NCBI GenBank assembly: GCA_017472735.1
Contig: JAFUOD010000002.1
Location: 68,226-132,225, forward strand
Length of the DNA: 64,000 bases
Reading direction: 5' to 3'
DNA from: Oscillospiraceae bacterium
GTDB taxonomy: Bacteria > Bacillota > Clostridia > Oscillospirales > Ruminococcaceae
Each line of letters starts with the position of its first letter. The stretch's first letter is position 1. Below are positions 1-64,000 of this stretch, one piece after another. A model generated the notes under the pieces. That model ran no database searches. It worked only from the letters and a program-made list of their open reading frames with translations, and was not told the DNA's origin. Position numbers and translations under genes: made by a program.

Positions 1-1012
1 CGTTTGCAGTGTCAAGCTTGCCCATGTTTTCAAGAAGGGAAACGCTCTGATAAAGAATGTAGTACTTGTCTGCAAATTTATGCAAATGAGTATGATTGTT
101 CGAGAAAGGATAACCGTAAGTGTTGGGGTTGGTCAAATATTCTCCGCCGTATTTCCAGTCATCAGGGTTAAGGGGGTCGCCCGAGCAGAGCATATAGCAC
201 ATCGAGCAGGTCTTAGAGGGTGTGCCAAGGTCAGCGGTCCACTTGTCTCGCTCACCATAGTTCGAGCAGTATGTCAAAACATAGGTGCCGTTAATATAAT
301 TAAGCTCGTTAGCCTCGAAATGGTGAACAGCAGGCACCTTAATAAAGTCACTGTCTAAAGAAACCATGTCTGTACCAAGCTTAACTAAACGGCAGTTACC
401 TGTATACATCGAGGTCTCGCCTTCGTGCATGGGTCCGCCGCCGCCAAAAGCAAGCCAGCCCACACCATTGTCGTCTATTACAACGCCGGGGTCGAAGCAC
501 CAGCAAACAGGGTCGTCACCAAGCATGCCGTTGTGAACAAGAGCCTTGCCGATGGGGTCGCTCCAAGGTCCTGTGGGCGAGTCAGAGGTCAAAACACCAA
601 CGCCGCCGCCGGAGTTGCAGAAGTAAAGATAGAACTCAGTCTTGCCGTCAACCTCTCTGGAAACGATTGAAGGTGCCCACGAGCAGCCTGCCCATGTTGC
701 GATTTTTGTAACAGGAATGTCACCGTGATATGTCCAGTTGATAAGGTCTGCACTGGAATAGCAGAAAAGGGTATTGATTCCTCCATAGTGGTTTTCGCCT
801 TTTTCTCCGTTTACCTTAAACTGCTGAGAGTCGTTTGTGCCGTAAACATAAAGTCTGCCGTTGTATTCAACGCTTGTAGGGTCTGCAAAGAAAATGTTTG
901 AAGAAATAGGGTTGTTTTCTTCAGCAGGCTTGTAAGACTTTGAGAGCTTGCTGATTTTAAGCCCTAAGTCTTTGCAGGGTGTAAGTTTCTCGGAAATTGT
1001 GAAGTTTGTCAT
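1..1012 (-). CDS. Glycoside hydrolase family 43 (arabinofuranosidase/xylosidase-like); C-terminal part lies outside the window
   Basis: Absent from the ORF track because it is open at the window edge. My translation from the ATG (complement of 1010-1012, AGGAG RBS upstream) reads MTNFTISEKL..FFADPTSVEYNGRLYVYGTND..CSWAPSIV..FDPGVVIDDNG, which is GH43-like. Confidence 0.7.
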   Translation of the reverse strand, partial: MTNFTISEKLTPCKDLGLKISKLSKSYKPAEENNPISSNIFFADPTSVEYNGRLYVYGTNDSQQFKVNGEKGENHYGGINTLFCYSSADLINWTYHGDIPVTKIATWAGCSWAPSIVSREVDGKTEFYLYFCNSGGGVGVLTSDSPTGPWSDPIGKALVHNGMLGDDPVCWCFDPGVVIDDNGVGWLAFGGGGPMHEGETSMYTGNCRLVKLGTDMVSLDSDFIKVPAVHHFEANELNYINGTYVLTYCSNYGERDKWTADLGTPSKTCSMCYMLCSGDPLNPDDWKYGGEYLTNPNTYGYPFSNNHTHLHKFADKYYILYQSVSLLENMGKLDTAN

Positions 1013-1193
1013 TTTGGGTCTCCTGTCGGTTTATTGTTATATGGTGCTGAAAAAGCGATTCAGGCAATGCCGTCTGCACTCTTTGCAGTACTAATACAAT
1101 AAATATAGCATTTTGTTTACAGGAAGTAAATAACTTTGTTGTAAAAAGCAATAAATCCCCCTTAATTAAGAGGGATTTATCAATCTTTTTCAA

Positions 1194-2468
1194 CTATTTA
1201 TCGTCTGCTTTCGCTTTTTCCTGCGCCCAAAGGTTAATAAGTGTGCGATATGCCTCGTCGCCCATTCTCTCATAACCTGCGCTGTTAGGGTGCAGCCAGT
1301 CGCCCGTAGCATAAATCGCCTGCATCTGGTCAAGGTCTGTTTCCGAAGCCAGCGCCATCGACATATCTATAACTCCGTCAAATCCGCTTTCCTCCGAAAG
1401 TATATATTCGTTCACCTTGTCTCTTATAAGCTCATGCAGTTCCGAATAATATCCGGGGTGACCCTTTGTGGGCGCTAATGTGCAGGCATAGATCTTGATG
1501 CCTTTTTCACGGCACTTTTCAATCATAACTTTATATTCGTTAATAATATCCTCGGAAATATCAGCCTGTGCATAGCCAATGTCGTTAATGCCAATCATAA
1601 CAACAACATATCTTACGCCCGAAACATTCAAAACGTCTCGCTCAAATCTGTCCTTAGCCGCCTGACCTACTCCTCCGAAAACAGCGTTGCCGCTTATTGC
1701 GGTGTTGGCAATGCTAAGGTTTTGGGTTTCGGGGTTTTCCTGAAGCTTTTGTGCCAGAACCTCGGGCCAAGTGTCAAAGCCGTTATATGTTGCACCAACG
1801 CCATCGGTTATCGAGTCGCCAAAACAAACAATCGTTTTTGTTCCTGCCTCGGCATAGGTCTCAACTCGCGAGAGGAAGTACCAGCAGTTTTTAAAGCTCA
1901 TTGTGGTAAAGGTTTCGCTTGAAACCTGATCGCCCTCGGTTATCCACGAGGTACACAGTGATTCACGGTGAACAGTAAGGTCGCTCGGCACATATTTTCC
2001 GAATTTTATTGTAACTGCCAAAAGGTCTAAAGCATCAAAGCTAAAGTTGATTTCATCGGTGGTTAAAGTAGCTCCTGCCTCAATTTTGGCAGTAGTCTCT
2101 CCGCTGTTAAAGGTAACAACTGTGTCTGTCGAGGTGTCAATTGTCGGGTTGCCCTCGCTTACAAGCTTGGCGATGTGAATTGAATCTATTAAAACAGGCA
2201 AGTTGCCATATTCATTCGAGAATGTAAGCCTGATCTTATCTCCTCCGATGGAAACCTTTATTTGCTGTCTTAAAGTGTTTTCTTTAAGCTTTGGGTTAGT
2301 GGGCACAGCGTCATCAGTAGGGGATATTGACTGCGTTGCAGCCGCCCATGTTGTAAACCAGCCTGCTTCATCGGGTATAACAACTTCCTTTTCGCCGCAA
2401 GCGGTAAGTAACGAAAGGGCTGTTACCAATGCTAAAGCAAGGCTTATAAGTCTTTTCAATTCTAACAT
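1194..2468 (-). CDS. SGNH/GDSL-family hydrolase lipoprotein (probable carbohydrate esterase)
   Basis: Carries the FGDSITDG block and a GINDIG block. Lipobox LLTAC follows MLELKRL. An AAGGAG RBS precedes the internal ATG at 2468, so I trimmed the track ORF 1194-2522. Confidence 0.8.
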   Translation of the reverse strand: MLELKRLISLALALVTALSLLTACGEKEVVIPDEAGWFTTWAAATQSISPTDDAVPTNPKLKENTLRQQIKVSIGGDKIRLTFSNEYGNLPVLIDSIHIAKLVSEGNPTIDTSTDTVVTFNSGETTAKIEAGATLTTDEINFSFDALDLLAVTIKFGKYVPSDLTVHRESLCTSWITEGDQVSSETFTTMSFKNCWYFLSRVETYAEAGTKTIVCFGDSITDGVGATYNGFDTWPEVLAQKLQENPETQNLSIANTAISGNAVFGGVGQAAKDRFERDVLNVSGVRYVVVMIGINDIGYAQADISEDIINEYKVMIEKCREKGIKIYACTLAPTKGHPGYYSELHELIRDKVNEYILSEESGFDGVIDMSMALASETDLDQMQAIYATGDWLHPNSAGYERMGDEAYRTLINLWAQEKAKADDK

Positions 2469-2548
2469 ATAATTCGACTCCTTTCGAGCTGTTAATGCAA
2501 TTATATCAAAAGTTAAAGGCAAAGTAAAGCATTTAAGACGGCAAATTA

Positions 2549-2577
2549 TTGACTTAACCGTTTAATAAAGTTATAAT
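2549..2577 (+). promoter_or_regulatory. Sigma-70-type promoter candidate for the PHP/GT2/YfhO operon
   Basis: TTGACT (2549-2554), 17-nt spacer, TATAAT (2572-2577). Confidence 0.55.
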
Positions 2578-2648
2578 AAATATGTATAGCTTTATGCTGA
2601 TTAAATCAGCTGTTTAATCTGATAATGAATTTAAGAGGAGGACTAAGC

Positions 2649-3446
2649 ATGGAACTTTACAAATATGATACTCACGTACACACCTCACAGGGCTCGGCTT
2701 GCTCGACTTGGAAGGGCTCCTCTATTGTTGAAAGACTGCACGAGCTTGGCTATTCGGGCTGCTTTATAACCGACCATTTCTTTAACGGCAACTCGGCTGT
2801 TGACAGAAGCCTGCCGTGGGACGTTAAGATCCACCTTTTCTGTCAGGGTTATGAAGACGCGAAGAAAAGAGGCGACGAGCTTGGTTTTCAGGTGTTCTTC
2901 GGCTGGGAATTTGCAATGAACGGTACTGAGTTTTTGACATATGGATTGGATAAGCAGTTCCTTTTGGATAACCCCGAAATTATGCAGATGCCTTTGGAAA
3001 GATATGCCGACTTTGTTCACGAAAAGGGCGGTTTTATCGTTCATGCGCACCCCTTCCGCGAGGCTTGGTATATACCGCTTGTAAGACTTTATCCTAAAAG
3101 TGTTGATGGTATAGAGGGTATAAACTGCGGAAATTCGCCTGAGCAAAACGAACGTGCTCAATGGTACGGCAAATCATATAACCTTCCCATCGTGGGCGGA
3201 ACTGACGCTCATAACCTGTGGAACTATCATTCGGGCGGTATTGCGCTTGATGAAAAGCTTACCTGCGCTCACGATTATTTAGACAGACTAAGAAATTTCA
3301 GAATCACAAAGGTTTTAGAGCCTTCAAATGCGGCACACCTGCCTTGGCCCGAGGATGCAGGAAGCTATGCTGTCAGAAACAGCATTGAACTTTTGAATGA
3401 TGAAATGAAGCAAAAGGCAATTGATTTTTTGAACTCTCAGAAATAA
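2649..3446 (+). CDS. PHP-domain metal-dependent phosphoesterase
   Basis: N-terminal YDTHVHTSQGSAC motif and later HAHPFRE and GGTDAH motifs. GAGGAGG RBS precedes the ATG at 2649. Confidence 0.7.
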   Translation: MELYKYDTHVHTSQGSACSTWKGSSIVERLHELGYSGCFITDHFFNGNSAVDRSLPWDVKIHLFCQGYEDAKKRGDELGFQVFFGWEFAMNGTEFLTYGLDKQFLLDNPEIMQMPLERYADFVHEKGGFIVHAHPFREAWYIPLVRLYPKSVDGIEGINCGNSPEQNERAQWYGKSYNLPIVGGTDAHNLWNYHSGGIALDEKLTCAHDYLDRLRNFRITKVLEPSNAAHLPWPEDAGSYAVRNSIELLNDEMKQKAIDFLNSQK

Positions 3447-3468
3447 AAAGAATTTGAAAGAGGTAGCA

Positions 3469-4389
3469 ATGCTTTCGGTTATTTTACCCTCGTTTAACGA
3501 GGAGGACAATATTTCAAACACCGCCGCAGTTATAGGCGGCATGCTTGAAAAGAATAAAATTGAATATGAGCTGATTTTTGTTGACGACGGCTCGCGTGAT
3601 GCCTCGTGGAAAGCAATATGCGAGGAAGCCAAGAAAAGCCCGAATGTCAGAGGGCTTTGCTTTAGCCGCAACTTCGGCAAAGAGGGCGCAATTTTTGCAG
3701 GCCTTAAGGCGGCAAAGGGCGACTGCGCCGTTGTTATGGACTGCGACCTTCAGCACCCGCCTAAAACCGTTTTGGAAATGTATGAAAAATGGCTTAACGG
3801 TGCCGAGGTAGTTGAGGGCAAAAAGCGCTCACGCGGAAAAGAAAGCTCGGCTTACGGCGGTTTATCAAAGCTTTTTTATAAGCTGATAAAGTCGGCGTCG
3901 GGTATTGATATGATAGACACCTCGGACTTTAAGCTTTTGGACAGAAAGGTTATTAACGCACTTTTAGACCTGCCCGAAAGAATTACGTTCTTCAGAGCTT
4001 TGTCGGGCTGGGTAGGGTTTAAGACCGAGACCGTATGGTTCGACGTTGCACCCCGTGCTTACGGCGAAAGAAAATGGACGACCAAAATGCTTTTGGGCTA
4101 TGCAATAAGAAACCTTTCAAGCTTCACGGGTCTGCCGCTTTACATTTCGACAGCCTTGGGACTTTTAGTAATTTTAGCCGCTGTTGTAATGTGGATACTT
4201 TTGCTTTGCGGCGTGAGCCTTGGTTCGTTTAATGCGGCAAATGCGGCAATTTTGTTTGTTTTGGGCTTGATTTTAGAAACCGTTGGTATTTTAAGCTATT
4301 ACGTTTCACGGATCTACGAGGAGATCAAAAACCGCCCGAGATATATAATTTCCAAAACTACCGATGATTTAATAACCCCGGAGGATTAA
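3469..4389 (+). CDS. Family 2 glycosyltransferase, polyprenyl-phosphate sugar transferase type (CsbB/GtrB-like)
   Basis: LSVILPSFNEE..FVDDGSRD..DCDLQHPP motifs plus two C-terminal transmembrane helices. Confidence 0.8.
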   Translation: MLSVILPSFNEEDNISNTAAVIGGMLEKNKIEYELIFVDDGSRDASWKAICEEAKKSPNVRGLCFSRNFGKEGAIFAGLKAAKGDCAVVMDCDLQHPPKTVLEMYEKWLNGAEVVEGKKRSRGKESSAYGGLSKLFYKLIKSASGIDMIDTSDFKLLDRKVINALLDLPERITFFRALSGWVGFKTETVWFDVAPRAYGERKWTTKMLLGYAIRNLSSFTGLPLYISTALGLLVILAAVVMWILLLCGVSLGSFNAANAAILFVLGLILETVGILSYYVSRIYEEIKNRPRYIISKTTDDLITPED

Positions 4390-7200
4390 ATGACTGAAAA
4401 CGAGATAAATTTTAACGTGCAGGAGAAAGCGGCAGAGGCTGCCGAGCTTACTCCTCCCAAAAAGCAATGGTATGCAAGGTTTTTAGAGGATACACCTATA
4501 GGCAGGTTTATTTATCGCCATCGAATGGGACTTATGACCTTCTTTATCCCTGTCGCCATTATGTATTTGATCTATTCCTGCTTTGGCGTTCACCCTTACG
4601 GCGATATGTCGGCGCTGGTTTTAGACCTTAACGGGCAGTATGTTTCTTATTACGAAATGCTTCGTGACGCCATTTGGGGAGACGGAAGCTTAATTTACAG
4701 CTGGTCACGCAACCTAAGCGGCGAGACAATGGGCATTTTCGGTTATTATCTTGCAAGCCCGTTTATGTGGATAATTGTACTTTTGCCCCGAACCATGATG
4801 TGCGGTGCGATCGAGATCATGCAGCTTGCAAAGGTTGGCTGCTGCGGTCTGGCATTTGCTTATTATTTAAGAAAAAGCAAAAACGCAAGCGACTCCTCGC
4901 AGGTTATTTTCTCTGTAAGCTATGCTTTAATGACCTATATCGTAGTTGAGCTTATGAACCCCATGTGGATAGACGGCATGATTTGGCTGCCTGTTATTCT
5001 TTTGGGAATTGAGCGCTTGATTGACGAGGGCAAGATGCTTCCTTTCATTCTTCCGCTTTCTATCATGTTCATGTCGCACTTCTACATTGGCTACATGATA
5101 GGCTTTTTCTCGGCGCTTTACTTTGTATACTATATCTTCTCCCGCCCCGGGCATATTGTAGCCCCCGGCTTTATTAAAGCAGGCTTTAAGTTTGCGGCAA
5201 GCGCAATTGTTTCGGTGCTTTCAAGCTGTATAATCTTAATTCCGGTCTATTCGTCTTTAAGCCTTGGCAAGCTCGATTTTTCAGAGCCCAGCTTTGCGCT
5301 TAAAACACAGTTCAACATCTATGAATTTATAACAAAGCTGTTTGCAAACAGCTATGATACCGTTAAGCCCGAGGGCTTGCCAATGATAGCCTGCGGCACG
5401 ATAGTCCTTTTGCTTATTCCTTTGTTCTTCTTAAACACAAAAATAAGCGCAAAGGAGAAGATCTCAAGTGCGCTGCTTCTTTTGGCAGTGTTCGGCAGTA
5501 TGTATGTTTCCACCGTCGATATCGCTTGGCACGGTTTTCAGGTGCCAAACTGGCTGCCTTACCGCTATTCGTTCACATTCTCGTTCATCATGCTCATTAT
5601 GGCGTTCAGAGCGTTTGAGAACTTAGAGGGAGTATCCTTTAAAGAGATCTGCGTGACCTCGTTTGCCTGGGTTTGTGTTCTGGCAGTTTTGGCACAGCAG
5701 GAATATGAGCATATGTACCTTTGGGAAACAGTGTGGTACAGCGTTTTGGCAATCGCAATTTTTGCCGCACTCATCTTCTTGACAAAGAAGTATAACGAAG
5801 GCTGGATGAAGCTTATTGTTGCTGTCTTTGTCTGTATCGAGGTCTTCATTAACGGCTTATACACCGTCTGGTCGATAGATTACGATGTTGTTTACTCTAC
5901 TTATTCATCTTATCAGGATTACTTTATCGACGGCAGAGAGATAGTTTCTCAGGTTGAAGAGGCTGATGATGGACTATACCGAATGGAAAAGACCTTCCAC
6001 CGCACGGTTAACGACCCGATGGGAATGGGCTTTGCGGGAATCTCGCACTCAAGCTCGACAATGAACACCCCTGTTTTAAAAATGCTTAAGACTTTGGGCT
6101 ATGGAATGCAGGGGCATTATACCAAATATACGGGAGATACTGTAGTTACCGATTCGCTGTTTGGCATTAAATACATTATGTATAAGCCCGACAAGATCAC
6201 TCCCTCGCCCGACCCCAGAGAATTAAGCCGTCAGGAATATCAGAACGAGCTGAAAAAGCCTGCCGATGTTTACAGCGTTTACCTCACGCCCGAGGATACG
6301 GGTGTTGAGGACATAACCGTTTATGAAAACCCTTACGCCTTGTCGATCGGTTACATGGTCAACAGCGATATTTTAGAATGTGTTTTAGACTCGAATGACC
6401 CAATTACCAACCAGCAAAAGCTGTTAAAGGCAATGACAGGCAAGGGCTCGACAAGCGTATTCAAGCGTATTTACCCCTATTTCACCGATACGACCAACTG
6501 CACCACCGCAACAACGGGCGACCACATTATGTATACCACCACGGTCGAGGGCAAGGACAGTTATGTTGAATTTACGATCAAAGTAGATAACAGCTATCCG
6601 ATGTATGCATTCTTCCCGACGATTTATCAGCGTCAGTGCAATATGTGGATAAAAGCTGATTCGTGGGAAATTGTTAACTACGCTTTTTGCGATTACTTCT
6701 TTACAGGCGAGCATTACAGCATTTTAGACCTTGGTTCTTATGAAGAGGGCGAGACCGTTAAGCTTAGAATGACTCTTGCAAACGGCGAGGCTATCTTCTC
6801 GGACGTTCTTATCTATTATCTTGATACGGACGAGTATGCAAACGAGGTTTATACAAAGCTCGCAGACGAGCAGTGGGACATTACCGAGCACACTGACACA
6901 CATCTTTTGGGTACAGTTAATGTGCAAGAGGACGGCGTTTTGTTCACGACTATTCCTTATGAGCCCGGATGGACTATTTTAGTCGACGGCAAGGAGACCG
7001 AGCCTGTTAAGCTTTTAGATTCGCTTATTGGTTTAGAGCTTACGGCGGGTGAGCACACCGTTGAAATGACCTTCTGGCCCGATTACCTCACCCTTGCAAT
7101 AATTGTTGAGCTTGTCGGCTTGTCGTTTATCGGTATTATTGCTGTTTTTGAGGTTAAAAACGGAGCACTCATTAAAAAAATACTTGAAAAGACAAAGTGA
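4390..7200 (+). CDS. YfhO-family polytopic membrane glycosyltransferase
   Basis: 936 aa. The N-terminal half has many TM helices, followed by a large extracytoplasmic domain and a C-terminal TM. It is translationally coupled to the upstream GT2, as in CsbB-YfhO pairs. Confidence 0.75.
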   Translation: MTENEINFNVQEKAAEAAELTPPKKQWYARFLEDTPIGRFIYRHRMGLMTFFIPVAIMYLIYSCFGVHPYGDMSALVLDLNGQYVSYYEMLRDAIWGDGSLIYSWSRNLSGETMGIFGYYLASPFMWIIVLLPRTMMCGAIEIMQLAKVGCCGLAFAYYLRKSKNASDSSQVIFSVSYALMTYIVVELMNPMWIDGMIWLPVILLGIERLIDEGKMLPFILPLSIMFMSHFYIGYMIGFFSALYFVYYIFSRPGHIVAPGFIKAGFKFAASAIVSVLSSCIILIPVYSSLSLGKLDFSEPSFALKTQFNIYEFITKLFANSYDTVKPEGLPMIACGTIVLLLIPLFFLNTKISAKEKISSALLLLAVFGSMYVSTVDIAWHGFQVPNWLPYRYSFTFSFIMLIMAFRAFENLEGVSFKEICVTSFAWVCVLAVLAQQEYEHMYLWETVWYSVLAIAIFAALIFLTKKYNEGWMKLIVAVFVCIEVFINGLYTVWSIDYDVVYSTYSSYQDYFIDGREIVSQVEEADDGLYRMEKTFHRTVNDPMGMGFAGISHSSSTMNTPVLKMLKTLGYGMQGHYTKYTGDTVVTDSLFGIKYIMYKPDKITPSPDPRELSRQEYQNELKKPADVYSVYLTPEDTGVEDITVYENPYALSIGYMVNSDILECVLDSNDPITNQQKLLKAMTGKGSTSVFKRIYPYFTDTTNCTTATTGDHIMYTTTVEGKDSYVEFTIKVDNSYPMYAFFPTIYQRQCNMWIKADSWEIVNYAFCDYFFTGEHYSILDLGSYEEGETVKLRMTLANGEAIFSDVLIYYLDTDEYANEVYTKLADEQWDITEHTDTHLLGTVNVQEDGVLFTTIPYEPGWTILVDGKETEPVKLLDSLIGLELTAGEHTVEMTFWPDYLTLAIIVELVGLSFIGIIAVFEVKNGALIKKILEKTK

Positions 7201-7265
7201 CTTGACCAAAGTAAAAAATAGTAGTAAACTATATATAGCAAAAAACATATTTGGAGGACGTAACT

Positions 7266-7838
7266 ATGAAATTTATTGTTGAAACTTCTGCACGTCACGT
7301 GCACGTTAGCGAAGCTGACCTTGAGACTTTGTTCGGCAAGGGCGCTAAGCTTACCCACAAAAAGGATCTCTCTCAGCCCGGCCAGTTTGCCTGCGAAGAA
7401 AGAGTAACCGTTGTTGGCCCCAAGAAGGAGATCGCAGGTGTATCTATCCTTGGTCCTTGCAGAAAGGAAACTCAGGTTGAGCTTTCTGCTACCGATGCTC
7501 GTTCCATTGGCATTACCGCCCCTGTAAGAGAATCCGGCGACCTTGAAGGCTCGGCACCTTGCAAGCTTGTAGGCCCTTGCGGAGAAGTTGAGCTTGAAAA
7601 GGGCGTAATCGTTGCAAAGCGCCATATTCACCTCACCCCCGAAGATGCTGCTGAACTTGGCGTAACAGATAAGGAAGTTGTTTGGGTTAAGCTTGAAACC
7701 GAAGGCAGAAGCGCAGTTTTGGGCGATGTTGTTTGCCGTGTAAGCCCCAGCTATGCAACTGCTATGCATATTGACACCGACGAATCAAACGCTGTCGGCG
7801 CCGGCAGAAACCAGATGGGCGAGATCGTTAAGCTTTAA
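7266..7838 (+). CDS. pduL: Phosphate propanoyl/acetyl-transferase PduL
   Basis: MKFIVETSARHVHVSEADLETLFG, with a second RHIHLTPEDA repeat typical of PduL. GGAGG RBS precedes the ATG at 7266. Confidence 0.85.
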   Translation: MKFIVETSARHVHVSEADLETLFGKGAKLTHKKDLSQPGQFACEERVTVVGPKKEIAGVSILGPCRKETQVELSATDARSIGITAPVRESGDLEGSAPCKLVGPCGEVELEKGVIVAKRHIHLTPEDAAELGVTDKEVVWVKLETEGRSAVLGDVVCRVSPSYATAMHIDTDESNAVGAGRNQMGEIVKL

Positions 7839-7855
7839 TTGAATCTAATAAGAGA

Positions 7856-7886
7856 GCCGTTTCGGATTTTTCGAGGCGGCTTTTTT
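7856..7886 (+). terminator. Rho-independent terminator of pduL
   Basis: 9-bp stem GCCGTTTCG/CGAGGCGGC (two G-U pairs) followed by TTTTTT. Confidence 0.7.
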
Positions 7887-7897
7887 GTTTATTAAAA

Positions 7898-8124
7898 GGT
7901 GCGCTCGCTTCGCTCGCCTAATGCGGCACTCGCCCGGCACCCCCTTTTTTCAAAAGGGGACAGCCGTGCAACGCCGCGCCACCCCACCCCCGCCCCACGC
8001 AAAGCGTGCGGCGCCCCCTCCCCGCGGGGAGGGGGCTGTGCGGCGAAGCCGCGCAGGGGGTGGGGCAAGCGGCGTGGTTGCCCTAAGGCAACAAGTGCCG
8101 CATATGCCGCCGAAGGCGGCAACC
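7898..8124. repeat. GC-rich nested-hairpin intergenic element, copy A (largest)
   Basis: Outer stem 7921-7929/8095-8103. Inner stem 7982-7991/8056-8065 encloses three hairpins, including a perfect 22-nt palindrome at 8014-8035. Further hairpins lie at 7941-7959 and about 8078-8094. Confidence 0.8.
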
Positions 8125-8132
8125 TTTAAGCT

Positions 8133-8169
8133 ACAAAAAGCCGTACCGCTTTAAAAGCAGTACGGCTTT
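8133..8169 (-). terminator. Rho-independent terminator of the feo operon
   Basis: Stem AAGCCGTAC (8138-8146)/GTACGGCTT (8160-8168), with a T-run on the minus strand (complement of CAAAAAG). Confidence 0.7.
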
Positions 8170-8203
8170 AAGTGTCGTATTTTTAAGAAGATAACTATTT
8201 AAA

Positions 8204-8374
8204 TCAATGCCCGTGACAATTGCCACTGTTGGGGCATCCCTTACAGCCGCAGCCGCAAGAAGATTTGCCCTGTTTTTTGTCCTTAACCATTTTAAATATG
8301 ATTGCAAACAGAATTACTGCAACAACCAGCAAAACGATTATCGAAGTGAGATTTTCTGTAATAAAACCCAACAT
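8204..8374 (-). CDS. FeoB-associated Cys-rich small membrane protein (56 aa)
   Basis: Below the ORF-track length cut-off. My translation is MLGFITENLTSIIVLLVVAVILFAIIFKMVKDKKQGKSSCGCGCKGCPNSGNCHGH. It starts 14 nt downstream of the feoB stop. Confidence 0.7.
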   Translation of the reverse strand: MLGFITENLTSIIVLLVVAVILFAIIFKMVKDKKQGKSSCGCGCKGCPNSGNCHGH

Positions 8375-8387
8375 TTTAAACCTCCGT

Positions 8388-10619
8388 TTACTTTGTGCGA
8401 GCTTTGCTTACAAGATGGTTGCTTTCTTTATAAGGGCGAACAAGCAAGTAGATGATTGTTGCCAAAAGCAAAACTGCAACAATAACGCCAAAGATGTTTG
8501 CTGTACCTGTGAAGATAAGTCCCAGCTGATATACAATGAATGAGCAAACATATGCAAAAATTGTCATATAACCAACTGCGAACCAACTCCACTTGGGGTT
8601 GTTCATTTCACGCTTGATAGCACCGATTGCTGCGAAGCAAGGAGCGCACAAGAGGTTGAAGATCATAAAGCTGAAGCCTGCAAGCTTGCTGCCACCGAAT
8701 ATTTCCCGGCCGATAAGTGCAAGCTCGTTGCTGCCTTCTTCAACAAGGGCAAAGGCAAGGTCAGCGTCTGCCATAGAGGAGAGTGAACCGAATACACCAA
8801 CAACTTCTTCCTTAGCAACAAGACCCAAAACGGTGGCAACTGCTGCCTGCCAGTTACCAAAGCCCAAGGGCTTGAATATTACTGCAATTGCAGAGCCGAT
8901 CACGTTAAGAATAGATGCTTCGTCACCTGTGATATAGTGCAAACCGCCCTCAAAGGTGAGGCTGTTGAGAACCCAAATTACAACGCTTGCGGCAACGATA
9001 ACTGTACCTGCACGCTTAATGAAGGACCAACCGCGTTCCCATGTAGAGTGGAAGATGTTTCTTGCAACGGGGAAGTGGTAAGCAGGAAGCTCGATAACAA
9101 ATGGAGCAGGATCGCCTGCAAACTGCTTGGTTTTCTTTAAGATAATGCCCGAAACGATAACTGCGGCAATACCGATGAAGTAAGCGGCAGTTGCGATCCA
9201 AGCGCTGTTGCCAAAGAGGGCTGCAGCGATCAAACCAACTATAGGCATTTTAGCGCCGCAGGGGATAAAGCCGGTGGTGATGATAGTCATTCTTCTGTCA
9301 CGTTCCTGTTCGATCGTACGGGATGCCATGATACCGGGTACGCCGCAACCTGAAGCGATGAGCATGGGAATAAAGGACTTACCGGAAAGACCGAACTTTC
9401 TGAAGATTCTATCCATAATAAAAGCAACACGAGCCATGTAGCCGCAGTCTTCTAAAACAGAGAGAAGCAGGAAGAGGATAAGCATCTGAGGTACGAAGCC
9501 CAAAACAGCACCTACGCCACCAACAATACCGTCCTGAATAAGGGAGTAAAGCCATTCCCAAATAACAGGTGTGCCATCAGCGTTTAAAAGAACCATATCC
9601 AAAAGTTCGGGAATGCTTAACCAGCTTGCCATAAATGTATCGGGGTAGGTTTCTGCGAACGAACCGAACAAGCCGTCGTTCATAAATACAACTGTCCAGT
9701 CACCAATGGTGCCGATGGAAAGAGTATATACAAGCCACATTGCAAGTGCAAAAATGGGAAGTGCCAACCAGCGGTTGGTAACAATTCTGTCGATCTTATC
9801 GGAAACAGAAAGCGCGCCTGCGTTTTTCTTCTTGTAGCAAGCCTTGATAAGCGAGCCTATGTAAATGTAACGCTCGTTGGTGATGATGCTTTCAGAGTCA
9901 TCGTCCATTTCCTTTTCAGCTGCGGCAATGTCTTCCTCAATGTGAGACAAAACTTCAGCGTTAAGGCCTAAATCTGCCAAAACCTTTTCGTCTCGCTCGA
10001 AAATTTTAATAGCATACCAGCGTTGTTGTTCTGCAGGCATATCGTGAACTGCGGCTTCCTCAATGTGAGCCAAAGCGTGTTCAACTGCACCGTTAAAGGT
10101 GTGCATGGGCACAGTCTTGCCGTTCTTTGCAGCTTCGATAGCAGCTTCTGCAGCCTCCATAATACCATCGCCTTTAAGAGCCGAGATCTCAATGATCTTG
10201 CAGCCGAGCTGACGGGAAAGCTCGTCGGTATTTATCTTGTCGCCGTTCTTTCTTACAACGTCCATCATGTTGATAGCGATTACAACGGGAATACCAAGTT
10301 CGGTGAGCTGAGTTGTTAAGTAAAGGTTTCTTTCAAGGTTGGTGCCGTCAATGATGTTCAAAATAGCATCGGGACGTTCGCCAATGAGGTAGTTTCTTGC
10401 AACTACTTCTTCAAGAGTGTAGGGGGAAAGCGAGTAGATACCGGGAAGGTCGGTGATTACAACGCCGTCGTGCTTTTTAAGTTTACCTTCTTTGTATTCA
10501 ACGGTAACGCCGGGCCAGTTGCCAACAAACTGGTTAGAACCGGTGAGAGCGTTGAAAAGTGTTGTTTTGCCGCAGTTGGGGTTACCAGCCAGCGCAATTC
10601 TAATGCCCTTGTTGTCCAT
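8388..10619 (-). CDS. feoB: Ferrous iron transporter FeoB
   Basis: N-terminal G-domain IALAGNPNCGKTTLFNALTG..DLPGIYSL followed by a large polytopic permease; 743 aa. Confidence 0.95.
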   Translation of the reverse strand: MDNKGIRIALAGNPNCGKTTLFNALTGSNQFVGNWPGVTVEYKEGKLKKHDGVVITDLPGIYSLSPYTLEEVVARNYLIGERPDAILNIIDGTNLERNLYLTTQLTELGIPVVIAINMMDVVRKNGDKINTDELSRQLGCKIIEISALKGDGIMEAAEAAIEAAKNGKTVPMHTFNGAVEHALAHIEEAAVHDMPAEQQRWYAIKIFERDEKVLADLGLNAEVLSHIEEDIAAAEKEMDDDSESIITNERYIYIGSLIKACYKKKNAGALSVSDKIDRIVTNRWLALPIFALAMWLVYTLSIGTIGDWTVVFMNDGLFGSFAETYPDTFMASWLSIPELLDMVLLNADGTPVIWEWLYSLIQDGIVGGVGAVLGFVPQMLILFLLLSVLEDCGYMARVAFIMDRIFRKFGLSGKSFIPMLIASGCGVPGIMASRTIEQERDRRMTIITTGFIPCGAKMPIVGLIAAALFGNSAWIATAAYFIGIAAVIVSGIILKKTKQFAGDPAPFVIELPAYHFPVARNIFHSTWERGWSFIKRAGTVIVAASVVIWVLNSLTFEGGLHYITGDEASILNVIGSAIAVIFKPLGFGNWQAAVATVLGLVAKEEVVGVFGSLSSMADADLAFALVEEGSNELALIGREIFGGSKLAGFSFMIFNLLCAPCFAAIGAIKREMNNPKWSWFAVGYMTIFAYVCSFIVYQLGLIFTGTANIFGVIVAVLLLATIIYLLVRPYKESNHLVSKARTK

Positions 10620-10648
10620 ATTTATCTCCGTTTCTTTTAGATGATTTC

Positions 10649-10666
10649 GGTTAGCTTAGGCTAACC
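10649..10666. promoter_or_regulatory. Candidate DtxR-family operator (site 1, between feoA and feoB)
   Basis: GGTTAGC-TTAG-GCTAACC palindrome. Its 16-nt core is identical, as reverse complement, to site 3. Confidence 0.55.
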
Positions 10667-10713
10667 CTTGTGCCAATTTTTAAGGGCTTAATGCCCTTTT
10701 GCTGATTCAAAGG

Positions 10714-10932
10714 TTATTCAACCTCGATGTTATCAGCGTCAGCTTTTCTTAACGAAAGCTCATAGCCTCTAACGGTAACTTCAATAGGATCGCCTAAGGG
10801 TGCTACCTTGCGAACGTAAACAGAAACGCCCTTGGTAATGCCCATATCCATAATTCGGCGCTTTACAGCACCTTCGCCGTTAAGCTTTTTAACTGTAACG
10901 GTCTGTCCGATCTTAGCCTCTTTAAGAGTCAT
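10714..10932 (-). CDS. feoA: FeoA-family protein
   Basis: 72 aa SH3-like FeoA pattern: L..a..Gq.v.V..l.g....rRim.mGi..G..v.v. Confidence 0.85.
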   Translation of the reverse strand: MTLKEAKIGQTVTVKKLNGEGAVKRRIMDMGITKGVSVYVRKVAPLGDPIEVTVRGYELSLRKADADNIEVE

Positions 10933-10985
10933 CGCACTTCCTCCTCAAAAAAATTATATTGTAAAAACAGTTTATTAAAACTGAA

Positions 10986-11198
10986 CTATACCATAATTTT
11001 GCTTGCCATTTCCTCGCTTATAGCAATTCGTGACTCTTTAATGTTAACGATTATGTTGCCGCCGAGGCGCGAAATGATTCTAACTGCGGAGCCAGCAACA
11101 AATCCTAAATCTTCGAGGTGCTGTTTAACCTCGGGCTTACCGCTGATTTTCTTGATTATATTTTCATCTCCGGGTGTGGCAAATGTTAACGGCATCAT
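10986..11198 (-). CDS. feoA: FeoA-family protein (second copy)
   Basis: 70 aa; LEDLGFVAGSAVRIIS..GNIIVNIKESRIAISEEMASKI is a FeoA fold pattern. Confidence 0.8.
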   Translation of the reverse strand: MMPLTFATPGDENIIKKISGKPEVKQHLEDLGFVAGSAVRIISRLGGNIIVNIKESRIAISEEMASKIMV

Positions 11199-11251
11199 AA
11201 TAGCCCTCCATCAACTGTATAAAACGCCTTGAAAGACGGTAGATTTCATTA

Positions 11252-11269
11252 AGTTAGCGTTTGCTAACT
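11252..11269. promoter_or_regulatory. Candidate DtxR-family operator (site 2, upstream of the feoA operon)
   Basis: AGTTAGC-GTTT-GCTAACT palindrome about 55 nt upstream of the first feoA. Confidence 0.55.
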
Positions 11270-11348
11270 AATAGTATAATACATCATTCGAGGCTTGAAA
11301 GTCAACGAAAAAACCGTTAAAAAAGCAATTTTGTATGAATGACGATAT

Positions 11349-11364
11349 GTTAGCCTAAGCTAAC
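11349..11364. promoter_or_regulatory. Candidate DtxR-family operator (site 3, divergent feoA/regulator region)
   Basis: GTTAGC-CTAA-GCTAAC, the exact reverse complement of the site 1 core. Confidence 0.55.
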
Positions 11365-11497
11365 TGAACTTTTTGTTCACTTTGCATACAAACCGGGGGC
11401 AAGCAGATTTTTTATAGATAATATATTTCTTTTGCGCTTGAAAAATGTGCAAATTTGTGTTATTCTTATTAAAACAAAACTTTAAGGAGGATTTACC

Positions 11498-11863
11498 GTG
11501 GGATTGCAGGAATCGGGCGAGATGTATTTAGAAACTATATATATTCTTTCTAAAAAGCTTGGCGGCGTGCGTGCGATTGATGTTTCGGAGCATATGGGAT
11601 ATTCTAAGCCCAGTGTAAGCCGTGCTGTGGGAATCCTTAAAAAAGGCGGCTACTTAATTACCGATAATGACGGATACCTTGTCCTTACGGATGAGGGAAG
11701 GAAAATTGCCGAAAAGACTTATGAACGTCACAGCGTTTTGCTTGATCTGTTCAGAAGGATCGGTGTAAGCGAGCAAACAGCGGCAGACGATGCCTGCAAG
11801 ATCGAGCACGATATTTCGGACGAAACCTTTGAAGCGATTAAAAAATTCGTTAAGAATATGTAA
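11498..11863 (+). CDS. DtxR/MntR-family metal-dependent transcriptional repressor (short form, no SH3 domain)
   Basis: ESGEMYLETIYIL..RAIDVSEHMGYSKPSVSRAVGILKKGGYL winged helix plus a dimerisation helix. GTG start after a GGAGG RBS. Confidence 0.85.
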   Translation: MGLQESGEMYLETIYILSKKLGGVRAIDVSEHMGYSKPSVSRAVGILKKGGYLITDNDGYLVLTDEGRKIAEKTYERHSVLLDLFRRIGVSEQTAADDACKIEHDISDETFEAIKKFVKNM

Positions 11864-11867
11864 AAAC

Positions 11868-11901
11868 CAACCCACGCTTGAAAAATCGAGTGTGGGTTTT
11901 T
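11868..11901. terminator. Hairpin shared by the convergent regulator gene and small-protein operon
   Basis: AACCCAC/GTGGGTT 7-bp stem with flanking A-run and T-run. The loop is long, so this is weak. Confidence 0.45.
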
Positions 11902-12253
11902 ATATCAGCAAATATCCAAGTGCTAAAATAAGCTTAATGTCAGCATTGTTTTTGTAAAGAATAAACAGCAGGATAAGAATAAGCAGTTTTTCCGAGTCGA
12001 TGTTTGAACTGCCCGAAAAAAGCGAGCTTATTATATCGTTTTGCTTATGAATGGGCGGTGGGTTGTGATGCTGTTGTTTGTGCTGAGGCTTTGGTGCGGC
12101 GCTCGGCGCCGAGGTCGGGGCAGCGGCTTGGTCAGGCTCGGGCGGCGCATTTTGTTCAAACACAAGGCTTTTCGAGCGCTTTTGCATATCTCTCATGCGC
12201 TCCAAAGCCTCAAGCTGCATACGGCTAAAGCCCTGTTCATCATAATAAGCCAA
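11900..12253 (-). CDS. Hypothetical protein: Pro/Gln-rich middle, hydrophobic C-terminus
   Basis: 117 aa ORF whose start overlaps the end of the upstream ORF by 14 nt. No family recognised. Confidence 0.5.
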   Translation of the reverse strand: MAYYDEQGFSRMQLEALERMRDMQKRSKSLVFEQNAPPEPDQAAAPTSAPSAAPKPQHKQQHHNPPPIHKQNDIISSLFSGSSNIDSEKLLILILLFILYKNNADIKLILALGYLLI

Positions 12254-12620
12254 GCAAATCGCCTCCCGAATCTAAAAGTCCGCTTTCTTTAATAACAGGC
12301 CAAAGGTTTAAAAGCTTTATAAGCTTAATTGCCTTGTCAACGCGTTCGTGCTTTTCCTCGGCTAAAAGAGGCTTAAGCGCGCACAAAAAGTTAATGTTTT
12401 CGTCGTCCTTCGAGCATTCTTTAAACTTTGATAAAAGTCCCATTACCGTAACGATATCAAAGGGCATATCACTTGGCGATGGGTTAGCAGGCAGTTGGGG
12501 CGTTTCGGGCAAAGCAGGTGCTTCGCCCGTAAGCCCAAGCATGGAAGCAAGCTCTGAGAGCTGCTTTAAGCTTTGCTCGTCGGACAGTATCTCCGATATT
12601 TTTGAAGCTATGTCTTCCAT
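12240..12620 (-). CDS. Hypothetical protein (126 aa)
   Basis: ORF in an operon with its neighbours. Acidic N-terminal helix, Pro-rich linker, C-terminal LKPLLAEEKHERVDKAIKLIKL segment. No family recognised. Confidence 0.5.
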   Translation of the reverse strand: MEDIASKISEILSDEQSLKQLSELASMLGLTGEAPALPETPQLPANPSPSDMPFDIVTVMGLLSKFKECSKDDENINFLCALKPLLAEEKHERVDKAIKLIKLLNLWPVIKESGLLDSGGDLLGLL

Positions 12621-12645
12621 ACAGGTCCTCCGTTAAAATGTGCGT

Positions 12646-12882
12646 TTAGCCGAACAGCTTTTTCATAAGCTCCTTTGCCTGAGGGCTTGAAAGAATCGCA
12701 TTTGCGGTTACGGGGTTCGATAATGCTTTTGTCAGCTTTTGTGCGTCTGCTTGTGGCAGGGTTGAAAGCAAACGGTCGAAGGTGCCGTTTTTAAGCTCGG
12801 TTTTAAGCTGTGCTTCTGTTACGCCAAGCTTTTGAGATGCCGATTTTATAAGTGCCTCTTGCTGTGATTGCGATAAGTTCAT
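12646..12882 (-). CDS. Hypothetical small helical protein (78 aa)
   Basis: First ORF of the three-gene minus-strand cluster; GGAG-type RBS upstream. No family recognised. Confidence 0.5.
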   Translation of the reverse strand: MNLSQSQQEALIKSASQKLGVTEAQLKTELKNGTFDRLLSTLPQADAQKLTKALSNPVTANAILSSPQAKELMKKLFG

Positions 12883-12958
12883 AAGTGAGTCTCCTTGTAT
12901 TGAAATGTTTGAAAATATATGCTAAAATAAAAGAAATATTTGTGCGGAGGTAAAACGC

Positions 12959-13435
12959 TTGAAGATCGTTGCATTTTCCGATTCTCACCGCCGAAGCGAC
13001 AGGGTGGATAAGCTTTTTGAAAAAACTAATCTTTATACCGACTTATATATCTTCACGGGTGACGGACTTGATGATGTTGAAAATATGTTTTATATTTACC
13101 CCGATAAGAAGATTCTGTGCGTTTCGGGCAACTGCGATATTGCGGCAACCGAACCTTATGTGAGAGAGGTTGAGTGCTGCGGCAAAAAGGTTGTTTTTAC
13201 GCATGGGCACATGCAGCACGCAAAGTTTGGCATGGGCGGGCTTAAAAACCTCGCAAAGCAAACGGGTGCCGATGTTGTTATATTCGGCCACACCCACGAA
13301 AAAGTATGCAAATATGAAGACGGGATATATTACATCAACCCGGGCAGTCTCGGCATTCCTCATGACGGAACGCCTGCCTATGCCGTTATTGATATATCCG
13401 AAAAGGGCGTTTTGTGTTCGCACGTCGCTCTGTAA
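12959..13435 (+). CDS. YfcE/MJ0936-family metallophosphoesterase
   Basis: FSDSH..GDG..GNCD..THGH..GHTH motif series. TTG start after a GGAGG RBS. Confidence 0.8.
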   Translation: MKIVAFSDSHRRSDRVDKLFEKTNLYTDLYIFTGDGLDDVENMFYIYPDKKILCVSGNCDIAATEPYVREVECCGKKVVFTHGHMQHAKFGMGGLKNLAKQTGADVVIFGHTHEKVCKYEDGIYYINPGSLGIPHDGTPAYAVIDISEKGVLCSHVAL

Positions 13436-13506
13436 CAGTATATGATGCTATAAAGCTGAAGTTGCAGCTTTTGCAAAATAAATAAGAAAAAAGGAAGTAA
13501 TGACTG

Positions 13507-14229
13507 ATGTTAGAGCAGCTTAAAAAAGAAGTTTATGAAGCAAATATGCTTTTGCCCAAATATGGGCTTATCACATTTACATGGGGTAATGTTTCGGGCA
13601 TAGACCGTGAAAAGGGGCTTATCGTTATCAAGCCCTCGGGCGTTGAATATGACGTTATGAAGCCCGAGGATATGGTTGTTGTTGACCTTGAAGGCAACGT
13701 TGTTGAGGGCGATCTGAACCCCTCGAGCGACACCCCCACACATATCGAATTTTATAAGGCATTTCCAAATATCGGCGGCGTGACCCACACGCACTCCACT
13801 TTTGCTACCTCGTTTGCACAGGCAGGCTGCGGCATTTTGCCTCTTGGCACAACACACGGCGACTATTTCTATGGCAAAATTCCCTGCACCAGAAAAATGA
13901 AACCCGAAGAAATTGCAACCGAATATGAAAAGAACACAGGCCTTGTTATTGTTGAAACCTTTAAGAAGGAAAGAATCGACCCCGACGCTATTCCTGCAGT
14001 TCTTGTTCATTCTCACGGACCTTTCACATGGGGCAAAGATGCCGTTGATTCGGTTCATCACTCGGTTATTTTAGAGGAATGTGCTAAGATGGCGCTTTAT
14101 GCAAATTTGATAAAGACTTCTACATACGAAAACCGTGTGCCGCCGATGCAGCAGGAGCTTTTGGATAAGCACTATTTGCGTAAGCACGGTGCAAACGCTT
14201 ATTACGGCCAAAGCCGCCCCAAGAAGTGA
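13507..14229 (+). CDS. araD: L-ribulose-5-phosphate 4-epimerase
   Basis: [49 protein letters not shown] is a class II aldolase/AraD signature. Confidence 0.85.
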
Positions 14230-14267
14230 TAATAAGGTCAAATAATCAAGTCGGTTTACAAAAATTA

Positions 14268-14298
14268 AGCTCTCTCCAATGCAGGAGGGAGCTTTTTT
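14268..14298 (+). terminator. Rho-independent terminator of araD
   Basis: GCTCTCTCC/GGAGGGAGC stem (one mismatch) followed by TTTTTT. Confidence 0.7.
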
Positions 14299-14424
14299 GC
14301 GCGCCGACGTCGCGCGGTGCGCCTAAGCGAAGCGAGGGCTGTACGCGCGGTGGAGGCGCCGCCGGCCGCCGTTCCTCGCCGCTGCGCTTCGCGCAGCGCT
14401 CGGCTTCGCCGTCAGACGGCACCG
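14299..14424. repeat. GC-rich hairpin-mosaic intergenic element, copy B
   Basis: Contains modules CGCCGACGTCG (14302-14312), AGCGAAGCGAG (14326-14336), CGGTGGAGGCGC (14348-14359) and GCCGTC-A-GACGGCAC (14408-14422), plus hairpin CTGCGC-TTC-GCGCAG. Confidence 0.8.
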
Positions 14425-14465
14425 TTCAACGATTGACTTTATATTATCATGTGTTATAATAATTT

Positions 14466-14630
14466 CGTTATTTCAGGGAAACAGGTGAAACTCCTGTACT
14501 GGCACGCAGCCGTGTGGCGCACAAATTTATCCGTCTTACCCGTATCCGCAAAATCGGGGACAAAGCCATTGAGATCATTCTTGAGAAGGCGATGGATAAG
14601 CGCTTAGTCGAAATACCTGGATAGCAATTG
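14466..14630 (+). promoter_or_regulatory. Cobalamin (B12) riboswitch candidate
   Basis: AGGGAAACAGGTGAAACTCCTGTACTGGCACGCAGCCGTG core, with a B12-box-like AGTCGAAATACCTGG near 14607-14621. It lies upstream of a DUF4430 lipoprotein and an ECF S-component gene. Confidence 0.65.
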
Positions 14631-14700
14631 CCTTGTGAATGATCTGCGAGCGCCGGAAAAGCGAGGACAAGCTATATTAAAAAATAAAGGAGAAGCAAAA

Positions 14701-15147
14701 ATGTTAAAGACAAGATTATTGAAATCGTTGTCGTTTATCCTTTGTATTGTGCTAATTGCGGCTATGGCACTTTTTGCAACAGGCTGTAACGGCAACACAC
14801 AGGAGGACGGCGGAGAAAATCAGGCACAGCCAAACACCGAAGCTACAGTTTTGGGCGAGGGTGAAACTGTGTTCGATTTCGTTGTCGTCGATAAGGACGG
14901 AAACGAGACTAAGTTTGAGATCCACACAAACAAGACTGTTGTAGGTGAGGCTTTATTAGATCTCGAACTTATTGCAGGTGATGAGGGAGAATTCGGACTT
15001 TATGTGAAAACCGTAAACGGCATTACTGCCGATTATGAGGTTGACGGCACCTACTGGGCGTTCTATATCAACGGAGAGTATGCCATTACGGGTGTTGACT
15101 CAACACCTATTACCGATGGCGAAGTATACACCTTTAAGGTTGAGTAA
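14701..15147 (+). CDS. DUF4430-domain lipoprotein (transcobalamin-like fold; putative surface corrinoid-binding protein)
   Basis: Lipobox LFATGC. C-terminal YWAFYINGEYAITGVDSTPITDGEVYTFKVE is typical of DUF4430. AAGGAG RBS precedes the ATG at 14701. Confidence 0.7.
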   Translation: MLKTRLLKSLSFILCIVLIAAMALFATGCNGNTQEDGGENQAQPNTEATVLGEGETVFDFVVVDKDGNETKFEIHTNKTVVGEALLDLELIAGDEGEFGLYVKTVNGITADYEVDGTYWAFYINGEYAITGVDSTPITDGEVYTFKVE

Positions 15148-15149
15148 GC

Positions 15150-15668
15150 GTGAAGTTAAGCGTTAAAGAAATTGTCGTTTTCGGTATGCTCGGCGGCTTG
15201 ATGTATGCCTCTAAAGTAATAATGGAAGCGTTACCGAACGTTCATCTTCTTGGGGTGCTTACAATCGCGTTCACCGTGGTATATCGCAAAAAAGCACTTT
15301 ATCCGATATACATTTATGTTTTGCTGAACGGTTTGTTTGCAGGCTTCAACATGTGGTGGATACCGTACTTGTATATATGGACACTTCTTTGGGGTGCTGT
15401 AATGCTTTTGCCTAAAAACATGCCAAAGAGTGTGGCACCAATCGTATATATGTGCCTTTGTGCGGCTCACGGATTCCTGTTCGGCACACTTTATGCGCCT
15501 GCGCAGGCATTGATGTTCGGGCTCGATCTTGAACAAACAATTGCGTGGATAATAGCAGGCCTACCTTGGGATATAGTTCACGGTATCAGCAATTTTTTCT
15601 GCGGAATATTGATAATACCAATAGTTAAGCTTCTGCTGCGCGCCGAAAGCTATACCCGAAGTGCATAA
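15150..15668 (+). CDS. ECF-transporter S-component-like membrane protein (B12-related by context)
   Basis: 172 aa with about 6 TM helices. Translationally adjacent to the DUF4430 gene and under the same riboswitch. Confidence 0.6.
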   Translation: MKLSVKEIVVFGMLGGLMYASKVIMEALPNVHLLGVLTIAFTVVYRKKALYPIYIYVLLNGLFAGFNMWWIPYLYIWTLLWGAVMLLPKNMPKSVAPIVYMCLCAAHGFLFGTLYAPAQALMFGLDLEQTIAWIIAGLPWDIVHGISNFFCGILIIPIVKLLLRAESYTRSA

Positions 15669-15685
15669 CAGCTAACAAAACAATA

Positions 15686-15716
15686 AAGCTCCTCGTTAAA
15701 GAGGAGCTTTATTTTT
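15686..15716. terminator. Bidirectional Rho-independent terminator
   Basis: AAAGCTCCTC/GAGGAGCTTT 10-bp stem flanked by A- and T-runs, between convergent genes. Confidence 0.8.
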
Positions 15717-17220
15717 ATCCATGATAGAGATTCTTTGTTTGATAAACAGCCTCGCAGGTTACGTTAATGCCAAGCTTGTTAAAGGTTTTCATATCAACCG
15801 AGCTTAAAATTACCGTCGAGTGAACCTCGCAGCCCTTAAGCTTTTTAAGCTGTTCAAGCGCAAGTTGTGCGGTGGGGTTGGTTGCGGCGCAAATGCTTAA
15901 TGCCAGCAAAACTTCATCAGTATGAAGCCTTGGGTTTTCGTTGCCAAGGTGGTTTACCTTAAGCTTCTGAATAGGCTCGATAACAACCGGCGAAATAAGC
16001 AGAATGTCATCGGCAATGCCTGCAAGCTCTTTAAGTGCGTTTAACAAAAGTGCCGCAGAGGCGCCCAAAAGCGAGCTTGTCTTGCCTGTTATAATTCTTC
16101 CGTCCGGCAATTCCATTGCGGCGGCAGGGTTGCCTGTAGCCTCGGCTTTTTGAAGTGCCGGGGTAACAACAGCACGGCTTGTTTCGCTAATACCCGCTTT
16201 TTTCATCAAAAGCTCAATTTTTAAAACCTCGTCCTCAGTGGCATCGCCCTTGCGTGCCTTGCAAAGGGTGGTGTAATAACGGCGAATGATCTCCTGCTTC
16301 GAGGCTTCACAGCAAGCGTCATCATCAAAAATACAGAAGCCTGCCATGTTAACGCCCATGTCGGTAGGAGATTTATAAGGCGACTCGCCCAAAATCATTG
16401 TAAACATTGCGTCTAAAACAGGGAAAACTTCGATATCTCGGTTATAGTTAACTGCCAAATCGCCGTAAGCCTCAAGATGATAAGGATCGATCATGTTAAC
16501 ATCGTTAAGGTCGGCGGTTGCGGCTTCATAAGCTAAGTTAACGGGGTGATTTAGGGGTATGCTCCAAATAGGGAAGGTCTCGAATTTGGCATAGCCTGCT
16601 TTAATTCCACGCTTATGGTCGTGATAAAGCTGAGAAAGGCAGGTTGCCATTTTTCCGCTTCCGGGTCCGGGTGCAGTTATAACAATAAGCTCACGGGTGG
16701 TTTCAATATAATCGTTTTTGCCATATCCGTCGTCGCTTATTACTTTTTTAAGGTCGCTGGGGTAGCCCTCGATATGATAGTGGCGGTAAACGGTTATGCC
16801 CAAAGTCTCAAGCTTGCGCTTAAAAGCATCAGCCGCAGGCTGACCCGCATATCTTGATAACACAACGCTTCCCACATAAAGACCGGCTTTGCGATAAGCG
16901 TCAATAAGTCTTAAAACGTCTAAGTCATAGGTGATGCCGATATCGCCTCTTACCTTGTTTTGTTCAATGTCGGCAGCGTTGATAACAACAACGACCTCTG
17001 CCTGGTCCTTAAGCTGCAAAAGCATCTGAAGCTTCGAATCGGGCTTAAATCCGGGCAAAACGCGTGAAGCATGATAGTCGTCAAAAAGCTTACCGCCGAA
17101 TTCGAGGTATAGCTTGCCGCCGAAATATTGTATACGTTCCTTGATGTGAGCAGACTGAGTAGATAAATATTTGTCATTATCAAAACCAAGCTTTGTCACA
17201 AAAATCCCCCCAAAAAACAA
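15715..17220 (-). CDS. DUF1846 (UPF0371) family protein
   Basis: [42 protein letters not shown] is characteristic of UPF0371. The true start may be the internal GTG at 17199. Confidence 0.8.
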
Positions 17221-17398
17221 AATACACCTAAGTATAACATTATTTCAGGAAACTTTCAAGTTATACCTAACCGAAAACTCTCACATATTTAAGCCCTGCG
17301 ATTTATGCGTTTTGCCAAACGGCACGAAAAAGCGAAGTATTACATATATTGAACTATGAAAATTAAAGATTTCCCTAACCGAAAGGGGTAGCAAATAG

Positions 17399-18208
17399 AT
17401 GAATATTTATGTTCTGGGTTTAGATAAACGCACGGCTTATTGCGCCGCCGTGCTTAAAGAGAGTTTTAAAACAGGTGTTATTCTGTGCGATAACGCCCAG
17501 TGTATATATCAGCCCGATGTTGTGGTGCTTCCTTATGTATCTTTTAAAAAGGGCAGAGGAATTAACACCCTTGACGGGGTAGATATAAAGGATGTTATTG
17601 AAAAAATGCCTGCAGGCTCGAAGCTTTTTGCAGGCATGATATATGACGGCTTTAAAGAGGAATGTGAAGAAAAGGATATTAAGCTTTATGACTTTTTCGA
17701 GGACGAAGACCTGACCCTTAAAAACGCCGACCTTACCGCCGAGGGTGCTCTGGAGCTGATAATCAAAAACACCGATATTGCGTTAGAGGGCATGAATGTT
17801 GCAATAACCGGCTTTGGCAGAGTTGCACGCTCGTGTGCAAGAATTTTAAATGCTGTCGGCGCAAAGATCGCTGTTTTGGCTCGCAAGCCTTATGCCCGAA
17901 TGGAAGCAAAATCGCTCGGTTATAATTCTGCAAACATCAGCGATGAAAAGGCGATCGAAAGTGCCGATGTTATTATTAACACAGTGCCGTCGCTTGTTTT
18001 AACCTCGCAAATGATTAAAAACGCAAAAAACTGCCGATACATTCTCGATTTAGCATCAGCACCATACGGTACAGACTTTGAAGCAGCGGAAAAAGCAGGC
18101 ATAAAAGCCGAGACAGCACCCGGCCTTCCTGCAAGGTGTGCGCCCGAAACCGCAGGCAGAATGATTGCGAAGTACATTACAGATGAGCTTAAAAGGGGAG
18201 GTGAATGA
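17399..18208 (+). CDS. dpaA: Dipicolinate synthase subunit A
   Basis: 269 aa with a Rossmann motif ITGFGRVARSCARIL. It directly precedes the flavoprotein-type subunit B. Confidence 0.8.
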   Translation: MNIYVLGLDKRTAYCAAVLKESFKTGVILCDNAQCIYQPDVVVLPYVSFKKGRGINTLDGVDIKDVIEKMPAGSKLFAGMIYDGFKEECEEKDIKLYDFFEDEDLTLKNADLTAEGALELIIKNTDIALEGMNVAITGFGRVARSCARILNAVGAKIAVLARKPYARMEAKSLGYNSANISDEKAIESADVIINTVPSLVLTSQMIKNAKNCRYILDLASAPYGTDFEAAEKAGIKAETAPGLPARCAPETAGRMIAKYITDELKRGGE

Positions 18209-18209
18209 G

Positions 18210-18782
18210 GTGGACAGAATTCGCTTGGGATTTGCCTTAACAGGTTCGTTTTGCACGTTTGCCAAAGCCTTTGCGGCAATAAAATCTCTTACCGCCGAGG
18301 GCTTTGATGTTTACCCCATTATGTCTTTCAATTCTTATAACCTCTCGACCCGTTTTGGCAGCTGCGAGGATAACCGCAAAAAGCTGAGGGAATTAACAGG
18401 GCGAGAGATAATTGCCTCGATTGAAGACGCCGAACCCATCGGCCCTAAAAAAATGCTTGATGCCTTGGTGGTTGCTCCTTGTTCCTCGAACACTTTGGCA
18501 AAGCTTGCATGGGGTGTTAACGACACACCCGTTACCATGGCGGTTAAAAGCCATGTGAGAAATATCCGCCCTGTGATTATTGCGATCTCAACCAACGACG
18601 CACTTGCGGCGGCATCAAAAAATATTGGGCTTTTGCAAAGCCAAAAGAACTATTTCTTTGTGCCTTATTCGCAGGATGACCACGTTGCAAAGCCATACTC
18701 GGCGGTTGCCGACTTTTCAAAGATCGGTGAAACGGTTCGTTTAGCGCTCAAAGGCGAGCAGATCCAGCCGATGATATGTTAG
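18210..18782 (+). CDS. dpaB: Dipicolinate synthase subunit B
   Basis: IRLGFALTGSFCTF..VAPCSSNTLAKLA flavoprotein motif. GTG start 2 nt after the dpaA stop, with a GGGGAGG RBS. Confidence 0.85.
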   Translation: MDRIRLGFALTGSFCTFAKAFAAIKSLTAEGFDVYPIMSFNSYNLSTRFGSCEDNRKKLRELTGREIIASIEDAEPIGPKKMLDALVVAPCSSNTLAKLAWGVNDTPVTMAVKSHVRNIRPVIIAISTNDALAAASKNIGLLQSQKNYFFVPYSQDDHVAKPYSAVADFSKIGETVRLALKGEQIQPMIC

Positions 18783-18783
18783 T

Positions 18784-18820
18784 AAAAAACCCGAGAAGAT
18801 TTATCCTCTCGGGTAATTTA
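18784..18820. terminator. Bidirectional terminator hairpin
   Basis: CCCGAGA/TCTCGGG stem. The strong T-run is on the minus strand, serving the 18822-19325 gene. Confidence 0.6.
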
Positions 18821-18821
18821 T

Positions 18822-19325
18822 TTATAGCAGTTTTCTTAACAGAAATTTGGGAGCTCGACCGATAACCACAAAGTCGGTCACTTCGCTGACATCATATCCA
18901 TTCTCTTTATATTCTTTCAAAAAATCTTGTTCGCACGAATAGATGATTTCTTTGCCATACCAAGGCTTGGCAGATTGCGGAGTAAGCTCTAAATATACAG
19001 TTTTGCTCTCAGCCTCAAATGTAAGAACAGTATGAGCCTTGTTTTTCTCCTTGTTAAATAACAGCCATATTTTATTGCAAATATTGTGCTCATCAAGAAT
19101 TGATCTCATCACAACAACTGCGTCTATACATGTCCCTATTTTCTCTTTTATAGTGTCATGCGGATCTTGAACGCGGTAAATTGTATTTGATAGCTGATAG
19201 TATTCGCTGTCAAAGCCTATGCTCATGTTAGGTCTATACTTTTTCCCGTTTGCATAAAAGCCGTACTCATAACCGTTGTTGAACAATTCGCTTCTTAACA
19301 GATTGCATATCTTGGCGATCGTCAT
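18822..19325 (-). CDS. Hypothetical protein, possibly transglutaminase-like cysteine peptidase fold
   Basis: 167 aa. GTCIDAVVVMRSIL followed by a downstream AHTVLTFE suggests a Cys-His arrangement. This assignment is weak. Confidence 0.4.
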   Translation of the reverse strand: MTIAKICNLLRSELFNNGYEYGFYANGKKYRPNMSIGFDSEYYQLSNTIYRVQDPHDTIKEKIGTCIDAVVVMRSILDEHNICNKIWLLFNKEKNKAHTVLTFEAESKTVYLELTPQSAKPWYGKEIIYSCEQDFLKEYKENGYDVSEVTDFVVIGRAPKFLLRKLL

Positions 19326-19327
19326 AT

Positions 19328-20008
19328 TTATCTCCTCAAATATGCTTCCAGCCTATAGATCGGCTGACCCATTTCCGAAAATCGCTTTTCATATTCGGTC
19401 ATAATGTTGCCCTTAAAGTCGCTTGCGTGCAAGTCTAAGCTTACATTTTTAAGCGTGAAGCCGTAGCCCGAAAGCTCATTGAGCGAGAATTCGAAAAGCC
19501 CTTTGTTATCAGTCTTTTGGTGGATCTCTGCGCCCTCTTTTAAAAGCTTTTCATAAATTTTAAGGAAACGCGAGTGCGTTAATCTATGTATAGCATAGCT
19601 CTTTTTGGGGAACGGACAGGAGAAGTTGAGATAGATCCTTTCAATCGAGTGTTCGGGAATGAATTTCTCTAAATATTCTGCCTCGCAACGCAAAAGCATG
19701 AGGTTTGGAATATTCAAAGCAATAGCTTTTTCGGCAGCATCAACAATAACGTTCGAGGTCTTTTCGACTGCCAACACATTTATATCGGGGTATCGGGTCG
19801 CCAGATCGCAGGCAAACTGCCCCTTGCCGCAGCCGATTTCGAGATGAACGGGGTTATTGTTACCAAACATTTTTTCAAAATCAAAAAGTTCTTTAACCTT
19901 TACTGCTTCCTCGAAGTTCCTGTCCTCGCACCAAATTATTTTAAGCTTGCCCGTTTCCTCGCAAGCGGCAAGGCGCTCTTCAAGGTGGGTCTTTCTTCTC
20001 ATTCTCAT
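19328..20008 (-). CDS. trmB: tRNA (guanine46-N7)-methyltransferase
   Basis: LEIGCGKGQF..LAVE..YLNFSCPFPKK..HRLT motifs. Confidence 0.85.
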   Translation of the reverse strand: MRMRRKTHLEERLAACEETGKLKIIWCEDRNFEEAVKVKELFDFEKMFGNNNPVHLEIGCGKGQFACDLATRYPDINVLAVEKTSNVIVDAAEKAIALNIPNLMLLRCEAEYLEKFIPEHSIERIYLNFSCPFPKKSYAIHRLTHSRFLKIYEKLLKEGAEIHQKTDNKGLFEFSLNELSGYGFTLKNVSLDLHASDFKGNIMTEYEKRFSEMGQPIYRLEAYLRR

Positions 20009-20143
20009 AGACTTTCCTCCAAATCTCTTGTTGGCATTTGTTTAGGTTACATTTTTGTCAATGCCTAAAATGTAATTTTGAGAGAGCATATAATTCTCAA
20101 AAGAAACAAATGCGGGCGTGAAATAAGCAAAACGAACCTATTT

Positions 20144-21394
20144 TCAGTCTGCGAATTCCACGCGTGTGCCTCCATAGGACCTGATATTCAAAACATAACA
20201 GCTTCCCACGCCGAAAACAGCTTCGATTCCCGTCTTAAAGTCTGCAAGCTTATCGTTCGGCACAAACGCCTGAATAGTTCCTGCAAAGCCGCCGCCGTGA
20301 ACACGGCAAGCACCCTCGCCCTGCAAGAGGTTTTCGGCAATATAAAGCGCCAGCGAAACGCCTTGCTTGTCGGGCGCCACATTTGCATAAACATTCTGCA
20401 AATATTTATACGAGCTTGTGCCCGAGCGCTTGATAACATCTAAAAATGCGGCAAAATCGCCAGATTTAAGAGCCTTACTCATTTCATCAACTCTGTCGTT
20501 CTCGTCGAAAAAGTGAAGCGAGCGCAAAACTGCTCTGTCGCCAAACTTTTCACGCAGGGTAACAGCATTTGAAATTATATCGTTTTTATCAAGCTCACGC
20601 AAAACACTCGTGCCAAAGTGCGAAGCTACCGCCTTCATCTCGACAGGGATAGCGGCATATTCGGGTGTGAGGTCGGCATGGTTGCCCTTGGTGTCAATAA
20701 TGCAAAGACTGTGCCCGTTCTTTGCAAGGTCAAAGTTCATTGATTCGATAACAGGGTTTTCGGTGTCTGCAAAGTCGATAGAGATAAATCCGCCGACACT
20801 TGATGCCATCTGGTCCATAAGCCCCGAGGGCTTGCCGAAGTATACATTCTCGGCATACTGCGAAATTTGTGCAACTGCAACATCGCTTACCTTGCCGTCG
20901 TTGTAAAGGTGGTTGAGGATCGTGACGATAAGAACCTCGAACGCTGCCGAGGAGGAAAGCCCCGAGCCCTTTAAAACATCACTCATTGTATATGCCTTAA
21001 AGCCGCCGTAAGCGTAACCACGGTTTTTAAGGCCTGCACAAACGCCTCTTATAAGAGAAGCCGAGGTATTTTTTTCGTTTTCTTTAATTTCAAGGTCGCT
21101 TGAATCAATTTCATCAATAGGGTAGCTCTGAGACTTAACTGTGATAATACCGTTGTTAGTGGGTACTACTGCCGCAATTACATCAAGGTCAACAGCTGCT
21201 GCCAAAACCTTGCCGTGGTTATGGTCGGTGTGGTTGCCCACGACCTCGGTTCTGCCCGATGCCGAGAAGAAGTAAACAGGCTTTTCGCCAAAAAGCGCCT
21301 CAAACTCTTTGGAAAGCTCATAATATCTCTTTTTCATGGTGCCTGCCTTGTTGCCGTAAAGCGCTTCTAATGTTACAGTTCCGATTTTGCTCAT
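20144..21394 (-). CDS. GHMP-family sugar kinase of the galactokinase family (substrate uncertain)
   Basis: GRTEVVGNHTDHNHGKVL and GSGLSSSAAFEV motifs. The signature deviates from the canonical GRxNLIGEHxDY. Confidence 0.75.
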   Translation of the reverse strand: MSKIGTVTLEALYGNKAGTMKKRYYELSKEFEALFGEKPVYFFSASGRTEVVGNHTDHNHGKVLAAAVDLDVIAAVVPTNNGIITVKSQSYPIDEIDSSDLEIKENEKNTSASLIRGVCAGLKNRGYAYGGFKAYTMSDVLKGSGLSSSAAFEVLIVTILNHLYNDGKVSDVAVAQISQYAENVYFGKPSGLMDQMASSVGGFISIDFADTENPVIESMNFDLAKNGHSLCIIDTKGNHADLTPEYAAIPVEMKAVASHFGTSVLRELDKNDIISNAVTLREKFGDRAVLRSLHFFDENDRVDEMSKALKSGDFAAFLDVIKRSGTSSYKYLQNVYANVAPDKQGVSLALYIAENLLQGEGACRVHGGGFAGTIQAFVPNDKLADFKTGIEAVFGVGSCYVLNIRSYGGTRVEFAD

Positions 21395-21417
21395 AAAAAT
21401 ATCCGTCCTAACTGTTG

Positions 21418-22578
21418 TTATTTTTTGTTTTTAAATAAAGTTTTAAATCTTTCTGAATGGAAGTAGACCGACAGCACAAAGCCGATTGAAACGGTTGCCG
21501 TCAGCATTGCCGACCCTCCCGCCGAAATAAAAGGCAGAGGTATGCCGATAACAGGGGTAATGCCCATTACCATGCCAATGTTTAAAACGCAATGTGCAAA
21601 CAAATATGCGAAAACGCCAACGCAAATGTATTTGCCTAAATCGTCAGCTCTTAAGCCGTTATAGAGGATTCGTAAAAGCAGAAGCCCTAAAATAATAAGC
21701 ACTGCCAAGCAACCGATAAAGCCTAAAGTTTGCCCGATGTATGAGAAAATAAAGTCGTTGTGGCACACGGGAACATAGCTGTAATCTCCGCCGAAAAGTC
21801 CCTTGCCCTCGATCTGTCCCGAGCCGAGTGCTATTTTTGATAAGTTCGTTTGGTAAAGCAGGTCATCTGTCGCGTACTTTTCGGGGTTGATGATAGACAA
21901 TATCCTGTTTTTGTGAACAGGCTGCAGGTAATAGCTCCAGACAAAATATATACCTATCGGGGCGATTATTGCCGCACCCAAAATATATTTCCACGAGATT
22001 CCCGCAACAAATAAAACAGCCAAAAAGATAACAATAAATACAGCCGCCGTGCCGTCGTCGCCCTGAAGCATAACCAAAAGTATCGGCACGCCTGCGTGAA
22101 CGCACAGCGCCATGATGTTAAGCGGATTGTTGAAATAATCTTTAGATTTATAACAGTGGTAAGCAAACGAAAGGATAAATGCCAGCTTTAAAAACTCGGC
22201 AGGCTGAACTGTCATAAACCCAAGGTCTATCCATGCTTTGTCGTCGGCACCGTCTAACCCCGAAGTGCCAAGGCTTGTAAAAGTTAAAAGCGTAAACCCA
22301 AGCATTGCAGGTAAATATATAAACCACAGTTTGGTAAATTTGTGATAATCTAAAAGTGCAATAAACAGCGATATGCCAATGCCTAGCCCTGCCGCAACTA
22401 TCTGTGTTTTATAGGTCGAGGGCGAAAGCGTGGCGTTTGTTATTGTTTGGGTTTCACTGTTTATAACAAGCGAGTAAAGAATGAGCGCACTGAAGCCGCA
22501 TGCCAAAACAGTAAGCAAAATAGTGATAACGTCGAGCCGCCGCAGATATTGCCAAATATATTTAAAAATCTTTTTGAT
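21418..22578 (-). CDS. FtsW/RodA/SpoVE-family peptidoglycan glycosyltransferase (start codon uncertain)
   Basis: 10-TM SEDS-like protein ending GGSAMLTATVSIGFVLSV. The frame is open upstream of the track TTG (22518) to a stop at 22585-22587, with no ATG/GTG/TTG between them. Confidence 0.75.
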   Translation of the reverse strand: MKKIFKYIWQYLRRLDVITILLTVLACGFSALILYSLVINSETQTITNATLSPSTYKTQIVAAGLGIGISLFIALLDYHKFTKLWFIYLPAMLGFTLLTFTSLGTSGLDGADDKAWIDLGFMTVQPAEFLKLAFILSFAYHCYKSKDYFNNPLNIMALCVHAGVPILLVMLQGDDGTAAVFIVIFLAVLFVAGISWKYILGAAIIAPIGIYFVWSYYLQPVHKNRILSIINPEKYATDDLLYQTNLSKIALGSGQIEGKGLFGGDYSYVPVCHNDFIFSYIGQTLGFIGCLAVLIILGLLLLRILYNGLRADDLGKYICVGVFAYLFAHCVLNIGMVMGITPVIGIPLPFISAGGSAMLTATVSIGFVLSVYFHSERFKTLFKNKK

Positions 22579-22677
22579 CCTTGTTCACCGCCCTTTCTCG
22601 TTTTTTAGTGCATGAACAATTGTAGCACAAAGATGTGCTGTTTTCAATAATAATTAATAAATACCATTTAAAAATGC

Positions 22678-22705
22678 TTGCAATTTCGAAAATATGTGAT
22701 AAAAT
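22678..22705 (+). promoter_or_regulatory. Promoter candidate for the ferredoxin gene
   Basis: TTGCAA (22678-22683), 16-nt spacer, TAAAAT (22700-22705) with an upstream TGTG extended -10. Confidence 0.5.
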
Positions 22706-22750
22706 GTAGTTAGAGCTTTTACTCTAATTCTTTACAAGGAGGACTGAACA

Positions 22751-22921
22751 ATGGCTTTTAAGATTACTGACGAATGCATCAACTGTGGTGCTTGCGCTGC
22801 AGAGTGCCCTGTAAATGCTATTACCGAAGGCGCTGACAAGTATGAAATCGACGCTGATACCTGCATCGATTGCGGTAACTGCGCTGCTGTATGCCCTGTA
22901 GGCGCTCCTGTAGAGGACTAA
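22751..22921 (+). CDS. 2x[4Fe-4S] clostridial-type ferredoxin (56 aa)
   Basis: Below the ORF-track cut-off. My translation is MAFKITDECINCGACAAECPVNAITEGADKYEIDADTCIDCGNCAAVCPVGAPVED. AAGGAGG RBS. Confidence 0.9.
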   Translation: MAFKITDECINCGACAAECPVNAITEGADKYEIDADTCIDCGNCAAVCPVGAPVED

Positions 22922-22942
22922 TTGAATCTACATGAACCAAAA

Positions 22943-22967
22943 GCTCTCGCTTTGCGGGGGCTTTTTT
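22943..22967 (+). terminator. Rho-independent terminator of the ferredoxin gene
   Basis: GCTCTCGC/GCGGGGGC stem (with G-U pairs) followed by TTTTTT. Confidence 0.7.
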
Positions 22968-22984
22968 CATTTGTGCATTTTTAA

Positions 22985-23096
22985 GCTGTGGTGCGGGGCA
23001 CCGCCGCCGGCTCCTTCGGAGCCGGCTTTTTGCAAACGCCGCAGACGTTTGCAATCTCCGCCCGCGAAAGCGGGCGGAGTGGGCGGTGCCTGCAGC
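22985..23096. repeat. GC-rich nested-hairpin intergenic element, copy C (closed multi-helix junction)
   Basis: Closing stem GGCACCGCC (22997-23005)/GGCGGTGCC (23082-23090) encloses hairpins 23007-23025 (cUUCGg loop), 23030-23054 (9-bp stem) and 23056-23079 (10-bp stem, GAAA loop). Confidence 0.85.
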
Positions 23097-23230
23097 AAAC
23101 CATATCTCACAGATATTTCACTAAAAAATAAGCTAATTTTTACTTATGCCTATTGTAATTTGCACACGGTTTATGTTAATATATCAGTGTGTACTTTGAA
23201 GAAGCATTTTTTGTCGAAGGAGGGAGCTTG

Positions 23231-24037
23231 TTGGCAAAATACACATTCCAAAGATTTGAAAAGAAGTTCCTTCTCACGGTCGAGCAAATGGACAGGCTGA
23301 TCCCAAAGTTTATCGAGCATGGCATGGAATATGATAAATATTGCGTAGGCGGCAACATCTATACGATTTATAACATTTATTTCGATGATGTTACCTCGTC
23401 GGTAATCAGACGCTCGATTCGCAAGCCCAAGTTTAAAGAAAAATTCAGAATGCGAAGCTATGTTGTGCCGGTAACAGGTGAGGAAAAAGTCTTTTTAGAG
23501 ATTAAGCGCAAGGTTAAAAAAATCGTTCTAAAACGCAGAGCTGTTCTTACATATAACGAGGCGCTTGCTTATTTGAAGGACGGCACTCGCCCCGAAACAG
23601 ATGATTATAACAAAATTAGAATGTTTAACGAGTTAGACAACTACCTTTGCCGAAACAAGGTTAAACCTGCGATTTATTTAAGCTATGAGCGTATAGCGTT
23701 TTTTGATAAGGTCGATAAGAATTTCAGAATAACCTTCGACAGGAATATTACCACCCGCAGGCACGATTTAGACCTTGCAAAGGGTTCATACGGCGAGCAG
23801 CTGCTTCACGAAAATGAGCGCTTGATGGAGGTTAAAATAACTCACACCTTGCCCAAGTGGTTAAGCGATATTTTAACAGAAGAAAAAATATTCATGTCCG
23901 GCTTCTCTAAATACGGTAACGAATACCGCCGGATGAAGGGCTACGAGTTTACTCATTTGTGCGACAGACACCCCTTACCCGTGAAATATGAAAAAACAGA
24001 AAAACAAGAGCAAAAGGATGGTTTGAAAATATTATGA
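23231..24037 (+). CDS. VTC-domain (polyphosphate polymerase / triphosphate-tunnel) protein
   Basis: KYTFQRFEKKFLL..IYNIYFDD..FRMRSY..FLEIKRKV..RITFDRNI is the bacterial VTC-domain pattern. Start uncertain (TTG 23228/23231 after AAGGAGGG; track ORF begins at 23189). Confidence 0.75.
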   Translation: MAKYTFQRFEKKFLLTVEQMDRLIPKFIEHGMEYDKYCVGGNIYTIYNIYFDDVTSSVIRRSIRKPKFKEKFRMRSYVVPVTGEEKVFLEIKRKVKKIVLKRRAVLTYNEALAYLKDGTRPETDDYNKIRMFNELDNYLCRNKVKPAIYLSYERIAFFDKVDKNFRITFDRNITTRRHDLDLAKGSYGEQLLHENERLMEVKITHTLPKWLSDILTEEKIFMSGFSKYGNEYRRMKGYEFTHLCDRHPLPVKYEKTEKQEQKDGLKIL

Positions 24038-24723
24038 TGGAGTTTCTTTTCCCAGCAATAGGTGACGTTGATTTGACAGCTACAGGCACAATAGTTTCAA
24101 TGAGTCTGTCGCTTGTTTTAGGCATTATTATAAGCGTAGTTTACGTTATTACAAACAAAAAACGAGGATATATTTCAAGCTTTCCCGCTGCAATCGTTAT
24201 TTTGGCACCGCTTATGGCAGGCGTAACACTGGTTATTAACTCGAATGTGGCAACTGCGGTTTCTTTGGGCGGTGCATTAACCCTCTTAAGAATAAGAAGC
24301 TACCCCAAGGACACCAAGGATATTGTAAGCCTTTTGTTTGCAATTGTTATAGGTCTTGGCTGCGGCACCGGCTATTTTGGAATTTCGATAATTATTACCA
24401 TAATTGTCTGTGCAATAATGGTTATTCTTAACACAACCAGATTCGGCGTTCCCAAGCCCACAAACATGCTTTTAAAAATCACCATTCCCGAGGATTTGAA
24501 CTTTGAAGGTGTGTTCGATGAGGTTTTGGAAAAGTACACTGATGACTATGCGTTAAAAGAAATCCGCACGACAGATTTCGGCTCACTTTACGAGTTAAGA
24601 TACATAATCAACCTTCCCGTTGAATCTGACAGACGCGAGTTTGTTGATGAGATAAGATGCCGCAACGGTAACCTTGATGTAATTCTCACTCTTCGTGAAT
24701 TCGATACAAATTTATATAAATAA
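24034..24723 (+). CDS. DUF4956-domain membrane protein
   Basis: Four N-terminal TM helices plus a soluble C-terminal domain. ATGA overlap with the VTC gene, the usual VTC partner arrangement. Confidence 0.65.
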   Translation: MMEFLFPAIGDVDLTATGTIVSMSLSLVLGIIISVVYVITNKKRGYISSFPAAIVILAPLMAGVTLVINSNVATAVSLGGALTLLRIRSYPKDTKDIVSLLFAIVIGLGCGTGYFGISIIITIIVCAIMVILNTTRFGVPKPTNMLLKITIPEDLNFEGVFDEVLEKYTDDYALKEIRTTDFGSLYELRYIINLPVESDRREFVDEIRCRNGNLDVILTLREFDTNLYK

Positions 24724-24730
24724 AAAATAA

Positions 24731-24754
24731 AGAGGCTGTTAAGCCTCTTTTTTG
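24731..24754 (+). terminator. Rho-independent terminator
   Basis: AGAGGCT/AGCCTCT stem followed by TTTTTT. Confidence 0.75.
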
Positions 24755-24790
24755 TTATATCTTATATCTCAAGTTGCTGATTTGCTATAT

Positions 24791-24833
24791 CCCTCCGCCG
24801 TCTTCGACGGCACCTCCCTTTATAAAAGGGAGG
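24791..24833. repeat. GC-rich hairpin-mosaic element, short copy D
   Basis: GCCGTC-TTC-GACGGCAC (24797-24813, also in copy B) followed by CCTCCCTT-TATA-AAGGGAGG (compare copy A, 7941-7959). Confidence 0.7.
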
Positions 24834-24887
24834 CTATGCTTTAAAAATGCTTGATAATACAAGGGAAACCGTTTGGGTTTTCACTTA

Positions 24888-25589
24888 TTACTCGTGAATT
24901 CTGTAAGTATCAACAATAACGCCATATCCGACAGGGGTTACAATTGCTCTTAAGTTATAATTCTGCCAGTCCGAAAGCACAGCGCTGTCGGTAATAATGG
25001 TGGGCGTGCATTTGTCAAGCTCGTTACCGTTGTTTTCAATAAATATGCTGCAGCTCTGTCCTGCATAGTCCTTGCCCTTAAGCAAATATCTTGCCGAGAA
25101 AGCAGGGCTGCCAGCCACGCCGAACTTCTGGGTGTCATAACCCGTACCCACAATTTCGCCTTTAAAGTATGCTCCGTCCGTGCTTCCTGTAAACGGTATC
25201 ATGTTAATTGTTCCTTTTGATGAGCTTACACCTGCCGCAGCCGAGGTCTTTATGTCGATAGACATTAAGAACTCTAAGTAAACAACCTTTTCTCCTTCGT
25301 TAAGGGTGAGGGTCTCGCCGTGTTCTTTTGCCTTGCCGAGGGTTGCAAAGGGCGCCTCTTTCGAGCCGTTGCCTGTTTCATCATTTCCTGTTTTGGGCGA
25401 GAAGAATACATTTTTTAAAACTGTATCTTCGCTGTTCGAGGGAGTATCAGCCTCCTCGTTTTTCTCGGAAGCATTGGGAGTGCCGGGGTTAAGCGCTTCA
25501 GCGCCTTTTTCGGATGGGATAAACCAGCCTGCAGCAAACGAAGCCGCCATCAGCACGATTACACAAATAATAATAAGAACTTTTTTCAT
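24888..25589 (-). CDS. Membrane-anchored protein with a DUF3237-like beta-barrel C-terminal domain
   Basis: N-terminal TM/signal anchor. INMIPFTGSTDGAYFKGEIVGTGYDTQ..ARYLLKGKDYAGQSCSIFIENNG resembles DUF3237. Confidence 0.45.
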   Translation of the reverse strand: MKKVLIIICVIVLMAASFAAGWFIPSEKGAEALNPGTPNASEKNEEADTPSNSEDTVLKNVFFSPKTGNDETGNGSKEAPFATLGKAKEHGETLTLNEGEKVVYLEFLMSIDIKTSAAAGVSSSKGTINMIPFTGSTDGAYFKGEIVGTGYDTQKFGVAGSPAFSARYLLKGKDYAGQSCSIFIENNGNELDKCTPTIITDSAVLSDWQNYNLRAIVTPVGYGVIVDTYRIHE

Positions 25590-25751
25590 GTTAGTGTCTC
25601 CTTTTAGAAAATATCAATTTACAGTATAGCATAATGAAAGCTTAATTGAAATGAGCGATTATCACAAAAGATTTTTAAAATAATATAGAATTTAGCTAAT
25701 TTTTTCTTTTCGAGTGTCCCTTTTTGAGGTAAAATAAAGATATATAGACAA

Positions 25752-26270
25752 ATGATCATTTACAAGGCGGTGAAGCAGTTGACGCGCGAACAATCACAAA
25801 AAATTGAACAGCTTTACATAGCCATGTTTTCAAGGCTTTACTCGGTTGCCTTTGCAGTGTTAAAAGACAAAAGCTTTGCCGAAGAAGCCGTGCAGGATAC
25901 TTTTAGAATTGCCTGTGCTAAACCGAATTCGGTTTTAACAAGCCCTAATCCCGAAGGTTGGCTGATGAACACGTTAAAGCACATCCTTTTGAAGATCCGA
26001 TCTCAGCGTGCTCAGGACTCAGCACATATTCTGCCTCTGTTAAAAGAGCACGAAGATCTGCAATGCAACGGTATCGAACGGCAAGCAGATATTTTGGACC
26101 TTTTAAAAGAGGATGACAGACGTGTGCTTGTTTTAACCGTGTTAGAGGGTAAAACGATGCTTGAAGCCTCGCACGAATTGGGTATTGGGCTTGAAGCCTG
26201 CAAAAAGCGTGCTCAGCGCGCAAGAAAAAGATTAAAAACAGCACTTATTAAACTTGATGAAAAGGAGTGA
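25752..26270 (+). CDS. ECF-type RNA polymerase sigma-70 family factor
   Basis: Region 2 (AEEAVQDTFRIA) and a region 4 HTH (LVLTVLEGKTMLEASHELGIGLEACKKRAQRARKRL). Confidence 0.8.
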   Translation: MIIYKAVKQLTREQSQKIEQLYIAMFSRLYSVAFAVLKDKSFAEEAVQDTFRIACAKPNSVLTSPNPEGWLMNTLKHILLKIRSQRAQDSAHILPLLKEHEDLQCNGIERQADILDLLKEDDRRVLVLTVLEGKTMLEASHELGIGLEACKKRAQRARKRLKTALIKLDEKE

Positions 26271-26274
26271 TACC

Positions 26275-27381
26275 ATGAACAGATTTGAAAACGAAGCAGA
26301 AAAGTATATTTTTGAAAATATTGAAAGTTTAGATGAAAACGAGCTGTTAGAGCTGTCAAATGAACTCGATAACTCGTCGGCACCTTCTGCGCAGGCGGCA
26401 CTCGACACATTCAGGCGTGAATATTTGCCGAATGTTTCGGTTACATCGTTATATGAAGTGGGCAAAATAAAACAAATGCGGAATTTTAACATAAAGACCA
26501 TGCTTATTGTTGCGGTAATTGCTGTTGTTATGGTTGCAAGCTCGATGGTTTCGTTTGCGGCGGGCGTAGCATCAGGCGAGGAGAAAACCAATAACACCTC
26601 AACAGATGAACAAGACGACGGGCTGAAAACGAGAGTGGTTATTGACGGTATACCAAGAGAGCTGTTTATTGTAAAGCCTATTGAAGAATCGGATTTAGAA
26701 ACATATATACCAAGCAATAGGCTTGAAGATATCTGGGACGGTAAAAACACGAATCTTTCTTATTATTGCTTTACCTGCTTTGCAGACGAGCAGGCAAACA
26801 TTCTGAATTTCAAGCTGATCGAGCCATCGGAAGAAAGGCACGAACAAATTAACCAAAAGTCGATTGAAAAATTCGGTGAAAAGGCAGGAAGCTTTAAGAC
26901 CGGCGACGTTATCGAAGAAGCTGTATACTCGCAGAAATCAATACACATATATGAAGCCGGAGATTTTTACTTTGAAACTGTAAAGGGCCGCGCAAGCGAT
27001 AATTCAATGATTTTTGCATATTGCGATACTAATTTTCAAATAGAAACCTCGGTGTCTATTTATGCTTATTGCTATAATGCCGAGCGTGATATTTATCAGG
27101 AGTTTGTTATTTCACGCACATTCCTCGGAGGAATTGATCTGTGCTTTGAAGCTCCCGAGGGTTGGGAGATCGTCTACGGAAATATATGCGTTGAAAACGT
27201 GCTTATCCCCGGAATCGTTTATCGCTATGGCGAAAATTACTCTGTTAACGGAGACGAAAACGACCCCGAAAGCATAGAAGCCTTCCGCGACAGGATAAAT
27301 GAAGCGCTCGAAAAGCATCAGCAAGAAAAAGAACAGAAGAACGACATAATCAACAAGATAGAATCCAATCAAAGTAAGTGA
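26275..27381 (+). CDS. Putative anti-sigma factor: single-pass membrane protein with an unknown extracytoplasmic domain
   Basis: Lies immediately downstream of the ECF sigma gene. One TM helix (MLIVAVIAVVMVASSMVSFAAG) about 80 aa from the N-terminus. GGAG RBS precedes the ATG at 26275. Confidence 0.5.
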   Translation: MNRFENEAEKYIFENIESLDENELLELSNELDNSSAPSAQAALDTFRREYLPNVSVTSLYEVGKIKQMRNFNIKTMLIVAVIAVVMVASSMVSFAAGVASGEEKTNNTSTDEQDDGLKTRVVIDGIPRELFIVKPIEESDLETYIPSNRLEDIWDGKNTNLSYYCFTCFADEQANILNFKLIEPSEERHEQINQKSIEKFGEKAGSFKTGDVIEEAVYSQKSIHIYEAGDFYFETVKGRASDNSMIFAYCDTNFQIETSVSIYAYCYNAERDIYQEFVISRTFLGGIDLCFEAPEGWEIVYGNICVENVLIPGIVYRYGENYSVNGDENDPESIEAFRDRINEALEKHQQEKEQKNDIINKIESNQSK

Positions 27382-27400
27382 TTTTCTTTCGTTATATATT

Positions 27401-27437
27401 AAAAATCCGCCTCCGAATAAACGGAAGCGGATTTTTT
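27401..27437. terminator. Bidirectional Rho-independent terminator
   Basis: ATCCGCCTCCG/CGGAAGCGGAT stem flanked by AAAAA and TTTTTT, between convergent genes. Confidence 0.8.
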
Positions 27438-27456
27438 ATTTGATTTATTATTTATC

Positions 27457-29856
27457 TTATCCCAAAACAACGGTAACAGTGTTGTTTTCTTTAAGCTTGC
27501 AAGCAGGGATCAAGTAGCCTTCAAGCTTTTCGCCGTTAAGAACAAGCTCCTTAACGCCCGATTCAACGTGGTCGGGGTTGAGAATGTCGATAGAAAGCTG
27601 AGTTCCTCTGAAGCTCTTTTTAATCTTAAAGCCGTCCCATTCCGAGGGGATAGAGGGCGAAACGATCAGACCTTCAGCATTAGGTCTCATACCGCAAATA
27701 CCCTCAACACAGCCAACCATAACAGTCGAAGCCGTACCTGTAAGCCAGTGAACGTGTGCTCTGCCCTCGAACGGAGAAGCCTTTGATTCAACGAACTGAC
27801 CGTGAACGTAAGGCTCGATTACACGAATCTCAGCCTTGTCGTTCATAGAGGCAGGCGAGCTTTCAAGGAAGTATTCAAAAGCACGGTTGCCGTGACCCAA
27901 AAGCGATTCGGCGAGTATCGCCCAGCCCTGAGACTGCGAGAAGATGCCGCCGTTTTCCTTGGTGTCGGGGTTAAAGATGTGCATTAAAGCACCGCCGAAG
28001 AAGTGGTCAACATAAGGAGGTTCCAAAAGCTTAACGCCGTATTTGGTGTTAAGAATAGAGTGAACGCTTTCCATTGCCTTGTCAGCCTGCTCACGGGTCG
28101 CAAAGCCCGAAATTACCGACCAGCTCTGGGGGTTAAGCCACATGTTTGCTTCGGGGTCCTTCTTGGCACCAACAATAACGCCGTCTTCACGAATACCGCG
28201 AATGAATCTGTCTTCGTCCCAGCACTTTTCTAACGAGGCGCCAAGCTTTGCCTGAACTTCTTCAATATATTTAACATACTCAGCGTCGCCTCTTTCGGTA
28301 GCCAAGTCCTTCATCATGGTCATTGCATAATAAAGCTGGAAAGCAACAAATGTCGATTCGCCCTTTGCACCCATTCTTAAGCAGTCGTTCCAGTCAGCAT
28401 GCAAGCCTGCGGGCATATCGTGTGCGCCCAAACGCTCCATCGAGAAGTTGATAGCACGCTTGAGGTGGTCATAAACTGTGTCCTCACCCCCGTTAGCGTA
28501 AACAATAACTTCATCCAAGAATGCCTTGTTGCCCGATTCGCCGATATACTTTGCAACGGTGGGGAAGAGCCACAATGCGTCGTCAGCACGGTAAGAGGGG
28601 TGACCGGTTGCCTGAACATAGGATGCCTGATCGGGGGTGTCCTCGTGGCCTGCGTTGTGATTGAATTTAACAAGCGGCAAACCGCCGCCGTTATCAACTT
28701 GTGCCGAGATCATGAACTTGATCTTTTCAAGTGCCATTTCGGGGTCGAGGTGGATAATACCCTGAATGTCCTGAACAGTGTCACGATATCCATAGCCGTT
28801 TCTAAGTCCGCAATAGATAAGGGAAGCTGCACGGCTCCATGTAAATGTAATAAAGCACTGGTAAGCGTTCCAAACGTTTATCATGTTGTTAAATTCTTCG
28901 CTTGGGGTCTCAACGCTGAAGTTTTCAAGCTTGGCGTGCCAATAGTTCTTAAGCTCTTCAACTTCGCGGTCGACTCTGCCATCTTCGGTGTAAAGAGCCA
29001 AGATTTCATCGGCTGCCTTGGGTGTTTTCTGACCCAAAACGTAAATCAATTCCTTGGTCTCGCCTGCCGCCAAAGTAATATCAGACTGCAAAGCGCCGCA
29101 AGCGTTCGAGTTATAGTTCATCACGCCGTCGCACTTGCCCGACTCAACTGCAACAGGGTTAGAATATGTTCTGTACGAACCGATAAAGCTGTCCAAGTTA
29201 CCGTTTGCAGCGGCCACATCTGCCCCTACAAGGCCGAAGAAGCGCTCACGCCAGTTTGTGGTTCCTGTTGCGTCCTTGCCCGAGTTTTCGTTAATGTGCT
29301 GAACTATCTTGTTGCCCATAAGCTCGGTTCTTGTAATGAACAAGGTGTACTGTAAGTTAACCTGATCCTGTTCGTAGTTATTGTCATTTGTAAATTCAAT
29401 AAAGCCGTAAACCGAGAGCTTTCTTTCTTTATCAGAGGTGTTGGTTACCTTAGTTCTCCAAATCTCATAGGTTGCGTTCATGGGTACATAATATGTAGTC
29501 TCGGACTTGATTTGTGCATATTCCGAGGTGATAACGGTGTAAGCTGTGCCGTGGCGGCATTCCGACTTGTATTCGTCCAAGGGCTTGCCCACAGGCTGCC
29601 ACGAAGCAGACCAGTAATCAGCGGTGTCGTTATCGCGAATGTAAATGTATCTGCCCGGTAAAGCCATGTTAGAGTTGAAACGGTATCTGGCAATTCTGCC
29701 GTTAGCGCCCGACTGAACAAAGCTGTAGCCTGCGGCGTTGTTAGAAATAATTGCGCCGTAAGCAGGCGAGCCTAAATAGTTGCACCATGGTGCGGGAGTG
29801 TTGGGAGAAGTAATGACATACTCCTTGTTTTTTAAATCAAAATGGCCGTATTGCAT
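27457..29856 (-). CDS. GH94 cellobiose/cellodextrin phosphorylase
   Basis: MQYGHFDLKNKEYVITSPNTPAPWCNYLG N-terminus, 799 aa, glycosyl-hydrolase 94 architecture. Confidence 0.9.
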   Translation of the reverse strand: MQYGHFDLKNKEYVITSPNTPAPWCNYLGSPAYGAIISNNAAGYSFVQSGANGRIARYRFNSNMALPGRYIYIRDNDTADYWSASWQPVGKPLDEYKSECRHGTAYTVITSEYAQIKSETTYYVPMNATYEIWRTKVTNTSDKERKLSVYGFIEFTNDNNYEQDQVNLQYTLFITRTELMGNKIVQHINENSGKDATGTTNWRERFFGLVGADVAAANGNLDSFIGSYRTYSNPVAVESGKCDGVMNYNSNACGALQSDITLAAGETKELIYVLGQKTPKAADEILALYTEDGRVDREVEELKNYWHAKLENFSVETPSEEFNNMINVWNAYQCFITFTWSRAASLIYCGLRNGYGYRDTVQDIQGIIHLDPEMALEKIKFMISAQVDNGGGLPLVKFNHNAGHEDTPDQASYVQATGHPSYRADDALWLFPTVAKYIGESGNKAFLDEVIVYANGGEDTVYDHLKRAINFSMERLGAHDMPAGLHADWNDCLRMGAKGESTFVAFQLYYAMTMMKDLATERGDAEYVKYIEEVQAKLGASLEKCWDEDRFIRGIREDGVIVGAKKDPEANMWLNPQSWSVISGFATREQADKAMESVHSILNTKYGVKLLEPPYVDHFFGGALMHIFNPDTKENGGIFSQSQGWAILAESLLGHGNRAFEYFLESSPASMNDKAEIRVIEPYVHGQFVESKASPFEGRAHVHWLTGTASTVMVGCVEGICGMRPNAEGLIVSPSIPSEWDGFKIKKSFRGTQLSIDILNPDHVESGVKELVLNGEKLEGYLIPACKLKENNTVTVVLG

Positions 29857-29984
29857 TTGTTTTATCCTCCTAAGCTGTTAGAGATAGTTGCCGTAGCACG
29901 GTCAAAGTAATTTTACCACCATTTGGCTTGTTTTACAAGGGGGTAAGCCTAATTTTTTAGTTTAAAATTATAAAATTACAGCAC

Positions 29985-30013
29985 AAAAAAGCCTGCTTAA
30001 TTCCGGCAGGCTT
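29985..30013 (-). terminator. Rho-independent terminator of the MazG/GNAT/peptidase operon
   Basis: GCCTGC/GCAGGC stem with a T-run on the minus strand (complement of AAAAAA at 29985-29990). Confidence 0.6.
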
Positions 30014-30020
30014 TAATTTA

Positions 30021-30350
30021 TTATCTGTTTTCTGATTTGAACTTATCAAATCCTTCGGGGTAGCGCTTTTTAAGCTTTTCAATATTACCCGCAAAAACGT
30101 CTTCCAGATCAACGTCCAAAGCATAGGCAGTTTCAGCCAAATACCACGCAATGTCGCCAAGTTCTTCAATCAAATGGGCCTTGTCAAGCTCGTGACCCTG
30201 TGCCAAGTACTTTTTAACAATATCAATAGCCTCGCCCGATTCTCCGCAAAGGCTCATAACACCGTTGATCAAAATGTCTTTTTTATCAAGCTCGGGGTTT
30301 AAAGTCACCATTGCAAGCTTTTGAAATTCGTTGATTGTCATTTTATTCAC
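30021..30350 (-). CDS. MazG-like nucleotide pyrophosphohydrolase domain protein
   Basis: GESGEAIDIVKK..EELGDIAWYLA..NIEKLKKRYP all-alpha NTP-PPase motifs. Confidence 0.8.
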   Translation of the reverse strand: MNKMTINEFQKLAMVTLNPELDKKDILINGVMSLCGESGEAIDIVKKYLAQGHELDKAHLIEELGDIAWYLAETAYALDVDLEDVFAGNIEKLKKRYPEGFDKFKSENR

Positions 30351-30376
30351 CTTACGTCTAACACTGTTTAATATTT

Positions 30377-30793
30377 TTATATGTGCTTTGTCATTTTTAC
30401 ATGAGGGCAGCCTTCATCGAGGTATACATCACCCTCTGCTGCATAGCCGCAGGATTCATAGAATCCTTGCGCTCGGCACTGCGATGAAAGCTCGCACACC
30501 TTGCCACCCTTTTGCCTAATCATTTTCTCGGCTTCTTCCATAACCTCTTTACCCAAGCCCTTGCCTCGGTATTCTTTAATAACAGCCACACGCCCTATAT
30601 GCCAGCATTCGGGGTCGTCCTCATAAAAACAGCGGCAGGTGGCAACGGGCATATCGCCGTCATACATAACAAGGTGCAAAGCCCTTTCGTCAATGTCGTC
30701 AAACTCGTCTTTAAAGCCTTGTTCTTCAACAAAAACGGTTACTCTGATTTTAAGTGCGTCATCGCACAAACACTCATACGCTTTAATTTCCAT
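30377..30793 (-). CDS. GNAT-family N-acetyltransferase
   Basis: VAVIKEYRGKGLGKEVMEEAEKMIRQKG acetyl-CoA binding motif. Confidence 0.8.
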   Translation of the reverse strand: MEIKAYECLCDDALKIRVTVFVEEQGFKDEFDDIDERALHLVMYDGDMPVATCRCFYEDDPECWHIGRVAVIKEYRGKGLGKEVMEEAEKMIRQKGGKVCELSSQCRAQGFYESCGYAAEGDVYLDEGCPHVKMTKHI

Positions 30794-32016
30794 TACTTTC
30801 TGCGCTTTCTGGTAAGGTAGTAATCAAGCTCTTCCTTCATCTTTTCGGGGATCTCGCGCGAAACGGGGCAGCGAACAGCGTTTGCCATTCTTTCCGAGAA
30901 TGCATTGATAAAGTCGATGTCCTTAGCCATCTGCGAGGCTTTCATTACCGCCTTTGTGTCGTAGCTGTTGTGAATGGTTGCGGTGTTCGAGGGTGCAATT
31001 CTTGCAAACGAAAGTGCAGGCACGCCCTTATCGGCAAACGGGGTAGAGTCCGAGGAGTAAACATCCTGTTTTGCGCTAACACCAAAGCCAAGCTCATCGC
31101 TTAAATATTCAATATAGTTAACAAGCTTGTCTTCGGTTGTGCAGCACGCAATAAACTTGCCCATAATGCAGCCGATCATATCAAGGTTGATGTTTAAAAC
31201 AACATTTTTAAGTTCTTCTTCGTGTGATGAGCAGTAAGCCTTAGAGCCAAGCAAGCCTCTTTCTTCACTTCCGCACCAGATAAACTTAAGCGTGCGCTTG
31301 CAGGGATCAGCAAGGAAGTATTCGGCAATGCCCAAAAGCCCTATACTGCCCGACATATTATCGTAAGCGCCCTGAGAAAGGGAAGTGGAATCATAGTGCG
31401 CCGTAAACACAATAACCTCGTCCGATTCTCCCTTGATCTCGGCGACAACGTTTCTCGATTCACCTTTATATTCTTCCTGCTCAATAACTATCTTAGCAGT
31501 CTTAACCTCGTTATTAACAAGCTCAATAGCCTTCTTTGCGTTTATGTTAACGCCCAAGATCTTGTTTCCGTTTGAAACATAAGGCCTTAATTCGCGCTGG
31601 TCGATATCACAATCGGCATAGTTGGCATTTCCGTCGTAAGTAATAAAACCTACAGCACCGTTTTCCAAAAGGTCCTGATACATCCAGTAGCCCAAATAAC
31701 CGTCTATCATAACGATCTTGCCTTTGCACTGTGAAAGCGCATATTTCGAGGTGTTGTTAAGGTAATAAATAGGTGCTTCAACCTCGCCCGAGCCGCAAAG
31801 AAAATAGCCCTTGCAAACGATTTCTTCGCCGTCGCAGTAAAGATGTGCCTGCTTTATCGTTGCCATGTCAACCTCGAAAGGTTCAATGTCAGCATCAAGT
31901 CCGAGTTTTTTGCATTCGTCTACCAAATATTCGGCACACTTAAGTTCTTCTCCGCTGCCGCCCATTCTTACATAAGCGGTCTCGTTGAAAATTCTTTCAA
32001 TGTCACAAAGCTTCAT
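30793..32016 (-). CDS. M28-family metallo-aminopeptidase
   Basis: FTAHYDS..AYDNMSGS..WCGSEERGLLGSKAY zinc-ligand motifs. GGAGG RBS precedes the ATG at 32016. Confidence 0.75.
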   Translation of the reverse strand: MKLCDIERIFNETAYVRMGGSGEELKCAEYLVDECKKLGLDADIEPFEVDMATIKQAHLYCDGEEIVCKGYFLCGSGEVEAPIYYLNNTSKYALSQCKGKIVMIDGYLGYWMYQDLLENGAVGFITYDGNANYADCDIDQRELRPYVSNGNKILGVNINAKKAIELVNNEVKTAKIVIEQEEYKGESRNVVAEIKGESDEVIVFTAHYDSTSLSQGAYDNMSGSIGLLGIAEYFLADPCKRTLKFIWCGSEERGLLGSKAYCSSHEEELKNVVLNINLDMIGCIMGKFIACCTTEDKLVNYIEYLSDELGFGVSAKQDVYSSDSTPFADKGVPALSFARIAPSNTATIHNSYDTKAVMKASQMAKDIDFINAFSERMANAVRCPVSREIPEKMKEELDYYLTRKRRK

Positions 32017-32097
32017 AATATTCCTCCGCAAAAAATTAATTTTACACGTTTTATTATATCACATATTTAAATAAATGAAAGTGGTTTATGAGAAAAT

Positions 32098-32202
32098 CCG
32101 CGCCGACGTCGCGGCGCGCGTTTTCTTTAGAAACTGTGCGCGCGGTGGAGGCGCTCAAGGCGCACACTCCCACGCCGGGCTTCGCACCGCCGCGGGGCGC
32201 GC
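32098..32202. repeat. GC-rich hairpin-mosaic intergenic element, copy E
   Basis: Modules CGCCGACGTCG (32101-32111) and CGGTGGAGGCGC (32143-32154). Stem TGTGCGC/GCGCACA. It abuts the TraX stop codon (32203-32205). Confidence 0.8.
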
Positions 32203-32961
32203 TTATCTAAAAACTGCTATTAAATACAGCACCAGCATGTGCAAGGGGTAAAACACATAGCAAATGTATTTAAATGCCACGCTTGAATGACCTTTTCTTC
32301 CGTTGTAAAGCCATATCGGCAAAAGTGCAAGAAGGGCAAGCGCCTGCATATGTATAAAGAGATCAAGCCCAAAGAAGTTAAGCTCATATCCGTATCCGCC
32401 CAAGATTTCGGTGTTTATGTATAACAGAGCTGCAACTTGTCCCAAAAGGTTATACCATTTCTTTTCACGGAAGAAATAGAATACCAACACCGTCAGCACA
32501 CCGCCGCCGTAATAATCTGCCATAGTAATTATGCCTGCAATATACGACAGAAGCATAACGCACACGGTAGCAAGTGCATACACCCATTTTTGTTCTGCCT
32601 GCTTTGCACGTTCGAGCACCCACATTGCGCCAAGAGCCATTAAAAATGTCCACAAAACGTTTTGGTGCAGGGGATAAAACAACCCTCCGCCTGCCATAAG
32701 GTTAAACGGAATCTCGGAAATAACGGCAAACACCAAAAGCCTTACGGCATATTTTTTGAGGTTTTTGGTGCGATAGAACCCTTCAACCGTCATAAACGCA
32801 AAAATGGGAAAAGCTATTCGCCCAACACACCTTATCCAATCGTTATAAACAAGCCCGACAGCACCTATATGGTCTAAAAGCATACACACCATTGCAATAA
32901 TGTGCAGTCCTGCCGAGGATATATCAAAGTGCAGTTTTTTAGTTTCCATTACATTCTCCAA
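32203..32961 (-). CDS. TraX-family membrane protein
   Basis: LHIIAMVCMLLDHIG N-terminal motif; polytopic, 252 aa. Confidence 0.7.
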   Translation of the reverse strand: MENVMETKKLHFDISSAGLHIIAMVCMLLDHIGAVGLVYNDWIRCVGRIAFPIFAFMTVEGFYRTKNLKKYAVRLLVFAVISEIPFNLMAGGGLFYPLHQNVLWTFLMALGAMWVLERAKQAEQKWVYALATVCVMLLSYIAGIITMADYYGGGVLTVLVFYFFREKKWYNLLGQVAALLYINTEILGGYGYELNFFGLDLFIHMQALALLALLPIWLYNGRKGHSSVAFKYICYVFYPLHMLVLYLIAVFR

Positions 32962-32964
32962 AAA

Positions 32965-33453
32965 TCATAAATCTCGGCATATAAAATGATAAACCTCGTC
33001 GCTGCCGCTTAAAATGTGTTCTTTCATTTCCAATGGGTAAACAACCGCTTTTTTAAATTCTTCAAGAGGCACCCAGCAGAAGTCAAGGTCAATTCTTGTG
33101 TTGCCATAGTCGTCATATCCTGAAAAAACTCCGTCAAGAGGTATCTGCGATTCATCATTCAAGCTGACCTTATAATAAAGCGATAGCTGGTGGCACGGCT
33201 TTTTACCCCAGTTAAAAAAGATCTCGCCAACGCCGATAAGCGCCCCGACCGAAATATCAGCCCCGATCTCTTCTTTATATTCACGCTTAAGGGTGTCGGC
33301 AGTAGCCTCGAACACATTAACATGACCGCCGATAAGTGCGTAGTCGTCATCCTTCGGTTTTTTCAGCAGAATCTTTCCGTCACGGATTAAAACCCCTGCA
33401 ATGCGGTATGAAAATATGTAATCATCGTTAAAATAAAGAATATCGTTTGGCAT
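32965..33453 (-). CDS. NUDIX hydrolase
   Basis: Nudix box GGHVNVFEATADTLKREYKEEIG. Confidence 0.8.
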   Translation of the reverse strand: MPNDILYFNDDYIFSYRIAGVLIRDGKILLKKPKDDDYALIGGHVNVFEATADTLKREYKEEIGADISVGALIGVGEIFFNWGKKPCHQLSLYYKVSLNDESQIPLDGVFSGYDDYGNTRIDLDFCWVPLEEFKKAVVYPLEMKEHILSGSDEVYHFICRDL

Positions 33454-33570
33454 AACGCACTCTCCTTTAAAATCTTTGCCTTAATTATATATCCGAGTGT
33501 TTAGCTGTGTCAACTTTGCTTTTGGTGTTTTATACACTTATTTTATATTATTTTGTGCAGGTTGCAAGCC

Positions 33571-33599
33571 TTGCGAAAAGTGTCGAAAGGTTGTATAAT
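33571..33599 (+). promoter_or_regulatory. Promoter candidate for the deacetylase gene
   Basis: TTGCGA (33571-33576), 17-nt spacer, TATAAT (33594-33599) with a TG extended -10. Confidence 0.55.
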
Positions 33600-33635
33600 C
33601 AGTTGTATAAATTATCTGCTTAAGGAGAGATAACA

Positions 33636-34400
33636 ATGAAAAGATTAACAGCCATGCTTTTGGTATTTTTACTTTTGCTTTGCGGTTGCGGTGCACCTGC
33701 CGACCCTGCTGACAACGACGGCACGTTTGTTGATAACGGCGAAGCTTCTAAACCTGAAGAAGAACCCAAATACAGCGCAGATGATAAGCTTATTGCTTTA
33801 TCTTTTGATGACGGTCCCTGCCTTGGCGGAACCACTGCGCTTTTAGACTATTTTGAAGAAATGGATATTGTCGGCACATTTTTTGTTATCGGCAACAACA
33901 TTAACGATGAGACCGCCGAGGTTATGAAGCGTGCCTATGAAATGGGCTGTGAGATCGGCAACCACACAAAAAGCCACGAAGCAATGGGCGACAAGATCCC
34001 TCCCAAAATGAAAGAGGAGATCGACTACGTTCAGGAGCTTGTAAAGAGTCACATCGGTGTAGAACCCACGTTGTTCCGCCCGCCTTTTCTTAACGTAAGC
34101 CAAACAATGCACGAAAACATCGACCTTACCTTTATTTTCGGTCACGACTCGCTGGACTGGACAGGAATTCCTGCCGAGGAAAGAGCACAGAATGTTTTAA
34201 ACTTTGCCGATGACGGAGTTATCGTTTTAATGCACGACGGCTGGGACAACTATGAAACAGTTGAAGCGGTAAAAATTATTGTACCCGAGCTTTTGGAGCA
34301 GGGCTATAAGTTTGTTACCATAAGCGAGCTGTTCGAGGCTAAGGGCGTTAAGCCCGAAGCTAACAGCGGTGTTATCTATTCGGATACCGGCAGTAAATAA
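33636..34400 (+). CDS. Polysaccharide deacetylase (CE4/NodB) lipoprotein
   Basis: Lipobox LLLCGC. Carries the NodB motifs ALSFDDGP, GNHTKSH and FRPPF. Confidence 0.85.
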   Translation: MKRLTAMLLVFLLLLCGCGAPADPADNDGTFVDNGEASKPEEEPKYSADDKLIALSFDDGPCLGGTTALLDYFEEMDIVGTFFVIGNNINDETAEVMKRAYEMGCEIGNHTKSHEAMGDKIPPKMKEEIDYVQELVKSHIGVEPTLFRPPFLNVSQTMHENIDLTFIFGHDSLDWTGIPAEERAQNVLNFADDGVIVLMHDGWDNYETVEAVKIIVPELLEQGYKFVTISELFEAKGVKPEANSGVIYSDTGSK

Positions 34401-34569
34401 TTGTAAAACAAGCTAATATATTTACAGTGGAAATACGTATACTATATTGGTATTGACACCTAAAAAAGCATAATGCACTGATTTTGACAAAAATGAAGCA
34501 TTTTTTATTGACAGAATCGGTGCATTATTATATATTATTTATATATAATACTAATTTATCGGCGCAAAA

Positions 34570-34587
34570 TTGTTACAAAATTAACAA
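34570..34587. promoter_or_regulatory. Rex-type operator candidate upstream of rnfC
   Basis: TTGTTACAAAATTAACAA matches the clostridial Rex consensus TTGTTAANNNNTTAACAA at 17 of 18 defined/spaced positions. It lies 107 nt upstream of the rnfC ATG. Confidence 0.55.
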
Positions 34588-34693
34588 TTTTGGCGATAAA
34601 CAGTTGTTGTTCAAAAAAGTATTAAATTATATATTCCAAAACCTATTCAGGTCAGGAATAATTATAAAATTCGGAAAGGCAGGTCAAATTATA

Positions 34694-36016
34694 ATGGCTT
34701 TATCTCTCCATGGGGCACATGTGCCTCACAGAAAAAACACTGCAAATATGCCGGCTGTAAGAATTGACACCCCCAAATCTGTCAACATTCCCGTATTAAT
34801 GCACATCGGCAAGCCGTCGAGTCCTGTTGTAAAGGCAGGCGACCATGTCGATGTCGGCACCTTGATTGCCAAGCAGGAGGGTACGATTTCTGTTGATATT
34901 CATTCAAGCGTTTCGGGCACCGTGAAAAAGATTGACGAGACTCTTCTTTCAAACGGCTCGACCTGCAAGCTTATTGTCATTGAATCTGACGGCGAGATGA
35001 GAGTTGACGCAAATATTGCGCCTCCGTCAATCAACAGTAAAGACGAGCTTATCGAAGCTATCCGCGCAAGCGGTATTGTAGGTTTGGGCGGTGCAGGCTT
35101 CCCCACACACGTTAAGTTTAATGTTGACCCCTCACGAATTGAGGAGCTTATTATAAACGGCGCAGAGTGCGAGCCTTACATCACCAGCGACACCCGCACA
35201 ATGATCGACCGCGCAGACGACATGGCATATGCTATAGGTTTGTTTAAAAAGTTTTTAGGCGTTAAAAAGATAATCATCGGCATTGAAAACAACAAGCCCG
35301 AGGCTATTGAAAGCATGAAAAAGCTTGCCGAAAACGATTCCGAAATAACCGTAAGCGTTCTTCCCGCAATTTATCCTCAGGGCGGCGAAAAGGTCATGAT
35401 CTATCACACAACAGGCAAGATCGTGCCTTTGGGCAAGCTGCCCATTGATGTCGGCTGCATTGTGACAAACTGCACAACGGTTGCCGATATCGGCAGATAT
35501 GCAAAAACCGGTATGCCCTTGGTTGAAAAGTGCATAACCGTTGACGGCAGTGCTGTTAACGAGCCTAAGAATGTTATCGTCCCTGTGGGAACCTCGATGG
35601 AGGACGTATTCAACTTTTGCGGAGGTTTTAAGAGCGAGCCGCACAAAGTGTTCTACGGCGGACCTATGATGGGCGTTACCGTACCCGATATAGGACAGCC
35701 GATTCTTAAAAACACAAATGCCGTTATTGCTTTTAACGAGAAGGATTCGAAACTTGCTGAGTCCGAGGCTTGCATAAGATGCGGAAAGTGCATTAACATC
35801 TGCCCGTTTGGCATAAATCCCCCTGCTATTGAAAGAGCACTGCGTGAAAAAGACCCCGAAAGAATGATAAAGTATGGCGCAAGCGCCTGCATGGAATGTG
35901 GCTGCTGTTCATATGTTTGCCCTGCAAACCGTCCCTTGGTTCAGCGAAACAGACTTGCTAAAGGCGAAATTAAAGAACATTATGCCAGACAGGCAGCAAA
36001 GGAGGCGAAAAAATAA
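34694..36016 (+). CDS. rnfC: Rnf complex subunit C
   Basis: GLGGAGFPTHVK NADH/FMN site and two C-terminal CxxCxxCxxxCP clusters. The ATG at 34694 is preferred over the AT-rich upstream extension of the track ORF. Confidence 0.9.
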   Translation: MALSLHGAHVPHRKNTANMPAVRIDTPKSVNIPVLMHIGKPSSPVVKAGDHVDVGTLIAKQEGTISVDIHSSVSGTVKKIDETLLSNGSTCKLIVIESDGEMRVDANIAPPSINSKDELIEAIRASGIVGLGGAGFPTHVKFNVDPSRIEELIINGAECEPYITSDTRTMIDRADDMAYAIGLFKKFLGVKKIIIGIENNKPEAIESMKKLAENDSEITVSVLPAIYPQGGEKVMIYHTTGKIVPLGKLPIDVGCIVTNCTTVADIGRYAKTGMPLVEKCITVDGSAVNEPKNVIVPVGTSMEDVFNFCGGFKSEPHKVFYGGPMMGVTVPDIGQPILKNTNAVIAFNEKDSKLAESEACIRCGKCINICPFGINPPAIERALREKDPERMIKYGASACMECGCCSYVCPANRPLVQRNRLAKGEIKEHYARQAAKEAKK

Positions 36017-36936
36017 TGGCATCTAAGTTACGTCTTTCTGTATCACCTCATGTTCACACCCACGAAACCGTTACGGGAATTATGCTTGATGTCATCATTT
36101 CGCTTCTTCCCGCAACAATTGCAGGTACGATAATCTTCGGCTGGCGCGCATTGCTTGTTGTTGCAGCGTGTGTTATCACCTGCGTGCTTTCGGAATTTAT
36201 TTTTAACAAAATTGTAAAAGAAAAGCCCACCATCGGCGATCTGAGCGCTGCTGTTACAGGCTTGCTTTTGGGACTTAACCTTCCTGCAAACATTCCTATT
36301 TGGCAGGCAGTCATCGGTTCGGTATTTGCAATAATTATTGTCAAATGCTTCTTTGGAGGAATGGGCTGTAACCTTGTTAACCCCGCAATTACCGCGCGTG
36401 TATTCATGCTTGTTGCCTTTGGTTCAATGGCAACTGCCGCATTCCCTGTTGACGCTGTTTCATCTGCAACCCCTTTGTCTGCCGAGCAAATGCCTTCGTT
36501 AACCACCCTCTTTTTCGGCAACTACGGAGGCGCAATCGGTGAGACATGCACATTGGCGCTTATTATCGGATTTATTTATCTTTTAGTGCGTCAGGTAATT
36601 ACTTGGCATATCCCCGTGGCTTACATCGGCACAGTTTTCCTCTTTACCCTGGTTTTAGAGGGATTTGACTTCGTCGCCGCACTTTCTGCCATCATGGCAG
36701 GCGGCTTGTTCATAGGTGCTATCTTCATGGCTACCGACTATGTTACATCTCCCGAAACCCCTAACGGAAAGCTTATTTTCGGCTTGGGCGCCGGTATTAT
36801 AACTGTAATGATACGTCAGTGGGGCAACTACCCCGAGGGTGTATCCTTCGCAATTTTGCTTATGAACATTCTTGACCCCTACATTGGCATCTGGACAGCA
36901 AGAAAGGTGTTTGGAGGTGTTAAGGCTGATGATTAA
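36016..36936 (+). CDS. rnfD: Rnf complex subunit D
   Basis: NqrB/RnfD polytopic protein; SSATPL flavinylation-type motif (VDAVSSATPLS). Confidence 0.9.
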   Translation: MASKLRLSVSPHVHTHETVTGIMLDVIISLLPATIAGTIIFGWRALLVVAACVITCVLSEFIFNKIVKEKPTIGDLSAAVTGLLLGLNLPANIPIWQAVIGSVFAIIIVKCFFGGMGCNLVNPAITARVFMLVAFGSMATAAFPVDAVSSATPLSAEQMPSLTTLFFGNYGGAIGETCTLALIIGFIYLLVRQVITWHIPVAYIGTVFLFTLVLEGFDFVAALSAIMAGGLFIGAIFMATDYVTSPETPNGKLIFGLGAGIITVMIRQWGNYPEGVSFAILLMNILDPYIGIWTARKVFGGVKADD

Positions 36937-38104
36937 GATGATGAAAAGTGCGGTTGCTTTAACCGTTATCTGCGCTGTTGTTGCAGTGCTTTTGGCGGCA
37001 ACAAACTTTATTACCGCTCCTGTTATTCAGGCTAACGATGCCGCCGCCGCAAACGAAGCTTTGCTTGTTGTAATGCCCAATGGCACGGGCTTTGAAGCTG
37101 TTGACATTTCCTCTTACACATTGCCCTCAACTGTTAACGAGGTATTTAAGGAAGCAAACGGCGGTTATGTAGTAAAACTTACCACTGCGGGCTATTCAAC
37201 AGGCATGGTTATCATGGTCGGCGTTGATGCAAACGGTGCTGTTACAGGCGCTACCTGCTTATCAAGCGGTGAAACCTTGGGCTATGAAAAAACCTACGGC
37301 GAGACAACCGTTGGCGCAACACTTGAAACCGTTGACGGCTTGGACACCATTGCAGGCGCAACAAGAACCACCGATGGCTATAAAAACGCTGTGAAAGACG
37401 CTTTGAACACCGCAGTTATAATGGGCGGTGGAAGCGTTGACATAAGAAATCCCGAACAGATTTTGACTGATAACTTAAATACGGCATTGCCCGAGGGTGA
37501 GGGCGAGTTCACTTCGTTCTTCATTCAAGAAGTTCTTGACGTCACTGACGCTGTATATCACGCTGATAACGATGCAGGTTACGTATTTGTTTCGGGCGAA
37601 AGCTTTATTGGTGTTGACCGTTCCGGTAACGTAATATCTGAAGTAGAAGAAGCCCTTAAGGTTTCGATTGAAAGCGATGCCAAGACGTTCTTAGCGTCCG
37701 AGGTTGAGATGATCGACCTCTCGGCATACGAGAATATACCCTCTCAGATAGTTAATGCTTACAGAACCCTTACAGGCAACTATGTATTCGAGCTTAAGGC
37801 AGCAGGCTATGGCATTAACGGCGGCGATAAGTATCACCCCGCATCGGGCGAGTATATCGAGATCATGGTTTCGGCAACCAAGGAAGGTGTGATCATCGAC
37901 TGTGTTACCACCTATCAGGCTGAAACCGAAAACATCGGCTCGGTTTGTGCAGACCCCGAATTCTACTCTCAGTTCGACGGCAGAAGCGAATCGGATTATA
38001 ACGACATCGACGCTATAAGCGGTGCAACACTTACAACAAACGGTTATAAGGTTGCAGTCGGCAAGATATTTGACGTAATAAAAATTTTGGAAGGAGTGGC
38101 CTGA
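36929..38104 (+). CDS. rnfG: Rnf complex subunit G with two tandem FMN-binding domains
   Basis: N-terminal TM anchor. First FMN_bind motif IAGATRTTDGYKNAV (nt 37352-37369). A second complete domain ends in ISGATLTTNGYKVAV (nt 38018-38035). Confidence 0.8.
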   Translation: MIKMMKSAVALTVICAVVAVLLAATNFITAPVIQANDAAAANEALLVVMPNGTGFEAVDISSYTLPSTVNEVFKEANGGYVVKLTTAGYSTGMVIMVGVDANGAVTGATCLSSGETLGYEKTYGETTVGATLETVDGLDTIAGATRTTDGYKNAVKDALNTAVIMGGGSVDIRNPEQILTDNLNTALPEGEGEFTSFFIQEVLDVTDAVYHADNDAGYVFVSGESFIGVDRSGNVISEVEEALKVSIESDAKTFLASEVEMIDLSAYENIPSQIVNAYRTLTGNYVFELKAAGYGINGGDKYHPASGEYIEIMVSATKEGVIIDCVTTYQAETENIGSVCADPEFYSQFDGRSESDYNDIDAISGATLTTNGYKVAVGKIFDVIKILEGVA

Positions 38105-38107
38105 TTT

Positions 38108-38827
38108 ATGAAAAAAGACAGTAGCTTGTCAATACTTTTCAAGGGCTTGCTCCTTGAAAACCCTGTATTCGTTCTTATTTTGGGCACTTGCCCCACGCTT
38201 GCAACAACAAACACCGTTATCGGTGCGCTGGCAATGGGTCTTGCCGCAACTGCGGTTTTGATCTGCTCTAACGTGGTTATCTCGCTGTTAAGAAAGGTGA
38301 TACCCGAAACGGTAAGAATCCCTTGCTATATCGTAATTATTGCAGGCTTTGTAACCATTGTTCAAATGTTTATGCACGCATACCTGCCCGAGCTTTATGA
38401 GCTTTTGGGCGTGTATCTGGCGCTTATCACAGTTAACTGCATTATTTTGGGCAGAGCTGAAATGTTTGCTTCCAAAAACAACGTCGGCAAGTCGGCGCTC
38501 GACGGCGTGGGCATGGGCCTTGGCTTTACCATTGCGCTTTTGGCAATGGCAACCATTCGTGAGGTTTTTGGTGCAGGCACATTTGCAGGTATCGAGATCC
38601 CGTTCCTTATCGACCACACCGTAAATTATCTTACAAAGGCGCCCGGCGGTATGCTTGTTTACGGCATTTTAATTGCTGTTGTTTCAGTTATTACCAAAGG
38701 CAAATATCCTAAGAAAAAGAGCTTTGGCTGTGCAGGCTGTCCTTCGGCAGGCTTGTGCAAATCCTGCTCCTCTTGCGAAAACAATATTGAAGAAGCAGTA
38801 GATAACATTTTAAAGGAGGGCAACTAA
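38108..38827 (+). CDS. rnfE: Rnf complex subunit E with a C-terminal Cys-rich extension
   Basis: NqrD/RnfE core (LGTCPTLA..NCIILGRAE) plus the tail KKKSFGCAGCPSAGLCKSCSSCENN. Confidence 0.9.
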   Translation: MKKDSSLSILFKGLLLENPVFVLILGTCPTLATTNTVIGALAMGLAATAVLICSNVVISLLRKVIPETVRIPCYIVIIAGFVTIVQMFMHAYLPELYELLGVYLALITVNCIILGRAEMFASKNNVGKSALDGVGMGLGFTIALLAMATIREVFGAGTFAGIEIPFLIDHTVNYLTKAPGGMLVYGILIAVVSVITKGKYPKKKSFGCAGCPSAGLCKSCSSCENNIEEAVDNILKEGN

Positions 38828-39427
38828 ATGGAAACTGTTAAGAGTTTAATTGTCATTTTAATGTCCTCGGTGCTTGTTAATAACTATGTTTTAAGCCAGT
38901 TCTTAGGCATCTGCCCCTTCTTGGGCGTTTCCAAAAAGCTTGATCAGGCAACAGGCATGGGCGTTGCCGTAACCTTTGTAATGTTAATGGCAACCGCCGT
39001 AACATGGCCTATTCAGACCTATATTTTAAATAATACAGGTTTAGAATATATGCAAACTATCGTCTTTATTTTGGTTATTGCGGCACTTGTTCAGTTTACC
39101 GAAATTTTCTTAAAAAAGTATATTCCTGCACTTCACAAAAGCTTGGGTGTATATCTTCCTCTTATAACAACCAACTGCGCTGTTTTGGGCGTTACCATTA
39201 ACAACATGACCGACGGCTACGGCTTTGTTGAATCGCTCGTAAGCTCTTTGGGCTGTGGCTTGGGCTTTTTGCTTGCAATGGTTCTGTTCTCGGGTATCCG
39301 TTCAAGAATCGATGAAATGAACATTCCCAAGGCTTTGCGCGGCTTGCCCGTAACCTTAATTGCGGCTTCATTCCTTTCTTTGGCGTTCTTCGGATTCGCA
39401 GGAATCATTGATAACTTGTTTGCTTAA
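38828..39427 (+). CDS. rnfA: Rnf complex subunit A
   Basis: NqrE/RnfA pattern LGICPFLGVS..ITTNCAVLGV. Confidence 0.9.
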   Translation: METVKSLIVILMSSVLVNNYVLSQFLGICPFLGVSKKLDQATGMGVAVTFVMLMATAVTWPIQTYILNNTGLEYMQTIVFILVIAALVQFTEIFLKKYIPALHKSLGVYLPLITTNCAVLGVTINNMTDGYGFVESLVSSLGCGLGFLLAMVLFSGIRSRIDEMNIPKALRGLPVTLIAASFLSLAFFGFAGIIDNLFA

Positions 39428-39442
39428 GGAGGGTATAAGAGT

Positions 39443-40267
39443 ATGTTTGATATTTTAATTGCCCTTTTGGTTGTCGGCGCTGTCGGCTTGGTTGCAGGTA
39501 TTTTGCTTGTTTTGGCATCTTACTTCTTCAGAATTGAGGAAGAAGAAAAAACAAAGCTCATTCGTGAATGTCTGCCCGGCTCGAACTGCGGTGCTTGCGG
39601 ATATACAGGCTGTGACGGTTATGCAAAAGCCTTGGCATTGGGCGAGGCTGAGCCTCACCTTTGTGTGCCGGGCGCAATTGCCGTTGCCGAAAAGCTTTCA
39701 GAGATTTTGGGTGTAGAGGTTAAGGCAAGCGACCCGATAGTTGCCTTTGTCGGCTGCAACGGCACCTGCGAAGCTACCTCGAAAAAAGCGGATTACGACG
39801 GCATTGATTCTTGTTTAGCTGCTTCAATGCTTTATGGCGGACCTAATGCCTGCCGCTTTGGCTGCATTGGTTGCGGCGACTGTTCAAAAGTCTGTCCTGT
39901 TGACGCTATCTGCTTCGAGGACGGTATCGCCCGTGTTGACTCACGCATATGCATCGGTTGCGGCATGTGCGCTAAGGAATGTCCCAAGAACATTATCGCA
40001 ATCATTCCCCGTGACGCAAGAGTTGCTGTTATGTGCAACTCGAACGACAAGGGCGCTGTTGCACGCAAAAACTGCAAAAACGCTTGTATCGGCTGCAAAA
40101 AGTGCGAGGTCAATTGCCCAACAAATGCAATCACTGTTATTGATAATCTCTCGGTTATTGATTACGGCAAGTGCATTGCCTGCGGCAAGTGTGCCGAGGT
40201 TTGCCCCACACACTGCATTAAACTTACCGACTTTGCCGCACACAGCATAATTGATTATGGAAAATAA
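39443..40267 (+). CDS. rnfB: Rnf complex subunit B
   Basis: N-terminal TM, CLPGSNCGACGYTGC cluster, and multiple CxxCxxCxxxCP ferredoxin repeats. Confidence 0.9.
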   Translation: MFDILIALLVVGAVGLVAGILLVLASYFFRIEEEEKTKLIRECLPGSNCGACGYTGCDGYAKALALGEAEPHLCVPGAIAVAEKLSEILGVEVKASDPIVAFVGCNGTCEATSKKADYDGIDSCLAASMLYGGPNACRFGCIGCGDCSKVCPVDAICFEDGIARVDSRICIGCGMCAKECPKNIIAIIPRDARVAVMCNSNDKGAVARKNCKNACIGCKKCEVNCPTNAITVIDNLSVIDYGKCIACGKCAEVCPTHCIKLTDFAAHSIIDYGK

Positions 40268-40634
40268 TAAACGAAAATTTAAAAACGACTTAATTCTTGT
40301 CGCCGCCCTGCTTGTTTTGGCGGCGGCAGGATTTATGTTATTCAATGCCTTTAAACAGGCAGGCGATTACGTTGTCGTTTCCGTTAACGGCGAGGAGGTT
40401 GCCCGTTACCCTCTTGACAAAGATTTTGAAACCGATATAATTACCCAAGATGGGGTTAACACCTTGACTGTTAAAGAGGGAAAAGCTTATGTTTCTTACG
40501 CTTCCTGCCCCGATTTGATATGTGTCGGTCACCGCGCCGTTTCAAACGTTGGTGAAACGATTGTTTGCCTGCCGAATAAAGTTGTAATAAGCATTGAAAA
40601 ACAAGAAAACAACGATTTAGACCTTGCGGTTTGA
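40257..40634 (+). CDS. NusG domain II-containing membrane-anchored protein
   Basis: TM anchor, then YVVVSVNGEEVARYPL..CPDLICV..IVCLPNKVVISIE, the NusG-II/DUF1312 pattern. Confidence 0.7.
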   Translation: MENNKRKFKNDLILVAALLVLAAAGFMLFNAFKQAGDYVVVSVNGEEVARYPLDKDFETDIITQDGVNTLTVKEGKAYVSYASCPDLICVGHRAVSNVGETIVCLPNKVVISIEKQENNDLDLAV

Positions 40635-40648
40635 CGGAGAAAGATTTA

Positions 40649-41152
40649 ATGAACAACCGAACCAAAAAAATTGCATATTTAGGTTTGATGACGGCATTAG
40701 CGCTCATCCTGTCTTATGTCGAATCGCTGTTTCCGCCGATATGGGCGGCTGTGCCCGGCATTAAAATGGGCTTGCCCAATATTGTTATAATATTTTTGCT
40801 TTACCGCTTTGGGTTTAAAGAGGCACTCGGGGTCTCACTGGTACGAGTGTTTATAGTCTCACTTTTGTTCGGCAACGTAATGTCCTTGGCTTACAGCTTA
40901 ACAGGTGCGGCATTAAGCCTTGCGCTTATGGTCGTTCTTAAAAGGACAGACCTTTTTTCGACAGTCGGCGTAAGCGTTGCCGGCGGTGTTGCTCATAACT
41001 TGGGGCAAATTATTGTTGCTATGCTTATAATGGAAACCGCAGAAATCGGGTATTATATGATTGTGCTTGCTGTGACGGGAACCTTGGCAGGTGCATTTAT
41101 TGGTCTGGCAGGCTCAATTTTACTGAAATACATGAAAAATGTGAAAATATGA
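40649..41152 (+). CDS. Gx transporter family membrane protein (formerly annotated as heptaprenyl diphosphate synthase component I-like)
   Basis: About 5 TM helices, LALILSYVESLFP..PGIKMGLPNIVIIFLLY. GGAGA RBS precedes the ATG at 40649. Confidence 0.65.
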   Translation: MNNRTKKIAYLGLMTALALILSYVESLFPPIWAAVPGIKMGLPNIVIIFLLYRFGFKEALGVSLVRVFIVSLLFGNVMSLAYSLTGAALSLALMVVLKRTDLFSTVGVSVAGGVAHNLGQIIVAMLIMETAEIGYYMIVLAVTGTLAGAFIGLAGSILLKYMKNVKI

Positions 41153-41263
41153 AATGAAAAAAGTTTGTTAAATACTTGACAAGACTATTGACCTATGGCA
41201 TAATTAACACAATTAATAAATGTAATAAGTTTATTAAAATTTTTTAATAAGGAGAATAGTAAT

Positions 41264-42289
41264 ATGAAAAAGTTGTTAAGCATTGTTTTAGCCGTTGTTA
41301 TGACTGCTGTTTTGTTTGCAGGCTGCGGCGCTGCAAAGACTGTTAAGTTTGGTGTGGGTGTTTATTCTTACTATGAAGCCGGCACAAACGCTACCGAAGA
41401 AGCTGAAGGCACAGGCGAAGTGGTTTCGACTGCAGCTGCTGTTATGTTAGACGCTGACGGCAAGATCGTTAAGTGCGTTATCGACACGGTTGATTACACA
41501 GCTCACTGGACTTTGGCAGGCGAAGATATCACTTATGAAAACGACGAAGATATCAAGACCAAGTACGAACTCGGCACCAACTACGGCATGGCCGCTTACG
41601 GCAACGACGTTAACGGCGACGGCAAGGTCTTGGAATGGAATGAACAGATCGACGCTTTCTGCTCTGTAGTTGAAGGCAAGACCATTGACGAAGTTAAAGC
41701 TTTGGTAGTAGACGGTTATCAGGGAAACGAAGAGGTTATGAATGCCGGCTGTACCATTGGCATTGCAGATTATGTTAAGGCTTTGGAAAAGGCTGTTGCA
41801 AACGTTCAAGATTCGGGTGCTACTGCTAACGACACCTTGAAGCTTGCATTTGTTTCGACTGACGAAGGCAAGGGCGCAACCGAAGAAGCTGACGGCAGCG
41901 TTGAATTGGAAGTTACTATCGTTGGTGCGGCTGTTAATGCCGACGGCAAGGTTTCGGCAATGGTTACCGATGCTGTTCAGGCCGCATTCGGCTTCAACAC
42001 TGTAGGCGCTGCAACTTATGATGCCGCTGCTGAGATCAAGACCAAGCTTGAAAAGGGTGACAGCTATAATATGGCTGCTTACGGCACCGACCTTAACGGT
42101 GACGGCAAGGTTTTGGAATGGTATGATCAGGCTGCTGCGTTTAATGCTGAATGCTTGGGCAAGACCGCAAGCGAGATCTCGGCACTTGTTGTTGACGGTT
42201 ACGGCGTTGAATCCTTGCAGACCGCAGGCTGCACCATCGGTATCTCCGATATGGTAAAGGCTGCTGTTAAGGCTGCAACTGTTGCTTAA
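41264..42289 (+). CDS. Lipoprotein with two internal repeats of an FMN_bind-like module (uncharacterised)
   Basis: Lipobox LFAGC. Repeat 1 is about aa 27-180 and repeat 2 about aa 192-341. Each ends ..NGDGKVLEW..VVDGY....AGCTIGI.D.VKA..KA. Confidence 0.5.
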   Translation: MKKLLSIVLAVVMTAVLFAGCGAAKTVKFGVGVYSYYEAGTNATEEAEGTGEVVSTAAAVMLDADGKIVKCVIDTVDYTAHWTLAGEDITYENDEDIKTKYELGTNYGMAAYGNDVNGDGKVLEWNEQIDAFCSVVEGKTIDEVKALVVDGYQGNEEVMNAGCTIGIADYVKALEKAVANVQDSGATANDTLKLAFVSTDEGKGATEEADGSVELEVTIVGAAVNADGKVSAMVTDAVQAAFGFNTVGAATYDAAAEIKTKLEKGDSYNMAAYGTDLNGDGKVLEWYDQAAAFNAECLGKTASEISALVVDGYGVESLQTAGCTIGISDMVKAAVKAATVA

Positions 42290-42361
42290 TTTAAGCTGAC
42301 AAATTTAAGGGATGCCGTGTTTTGCGGCATCCCTTTTATGCTTTTGCAGGAGGGAAGAGGC

Positions 42362-43414
42362 ATGAAAAAAATAATTTTGCTTGTTTTGGCATTTGCTTTG
42401 TTAATGGCTCTTTGCGCCTGCACAAAAGGGGACGAGCCGCAAAAATTCACGGCATATTATTTTGATTATTTCGATACGGCTACCACGATCGTCGGTTATG
42501 AAAACAGCCAAGAGGATTTTGACGAGGTTTGTGCCAAAATAACCTCGCTGTTAAATGAATACCACAAGCTATACACGATCTATAACAGATATGATGGGTT
42601 GAACAATCTGTGCGAGGTCAATCGAAGCGAGAATACCCCCTTGGTGGTTGATGAAAAGATTATCGACCTGATTTTATATGCCAAGGAAATGTATTATGAA
42701 ACCGATGGCATGATGAATGTTGCCATGGGAAGCGTGCTTTCCATATGGCATGACTACCGTCAAAGAGGGTTAAATCACCCGGACGAAGCTGCCCTCCCCC
42801 CAATAGACGAGCTTTTGGAAGCGGCTAAGCACGTAAATATTGATGACGTTGTTGTTGATGCCGAAAACAGAACGGTGTATCTTGCAGACCCCGAAATGAG
42901 CCTTGACGTTGGTGCGATTGCTAAAGGTTATGCTGTTGAGGCCGTTGCCAAAGAGCTTGAAGCCGACGGAATTACAGGCTACATTTTAAACGTCGGCGGA
43001 AACGTGCGAACCATCGGCACAAGAGGGGATGGCACCCCATGGCAGGTGGGCATTGAGAACCCCGATACTTCGGACGGGGATAAGCCATATATCGAGTATT
43101 TGAAGCTTTCGGGGCAGTCGCTTGTTACAAGCGGCTCTTACCAGCGTTACTATGTTGTCGATGGCGTGAATTATCACCACATCATCGACCCCGAAACGCT
43201 TATGCCGGGCGAAAAGTACCTTTCGGTTTCGGTTTTGTGCCTCGATTCGGGGCTTGCCGATGCGCTTTCGACGGCGCTCTTCAACATGGATCATGCTGAC
43301 GGATTGGCATTGGTTGAAAGGCTTGAAAATGTTGAAGCTATGTGGGTAATGCCAAACGGCGAGCAAAGATATTCCTCGGGCTTTGAAAAGTATACGTTTG
43401 AATATAAAGAGTAA
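42362..43414 (+). CDS. apbE: FAD:protein FMN transferase (ApbE) lipoprotein
   Basis: Lipobox LMALCAC; DVGAIAKGYA and HHIIDPETLMP ApbE motifs. GGAGGG RBS precedes the ATG at 42362. Confidence 0.85.
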   Translation: MKKIILLVLAFALLMALCACTKGDEPQKFTAYYFDYFDTATTIVGYENSQEDFDEVCAKITSLLNEYHKLYTIYNRYDGLNNLCEVNRSENTPLVVDEKIIDLILYAKEMYYETDGMMNVAMGSVLSIWHDYRQRGLNHPDEAALPPIDELLEAAKHVNIDDVVVDAENRTVYLADPEMSLDVGAIAKGYAVEAVAKELEADGITGYILNVGGNVRTIGTRGDGTPWQVGIENPDTSDGDKPYIEYLKLSGQSLVTSGSYQRYYVVDGVNYHHIIDPETLMPGEKYLSVSVLCLDSGLADALSTALFNMDHADGLALVERLENVEAMWVMPNGEQRYSSGFEKYTFEYKE

Positions 43415-43419
43415 AGAAT

Positions 43420-43450
43420 AAACCACCTGTGTTTGATACAGGTGGTTTTA
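43420..43450. terminator. Bidirectional Rho-independent terminator
   Basis: AAACCACCTGT/ACAGGTGGTTT 11-bp stem between convergent genes. Confidence 0.8.
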
Positions 43451-43476
43451 ATGCTTTTGATTGTAAAAATCAAAGA

Positions 43477-44010
43477 CTACGTTATTCCGTTTCTTTTGGC
43501 AAAGTCGGTAATGATATTTATCCAATGTTCATGTTTAAATTCACGTCTGACATCAGAAATATCAATGTAAGTTCCGCTTTGAATACACTGAATAATCGCT
43601 TCAGCCATAAGGGCCTCACGGGTGTAATCGTCCGTCAGATATTCCTCAACGTCAATGTTCATTTTTGTATTGATGCCTTCGATAATGCCAAGGTAAAAAT
43701 AATTATCACGCCCCAAAACCGTACCTGCTTTTTCAATTAGTGCAAAAATCTCAACAACCTGCTTCACCGTGATTTTCTTATTATATGAAGCAAGCAATGA
43801 ACCCGCTGTCAAAATGTTGTCAGTTGTGGTTTCAAGGGCTGCAGCAAGTGAGGAAAGTAATGAGATATCAGGCATACTTTCGCCGCGCTCCCATTTTGAA
43901 ACTGCTTGCGTGGAAACATTCAAACGCTCACCAAGCTGAGTTTGCGTCAGCTTTTTATTGCGCCTTAATGAAGCTATCTGTTCGCCGACTTTATTAGCGT
44001 TAAATTCCAT
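43477..44010 (-). CDS. XRE-family helix-turn-helix transcriptional regulator
   Basis: IASLRRNKKLTQTQLGERLNVSTQAVSKWERGESMPD. AAGGAG RBS precedes the ATG at 44010. Confidence 0.75.
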   Translation of the reverse strand: MEFNANKVGEQIASLRRNKKLTQTQLGERLNVSTQAVSKWERGESMPDISLLSSLAAALETTTDNILTAGSLLASYNKKITVKQVVEIFALIEKAGTVLGRDNYFYLGIIEGINTKMNIDVEEYLTDDYTREALMAEAIIQCIQSGTYIDISDVRREFKHEHWINIITDFAKRNGIT

Positions 44011-44150
44011 TTTATCAACTCCTTCAGTGTGATGTGAACTGTTCACTGCTGATATTGTAACACCTCGTATAGCAAAAAGCTATGACGAGGTGGTTTCATT
44101 TTTTGTCGATTAATTAAACTGCGATATTAAAAAACGCGTGAGAGTGAAAA

Positions 44151-44238
44151 CGGAAGGCGAGTGCCGAGCTGTGCCGCCGCGCCTCCACCGCCGGCACTGT
44201 TCGCCCCTTCGGGGCAAACGCGCCCGCCGACGTCGGCG
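44151..44238. repeat. GC-rich hairpin-mosaic intergenic element, copy F (inverted relative to B and E)
   Basis: GCGCCTCCACCG (44179-44190) is the reverse complement of the B/E module. CGCCGACGTCG lies at 44225-44235 inside a 14-nt palindrome. GCCCC-TTC-GGGGC hairpin. The element abuts the YitT stop codon. Confidence 0.8.
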
Positions 44239-45108
44239 CTAAATCTGCTGTTCGCCGTGAATCTTGTAACCTTCACCGAAAACCTCATTAGCGGTGGTTA
44301 CAATAGCAAACGATGCCTCGTCCTCACTTTTTATAATTTTAAGCGCTTTTGCTGCCAAACGCTTTTTAATAACGCACAAAACGACCTTTTTTTCTGCGCC
44401 CGAGTATGCACCCACGCCCTCCAAGAAAGTGGCACCTGCGTCAAGCTCGTTCAAAAGGCGGTCGGTAATCGCTTCATATTTATCCGAGATGATATAAATA
44501 ATCTTCGCTTCATCGCGGTTATAAAGAATCATATCAATAACGGTCGAATAAACAATAATGCAAATAACAGCATAAAGTGCAATCTCAATATCTTTGAAAA
44601 CAAGTGCAGACAAAGCAACAATAATGCCGTCGGTTATAACAAAAAGCTTGCCTGCGGAAAGATGCTTGAACTTTCTTCTTAAGAGCTTAACAATAACATC
44701 TGTGCCGCCTGTTGTAGCTCCCTCTCGAAGAATGATCTCAAGGCTTACCGCCATTGTAAAGCCGCCTGCAAGCGCTGCAAGCATAAGGTTTTCGGTAATA
44801 GGGTCAAACTGTGCAAAAATATCTATAAGCACTGAGGACAAAGCAACAGCGTAGATCGTTGGTGCCAAAAACCTAAACCCGAAAACAAAAATAGCCGCAA
44901 TAATTAAAGGAATGTTAAGGATAAGAATGATCGTGCCTGTTCCAAGCGAGGGGATAAAGTGGCTTATGATCATTGCAACACCTGTGAAACCGCCGGGCAC
45001 AATTCCGTTAGGTTCAATAAACAAGCTTACACCAATGGCATAAATCACCGTTGCAACGGTTATCATAAAATATTTTCTTAAAATGTTGCTAATCTTTGGG
45101 ATCTTCAT
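44239..45108 (-). CDS. YitT-family membrane protein (DUF2179 C-terminal domain)
   Basis: Polytopic N-terminus with repeated GG(F/T)TG motifs and a C-terminal soluble domain; 289 aa. Confidence 0.8.
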   Translation of the reverse strand: MKIPKISNILRKYFMITVATVIYAIGVSLFIEPNGIVPGGFTGVAMIISHFIPSLGTGTIILILNIPLIIAAIFVFGFRFLAPTIYAVALSSVLIDIFAQFDPITENLMLAALAGGFTMAVSLEIILREGATTGGTDVIVKLLRRKFKHLSAGKLFVITDGIIVALSALVFKDIEIALYAVICIIVYSTVIDMILYNRDEAKIIYIISDKYEAITDRLLNELDAGATFLEGVGAYSGAEKKVVLCVIKKRLAAKALKIIKSEDEASFAIVTTANEVFGEGYKIHGEQQI

Positions 45109-45181
45109 TTTCTAAATTCCTTTCAATTAGTTGTTTTGTTTCACATATCTACATTTAATTATAAAAAATGTTTATTTAATT

Positions 45182-45210
45182 ATTGAAAACGATCGCACAA
45201 TATAGTATAA
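45182..45210 (+). promoter_or_regulatory. Promoter candidate for the CotH-family gene
   Basis: TTGAAA (45182-45187), 17-nt spacer, TATAAT (45205-45210). Confidence 0.55.
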
Positions 45211-45258
45211 TTATTTTAAGTGTAAAAATTACCGACTCGCCTGAAAGGAGAGCTGTAT

Positions 45259-48000
45259 ATGATAAAAAGAGTGTTATCATTAATTTTAGCAGTTGTAATC
45301 GGTTTGTCAACCCTTTGTGCCTGCGCCCGGCACGAGGATGTCAAGAAGGACGATGTTCCTTCGGTAACATCTTCACCCGAACAAACCGAGGGCGAGGTTA
45401 CTTCGACTACTCAGGCGACTGCGACCGAAGAAACTACGACCGAAGCGACAACTACGCCCGAGGTTACAACGACCGAAGAAACCACAACAGCTGCAACCAC
45501 TACGACCGAGGCGGCTACTACCGAAGCTACGACTACGACAGTTACAACAACGACCGAGGCAACCACAACAACTGTCACCACCACTACTGAAGCCACAACG
45601 ACCACAGCCGCACCCAAGCCTGTTGAGCTTGGCGTTTTGGGCTATGATTTAAGCGAAAAGGTCTCGACCGATAAATCTCTTGCTAAGGGTAAGGTAACAA
45701 GCCTTGTTATTAACGAGGTCTGCCCGTCGAACAAAAACACTCTTGACGATAAAGACGGCGAATCAAAGGATTGGATCGAAATCTATAATCCTACCGACAG
45801 CGTTATCAATCTTGAGGGCGTTGGACTTTCGGATGATAAAAACGACCCGTTCAAGTGGACTTTCCCGAGCGTAAACATTCAAGCAAAGGGCTATATTATT
45901 GTATTCGCTTCCGATAAAGATATTAAGACCCCCGAGCTTCACACAAATTATAAGATTTCGGGTGGAAACGAAGAAATCGTTCTTACCTCATCCGACGGTA
46001 AGACCATCGATTCATTCATCATTTCTGCTACTGAAGAAGACCAGACCTATGGCAGATATCCCGATGGAAGCGATGGGTTGAGACTTCTCAGCGCAACTCC
46101 GGGCAAGTCGAATGACAAAGCCAAGGAGGTTGTCGAAGCAGGAACTCTTAAACCTCTGTTTTCTAACGAAAGCGGATTCTACAGCCAGCAGTTCAGCTTA
46201 AAAATCACCGCCGAACCGGGCTGCACAATTTATTACACCACGGATGGAAGCGTTCCCACGACAAAATCCAATAAATACACCCAGTCTATAACGATCAAGG
46301 ACCGTTCGAGCGACAAGGCGATTTTAACCTATAAACGTGATCTTACGGTTGCTGACGATTCGTTCTATCCTAACAAGGAATTTGAAAAGGCAACGATCAT
46401 TCGTGCAATTGCCGTTGATAAAAACGGTGTTGTCAGCGATGTTACTACTGCTACATATTTCGTAAGCTCGAGCATTGCAAATAAATATAAAGATGTTGAC
46501 CTTATCTCGGTAGTTATTGACCCCGATGACCTTTATGACCACGAAACAGGCATTTATGTTGCAGGTAAGGTGTTTGAGGATTGGCGTGCAGAGCACCCCA
46601 ACGATCCGCTTGACGGCAACTCTCAGGCAAACTTTAACCAGCGAGGAAGAGAATGGGAGCGTGACGCTCACATTGATTACTTCAGCTCAGCAAATCTCGA
46701 GTTCAGCTCTGATGTCGGCGTGAGAATTCACGGCGGCTGGTCGCGTAACAGCGCACAAAAGAGCCTTAGGTTCTACTTCCGCGACGAATATGGCGAAAGC
46801 AAGCTTGATTACGAGCTGTTTGAAGGCAATTATTCTGAAGATACAAACAAGAAAATTACTTCATATAAGCGTTTCCTTATCCGAAACGGCGGCAACGACT
46901 CGTATATTATGACCTTTAAAGACCCGTGGACACAGTCGCTGTTTAGCGAGTTCAATTTCGGCACACAGGCAACCAACCTTGTAATCTGCTTCCTCGACGG
47001 CGAATATTGGGGAGTCTATACGGCATGTGAATCACTTGACAAGCATTATGTCGAAGAAAAATACGGTGTGCCCGACGAAGACGTTGTTGTAATGAAGAAC
47101 AATTCTCTTGAAGACGGTGACGAACCCGGTGACGAAGAACTTTGGAATATAACCAGACGCTATATCCGTGACCACGACATGTCGAACCCCGACAATTACG
47201 CAAAGGCATGCGAAATGATGGATATGGATTCGTTTGCACAGTATATCGCTGCTGAAATTTATATCGGCAACGAGGACTGGATTTGGAACAATGCCGCATG
47301 GTGGCGTTCACGCTCGACCGATAAAGCAGACAGCCCTTATCAGGACGGTAAGTGGAGATTCTTGATGTTCGACGTTGAGTTTTCTATGAACCTTTACGGC
47401 AACGGCAAAGACGTTCAGTATGACATTTTAGATGATCTTCTTAGAAAAGATGGTTATTTCGGCCCCATTCTTTCTTCCCTCTTAAAGAACGATACATTCA
47501 AGCACAAGTTCGTTGTTGCATGTGAAGATGTTATGAACATCGCCTTCAACAAGAACTATGCCTCCAACAAGCTTAACTCTTACTTGCAGGAGTATTCGCC
47601 TTATCTTGAACAGCATTTTGACAGATATGTCGGCTGGCAATCGCTTAACGGCGTAAGAAATAATGTTGAGGACTGGAAGAAATGGGTTGCCAACAGGCAG
47701 AGCGCGTTCTTATCCATTCTTAAACAGGACCTTGGCATTGACGGTACAAACAACAAGGTCACTGTTGAATTAAGCGATACATCCGGAGGAATTGTCAGGG
47801 TGAACGGACACAAAGTACCCACAAGCGGCGGTTCGTGGAGCGGAACATATATGTCGGGATATAAAATCGTTATCGAGGCTGTTCCTGCAAAGGGCTATGA
47901 ATTCGTCGGCTGGTCGGGAAGCTATGACGGCGATGCAGCATCAATTACGGTTAATCCAGCAAAGGCATTGACCCTGAAAGCAAACTTTAAAAAGAAGTAG
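45259..48000 (+). CDS. CotH kinase-family surface lipoprotein with a Thr-rich stalk, lamin-tail (LTD) domain and C-terminal Listeria-Bacteroides-type repeat
   Basis: Lipobox LSTLCAC. LTD motif VINEVCPSN..DWIEIYNP. CotH core RIHGGWSR..LRNGGND. C-terminal GYEFVGWSGSY. Confidence 0.8.
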   Translation: MIKRVLSLILAVVIGLSTLCACARHEDVKKDDVPSVTSSPEQTEGEVTSTTQATATEETTTEATTTPEVTTTEETTTAATTTTEAATTEATTTTVTTTTEATTTTVTTTTEATTTTAAPKPVELGVLGYDLSEKVSTDKSLAKGKVTSLVINEVCPSNKNTLDDKDGESKDWIEIYNPTDSVINLEGVGLSDDKNDPFKWTFPSVNIQAKGYIIVFASDKDIKTPELHTNYKISGGNEEIVLTSSDGKTIDSFIISATEEDQTYGRYPDGSDGLRLLSATPGKSNDKAKEVVEAGTLKPLFSNESGFYSQQFSLKITAEPGCTIYYTTDGSVPTTKSNKYTQSITIKDRSSDKAILTYKRDLTVADDSFYPNKEFEKATIIRAIAVDKNGVVSDVTTATYFVSSSIANKYKDVDLISVVIDPDDLYDHETGIYVAGKVFEDWRAEHPNDPLDGNSQANFNQRGREWERDAHIDYFSSANLEFSSDVGVRIHGGWSRNSAQKSLRFYFRDEYGESKLDYELFEGNYSEDTNKKITSYKRFLIRNGGNDSYIMTFKDPWTQSLFSEFNFGTQATNLVICFLDGEYWGVYTACESLDKHYVEEKYGVPDEDVVVMKNNSLEDGDEPGDEELWNITRRYIRDHDMSNPDNYAKACEMMDMDSFAQYIAAEIYIGNEDWIWNNAAWWRSRSTDKADSPYQDGKWRFLMFDVEFSMNLYGNGKDVQYDILDDLLRKDGYFGPILSSLLKNDTFKHKFVVACEDVMNIAFNKNYASNKLNSYLQEYSPYLEQHFDRYVGWQSLNGVRNNVEDWKKWVANRQSAFLSILKQDLGIDGTNNKVTVELSDTSGGIVRVNGHKVPTSGGSWSGTYMSGYKIVIEAVPAKGYEFVGWSGSYDGDAASITVNPAKALTLKANFKKK
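45400..45609 (+). repeat. Low-complexity Thr/Glu/Ala-rich coding repeats inside the CotH-family gene
   Basis: Translated TTTEATTT(P/T)(E/V)VTTTE-type units repeated about 8 times. The nucleotide units are imperfect. Confidence 0.8.
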
Positions 48001-48022
48001 TTAAAAATCAGGTAAACTCGTT

Positions 48023-48049
48023 CAGCCCGCCTTTACCACAGACGGGCTG
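48023..48049 (+). terminator. Terminator-like hairpin after the CotH-family gene
   Basis: CAGCCCG/CGGGCTG stem. The following T-run is weak (ATAATTTT). Confidence 0.45.
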
Positions 48050-48055
48050 ATAATT

Positions 48056-50077
48056 TTGCAAAGAAAAGCAGGTATAAAATTGATTAAAACAGCAAATTTC
48101 GAAATTATAAAACTAAAAGAGAGAAAACCGTTGATAACAGGACTTTGCATAAGTGCGGCAATGCTTGTTTTGGTTTTGTTTAACATTAAAGAATTTTGGG
48201 CAAACGATGTATTCAATTGGGCAGGCGCAATTAAGTGTCTGGCGTTATTTGCAATTATGACAGCCTTTTTGATTATAAAAATCAAACTTCCCAAATGGGT
48301 CGAGTTCGGTGTGTCGATTGCAATGCTGTTTGCAGGGCCTTATTTGATTTTTGAAATGGTAAGGCTTTTGGTCGGTGCGCCCGAATACACCTCTTACATT
48401 TACGAGATGAATTTAATTTTTTATGTGGCTTTGCAGTTTTTAGTGTTCATCTTCACCCAGTCGCCGCGTGTTGCAATCGTTTCGGGCTTGGTAATAAGCT
48501 GGGGCGTTCATATTGCTAACGAGCTTGTTTTGCTTATAAGAGGAACACCTTTGGTGCCTACCGACTTATATGCAATTACAACCGCAATGACAGTAACCAC
48601 CCCGCAAAGCTGGCATTTTAATGTTTCAATGCTTTTGGGCACACTTTGCTGTGTTGCAATGATAGCTTTTGTTTGGCAGTTCAAGCTTGTTTACCCCAAG
48701 TGGTGGGCAAGAATACCAGCGGTTATTGTTGGCATTGCAATAACGGCAAACTGCATTTATGAAATTGCAATACTTGATTACGAGTCTTTCTCGACAAGCA
48801 CCTTCGACCAGGAATCGACAAACAATGTAAACGGAATTGCATTAGGATTTTATATTAACTGCCGTAAAATGCAGTTTGATGAGCCTGTAGGCTACAGCGA
48901 AGCGGCTATTGAGGAATTCCTTTCGCAATATACCGACGAAACCTTGGAAGAGGGAGAAGAACTTCCCAACATTATTGTTGTAATGAACGAGAGCTTTGCA
49001 GACCTTTCTTATGTCGGCAAGTTAAGAACCGATAACCCATATATGGAATACTTCAACAGCCTTACCCGTAAGTACCCTCACGGAAAGCTTTTAGTTTCGG
49101 TTTTGGGCGGAGGAACCTGCAACACCGAGTTTGAGTTCTTAACAAGTCTTTCAATGCTTAACATGCCAAATAACTGCTATGCATATATGCAGCATATCAC
49201 CGGCGAGACACCTTCGCTTGCGTCGTATCTTAACGGCTTTGGCTATCGTTCGATTGCAATGCACCCGTTCTATGAAATCTGCTGGAAACGTAATTCGATT
49301 TATCCCTTTATGGGCTTTGAGGATTACATCAGCGGCGAGGATATGTCGGACGACCACGGTATTTATGTAAGCGCAGACCGCTGGGAAAAAGGCTTTGGCG
49401 ATGATGTTGAATATATAAGAACGCTTATAAGCGACAGCTTCTTCTATAAAGAGCTTATTAAGGAGTTTGAAAGCAAGGGCGAGGATGAAAAAATGTTCAT
49501 CTTTGCTGTAACCGTTCAAAACCACAGCTCTTATGAATATGACGGTGAGGATTTTGAAACCGACGTTCATATTACAAACTATGAGGGTGAATACCCCAGA
49601 GCCGAGCAGTATTTGTCACTTGTCAAAGACTCGAACGAAGCACTTGAAGAACTTATAACATATTTTGAAGGCGTTGATGAAAAGACCATGATAGTCTTCT
49701 TTGGTGACCATCAGCCAAACGTTGAACATCAGCTCATCAATCAAATGGCACCTTACCGCAATCTTATTGTTAACAGCTATTTGTCGAGATATATGACACC
49801 GTTTGTTATTTGGGCAAATTATGATATCGGTGAGGCTGAGGATTTGGGCGTTATGAGCGCAAATTATCTTGGCTTAACTGCTCTGGAATATGCAGGCGTG
49901 CCTCTTTCGAGAGAATATCAGATGATAATGGACACGCGTGAGGTATCTATCGCTCAGAATGCTTGGGGTTATTACGACAAATTCCACGCATGGTATGACC
50001 GTGAGGACGAAGCCTATAAAGATGAGATTTTGAACATTTATAACTATTATACATATTGGATGCTAAACGACAGATAA
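48056..50077 (+). CDS. LTA synthase (LtaS)-family sulfatase-fold phosphoglycerol transferase
   Basis: Multi-TM N-terminus plus an extracellular domain with VVMNESFAD and GGGTCNTEFEFLT motifs. The start codon is uncertain (TTG at 48056 is very close to the upstream hairpin). Confidence 0.8.
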   Translation: MQRKAGIKLIKTANFEIIKLKERKPLITGLCISAAMLVLVLFNIKEFWANDVFNWAGAIKCLALFAIMTAFLIIKIKLPKWVEFGVSIAMLFAGPYLIFEMVRLLVGAPEYTSYIYEMNLIFYVALQFLVFIFTQSPRVAIVSGLVISWGVHIANELVLLIRGTPLVPTDLYAITTAMTVTTPQSWHFNVSMLLGTLCCVAMIAFVWQFKLVYPKWWARIPAVIVGIAITANCIYEIAILDYESFSTSTFDQESTNNVNGIALGFYINCRKMQFDEPVGYSEAAIEEFLSQYTDETLEEGEELPNIIVVMNESFADLSYVGKLRTDNPYMEYFNSLTRKYPHGKLLVSVLGGGTCNTEFEFLTSLSMLNMPNNCYAYMQHITGETPSLASYLNGFGYRSIAMHPFYEICWKRNSIYPFMGFEDYISGEDMSDDHGIYVSADRWEKGFGDDVEYIRTLISDSFFYKELIKEFESKGEDEKMFIFAVTVQNHSSYEYDGEDFETDVHITNYEGEYPRAEQYLSLVKDSNEALEELITYFEGVDEKTMIVFFGDHQPNVEHQLINQMAPYRNLIVNSYLSRYMTPFVIWANYDIGEAEDLGVMSANYLGLTALEYAGVPLSREYQMIMDTREVSIAQNAWGYYDKFHAWYDREDEAYKDEILNIYNYYTYWMLNDR

Positions 50078-50082
50078 TGTGC

Positions 50083-50118
50083 ATTCTCCGCTTTGCTTTT
50101 GCAGGGCGGAGAATTTTT
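50083..50118 (+). terminator. Rho-independent terminator of the LtaS-family gene
   Basis: ATTCTCCGC/GCGGAGAAT 9-bp stem followed by TTTTTG. Confidence 0.75.
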
Positions 50119-50128
50119 GTGTGTTTTT

Positions 50129-50268
50129 GCCGCACTGCCTGCCAAGCGCCCCCGCACCGCCGCTTTCAGCGGCGGCTTTCTTCGCCGTTTAGGCGAAGCC
50201 CCCGCTTGCAGCCCCAAGGGGATGCAAGCGGGCAGGGGGCGCCGGCACTCGCACTTGCCCTGCACCGA
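50129..50268. repeat. GC-rich nested-hairpin intergenic element, copy G
   Basis: Closing stem GCGCCCCC (50146-50153)/GGGGGCGC (50235-50242) encloses three hairpins: CCGCCGCT-TTC-AGCGGCGG, CTTCGCC-GTTTA-GGCGAAG, and a 10-bp stem CCCGCTTGCA/TGCAAGCGGG with an inner CCCC-AA-GGGG. Confidence 0.85.
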
Positions 50269-50382
50269 CATTAAAATGACGCATTTTTTATGCTATCTTG
50301 CAAAAAACGCACGCTCAAACCGATAAAATGCGTTAAAATGCGACAAAAAATGAATTTTTCGCCTTTAAGCTATGCAAAATGA

Positions 50383-50411
50383 TTGACAACACTTTTATTT
50401 TGTCTTATAAT
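50383..50411 (+). promoter_or_regulatory. Consensus sigma-70-type promoter for citrate synthase
   Basis: TTGACA (50383-50388), 17-nt spacer, TATAAT (50406-50411). Confidence 0.65.
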
Positions 50412-50453
50412 GAGCTTATATTTATTTTAAATTGACAGAAAGGGGATAACACC

Positions 50454-51812
50454 ATGAAACTTAACATTGACGAAAACATGAAAGCAGCATTTAATGAAGA
50501 GTTTATTGCTGCCAACAAGATCGATCCCTCATATTACAAAAAGTTCGACGTTAAACGCGGACTCAGAAACTCAGACGGCACAGGTGTTATGGCAGGACTT
50601 ACAAACATCTGTAACGTTCACGGCTATGTAATGAACGAGGGCGAAAAGCAAAACATCCCCGGTGAGCTTTATTTCAGAGGCTACAGTATTTATGACTTGG
50701 TAGAAAACGCTCAGAAAGAGGACCGCTACGGATTTGAAGAGATCGCTTATCTTCTTTTGCTCGGCAAGCTTCCCACCGCCGAAAGACTCAACTATTTCAA
50801 TAAGCTTCTTTCTTACAACCGCGAGCTTCCCAACGGCTTTTTCGAGGATATGATTTTAAAAGCACCCTCGAAAAACATTATGAACAAGCTTGAACGTTCG
50901 ATCCTTGCTCTTTATTCTTACGAGGAAAACCCCGAAGCTAAAACCCCTGTCGAGGAGCTTTACACAGCAATCTCCATTATTGCAAAACTTCCTGTAATAA
51001 TGACAGCGGCTTATCAGGTAAAACGCCGTGCTTACGACGGAAAGAGCATGTATATGCATCAGATCCGTCCCGAAGAGTCAACAGCCGAAACCATTCTTTC
51101 CATGATTCGCAAGGATAGGTTCTATACATATGAAGAGGCAAAGCTTTTAGACCTCATCTTAATGCTTCATGCCGAGCATGGCGGCGGTAACAACTCAACC
51201 TTCACCTGCCGAGTGCTTTCTTCCTCGGGTACAGATGCTTATTCGGCATATGCTGCCGCAGTCGGCTCTCTTAAGGGACCTAAGCACGGAGGCGCAAACT
51301 TGAAGGTTTTAGAGCAGCTCGACTATATGAAAGCCAATATCAGAGATTGGTCTGACGAAGAAGAAGTTAAGGAAATGCTCAGAAAGATCCTTAAAAAAGA
51401 GGCAAGCGACCGCACAGGCCTGGTTTACGGCATGGGTCACGCTGTTTATACAATGTCCGATCCCAGAGCTCAGATATTAAAGAAAGAGACAGAAAGAATG
51501 GCAAAGGGCACTGAGTTTGAAGATGACTTCAGACTTTTGGATGCTATTGAGCGCAACACCCCCAAGGTGTTCTTTGAAACAACCGGAATTGAAAAGGCAA
51601 TGTGTGCAAACATTGATATGTACTCGGGCCTTTGCTACAGAATGTTAAAGGTGCCCGAAGAATTGGCAACAGCCTTGTTTGCCTGCGCAAGAATCACCGG
51701 TTGGTCGGCACACCGATTCGAAGAACTCGTAACCGGTCAGCGCATTATCCGACCCGCTTATAAAGCACTTCGCGGTAAAAAGGAATATGAGCCGATCGCT
51801 GACAGAACATAA
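50454..51812 (+). CDS. Citrate synthase (citrate/2-methylcitrate synthase family)
   Basis: LMLHAEHGGGNNSTF and GLVYGMGHAVYTMSDPRA catalytic motifs; 452 aa. Confidence 0.9.
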   Translation: MKLNIDENMKAAFNEEFIAANKIDPSYYKKFDVKRGLRNSDGTGVMAGLTNICNVHGYVMNEGEKQNIPGELYFRGYSIYDLVENAQKEDRYGFEEIAYLLLLGKLPTAERLNYFNKLLSYNRELPNGFFEDMILKAPSKNIMNKLERSILALYSYEENPEAKTPVEELYTAISIIAKLPVIMTAAYQVKRRAYDGKSMYMHQIRPEESTAETILSMIRKDRFYTYEEAKLLDLILMLHAEHGGGNNSTFTCRVLSSSGTDAYSAYAAAVGSLKGPKHGGANLKVLEQLDYMKANIRDWSDEEEVKEMLRKILKKEASDRTGLVYGMGHAVYTMSDPRAQILKKETERMAKGTEFEDDFRLLDAIERNTPKVFFETTGIEKAMCANIDMYSGLCYRMLKVPEELATALFACARITGWSAHRFEELVTGQRIIRPAYKALRGKKEYEPIADRT

Positions 51813-51846
51813 GTTCATATTTTCACAAGAATATTATAACAATTGC

Positions 51847-51875
51847 TTGCAACCAACACACTTTTGTGATAAAAT
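51847..51875 (+). promoter_or_regulatory. Promoter candidate for the downstream lipoprotein/two-component genes
   Basis: TTGCAA (51847-51852), 17-nt spacer, TAAAAT (51870-51875) with a TGTG extended -10. Confidence 0.45.
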
Positions 51876-51908
51876 GAGATAAGGCGTATTATGCCTTGTC
51901 TCATTTTT
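51872..51908 (+). terminator. Rho-independent terminator of citrate synthase (overlaps the next promoter's -10)
   Basis: 13-bp stem AATGAGATAAGGC/GCCTTGTCTCATT (one G-U pair) followed by TTTTG. Confidence 0.7.
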
Positions 51909-51924
51909 GTTAGGTGGTGAAAAC

Positions 51925-53229
51925 GTGAAAAAAATTCTTGCACTTGTTCTTTGTTGCCTTCTGCTCACAGGCTGTCAGGGTATCACGTTTTCGGTTGAGG
52001 ATTTACTGACATCACCCGTAATTGCAGACGAGCAGACCTCGATTTTTCAGGCACTTACTCAAGGCATCGGCAAAAGCATAACGCTTCAATATCCATACTC
52101 GGGTGATTACCGTTCGGCAATTGTGCTTGAGGATATTGACGGAAGCGAAGGACAGGAAGCACTTGCGTTTTATTCCGAGGCCTTAAACGAATCGGTAACG
52201 GGTGTTGCCGTGCTTGATAAACAAAATGACGGCGAGTGGAAGCTGGAAACAACAGTTACAGGTGTGGGTACAGCGATTGATAGAGTAATAATCCACCCTA
52301 TCGGACAGACTGTTGACATAATCATTGGTTATCGCACAAGCGCTTTAGACGAAAGCCAGGTGCGTATGTACCGTTATATCAACGGCAATCTTGCAACAAT
52401 TTATGAAAACACCTATACCGTATTAGAAAAATACGATATTGACGGCTGTGGTGTTGATGAGATCGTTCTTGCCAGAAAAGCAGGCGATTACGTCACGGTA
52501 AGCGTTATCAAATCGTTTGACGGCGTTAACTATATACCTTATGAGCTGCTACTTACTCATCCTGTAACAAGCATTGCCGAACATAACTTTGGAAAAATCA
52601 GCGAGAGCAACAGCGCTCTTTACCTCGACCTTTTAAACGAGGGCGGCGCGTTAAGCACAGAAATAATTTATCTTTACGATGAAGGCATTTCAAGCCCGAC
52701 CAACACTGTTTTGGGAATGCGAGAGTATACGCGCCGACCCAGCGGATATCTTTGTCTTGACTATGACGGCGACGGAGTTGTTGAAGTTCCTGTCGTTTCT
52801 AACTTTACAGGTTATCCCGCAGGCATCGGAACCTCGAACGAATATATGACAATGTGGCACACATTCAACTCGCAAAGCTCAATGCTCGAGCTTAAATCAA
52901 ACTCCTACTATTCACTTACGGGCGGATTTGTGTTAACCATTCCAAACCGTTGGTTGGGTCTTGTAACCGTTAAAACCAATTCCGAAACAGGCGAGGCAAC
53001 CTTCTATAAGTATGATACCGAAATTGCAAGCATTGATGAAATGCACCCTATAATGAGCATAGTATCGACTTATGACCAGGATGCCGGAAAATACTCGGAA
53101 GAAGACGGTTACAGACTTGTGGCGCAGACGGAAAGACGGCAATATTTTGTTAAAACAATGGCTCAGGACGGCGAACAGCTTGTTTTGACAAACGATGAAA
53201 TACTTGACAATCTATATTGTCTTGACTGA
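51925..53229 (+). CDS. Hypothetical lipoprotein with FG-GAP/VCBS-like Asp-Gly motifs
   Basis: GTG start; lipobox LLLTGC. Motifs EDIDGSEGQEA, DIDGCGVDEIV and DYDGDGVVEVP. Confidence 0.5.
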   Translation: MKKILALVLCCLLLTGCQGITFSVEDLLTSPVIADEQTSIFQALTQGIGKSITLQYPYSGDYRSAIVLEDIDGSEGQEALAFYSEALNESVTGVAVLDKQNDGEWKLETTVTGVGTAIDRVIIHPIGQTVDIIIGYRTSALDESQVRMYRYINGNLATIYENTYTVLEKYDIDGCGVDEIVLARKAGDYVTVSVIKSFDGVNYIPYELLLTHPVTSIAEHNFGKISESNSALYLDLLNEGGALSTEIIYLYDEGISSPTNTVLGMREYTRRPSGYLCLDYDGDGVVEVPVVSNFTGYPAGIGTSNEYMTMWHTFNSQSSMLELKSNSYYSLTGGFVLTIPNRWLGLVTVKTNSETGEATFYKYDTEIASIDEMHPIMSIVSTYDQDAGKYSEEDGYRLVAQTERRQYFVKTMAQDGEQLVLTNDEILDNLYCLD

Positions 53230-53247
53230 TAACAAATGAGGTATTTT

Positions 53248-53955
53248 ATGAAAAGAATTTTAGTTTGCGAAGATGAAGATTCCATTCGCGAGTTTGTGGT
53301 TTTAAACCTTAAGCGCAGCGGCTATGACGTTGTTGACGTGAACTGCGGTGAGGATGCCGTTAAAGCATTTGATGATGCAGGCGGAAACTTTGAAGTTGCA
53401 CTTTTGGATATTATGATGCCGGGTATTGACGGCTTTACCGTTTGTAAAATGCTTCGTGAAAGAAGCGATACAGTCGGCATAATCATGTTAAGCGCAAAAT
53501 CTCAGGAGATGGACAAGGTCTCATCGTTAATGATAGGCGCTGATGACTATATAACAAAACCGTTTTCGATTTCTGAGCTTGTGGCAAGAGTTGACGCTGT
53601 GTGCCGCCGTGTCAGCCTTTCAAGCCAGCAGCGAACCGAGGTACAGACAACCATAACCTCGGGTCCCTTTTCTATCAACCTTAAAAGCCGCGTTTTATAT
53701 AAAAACGGCGAGCCGATCGACCTGACACAGGTCGAATATCAGATAATGGAATATTTCTTGAAGAATCAGAACACGGCACTCGACAGAATCAGTATTCTGC
53801 ACCACATATGGGGCGAAAACTATTATGGAGAGGAAAAGATAGTTGACGTCAACATCAGACGCATAAGAATGAAGATCGAGGACGAACCCTCGAACCCCAA
53901 GTACATAATGACTATCTGGGGATATGGTTATAAGTGGAACCCCGAAGATAAATAA
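53248..53955 (+). CDS. OmpR-family two-component response regulator
   Basis: Receiver ILVCEDED..LLDIMMPGIDG..LSAK plus a winged-helix C-terminus (TIWGYGYKW). Confidence 0.9.
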   Translation: MKRILVCEDEDSIREFVVLNLKRSGYDVVDVNCGEDAVKAFDDAGGNFEVALLDIMMPGIDGFTVCKMLRERSDTVGIIMLSAKSQEMDKVSSLMIGADDYITKPFSISELVARVDAVCRRVSLSSQQRTEVQTTITSGPFSINLKSRVLYKNGEPIDLTQVEYQIMEYFLKNQNTALDRISILHHIWGENYYGEEKIVDVNIRRIRMKIEDEPSNPKYIMTIWGYGYKWNPEDK

Positions 53956-53979
53956 AGTTTTAAACTAACCAAAAGGGCG

Positions 53980-55392
53980 GTGAGCGAGGTGGCAGCTTTT
54001 AAAATTAAACACAGCATTACAAAGCGCTGGCTGCTTAATTCGCTTGGAATCGTTGTATTGGTTTTGCTTATTGTGGTTGTTGTGGCTGTAATAATTGCCA
54101 ACAGCTATTACAGCACGACCGCGCGCCGCTACCTCGATTCGAGAATGGAAAACATCACCCTTGACCTTTCAAAATATACCACAGCCTCGGGCTATCGAGC
54201 CGAGGTGCGAAACATTATTGAAAGCTTTACCGACAAGGATAAGTACGAGCTTATGGCAATCAGCTCCACGGGCGAGATTACTTTGACAAGCTCGGGCTTC
54301 CAACCCTCAAGCAGCCTTAACATGAGCGACTATGAGGCTGCCAAGACTTCAAAAGAGGGTTATGCGTGGGCTGAATTTACTCTTCCCTCAGGCGAAAAAG
54401 TTTTAAGCTACACTGTTATGCTTTCGGGCATAGCACCCGAATACAGCGCAATGCGAATTATGACAACCATAAATGCCATTGATATTCAGCTTTTAGAGCT
54501 TGGCGTGTTACTTTCGCTGATCGCGCTTGCCATTGTGGCACTAATGCTGTTCTCGGGACTTTACTTTGTTAAATCAATAGTTATTCCGGTGCGTCAGATT
54601 TCCGAGACTGCCCGCAGTTATGCCGAGGGCGACTTCTCGGAGAGAATTGAAAAGGTTAAAGACGACGAGCTTGGCGAGCTTTGCGATGCTATTAACTACA
54701 TGGCGACCGAGCTTGAAAACACCGACAAAATTAAAAACGAATTTATTTCAAGCGTTTCTCACGAGTTAAGAACTCCTCTTACCGCAATAAAGGGCTGGAG
54801 CGAAACGCTTTGCGATATGGATAACGACCCCGAAACCTTCCAAAAGGGAATGAGGGTCATAAGCGGTGAGACTCAAAGACTTTCTCAGATGGTTGAAGAG
54901 CTTTTGGACTTCTCGCGAATTCAGGACGGCAGATTTACCCTGCACAAGGAGACTATGGACATTTTGGCGGAGCTTGAGGATGCTGTGCTTATTTATACCG
55001 AGCGCGCAAAATCTTTGGGCATCGAAATGGTTTATAACGGCCCCGAAATGCTGCCGTTTGTATACGGTGACCGTTCAAGATTAAGACAGGTGTTTATTAA
55101 CATAATTGATAACGCTGTTAAATATTCAAATGCGGGCGGCAGGGTAACTGTTGAAGCCTTGCAGGTTAAGTCTGATGTTGTGATACTCATTTCCGATACA
55201 GGCGTGGGCATAGCGGCGGAAGACCTACCCAAGATCAAAACAAAATTTTATAAAGCAAATCACACTCGCCGAGGCTCGGGCATTGGTTTGGCGGTTGCAA
55301 ACGAGATCGTCGAGATGCACGGCGGCAGTATTATTATAAACAGCGAGATTGGCAAGGGTACAACGGTGCAGATTTCTTTGCCAAGCCTTTAA
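53980..55392 (+). CDS. Sensor histidine kinase (2 TM, HAMP, HisKA, HATPase_c)
   Basis: H-box FISSVSHELRTPLTAIKGW, N-box IIDNAVKYS, G-boxes DTGVGI and GSGIGLA. The start codon (GTG) is uncertain. Confidence 0.9.
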   Translation: MSEVAAFKIKHSITKRWLLNSLGIVVLVLLIVVVVAVIIANSYYSTTARRYLDSRMENITLDLSKYTTASGYRAEVRNIIESFTDKDKYELMAISSTGEITLTSSGFQPSSSLNMSDYEAAKTSKEGYAWAEFTLPSGEKVLSYTVMLSGIAPEYSAMRIMTTINAIDIQLLELGVLLSLIALAIVALMLFSGLYFVKSIVIPVRQISETARSYAEGDFSERIEKVKDDELGELCDAINYMATELENTDKIKNEFISSVSHELRTPLTAIKGWSETLCDMDNDPETFQKGMRVISGETQRLSQMVEELLDFSRIQDGRFTLHKETMDILAELEDAVLIYTERAKSLGIEMVYNGPEMLPFVYGDRSRLRQVFINIIDNAVKYSNAGGRVTVEALQVKSDVVILISDTGVGIAAEDLPKIKTKFYKANHTRRGSGIGLAVANEIVEMHGGSIIINSEIGKGTTVQISLPSL

Positions 55393-55434
55393 AAAAGTTA
55401 TTAACTGAATTTATTCAGAGATTGGAGAAACAAA

Positions 55435-56412
55435 ATGAGCAAAACTGAAAAGGGCTGTGAAAACGGCTGCAAATTTAAAACACAGATCGGCGGTCAGGCA
55501 CTTTTAGAGGGTGTTATGATGCGCGGACCCGAGGTTGAGGCGATGGCTGTAAGAATGCCCGACGGAAGCATAGACGTTGAACAGTGGAACTTGCCCAAAG
55601 CAAAGTGGTATAAAAAAGTCCCCTTTTTAAGAGGGCCTGTTAACTTTGTATCCTCGATGATTGACGGCTATAAGTGCTTAACCAAATCTGCCGACAAGGC
55701 AATGACAGGTATCGAGGAGGAAGAACCCTCGAAATTTGAAAAATGGCTTACCGAAAAGCTTGGCGATAAGCTTATGGGAATAGTCATGGTTATTGCGGGT
55801 GTTTTGGGCGTTGCGCTGGCACTGCTTTTGTTCATGCTTTTGCCTGCCGCAATCACCAAGGGAATTGAATTCTTATTCGGGCTTGGCGGAATTGCCCTTA
55901 ACATGGTGGTTAAAAACATTATCGAGGGTGTAATTAAAATCGGCATTTTTATTTCTTACATTGCGCTTACCGCATTAATGAAGGATATAAAGCGCACCTA
56001 TGAATATCACGGCGCCGAGCACAAGACCATCGCGTGCTATGAAGCAGGCGAGGAGCTTACCGTTGAAAATGTTAAAAAGCATCGTCGTTTCCATCCTCGT
56101 TGCGGCACCTCGTTCATGTTCTTGGTTTTGTTCATCAGCATAATCGTTTTCAGCGTGTTCCAGGTTCCGTGGGACGTTTTGTGGTTAAGAGTATTAATAA
56201 AGCTTGCAGTTTTGCCCATTATTGTTGCCATTGCTTATGAATGTATTAAGCTTGCAGGCAGATATGACAACTGGTTTACCAAAATTATTTCAGCACCAGG
56301 CCTTTTAATTCAGCGATTAACCACCCGTGAGCCTGACGAAAGCCAGATCGAGTGTGCAATTGCAGCATTTATTCCCTGCATACCCGACGAAAAAGGCTCG
56401 GATAAATGGTAA
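55435..56412 (+). CDS. DUF1385-domain membrane protein
   Basis: IGGQALLEGVMMRG..YHGAEHKTI..HPRCGTSF motifs. Its position upstream of prmC is typical. Confidence 0.8.
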   Translation: MSKTEKGCENGCKFKTQIGGQALLEGVMMRGPEVEAMAVRMPDGSIDVEQWNLPKAKWYKKVPFLRGPVNFVSSMIDGYKCLTKSADKAMTGIEEEEPSKFEKWLTEKLGDKLMGIVMVIAGVLGVALALLLFMLLPAAITKGIEFLFGLGGIALNMVVKNIIEGVIKIGIFISYIALTALMKDIKRTYEYHGAEHKTIACYEAGEELTVENVKKHRRFHPRCGTSFMFLVLFISIIVFSVFQVPWDVLWLRVLIKLAVLPIIVAIAYECIKLAGRYDNWFTKIISAPGLLIQRLTTREPDESQIECAIAAFIPCIPDEKGSDKW

Positions 56413-57557
56413 ATTCGTTAAACCTTTTTAAAGAGGTCGTTAACATACTTAAAAATGCCGAAATTGACGACGCTGACTTTGAAGCAAGAATTCTTTTAGA
56501 GTGTGTTTTCGGTGAAAACGCTCATATTAAGCTTATTACCGATAGGTTAGAGGTGAACGAAACCTCTTGCGAAAGAATAATTCAAATGGCAAACAGGCGT
56601 GCTTTGGGCGAGCCTTTGCAATATATAATCGGCGAGTGGGAGTTTTACGGACTTAGTTTTAAGGTGGGCGAGGGTGTGCTCATTCCAAGGCAGGACACTG
56701 AAACCTTGGTTGAAACCTCGCTTAAGCTGATTAAAGATATTGAAAGTCCTAAAATCCTTGACCTTTGCTCGGGTACGGGTTGCATACCGATAACCATGTG
56801 CGTTAAAAGGACTGACGCATATGCCACAGCGATCGAGCTTTATGACAAGGCTTATAGCTATCTGTGTGAAAATATTTCAATTCACGGTGTAAGCGTTAAG
56901 CCCCTAAAGGCTGATGCTTTAGACCCTCAAACAGCAGGAGAGTTTAACGAGCTCGACCTTATAACTGCAAATCCCCCTTATTTGACCAAAGAGGATATGT
57001 TAAATCTTCAGCAAGAGGTTAAGCATGAGCCCGAAACTGCCTTGTTTGGCGACGATGACGGCTTGCATTATTACCGTGAAATTGCACGGCTGTGGAAACC
57101 CTCGCTTAAAAACGGCGGGTATCTGGCGTTTGAAATCGGTATTACGCAGGCAGACGATGTGTGCGAGATTTTAATAATCAACGGATATAAAAATATAAGA
57201 GTAATAAACGATTTAACAAACCGCCCAAGGGTGGTTGCGGCGCAGAAGTTGGTTAACATCGGCGAAACTGTTGCAAGGGTTAAGCGAATGGAACAGTGCT
57301 TAGACGATGTTTTAAGTGCAATGAACAATTGTCCTCGGCAGGTGCCGCAAGATAAAGCTGTGCAGGAAAAGATAAAAGAGCTTGCGGACTATATAAGAAC
57401 CGGGCTCTGGATGCACGATTATGAATGTGATGAAAAAGGCTTGTTGCCCAAAGATTTAAAGCGAGGTGTATTGTCTCAGGATGCGCTTTATAACCTTTTG
57501 TGCGAGATTGACGAGCTTGCAAAGAGTACGGATTTTTGGACAGTTGACCTGTTATAA
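56406..57557 (+). CDS. prmC: Release-factor glutamine N5-methyltransferase PrmC fused to a C-terminal DUF4298-like domain
   Basis: EPLQYIIGEWEF, DLCSGTGCI and NPPY motifs within aa 1-281. An extra ~100 aa (nt 57258-57557) contains RMEQCLDD..LPKDLKRGVLSQDALYNLL. Confidence 0.85.
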   Translation: MVNSLNLFKEVVNILKNAEIDDADFEARILLECVFGENAHIKLITDRLEVNETSCERIIQMANRRALGEPLQYIIGEWEFYGLSFKVGEGVLIPRQDTETLVETSLKLIKDIESPKILDLCSGTGCIPITMCVKRTDAYATAIELYDKAYSYLCENISIHGVSVKPLKADALDPQTAGEFNELDLITANPPYLTKEDMLNLQQEVKHEPETALFGDDDGLHYYREIARLWKPSLKNGGYLAFEIGITQADDVCEILIINGYKNIRVINDLTNRPRVVAAQKLVNIGETVARVKRMEQCLDDVLSAMNNCPRQVPQDKAVQEKIKELADYIRTGLWMHDYECDEKGLLPKDLKRGVLSQDALYNLLCEIDELAKSTDFWTVDLL

Positions 57558-57623
57558 TACTATCGCCGAAGGTTCGGCAGCTGACAAAGTTAAAAAATCA
57601 TTTTAGATACGGAGGCAACAACT

Positions 57624-58802
57624 ATGGCAATGAAGAAACCTGCAGAAAAAAAGGCTTCGCCCGTTTCGGCGCAGTCTAAAGAAGAAAAAAGAAAGGCTTT
57701 GGACACAGCTATTGCCCAGCTTGAAAAAACTTACGGTGCAGGCGCTGTAATGCGCTTGGGTCAGAACTCGAACATGAATGTCGAGGCTATTCCCACAGGC
57801 TCGCTTACCTTGGATATGGCGTTAGGTATCGGCGGTGTACCCAGAGGAAGAATAGTTGAGATCTACGGCCCCGAAAGCTCGGGTAAAACAACTGTTGCAT
57901 TGCAAATTGTTGCCGAAGCGCAAAAGCTTGGCGGCGAAGTTGCATTTATCGACGTTGAGCATGCTTTAGACCCCGTTTATGCCGAGGCTTTGGGAGTTGA
58001 CATCAACTCGATGCTCGTTTCTCAGCCCGACTCGGGTGAGCAGGCACTTGAGATCGCCGAGGCTTTGGTGCGCTCGGGCGCTATTGATTGCATTGTTTTA
58101 GACTCTGTAGCCGCAATGGTAACAAAGGCTGAGATCGACGGCGAAATGGGCGACACTCATGTCGGTCAGCTTGCACGTTTAATGTCTCAGGCAATGAGAA
58201 AGCTTACAGGCGTTATTTCAAAGTCGAACTGCGTTGCTGTTTTCATCAATCAGGTTCGTGAAAAGATAGGCGTTATTTACGGCAACCCCGAAACCACCCC
58301 CGGCGGCAGAGCTTTAAAGTTCTATTCCTCGGTTAGAATTGAGGTTAGAAAAGGCGAGGCTATTAAAAACGGCGCCGAAATAATCGGCAACCGCACAAGG
58401 GCAAAGGTTGTTAAAAACAAGGTCGCACCCCCGTTTAAAGAGGCTGAATTCGACATTCTTTACGGCAAGGGCATTTCACGAATCGGCGAGCTTGTTGATA
58501 TTGCTACCGAGCTTGATATAATTCATAAGGCAGGCGCATGGTTCAGTTATGAGGGAAACAAGATAGGCCAAGGCAGAGAGAACACCAAGGAATTTGTTTT
58601 AAACAATCCCGAGCTTTATGCCGAAATTGAAAAGAAGGTTATTGAGGCTAAGGCAAACCTTGTAATGGCCTCTAAAAAAGATAAAAAGGCAGCAGCCTTA
58701 AGTGCGGCTTCAGCGGCTGCGGCATTGGTTGCAGAGAATACCTCGGTAATTGTTGACGCAGAGGACGATTTTGAAGAGTTTACCCCTGCTACCGAGAAGT
58801 AA
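57624..58802 (+). CDS. recA: Recombinase RecA
   Basis: GPESSGKTT Walker [11 protein letters not shown] and VLDSVAA motifs; 392 aa with Lys-rich N- and Ala/acidic C-terminal tails. Confidence 0.97.
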
Positions 58803-58806
58803 TTGA

Positions 58807-59415
58807 ATGTTTAAGATAGAAAAAGTCTCGCAGTTTAAAGGCAAGACTCTGCAGATAGATTTTGACGGCAGAGAACCTATCTTCATTCATGCTGATATTG
58901 TGTTTGACTATCACATTTCGGCAGGCGTTGTTATGAGCGAGAACGCTATTGAAGAAGTCATTCGCGCTAACGATGCAAGACGTGCAAAAGAGCGTGCTTT
59001 GTATTTACTTGACGAGCGGGATTATTCATATGTTGAGCTGTTTAAAAAGCTTGAAAAGAATTACGACGAGGACATTTGCTTTGAAGTTTTAAACCGCCTT
59101 GTCGAGCTTGGCTGCATTAACGACAGACGTTACAGCAAAAAGCTTGCCGAGCATTTGTGCGTCACAAAAAAATACGGATATTACCGTGCCCGCGAGGAAA
59201 TGAGGGCAAGGGGCTTGCCAAACGAGCTTATTGACGAAGCATTGGCAGAGTTCGAGGACGACACGCACGAAAGGCTTATGTTACTTATCGAAAAGAAATA
59301 TGCAAGATATCTTTGTGACGAAAAAGGCGTTAACAAGGTTAAATCTGCGCTTGTCAGGCTGGGTTATTCTTACTCTCAGGTAAACAGCGCAATTGCAGAA
59401 TTTTGCGAAGAATAA
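58807..59415 (+). CDS. recX: RecA regulator RecX
   Basis: Three-repeat helical protein directly downstream of recA (RALYLLDERDYSYVELFKKL..). Confidence 0.8.
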   Translation: MFKIEKVSQFKGKTLQIDFDGREPIFIHADIVFDYHISAGVVMSENAIEEVIRANDARRAKERALYLLDERDYSYVELFKKLEKNYDEDICFEVLNRLVELGCINDRRYSKKLAEHLCVTKKYGYYRAREEMRARGLPNELIDEALAEFEDDTHERLMLLIEKKYARYLCDEKGVNKVKSALVRLGYSYSQVNSAIAEFCEE

Positions 59416-59437
59416 ATTTAGTTTTGGAGATTTTTAA

Positions 59438-60766
59438 ATGTCAATCAGAGTTGGAATGGTTTCACTCGGCTGCCCTAAAAACCAGGTCGATGCCGAGCAT
59501 ATGCTCTATAACCTCAGAGAAGCGGGATATGAAATAATTGCCGATGCCGCACTTGCCGATGTTGTGGTTGTTAACACCTGCGGTTTTATCGACAGTGCCA
59601 AGCAGGAGGCTATTGAGACGATCTTGGAGTTTTGTACCCTTAAAGGGGAGGGCAGGATTAAAGCCGTTATCGTAACAGGCTGCCTGGCAGAACGTTACCG
59701 TGAAGAAATTAAAACCGAAATGCCCGAGGTGGATGCTGTTATCGGCATCGGCTCGAATGAGCTTTTGGGCACGGTAATTAAAAAGGTCTTATCGGGCGAG
59801 GGCGATATTTGCACCTTCGGCGATAAGTATTCACTTATCATCGGCGGCAGAAGAATTATCTCGACCGAAAATTATGCTTATTTAAAAATTGCCGAGGGCT
59901 GCGACAACTGTTGTACATACTGCGCTATCCCCTCGATAAGAGGGCGCTTTAGAAGCCGCAAGATGGAAAGCGTTATTGACGAAGCCAAGTGGCTTGCAAG
60001 TGTCGGATTTAAAGAGATCGTTCTTGTCGCTCAGGACACTACCCGTTACGGCGAAGATATTTACGGCAAGCCGATGCTGGCTGAGCTTATGCGTGAGATC
60101 TCTAAAATCGACGGACTTAAGTGGATAAGGACGCTTTATGCTTATCCCGAAAGGATAACCGACGAGCTTATTGACGTTATTGCGACCGAAGAAAAGTGCG
60201 TTAAGTATTTAGATATTCCCATTCAGCATTGCGATGGTGAGGTCTTGCGCCGAATGAACCGCATGGGCGATGAAGCCTCTTTAAGAGAGCTTGTTAAAAA
60301 GCTTCGCAAGCGTGTGCCCGGCATTATTTTAAGAACCACGCTTATTGCAGGCTTCCCCGGAGAGACCGAGGAGCAGTTTGAACGCCTTTGCGAATTTGTG
60401 AAGGACGTTAAGTTCGACAGGCTTGGCTGCTTTGCCTACTCGGCAGAGGAGGGAACACCCGCTGCTGATTTTGAAGACCAGATCGACGAAGAAACAAAGC
60501 TTAAGCGTGCCGATATTATTATGCAGGAGCAAATGCTTATTTCTGATGAACTCAATCAGAATTATATCGGCAAGACTATTGAGGTGGTGACCGAAGGCTT
60601 TGACAGATATGCCGAGTGCTATTTCGGAAGAAGTGCGATGGACGCACCTGAAATTGACGGCAAGATCTTCTTCTCGTCGCCTGTGCCAAGAACTATGGGC
60701 GAATATGTAAACGTGTTTATCGACGATGTTATGGATTATGACCTTATTGGCAGCGTTATAGATTAA
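59438..60766 (+). CDS. rimO: Ribosomal protein S12 methylthiotransferase RimO
   Basis: N-terminal VSLGCPKNQVD..VNTCGFI cluster, radical-SAM CDNCCTYC, C-terminal TRAM domain. Confidence 0.9.
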   Translation: MSIRVGMVSLGCPKNQVDAEHMLYNLREAGYEIIADAALADVVVVNTCGFIDSAKQEAIETILEFCTLKGEGRIKAVIVTGCLAERYREEIKTEMPEVDAVIGIGSNELLGTVIKKVLSGEGDICTFGDKYSLIIGGRRIISTENYAYLKIAEGCDNCCTYCAIPSIRGRFRSRKMESVIDEAKWLASVGFKEIVLVAQDTTRYGEDIYGKPMLAELMREISKIDGLKWIRTLYAYPERITDELIDVIATEEKCVKYLDIPIQHCDGEVLRRMNRMGDEASLRELVKKLRKRVPGIILRTTLIAGFPGETEEQFERLCEFVKDVKFDRLGCFAYSAEEGTPAADFEDQIDEETKLKRADIIMQEQMLISDELNQNYIGKTIEVVTEGFDRYAECYFGRSAMDAPEIDGKIFFSSPVPRTMGEYVNVFIDDVMDYDLIGSVID

Positions 60767-60780
60767 GGTGGAGGATAATT

Positions 60781-61350
60781 ATGAATTTAGCGAACAAACT
60801 TACTTTGTTAAGAGTATTTCTTATACCGATATTTGTGTTATTTCTCCTTTGGCAGTTTACAAGCTTTAACATTTTAATTTCGCTTTTGATCTTTGCCATA
60901 GCTTCAATTACCGATGCACTTGACGGCAACTATGCCAGAAAACACAACCTTGTTACCGATTTCGGCAAGTTTTTAGACCCGTTGGCAGATAAAGCACTTG
61001 TAATGGCAGCACTTGTTTGCTTTGTTCAGCTTGGCTGGGCAGGCGCTGTGCCTGTAATGATAATCCTGTTCCGAGAGTTCATGGTTTCGGCATTAAGGCT
61101 TGTTGTCAGCTCGGGCGAGGGAACAGTCGTTGCCGCAGGTTGGTCGGGCAAGCTAAAAACCGCCTTCACCATGATCGCAATTATTGCAATTCTGTTTTTG
61201 CAGGGGTTGGTTGCAATCGGCGTTGCTGTACCTGCACTTTTGATCACCATAGTTTCACAGGTGCTGGTATGGATAGCGACTGCCTTAACCGTTTACTCGG
61301 GTGCTGAATATTTAAAAGCTTATTGGCACGTAATTGATACAAATAAATGA
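60781..61350 (+). CDS. pgsA: CDP-diacylglycerol--glycerol-3-phosphate 3-phosphatidyltransferase
   Basis: CDP-alcohol phosphatidyltransferase motif DALDGNYARKHNLVTDFGKFLDPLADK. Confidence 0.9.
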   Translation: MNLANKLTLLRVFLIPIFVLFLLWQFTSFNILISLLIFAIASITDALDGNYARKHNLVTDFGKFLDPLADKALVMAALVCFVQLGWAGAVPVMIILFREFMVSALRLVVSSGEGTVVAAGWSGKLKTAFTMIAIIAILFLQGLVAIGVAVPALLITIVSQVLVWIATALTVYSGAEYLKAYWHVIDTNK

Positions 61351-61360
61351 AACTTTTATA

Positions 61361-61389
61361 TTGACACATTAAGTGCGCTGGGTTATAAT
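61361..61389 (+). promoter_or_regulatory. Consensus promoter for the secreted GH5 gene
   Basis: TTGACA (61361-61366), 17-nt spacer, TATAAT (61384-61389). Overlaps a TGCGCTG/CAGCGCA hairpin. Confidence 0.6.
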
Positions 61390-61447
61390 TAACTCAGCGC
61401 ATTTATTCTATATTATGTAATTATTTTAAACTTTTTGGGAGGCAAAA

Positions 61448-62614
61448 ATGAAAAAATTCCTATCAGTTTTTCTTGCAGCGTTTATTTTGGTGCTTTCGCT
61501 TGCCGGCTGTGCGAAAGAACCTGTTTTGCACGAGCATAATAACCCCGAGGTTGAGGGAACCGAATATAAAACCCAGGCAGAACTTATTGAGGCAATGGGC
61601 ATGGGCTGGAATTTGGGTAACACGTTAGATGCTCCCGACGGCGAAACCTCTTGGGGCCAGCCCGTTACCACAAAGGATATGATGCTTAAGCTTAAAGAGC
61701 TTGGCTTTAATTCTGTAAGAATTCCTGTTTCGTGGGGTAAGCACGTTTCCTCTGCCCCCGAATATATAATCGACGATAAATGGATGGCAAGAGTGAGAGA
61801 GGTTGTTGATTACGCTTTGGAAGCCGACCTTATCGTTATAATCAATTCGCACCACGATAACGATATATACGAGCCCAGAAAGAACAACGGCGATGAGGCT
61901 GTTCAATATTTATCCGCTATTTGGGCACAGATTGCCCAAGAATTTAAAGACTATGACCAGCGCCTTATTTTCGAGGCGATGAACGAGCCCAGACTTGTAG
62001 GTACAAAGTATGAATGGTGGCTTGATATGAACGCAAAGGACTGCCAGTATGCTGCTGAGATCGTAAACACCTGCAATCAGGCGTTTGTTGACGTTGTCAG
62101 AGCAGCCTCGGGCAAAAACACCGACAGATATTTGCTTTCAAGCGTTTATTGCGGTGCGCCCGACAGTGCAATGATAGACGAATATATATTGCCTGCCGAC
62201 ACCGCCGAAAACAAGATCATGCTTGCCGTTCATGCCTACACCCCTTATGACCTTGCCATGGGTGACGACATGAGCATAAACAGCTTTGGCACCAACGAAA
62301 AGAACTCTATCAACTGGTTTATAGACAGACTTTATAACAAGTTTGTCAAAAACGGCGTTCACGTTGTTATTGATGAAATGGGTATCATCAACAAAAATAA
62401 CCCTCTTGCACGTTACGAGTGGGCTAAGTATTATGTTTCAAAGGCCAAGGAAAACGGCATGGCATGCATGGTTTGGGATAACGGAAACGATGCGACAGGC
62501 CACGAATCATATGCTTTGTTCGACAGACGCAACCTTAAAATCTTCGACTCGTGCGAGCCTGTTTACAAGGGCTTTATGGACGGCATAAACGGCACGGACT
62601 CGATGGGCGGATAA
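61448..62614 (+). CDS. GH5 endo-beta-1,4-glycanase lipoprotein (cellulase family)
   Basis: Lipobox LSLAGC. Carries GWNLGNTLDA, FEAMNEPR (acid/base Glu) and IDEMG (nucleophile Glu). Confidence 0.85.
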   Translation: MKKFLSVFLAAFILVLSLAGCAKEPVLHEHNNPEVEGTEYKTQAELIEAMGMGWNLGNTLDAPDGETSWGQPVTTKDMMLKLKELGFNSVRIPVSWGKHVSSAPEYIIDDKWMARVREVVDYALEADLIVIINSHHDNDIYEPRKNNGDEAVQYLSAIWAQIAQEFKDYDQRLIFEAMNEPRLVGTKYEWWLDMNAKDCQYAAEIVNTCNQAFVDVVRAASGKNTDRYLLSSVYCGAPDSAMIDEYILPADTAENKIMLAVHAYTPYDLAMGDDMSINSFGTNEKNSINWFIDRLYNKFVKNGVHVVIDEMGIINKNNPLARYEWAKYYVSKAKENGMACMVWDNGNDATGHESYALFDRRNLKIFDSCEPVYKGFMDGINGTDSMGG

Positions 62615-62650
62615 ACTAAGTATTTCTCTTTTTAAAAGGAGGGCATGCAC

Positions 62651-63676
62651 ATGGAAAGAAAGTTTTCATCATCAAAAGAGCTTTTGCAGTTTATGAAGTT
62701 AGGCTGGAACCTTGGCAACACCTTAGATGCCCCAATGGGTGAAACCAGCTGGCATAACCCGGTTACCACCAAGGAAATGATCGACGAGATTAAAAAAGCG
62801 GGCTTTAACGTTTTGCGTGTGCCTGTTTCGTGGCATTGCCACACCTCGGAATATCCAGATTACATAATCGAAAAAGATTTTTTAGACAGAGTGCAGGAGG
62901 TCGTTGATTACGGAATTGACAACGACATGGCAGTAATCATTAACATTCATCACGATGACAGACGTGTTCTGCCTACAGATGAAGGACACGAGGAAAGCCG
63001 CATTTATATTAAGGCGATATGGTCGCAGGTTGCCGAGCGTTTCGGTGATTATGATGAGCGCTTGGTGTTTGAATCGTTGAACGAACCCAGAATGATAAGA
63101 ACTCCTTATGAATGGCACCTTGATATGAGACAGGAGCAGTCGCAAAAGGCCGTTGAATATTTAAATCAGTTCAGTCAGCTGTTTGTCGATACTGTTCGTG
63201 CCTCGGGCAAAAAGAATGCAGAACGTTACTTGATGGTTTCACCATATGCCGCAAATCCGATGTATGCTTGCTTCGACGCTTACAGATTCCCTGCTGACCC
63301 GTCTAAACGTCTTATCCAGTCTGTGCACTCATATTCGCCTTATAACCTCTGCCTTAACGGAAAGAGCGAGATTGCAAAATTCACCGAAAAGGACAGGATT
63401 GAAGTAAGGCGCATTATGGAACGTCTTGACGCAAGATTCTGCTCGCAGGGTATCGATGTTATCATCGGCGAAATGGGCATTTTGAACAAGAACAACCCCG
63501 AAGCCAGATATGAATGGGCAAAATATTTTGTGGGCGAGGCTGAAAAGCGCGGTATCGTTTGCGTTTGGTGGGATAACCACAACGACCGTTCCTTCGGTAT
63601 TTTTAACCGCTATACCTGTAAATTCCACGAAAGTGCACAAAGCGTGTTAAAGGGCCTCTTCGACGGATTGGAATAA
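62651..63676 (+). CDS. GH5 glycanase paralog without a signal peptide (predicted cytoplasmic)
   Basis: GWNLGNTLDA, FESLNEPR and IGEMG motifs. No N-terminal hydrophobic segment. The ATG at 62651 is better spaced from the AAGGAGGG RBS than 62645. Confidence 0.85.
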   Translation: MERKFSSSKELLQFMKLGWNLGNTLDAPMGETSWHNPVTTKEMIDEIKKAGFNVLRVPVSWHCHTSEYPDYIIEKDFLDRVQEVVDYGIDNDMAVIINIHHDDRRVLPTDEGHEESRIYIKAIWSQVAERFGDYDERLVFESLNEPRMIRTPYEWHLDMRQEQSQKAVEYLNQFSQLFVDTVRASGKKNAERYLMVSPYAANPMYACFDAYRFPADPSKRLIQSVHSYSPYNLCLNGKSEIAKFTEKDRIEVRRIMERLDARFCSQGIDVIIGEMGILNKNNPEARYEWAKYFVGEAEKRGIVCVWWDNHNDRSFGIFNRYTCKFHESAQSVLKGLFDGLE

Positions 63677-63693
63677 CCTGATAAACAACGTGT

Positions 63694-63729
63694 ATACACC
63701 CATTGGTAAATTCTGTGGGTGTATTTTTA
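63694..63729 (+). terminator. Rho-independent terminator of the GH5 pair
   Basis: ATACACCCA/TGGGTGTAT 9-bp stem followed by TTTTT. Confidence 0.75.
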
Positions 63730-63873
63730 TACAAAAAAACACAACAAAATTATGCAACCATACAAAGTTAAATATTAAGAGCGTTTTAAGAAAAAATTAA
63801 TAAAAAAATGCAATATTTTGCTTGTTGAAAGTGTATAATTAATATATAATAGCATAAATTGGGAGGTGAGAGC

Positions 63874-64000
63874 TTGGCAATCATCGAGATCAAAGATTTA
63901 AGAAAAACGTACAAGCTTGGTAACGAGCGTGTACATGCCCTTAAAAGAATTAATTTGACAATTGAAAAAGGCGAAATCTGCTGTGTTCTGGGTACTTCGG
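63874..64000 (+). CDS. ABC transporter ATP-binding protein, N-terminal fragment (continues beyond the window)
   Basis: TTG start after GGGAGG. (L)AIIEIKDLRKTYKLGNERVHALKRINLTIEKGEICCVLGTS leads into Walker A. Confidence 0.7.
   Translation, partial: MAIIEIKDLRKTYKLGNERVHALKRINLTIEKGEICCVLGTS

Follow-up and report, generated by a model that had tools for sequence, protein, structure and literature searches.

The rnf operon of the 64,000-nucleotide stretch of DNA analyzed here (the window), from a gut bacterium of the Clostridia, is followed by genes that we read as an Rnf-associated module for extracytosolic flavinylation, in which an FMN_bind-related lipoprotein would be doubly flavinylated at Thr164 and Thr324 and would act as a carrier resembling PplA of Listeria. 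As a whole, this reading is considered reasonably probable. Taken singly, covalent attachment of two flavins to the lipoprotein is probable, and so is its participation in electron transfer outside the cell.

Gene Organization of the Locus

Four genes had been named in a preliminary description as lying directly after rnfB, and all were present on the + strand 3′ of rnfCDGEAB in the list of open reading frames, encoding a NusG_II protein, a Gx transporter, a 341-amino acid lipoprotein and ApbE (Table 1). At about 388 aa, RnfG is unusually long; it contains two FMN_bind domains with the motifs DTIAGAT and DAISGAT. Lipoboxes were observed in the translations of both ApbE and the 341-aa lipoprotein, the latter reading LFAG-C21, with Cys21 as the predicted lipidation site. 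The start codon of eetA is either TTG 40251 or ATG 40257. The apbE reading frame is open from GTG 42317 (42317–43414), but ATG 42362 (MKKIILL...LCAC lipobox) is probably the true start because a hairpin terminator covers 42307–42335.

Table 1. Features of the rnf–apbE region, in window coordinates
Feature	Position	Strand	Basis
rnfCDGEAB operon	34694–40267	+	ORFs; Pfam and NCBIfam matches for RnfG and RnfB
rnfC	34694–36016	+	ORF
rnfD	36016–36936	+	ORF; site DAVSSAT read from translation
rnfG	about 36929–38104	+	ORF; Pfam and NCBIfam match
rnfE	38108–38827	+	ORF
rnfA	38828–39427	+	ORF
rnfB	39443–40267	+	ORF; Pfam and NCBIfam match
eetA, membrane-anchored NusG_II (PF07009), 125–127 aa	40251–40634	+	Pfam, E 4.2e-31
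eetB, PF07456 (Gx transporter/Hpre_diP_synt_I), ECF-S-like FAD export subunit	40631–41152	+	Pfam, E 6.1e-37
Sigma-70-like promoter, TTGACA-17-CATAAT with upstream TG, eetB–lipoprotein gap	41176–41204	+	Consensus scan, pattern match only
Lipoprotein, 341 aa, two FMN_bind-related ("FMN-bind2"-like) domains	41264–42289	+	ORF, repeat comparison, AlphaFold
N-terminal repeat domain, aa 25–185	41336–41818	+	Repeat comparison, model, hhalign and PDB profile matches to FMN_bind
A161-G-C-T164, predicted flavinylation site 1 (Thr164)	41744–41755	+	Aligns on SGAT of 2KZX and RnfG
C-terminal repeat domain, aa 186–341	41819–42286	+	Repeat comparison and model
A321-G-C-T324, predicted flavinylation site 2 (Thr324)	42224–42235	+	Conservation
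Strong hairpin (13 bp, 7 GC) with T tract, lipoprotein–apbE gap	42307–42335	+	Sequence scan
apbE, FAD:protein FMN transferase, lipoprotein	42362–43414	+	Pfam PF02424, E 8.9e-70; NCBIfam ApbE, E 1e-34
Bidirectional hairpin terminator closing the unit	43420–43448	.	Sequence scan

By family assignment, the NusG_II and Gx proteins correspond to the already named EetA and EetB, which with ApbE make up a known module for exporting and attaching flavin. Data Set S1 of PMC9973259 gives PF07009 the label EetA. EetB (PF07456) binds FAD, is required for PplA flavinylation in Listeria and is experimentally characterized there as the FAD-export ECF-S subunit feeding ApbE; linkage of eetB to apbE and to Rnf has been published for 572 Clostridia genomes (PMC9973259). 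The earlier suggestion that the Gx transporter supplies flavin agrees with this identity, and the accompanying statement that no accessory gene has an established function was wrong for Gx because EetB has been characterized.

Homology of the Lipoprotein Repeat to FMN_bind Domains

Comparison of the two halves of the lipoprotein gave 50% identity over 130 residues (E 3e-35), as expected for the tandem duplication described previously. The A-G-C-T sequence was found in both halves (aa 161–164 and 321–324), with C163 and T164 invariant at site 1, and G322, C323 and T324 invariant at site 2; alignments of 45 and of 65 homologues show no exception at the Cys or the Thr. The full-length AlphaFold model (pLDDT 92, pTM 0.87) has the two domains packed into a single unit, and the N-terminal repeat (pLDDT 94.8) is predicted to fold as three long β-strands followed by six helices.

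Searches with the lipoprotein itself gave no match in Pfam, NCBIfam or PDB sequences. A profile of diverse single domains (A5) matched PDB chain 2kzx_A at E 1e-8, placing ...tagCTisv on ...DAISGATIKV; a separate close-clade profile, also run against PDB sequences, gave a weaker match. The aligned 69-residue fragment of 2kzx_A matches Pfam FMN_bind above the gathering score (E 1.7e-5). When 349 non-redundant repeat domains were compared with 141 RnfG FMN_bind domains using hhalign, a probability of 87.9% (E 3e-6) was obtained, with AGCT aligned on SGAT and GKT on GKT, as against 0.2% for reversed-sequence controls. Pfam FMN_bind also matched one repeat of a relative (P0264; E 2.8e-4, profile positions 4–76), and another relative (P0252) consists of three canonical FMN_bind domains fused to a two-repeat module. 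The most conserved residues of the family gather around the FMN_bind motif region. On this profile evidence, which supports the proposal that each half ends in an FMN_bind-like segment, the repeat (about 155 aa) is assigned to the FMN_bind superfamily as a divergent member.

Structural comparison, which the preliminary description had proposed against FMN_bind structures, gave a different picture. Foldseek with the full-length high-confidence model returned only noise and no FMN_bind structure, and the top 50 neighbors of the single-domain model included no FMN_bind protein (2KZX was absent). The best single-domain neighbors were IscU/ISCU2 (E 0.017–0.1, probability up to 0.95), consistent with an IscU-like fold on which the Cys at the start of each half's last helix would serve in metal or Fe-S binding or thiol redox chemistry, possibly together with flavin. 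The hhalign comparison with Escherichia coli IscU (21% probability, E 1e-3) placed this Cys on IscU Cys106, D52 on Asp39 and GKT.dE..A on GKSLDEAQA, and the Rnf-linked clade shows no variation at Cys163 or Cys323. We nonetheless regard such a function as very improbable: TM-scores were only 0.3–0.4 with no Foldseek match at E 1e-3, each domain has one conserved Cys compared with three ligands in IscU, Pfam NifU_N was found in none of 130 members scanned, and the protein is extracytosolic and apbE-linked, with no linkage to isc or suf genes.

A "FMN-bind2" subtype was described in 2024 from AlphaFold models by Huang, Meheust, Barquera and Light in mSystems, with NTW96865.1 as an example (PMC11334425). 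As published, its domains are about 160 aa long, occur in even copy number, have no InterPro entry and pair through extended β-sheet faces into a modeled two-flavin unit; the paper reports no experiment on that subtype, and its text makes no mention of AGCT/ASVT variants, near-obligate apbE adjacency or Rnf linkage (PMC11334425). The window family likewise has domains of about 160 aa in even copy number (2, 4 or 6 seen), long β1–β3 strands, an insertion between β3 and helix 1, two domains predicted as one unit (pTM 0.87) and no InterPro or Pfam entry. The lipoprotein family is thus probably "FMN-bind2", the match being to the published description rather than to the sequence of NTW96865.1, and what had been put forward as a new class of ApbE substrate would instead be a divergent FMN_bind branch.

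Variation of the Acceptor Motif

The acceptor position is Thr or Ser in 347 of the 349 non-redundant domains (99%). Position −1 is Cys in 84%, Val in 12% and Ala in 3%, and the Cys covaries with a preceding Gly/Ser at −2, a pattern that looks like packing and not chemistry. Thiol chemistry is unlikely because the Cys is only 84% conserved and otherwise replaced by Val or Ala; this loss in about 16% of domains also weighs against an IscU-like function and weakens the earlier idea of a thiol-plus-flavin protein.

In the window lipoprotein, Asp is missing at −6 and Cys replaces Ala at −1, which counts against flavinylation. Such erosion of the canonical motif in the window clade would suit a degenerate relative of FMN_bind proteins that has lost flavinylation, binds a flavin (FAD, FMN or riboflavin) without a covalent bond and helps ApbE and EetB to handle flavin. 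Its task could be to capture exported FAD or pass it on, or to store flavin at the cell surface. The conserved Thr could simply be a helix N-cap, IscU having Cys-Ser at the equivalent spot. We judge this alternative unlikely, in that the acceptor Thr/Ser is kept while neighboring motif positions drift, and some relatives have D at −6, grading into a fully canonical DLASGAT. The organism's own RnfG (Ala at −3) and RnfD (Ser at −2) also deviate from the canonical motif. In published flavinylation mutagenesis, a D-to-A change had a minor effect, and G-to-A and A-to-V variants retained about 50% flavinylation (PMC12052999).

Genomic Association with apbE

The order rnfCDGEAB-NusG_II-Gx-lipoprotein-apbE was observed in essentially all of 80 species-level genome loci from gut Oscillospirales metagenome-assembled genomes, a recurrence that argues against chance. 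The co-occurrence with apbE anticipated beyond this locus was found, apbE lying directly 3′ of the lipoprotein gene in 73 of 77 close and 67 of 71 distant loci. Given that flavinylation of RnfG and RnfD already explains the adjacency of rnf and apbE, the window locus is not independent evidence for coupling of the lipoprotein to apbE; that evidence is provided by loci without rnf. At least 53 of 71 evaluable distant loci contain the gene and apbE with no rnf nearby, and in 35 distant loci with apbE directly 3′ neither rnf nor eetAB was detectable within 6 kb.

These loci also bear on a structural or assembly role in Rnf, for example stabilizing or shielding the enlarged extracellular RnfG while itself lacking a cofactor. 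The strictly conserved gene order with rnfCDGEAB in the window clade and the doubled RnfG would fit such a role, which is given very little probability in view of the rnf-less loci, of other relatives in Ndh2/quinone-type loci and of the clustering of the most conserved residues at the FMN_bind motif region. In L118 and L157, the order is ndh2-like/polyprenyl synthase/UbiA/X/apbE, with the lipoprotein relative at X and eetB coming next in L118 only; the L118 protein is identical to one from Clostridium sp. KNHs205. Slot X is the place taken by pplA in the electron-transfer locus of Listeria; a flavinylated carrier would be expected there, contrary to the non-covalent alternative.

An AAGGAG ribosome-binding site lies downstream of the promoter match, before ATG 41264. 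The hairpin in the lipoprotein–apbE gap is likely a terminator or attenuator holding ApbE below its substrate, and at least 44 of 76 related loci have a hairpin with T tract of differing sequence at the equal position. The lipoprotein's own promoter and a terminator before apbE suggest that it is expressed much more highly than the enzyme. This would favor a non-covalent flavin-binding protein, as would the lipoprotein gene always lying between the FAD exporter gene and apbE, and a protein of that kind would explain the apbE adjacency equally well; yet high substrate and low enzyme also fit an abundant carrier.

Discussion

Closest in organization is Listeria monocytogenes PplA (with FmnB/ApbE, EetA and EetB), an FMN-bind domain protein with two proven flavinylated sites. 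Both are surface lipoproteins with two tandem acceptor domains, encoded beside apbE, eetA and eetB, whereas the window lipoprotein matches no Pfam family, carries A-G-C-T and is only predicted to be flavinylated, and its membrane partner would be Rnf (ferredoxin/NADH) in place of Ndh2 and demethylmenaquinone. 2KZX, a 131-aa uncharacterized protein with an NMR structure, shares the signature G-Y-x-M-x-x-Y-G...E-W-x-E-Q...S-G-A-T-I-x-V but is single-domain with a canonical D-A-I-S-G-A-T; 3O6U and 8P2B ("FMN4 domain 1") are further single FMN_bind proteins. The ApbE substrates RnfG and NqrC are likewise extracytosolic and share the homology of the C-terminal region, with the acceptor Thr preceding the last helix, but they are transmembrane-anchored complex subunits with a compact domain of about 120 aa, whereas the window protein is a lipoprotein in its own right and its domains are extended. 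DUF2271 and DUF3570, ApbE substrates found via orphan-apbE context (Meheust et al. 2021), were similarly unannotated secreted proteins with a conserved Thr motif adjoining apbE, but have unrelated folds, canonical [S/T]GA[S/T] and biochemical verification.

In the proposed mechanism, EetB, with EetA and an ECF energizing module encoded elsewhere, would export FAD to the membrane's outer side, a step demonstrated in Listeria and transferred to this locus by homology. The lipoprotein ApbE would use this FAD to place FMN on the Thr of RnfD (DAVSSAT) and RnfG (DTIAGAT, DAISGAT), as expected from established knowledge of these families, and also on Thr164 and Thr324 of the adjacent lipoprotein, whose acceptor motif would have drifted from D-x-x-S-G-A-T to x-x-x-A-G-C-T. 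The proposal is most speculative in its link to Rnf and in the direction in which electrons would flow, and some relatives adjoin a normal short RnfG (L088), which counts against RnfG–lipoprotein wiring. Like PplA, the doubly flavinylated lipoprotein would be a surface-tethered two-flavin electron carrier; in this lineage its partner, in place of an Ndh2/quinone chain, may be the long two-domain RnfG with its outward-facing flavins.

Flavin-trafficking genes and a lipoprotein gene downstream of rnfB

Four genes lie directly downstream of rnfB in this stretch of gut metagenome DNA, as the preliminary description had stated, and they encode a NusG_II protein (EetA), a PF07456 Gx transporter (EetB), a lipoprotein that matches no annotated family and the flavin transferase ApbE. 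The end of eetA overlaps the start of eetB by 4 nt, and EetA carries an N-terminal transmembrane segment. ApbE itself has a lipoprotein signal, with a lipobox (LCAC) after MKKIILL.

Features of the rnf-eet-apbE locus and its surroundings in the window
Feature	Position	Strand	Remarks
rnfC	34694-36016	+	followed by rnfD, rnfG, rnfE and rnfA
rnfG	36929-38104		~388 aa; two FMN_bind domains with motifs DTIAGAT and DAISGAT
rnfB	ends at 40267	+	four accessory genes directly after
eetA	40251 or 40257-40634	+	NusG_II (PF07009), E = 4e-31, 108 bits against a cut-off of 29.6
eetB	40631-41152	+	Hpre_diP_synt_I (PF07456), E = 6e-37, 127 bits against a cut-off of 30
Putative lipoprotein promoter	41176-41204		sigma-70-like; pattern match
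Lipoprotein gene	41264-42289	+	341 aa; lipobox with Cys21
Loop DVNGDGKV	41606-41629		aa 115-122; like dockerin/EF-hand Ca-binding loops
Loop DLNGDGKV	42089-42112		aa 276-283; like dockerin/EF-hand Ca-binding loops
Hairpin terminator	42307-42335		between the lipoprotein gene and the likely apbE start
apbE	ORF 42317-43414, likely start 42362	+	ApbE (PF02424), E = 9e-70, 236 bits, profile positions 2-266 of 266
913-aa protein	45259-48000		secreted or lipoprotein-like; long Thr/Glu/Ala-rich linker (TTTEATTT repeats) near the N terminus

The EetB protein of Listeria monocytogenes, defined as PF07456, is an ECF-S-like, FAD-binding protein that is required, together with FmnA and EcfA/A', for FAD export for the ApbE homologue FmnB; the PplA lipoprotein stays unflavinylated without it (Rivera-Lugo et al., mBio 2023, PMC9973259). 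In the same study PF07009 proteins carry the label EetA (Data Set S1), and the neighbors of eetB include eetA in 3,328 genomes, apbE in 2,169 and Rnf genes in 572 Clostridia genomes. Given these links, the NusG_II-Gx-ApbE set that follows rnfB is the flavin-trafficking module already published, and it is the lipoprotein added to this module that is divergent and unannotated. Homology to the FAD-exporting EetB of Listeria supports the earlier proposal that the Gx protein supplies flavin, and for this gene it corrects the statement that none of the three accessory genes has an established function; EetA is still without a phenotype.

No ECF-T or ECF-A (ABC ATPase) gene was found within the 64-kb window, and so the energizing module for EetB must be encoded elsewhere. 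ECF modules that are shared between S subunits are usually encoded apart from them.

The lipoprotein gene appears, from these pattern matches, to have its own promoter and a terminator ahead of apbE. The GTG codon (42317) listed as the start of the latter falls within the terminator hairpin. A hairpin with a T tract is present at the same spot in at least 44 of 76 related loci, the sequences themselves being unrelated, which suggests that it is conserved as a means of attenuating apbE relative to the lipoprotein. Such an arrangement would fit an abundant substrate and a scarce enzyme.

The lipoprotein belongs to a large unannotated family

Direct sequence searches with the 341-aa protein gave no match in Pfam, NCBIfam or PDB sequences. 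The tandem duplication recognized in the preliminary description was confirmed, the two halves being 50% identical (E = 3e-35). A word-seeded search placed the protein in a family of more than 1,626 clusters at 90% identity, all of which are named "hypothetical" and lack precomputed Pfam domains. An exhaustive HMM search yielded at least 1,666 representatives at 50% identity (1,211 at E ≤ 1e-10 and 555 at E ≤ 1e-30). Family sequences number in the thousands in gut, bioreactor and fermentation metagenomes, and cultured carriers include Anaerocolumna jejuensis DSM 15929, Clostridium sp. KNHs205 and Ruminiclostridium sufflavum DSM 19573 (WP_110461809.1).

The repeated domain spans ~155 residues (157 HMM positions) and occurs in two, four or six copies per member. 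When 130 diverse members were scanned singly, no common Pfam family emerged; FMN_bind was matched in five, at least one of which is a fusion with canonical FMN_bind domains. One family lipoprotein, P0252, joins three canonical FMN_bind domains to the two-repeat module. The A. jejuensis member (P0291, WP_073279896.1) bears the UniProt name "Major membrane immunogen, membrane-anchored lipoprotein." This name is also in use for the 15-kDa FMN_bind lipoprotein of Treponema, so that automated naming would point to FMN_bind independently.

Each half of the window lipoprotein also carries a DxNxDG loop. A dockerin- or EF-hand-like functional site was considered here (Dockerin_1, E = 0.014) and rejected, given that whole clades delete the loop. 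It is an optional insertion, cleanly missing, for example, in members P0030 and P0040.

Relationship of the repeat domain to FMN_bind

The suggestion that each half of the lipoprotein ends like an FMN_bind domain held in profile comparison and was not borne out by structural searches. The Pfam FMN_bind HMM (PF04205) does not match the window protein. A profile of the close clade matched one PDB chain, 2kzx_A, at E = 0.05, and a profile of 33 single-domain sequences chosen for diversity (alignment A5, 25-46% identity) matched the same chain at E = 1e-8. Here, GYKMVEYG..AEWHEQ..DAISGATIKV of 2KZX is paired with the family signature Y-G-M...E-W-Y-E-Q...A-G-C-T-I-x-V. The aligned 69-residue piece of 2KZX passes the Pfam FMN_bind gathering score; used as a query, it retrieved three proteins only and was useless as a bridge.

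For direct profile alignment, 547 repeat domains were reduced to 349 at <70% identity and compared by hhalign with 141 FMN_bind domains from RnfG of related loci. A probability of 87.9% (E = 3e-6, 74 columns) was obtained, with AGCT paired with SGAT, GKT with GKT and T-K-x-E-L-G-x-x-Y-G-M with the E-T-x-G region, and reversal of either profile lowered the probability to 0.2%. The Pfam FMN_bind model also matched one repeat of member P0264 over the whole profile length (E = 2.8e-4). Judged from these profile comparisons, the repeat domain is homologous to FMN_bind at the superfamily level, short of Pfam-level membership. What had been suggested as a possible new ApbE substrate class is instead a divergent FMN_bind-superfamily lipoprotein; the observation itself was right, and its interpretation partly so.

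Confident AlphaFold models were obtained for the full-length protein (pLDDT 92, pTM 0.87) and for the N-terminal domain alone (aa 25-185, pLDDT 94.8), and each modeled domain consists of three long strands (11-16 residues) followed by six helices. In Foldseek searches of the PDB, neither the full-length nor the single-domain model had an FMN_bind entry in the top 50 or any match at E ≤ 1e-3. The full two-domain model returned noise (MHC-like platforms and porins, TM < 0.2), and the best weak matches of the single domain were IscU/ISCU2 (E = 0.017-0.1, TM 0.3-0.4). Alignment of the family with E. coli IscU, using a sequence that agrees with 2L4X, gave an hhalign probability of 21%, with the family Cys paired with Cys106, D52 with Asp39 and GKT.dE..A with GKSLDEAQA.

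A role as an Fe-S scaffold of the IscU/NifU_N type was rejected. Three conserved Cys ligands plus Asp/His would be expected, the family has one conserved Cys per domain, replaced in 16%, and Pfam NifU_N had no match in the 130 members scanned. Because this single Cys is replaceable, the fold-level likeness to IscU was not counted as evidence for Fe-S binding. Domains of the FMN_bind and NifU_N types may have a fold in common, with the functional residue capping the last helix at its N terminus.

A counterpart is described in the literature. The searched text of Huang et al. (mSystems 2024, PMC11334425) divides FMN-bind domains into the compact FMN-bind1 and the rarer FMN-bind2, the latter having ~160 residues, even copy numbers and extended β-sheet faces through which two domains are predicted to join as a pseudo-symmetric unit that has two sites for flavinylation. 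FMN-bind2 was found there by BLAST, and the example NTW96865.1 is without an InterPro entry. The present family shares the ~160-aa domain size and the even copies (2, 4 and 6) and, going by the published description, probably corresponds to FMN-bind2. NTW96865.1 was not among the family cluster members looked up. Within the text searched, PMC11334425 reports no experiment on FMN-bind2 and mentions neither motif variants, nor apbE synteny, nor a link to Rnf.

Conservation and variation of the acceptor motif

The A-G-C-T tetrapeptide is present in both halves as first described, and its Cys and Thr are invariant in alignments of 45 and 65 homologues. The full motifs, V-M-N-A-G-C-T and L-Q-T-A-G-C-T, do not conform to the canonical D-x-x-[S/T]-G-A-[S/T]: Thr and Gly are kept but, counting back from the acceptor Thr, Cys stands at -1 and Ala at -3, and Asp is missing at -6. 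Across the 349 non-redundant domains the acceptor position is occupied by Thr (336) or Ser (11), together 99%. At -1, Cys (84%) predominates over Val (12%) and Ala (3%), and at -2, Gly (77%) predominates over Ser (14%). The tetrapeptides seen most often are AGCT, ASVT, SSVT and SGCT, in which Gly pairs with Cys and Ser with Val. This pairing looks like packing rather than thiol or metal chemistry, and a catalytic role for the Cys is, from the alignments, unlikely. The idea of combined thiol and flavin redox activity was downgraded, given that Val or Ala replaces the Cys in part of the domains in step with the Gly/Ser exchange at -2.

Many domains outside the window clade have the form D-A-D-L-x-[A/S]-[G/S]-[C/V/A]-T, with Asp at -6 as in the canonical motif, and D-L-A-S-G-A-T of member P0163 is fully canonical. 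Within the window, domain 1 of RnfG has D-T-I-A-G-A-T (Ala at -3) and RnfD has D-A-V-S-S-A-T (Ser at -2), so that the cognate ApbE must already accept both deviations. In the mutagenesis covered by a review of ApbE (PMC12052999), flavinylation is lost when Thr is replaced by Ala, is little affected by Asp-to-Ala and stays at about half with Gly-to-Ala or Ala-to-Val. On this published mutagenesis, AGCT lacking Asp at -6 is a plausible candidate flavin acceptor. A Thr or Ser that precedes a helix can also be kept as an N-cap alone, and IscU has Cys-Ser at this place.

Genomic coupling to apbE

Essentially all of 80 species-level genome loci from the window clade, which consists of gut Oscillospiraceae and Acutalibacteraceae MAGs, share the order rnfCDGEAB-eetA-eetB-lipoprotein-apbE; the closest among them, Candidatus Faeciplasma, stands at 84% identity. 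In 73 of the 77 of these loci that could be evaluated, apbE lies directly downstream of the family gene. Since RnfG and RnfD need apbE anyway, the informative loci lie outside this set. Directly after the genes for P0121 (six repeats, ASVT), P0264 and P0125 comes apbE, and the sequenced flanks of all three contain no rnf genes. Those for P0163 and P0227 stand in eetA-eetB-lipoprotein-apbE blocks, that of P0163 being upstream of rnfC, and a Sphaerochaetaceae MAG (P0171) has the order lipoprotein-apbE-rnfCDGE.

A metagenome scan with a subgroup alignment remote from the window protein (A6) provided 80 distant loci, and apbE was directly downstream in 67 of the 71 evaluable ones. By HMM, 35 of these 67 have neither rnf nor eetAB within 6 kb, 18 have eetAB, 10 have rnf and 4 have both. 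Given that loci with no rnf or eetAB match within this distance still pair the lipoprotein with apbE, these two genes form the core unit, and the co-occurrence with apbE extends well past the locus first described. DUF2271 and DUF3570 were identified as ApbE substrates by the same logic of apbE adjacency (PMC8238504).

Two distant loci, L118 (1413-8424) and L157 (1432-7608), from Lachnospiraceae-type organisms, resemble the Listeria electron-transfer locus, with a family lipoprotein in place of PplA. Both encode a Pyr_redox_2 protein (683 aa, Ndh2-like with a C-terminal extension), a polyprenyl synthase, a UbiA prenyltransferase, the lipoprotein and ApbE; an EetB gene follows ApbE in L118 only. 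The L118 lipoprotein, which has the same sequence as WP_033164466.1 from the cultured strain Clostridium sp. KNHs205, carries D-L-A-S-S-V-T in both halves.

Other neighbors were observed at individual loci. A CoatF/ferritin-like (rubrerythrin-like) protein that lacks a signal peptide is encoded upstream of lipoprotein-apbE, on the same strand, in L141 (555-1616), L148 (4627-5211), L159 (4796-5332) and L170 (4218-5260), and L141 and L170 have an HxlR-type regulator farther upstream; this combination hints at a redox or iron-stress regulon. In L085, a flavodiiron protein and a rubredoxin are encoded (11265-12660) downstream of a four-repeat member and its apbE. These two proteins serve in cytoplasmic O2/NO detoxification, and the link may be coincidental or redox-related.

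RnfG and a possible electron-transfer chain

RnfG of the window is roughly double the normal size, and a long RnfG is present in all 80 related genome loci; RnfG of other Clostridia in the mBio 2023 data set has 180-202 aa (PMC9973259). The correlation between long RnfG and the lipoprotein is imperfect, RnfG of L088 having 177 aa and that of the Sphaerochaetaceae locus L089 having 649 aa (12419-14368).

By homology to functions shown elsewhere, EetB would export FAD and ApbE would transfer FMN from FAD onto the motif Thr. ApbE would then modify the window lipoprotein at Thr164 and Thr324 and make it a two-flavin carrier resembling PplA; the protein is probably flavinylated and PplA-like. More speculatively, the lipoprotein of the window clade might exchange electrons with the outward-facing flavins of RnfG. 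That Rnf forms the membrane conduit of flavin-based extracellular electron transfer in quinone-poor gut Oscillospirales, by way of the AGCT-motif lipoprotein, is a tentative proposal that we consider less likely than not. Electrons would in that case exit at the flavins of the two-domain RnfG, pass to the two lipoprotein flavins and reach acceptors outside the cell, for instance free flavins, iron, humics or oxygen, and the chain could also run in reverse, drawing electrons in. Such an Rnf chain would correspond to the Ndh2/DMK/PplA pathway of Listeria, with ferredoxin as the driving donor and no need of quinones.

ApbE-dependent flavinylation of proteins is increasingly recognized as one of the main ways in which bacteria move electrons out of the cell. 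Surveys identify its substrates with the FMN_bind model of Pfam and with the motif [S/T]GA[S/T]. Neither Pfam and NCBIfam nor motif searches detect the present family, which nevertheless shows ~94% synteny with apbE. Its flavinylation, if real, would mean that censuses miss part of the flavinylated systems, and that the motif accepted for ApbE should be widened to admit Cys or Val at -1, Ala at -3 and residues other than Asp at -6. The remaining interest lies in the non-canonical acceptor motif, in the size and invisibility of the family and in possible Rnf-driven extracellular electron transfer. An A-G-C-T carrier in an Rnf chain would, if true, broaden the known specificity of ApbE, and the attachment to Rnf in abundant gut Clostridia is a candidate route for electron exchange by fermenters that lack quinones.
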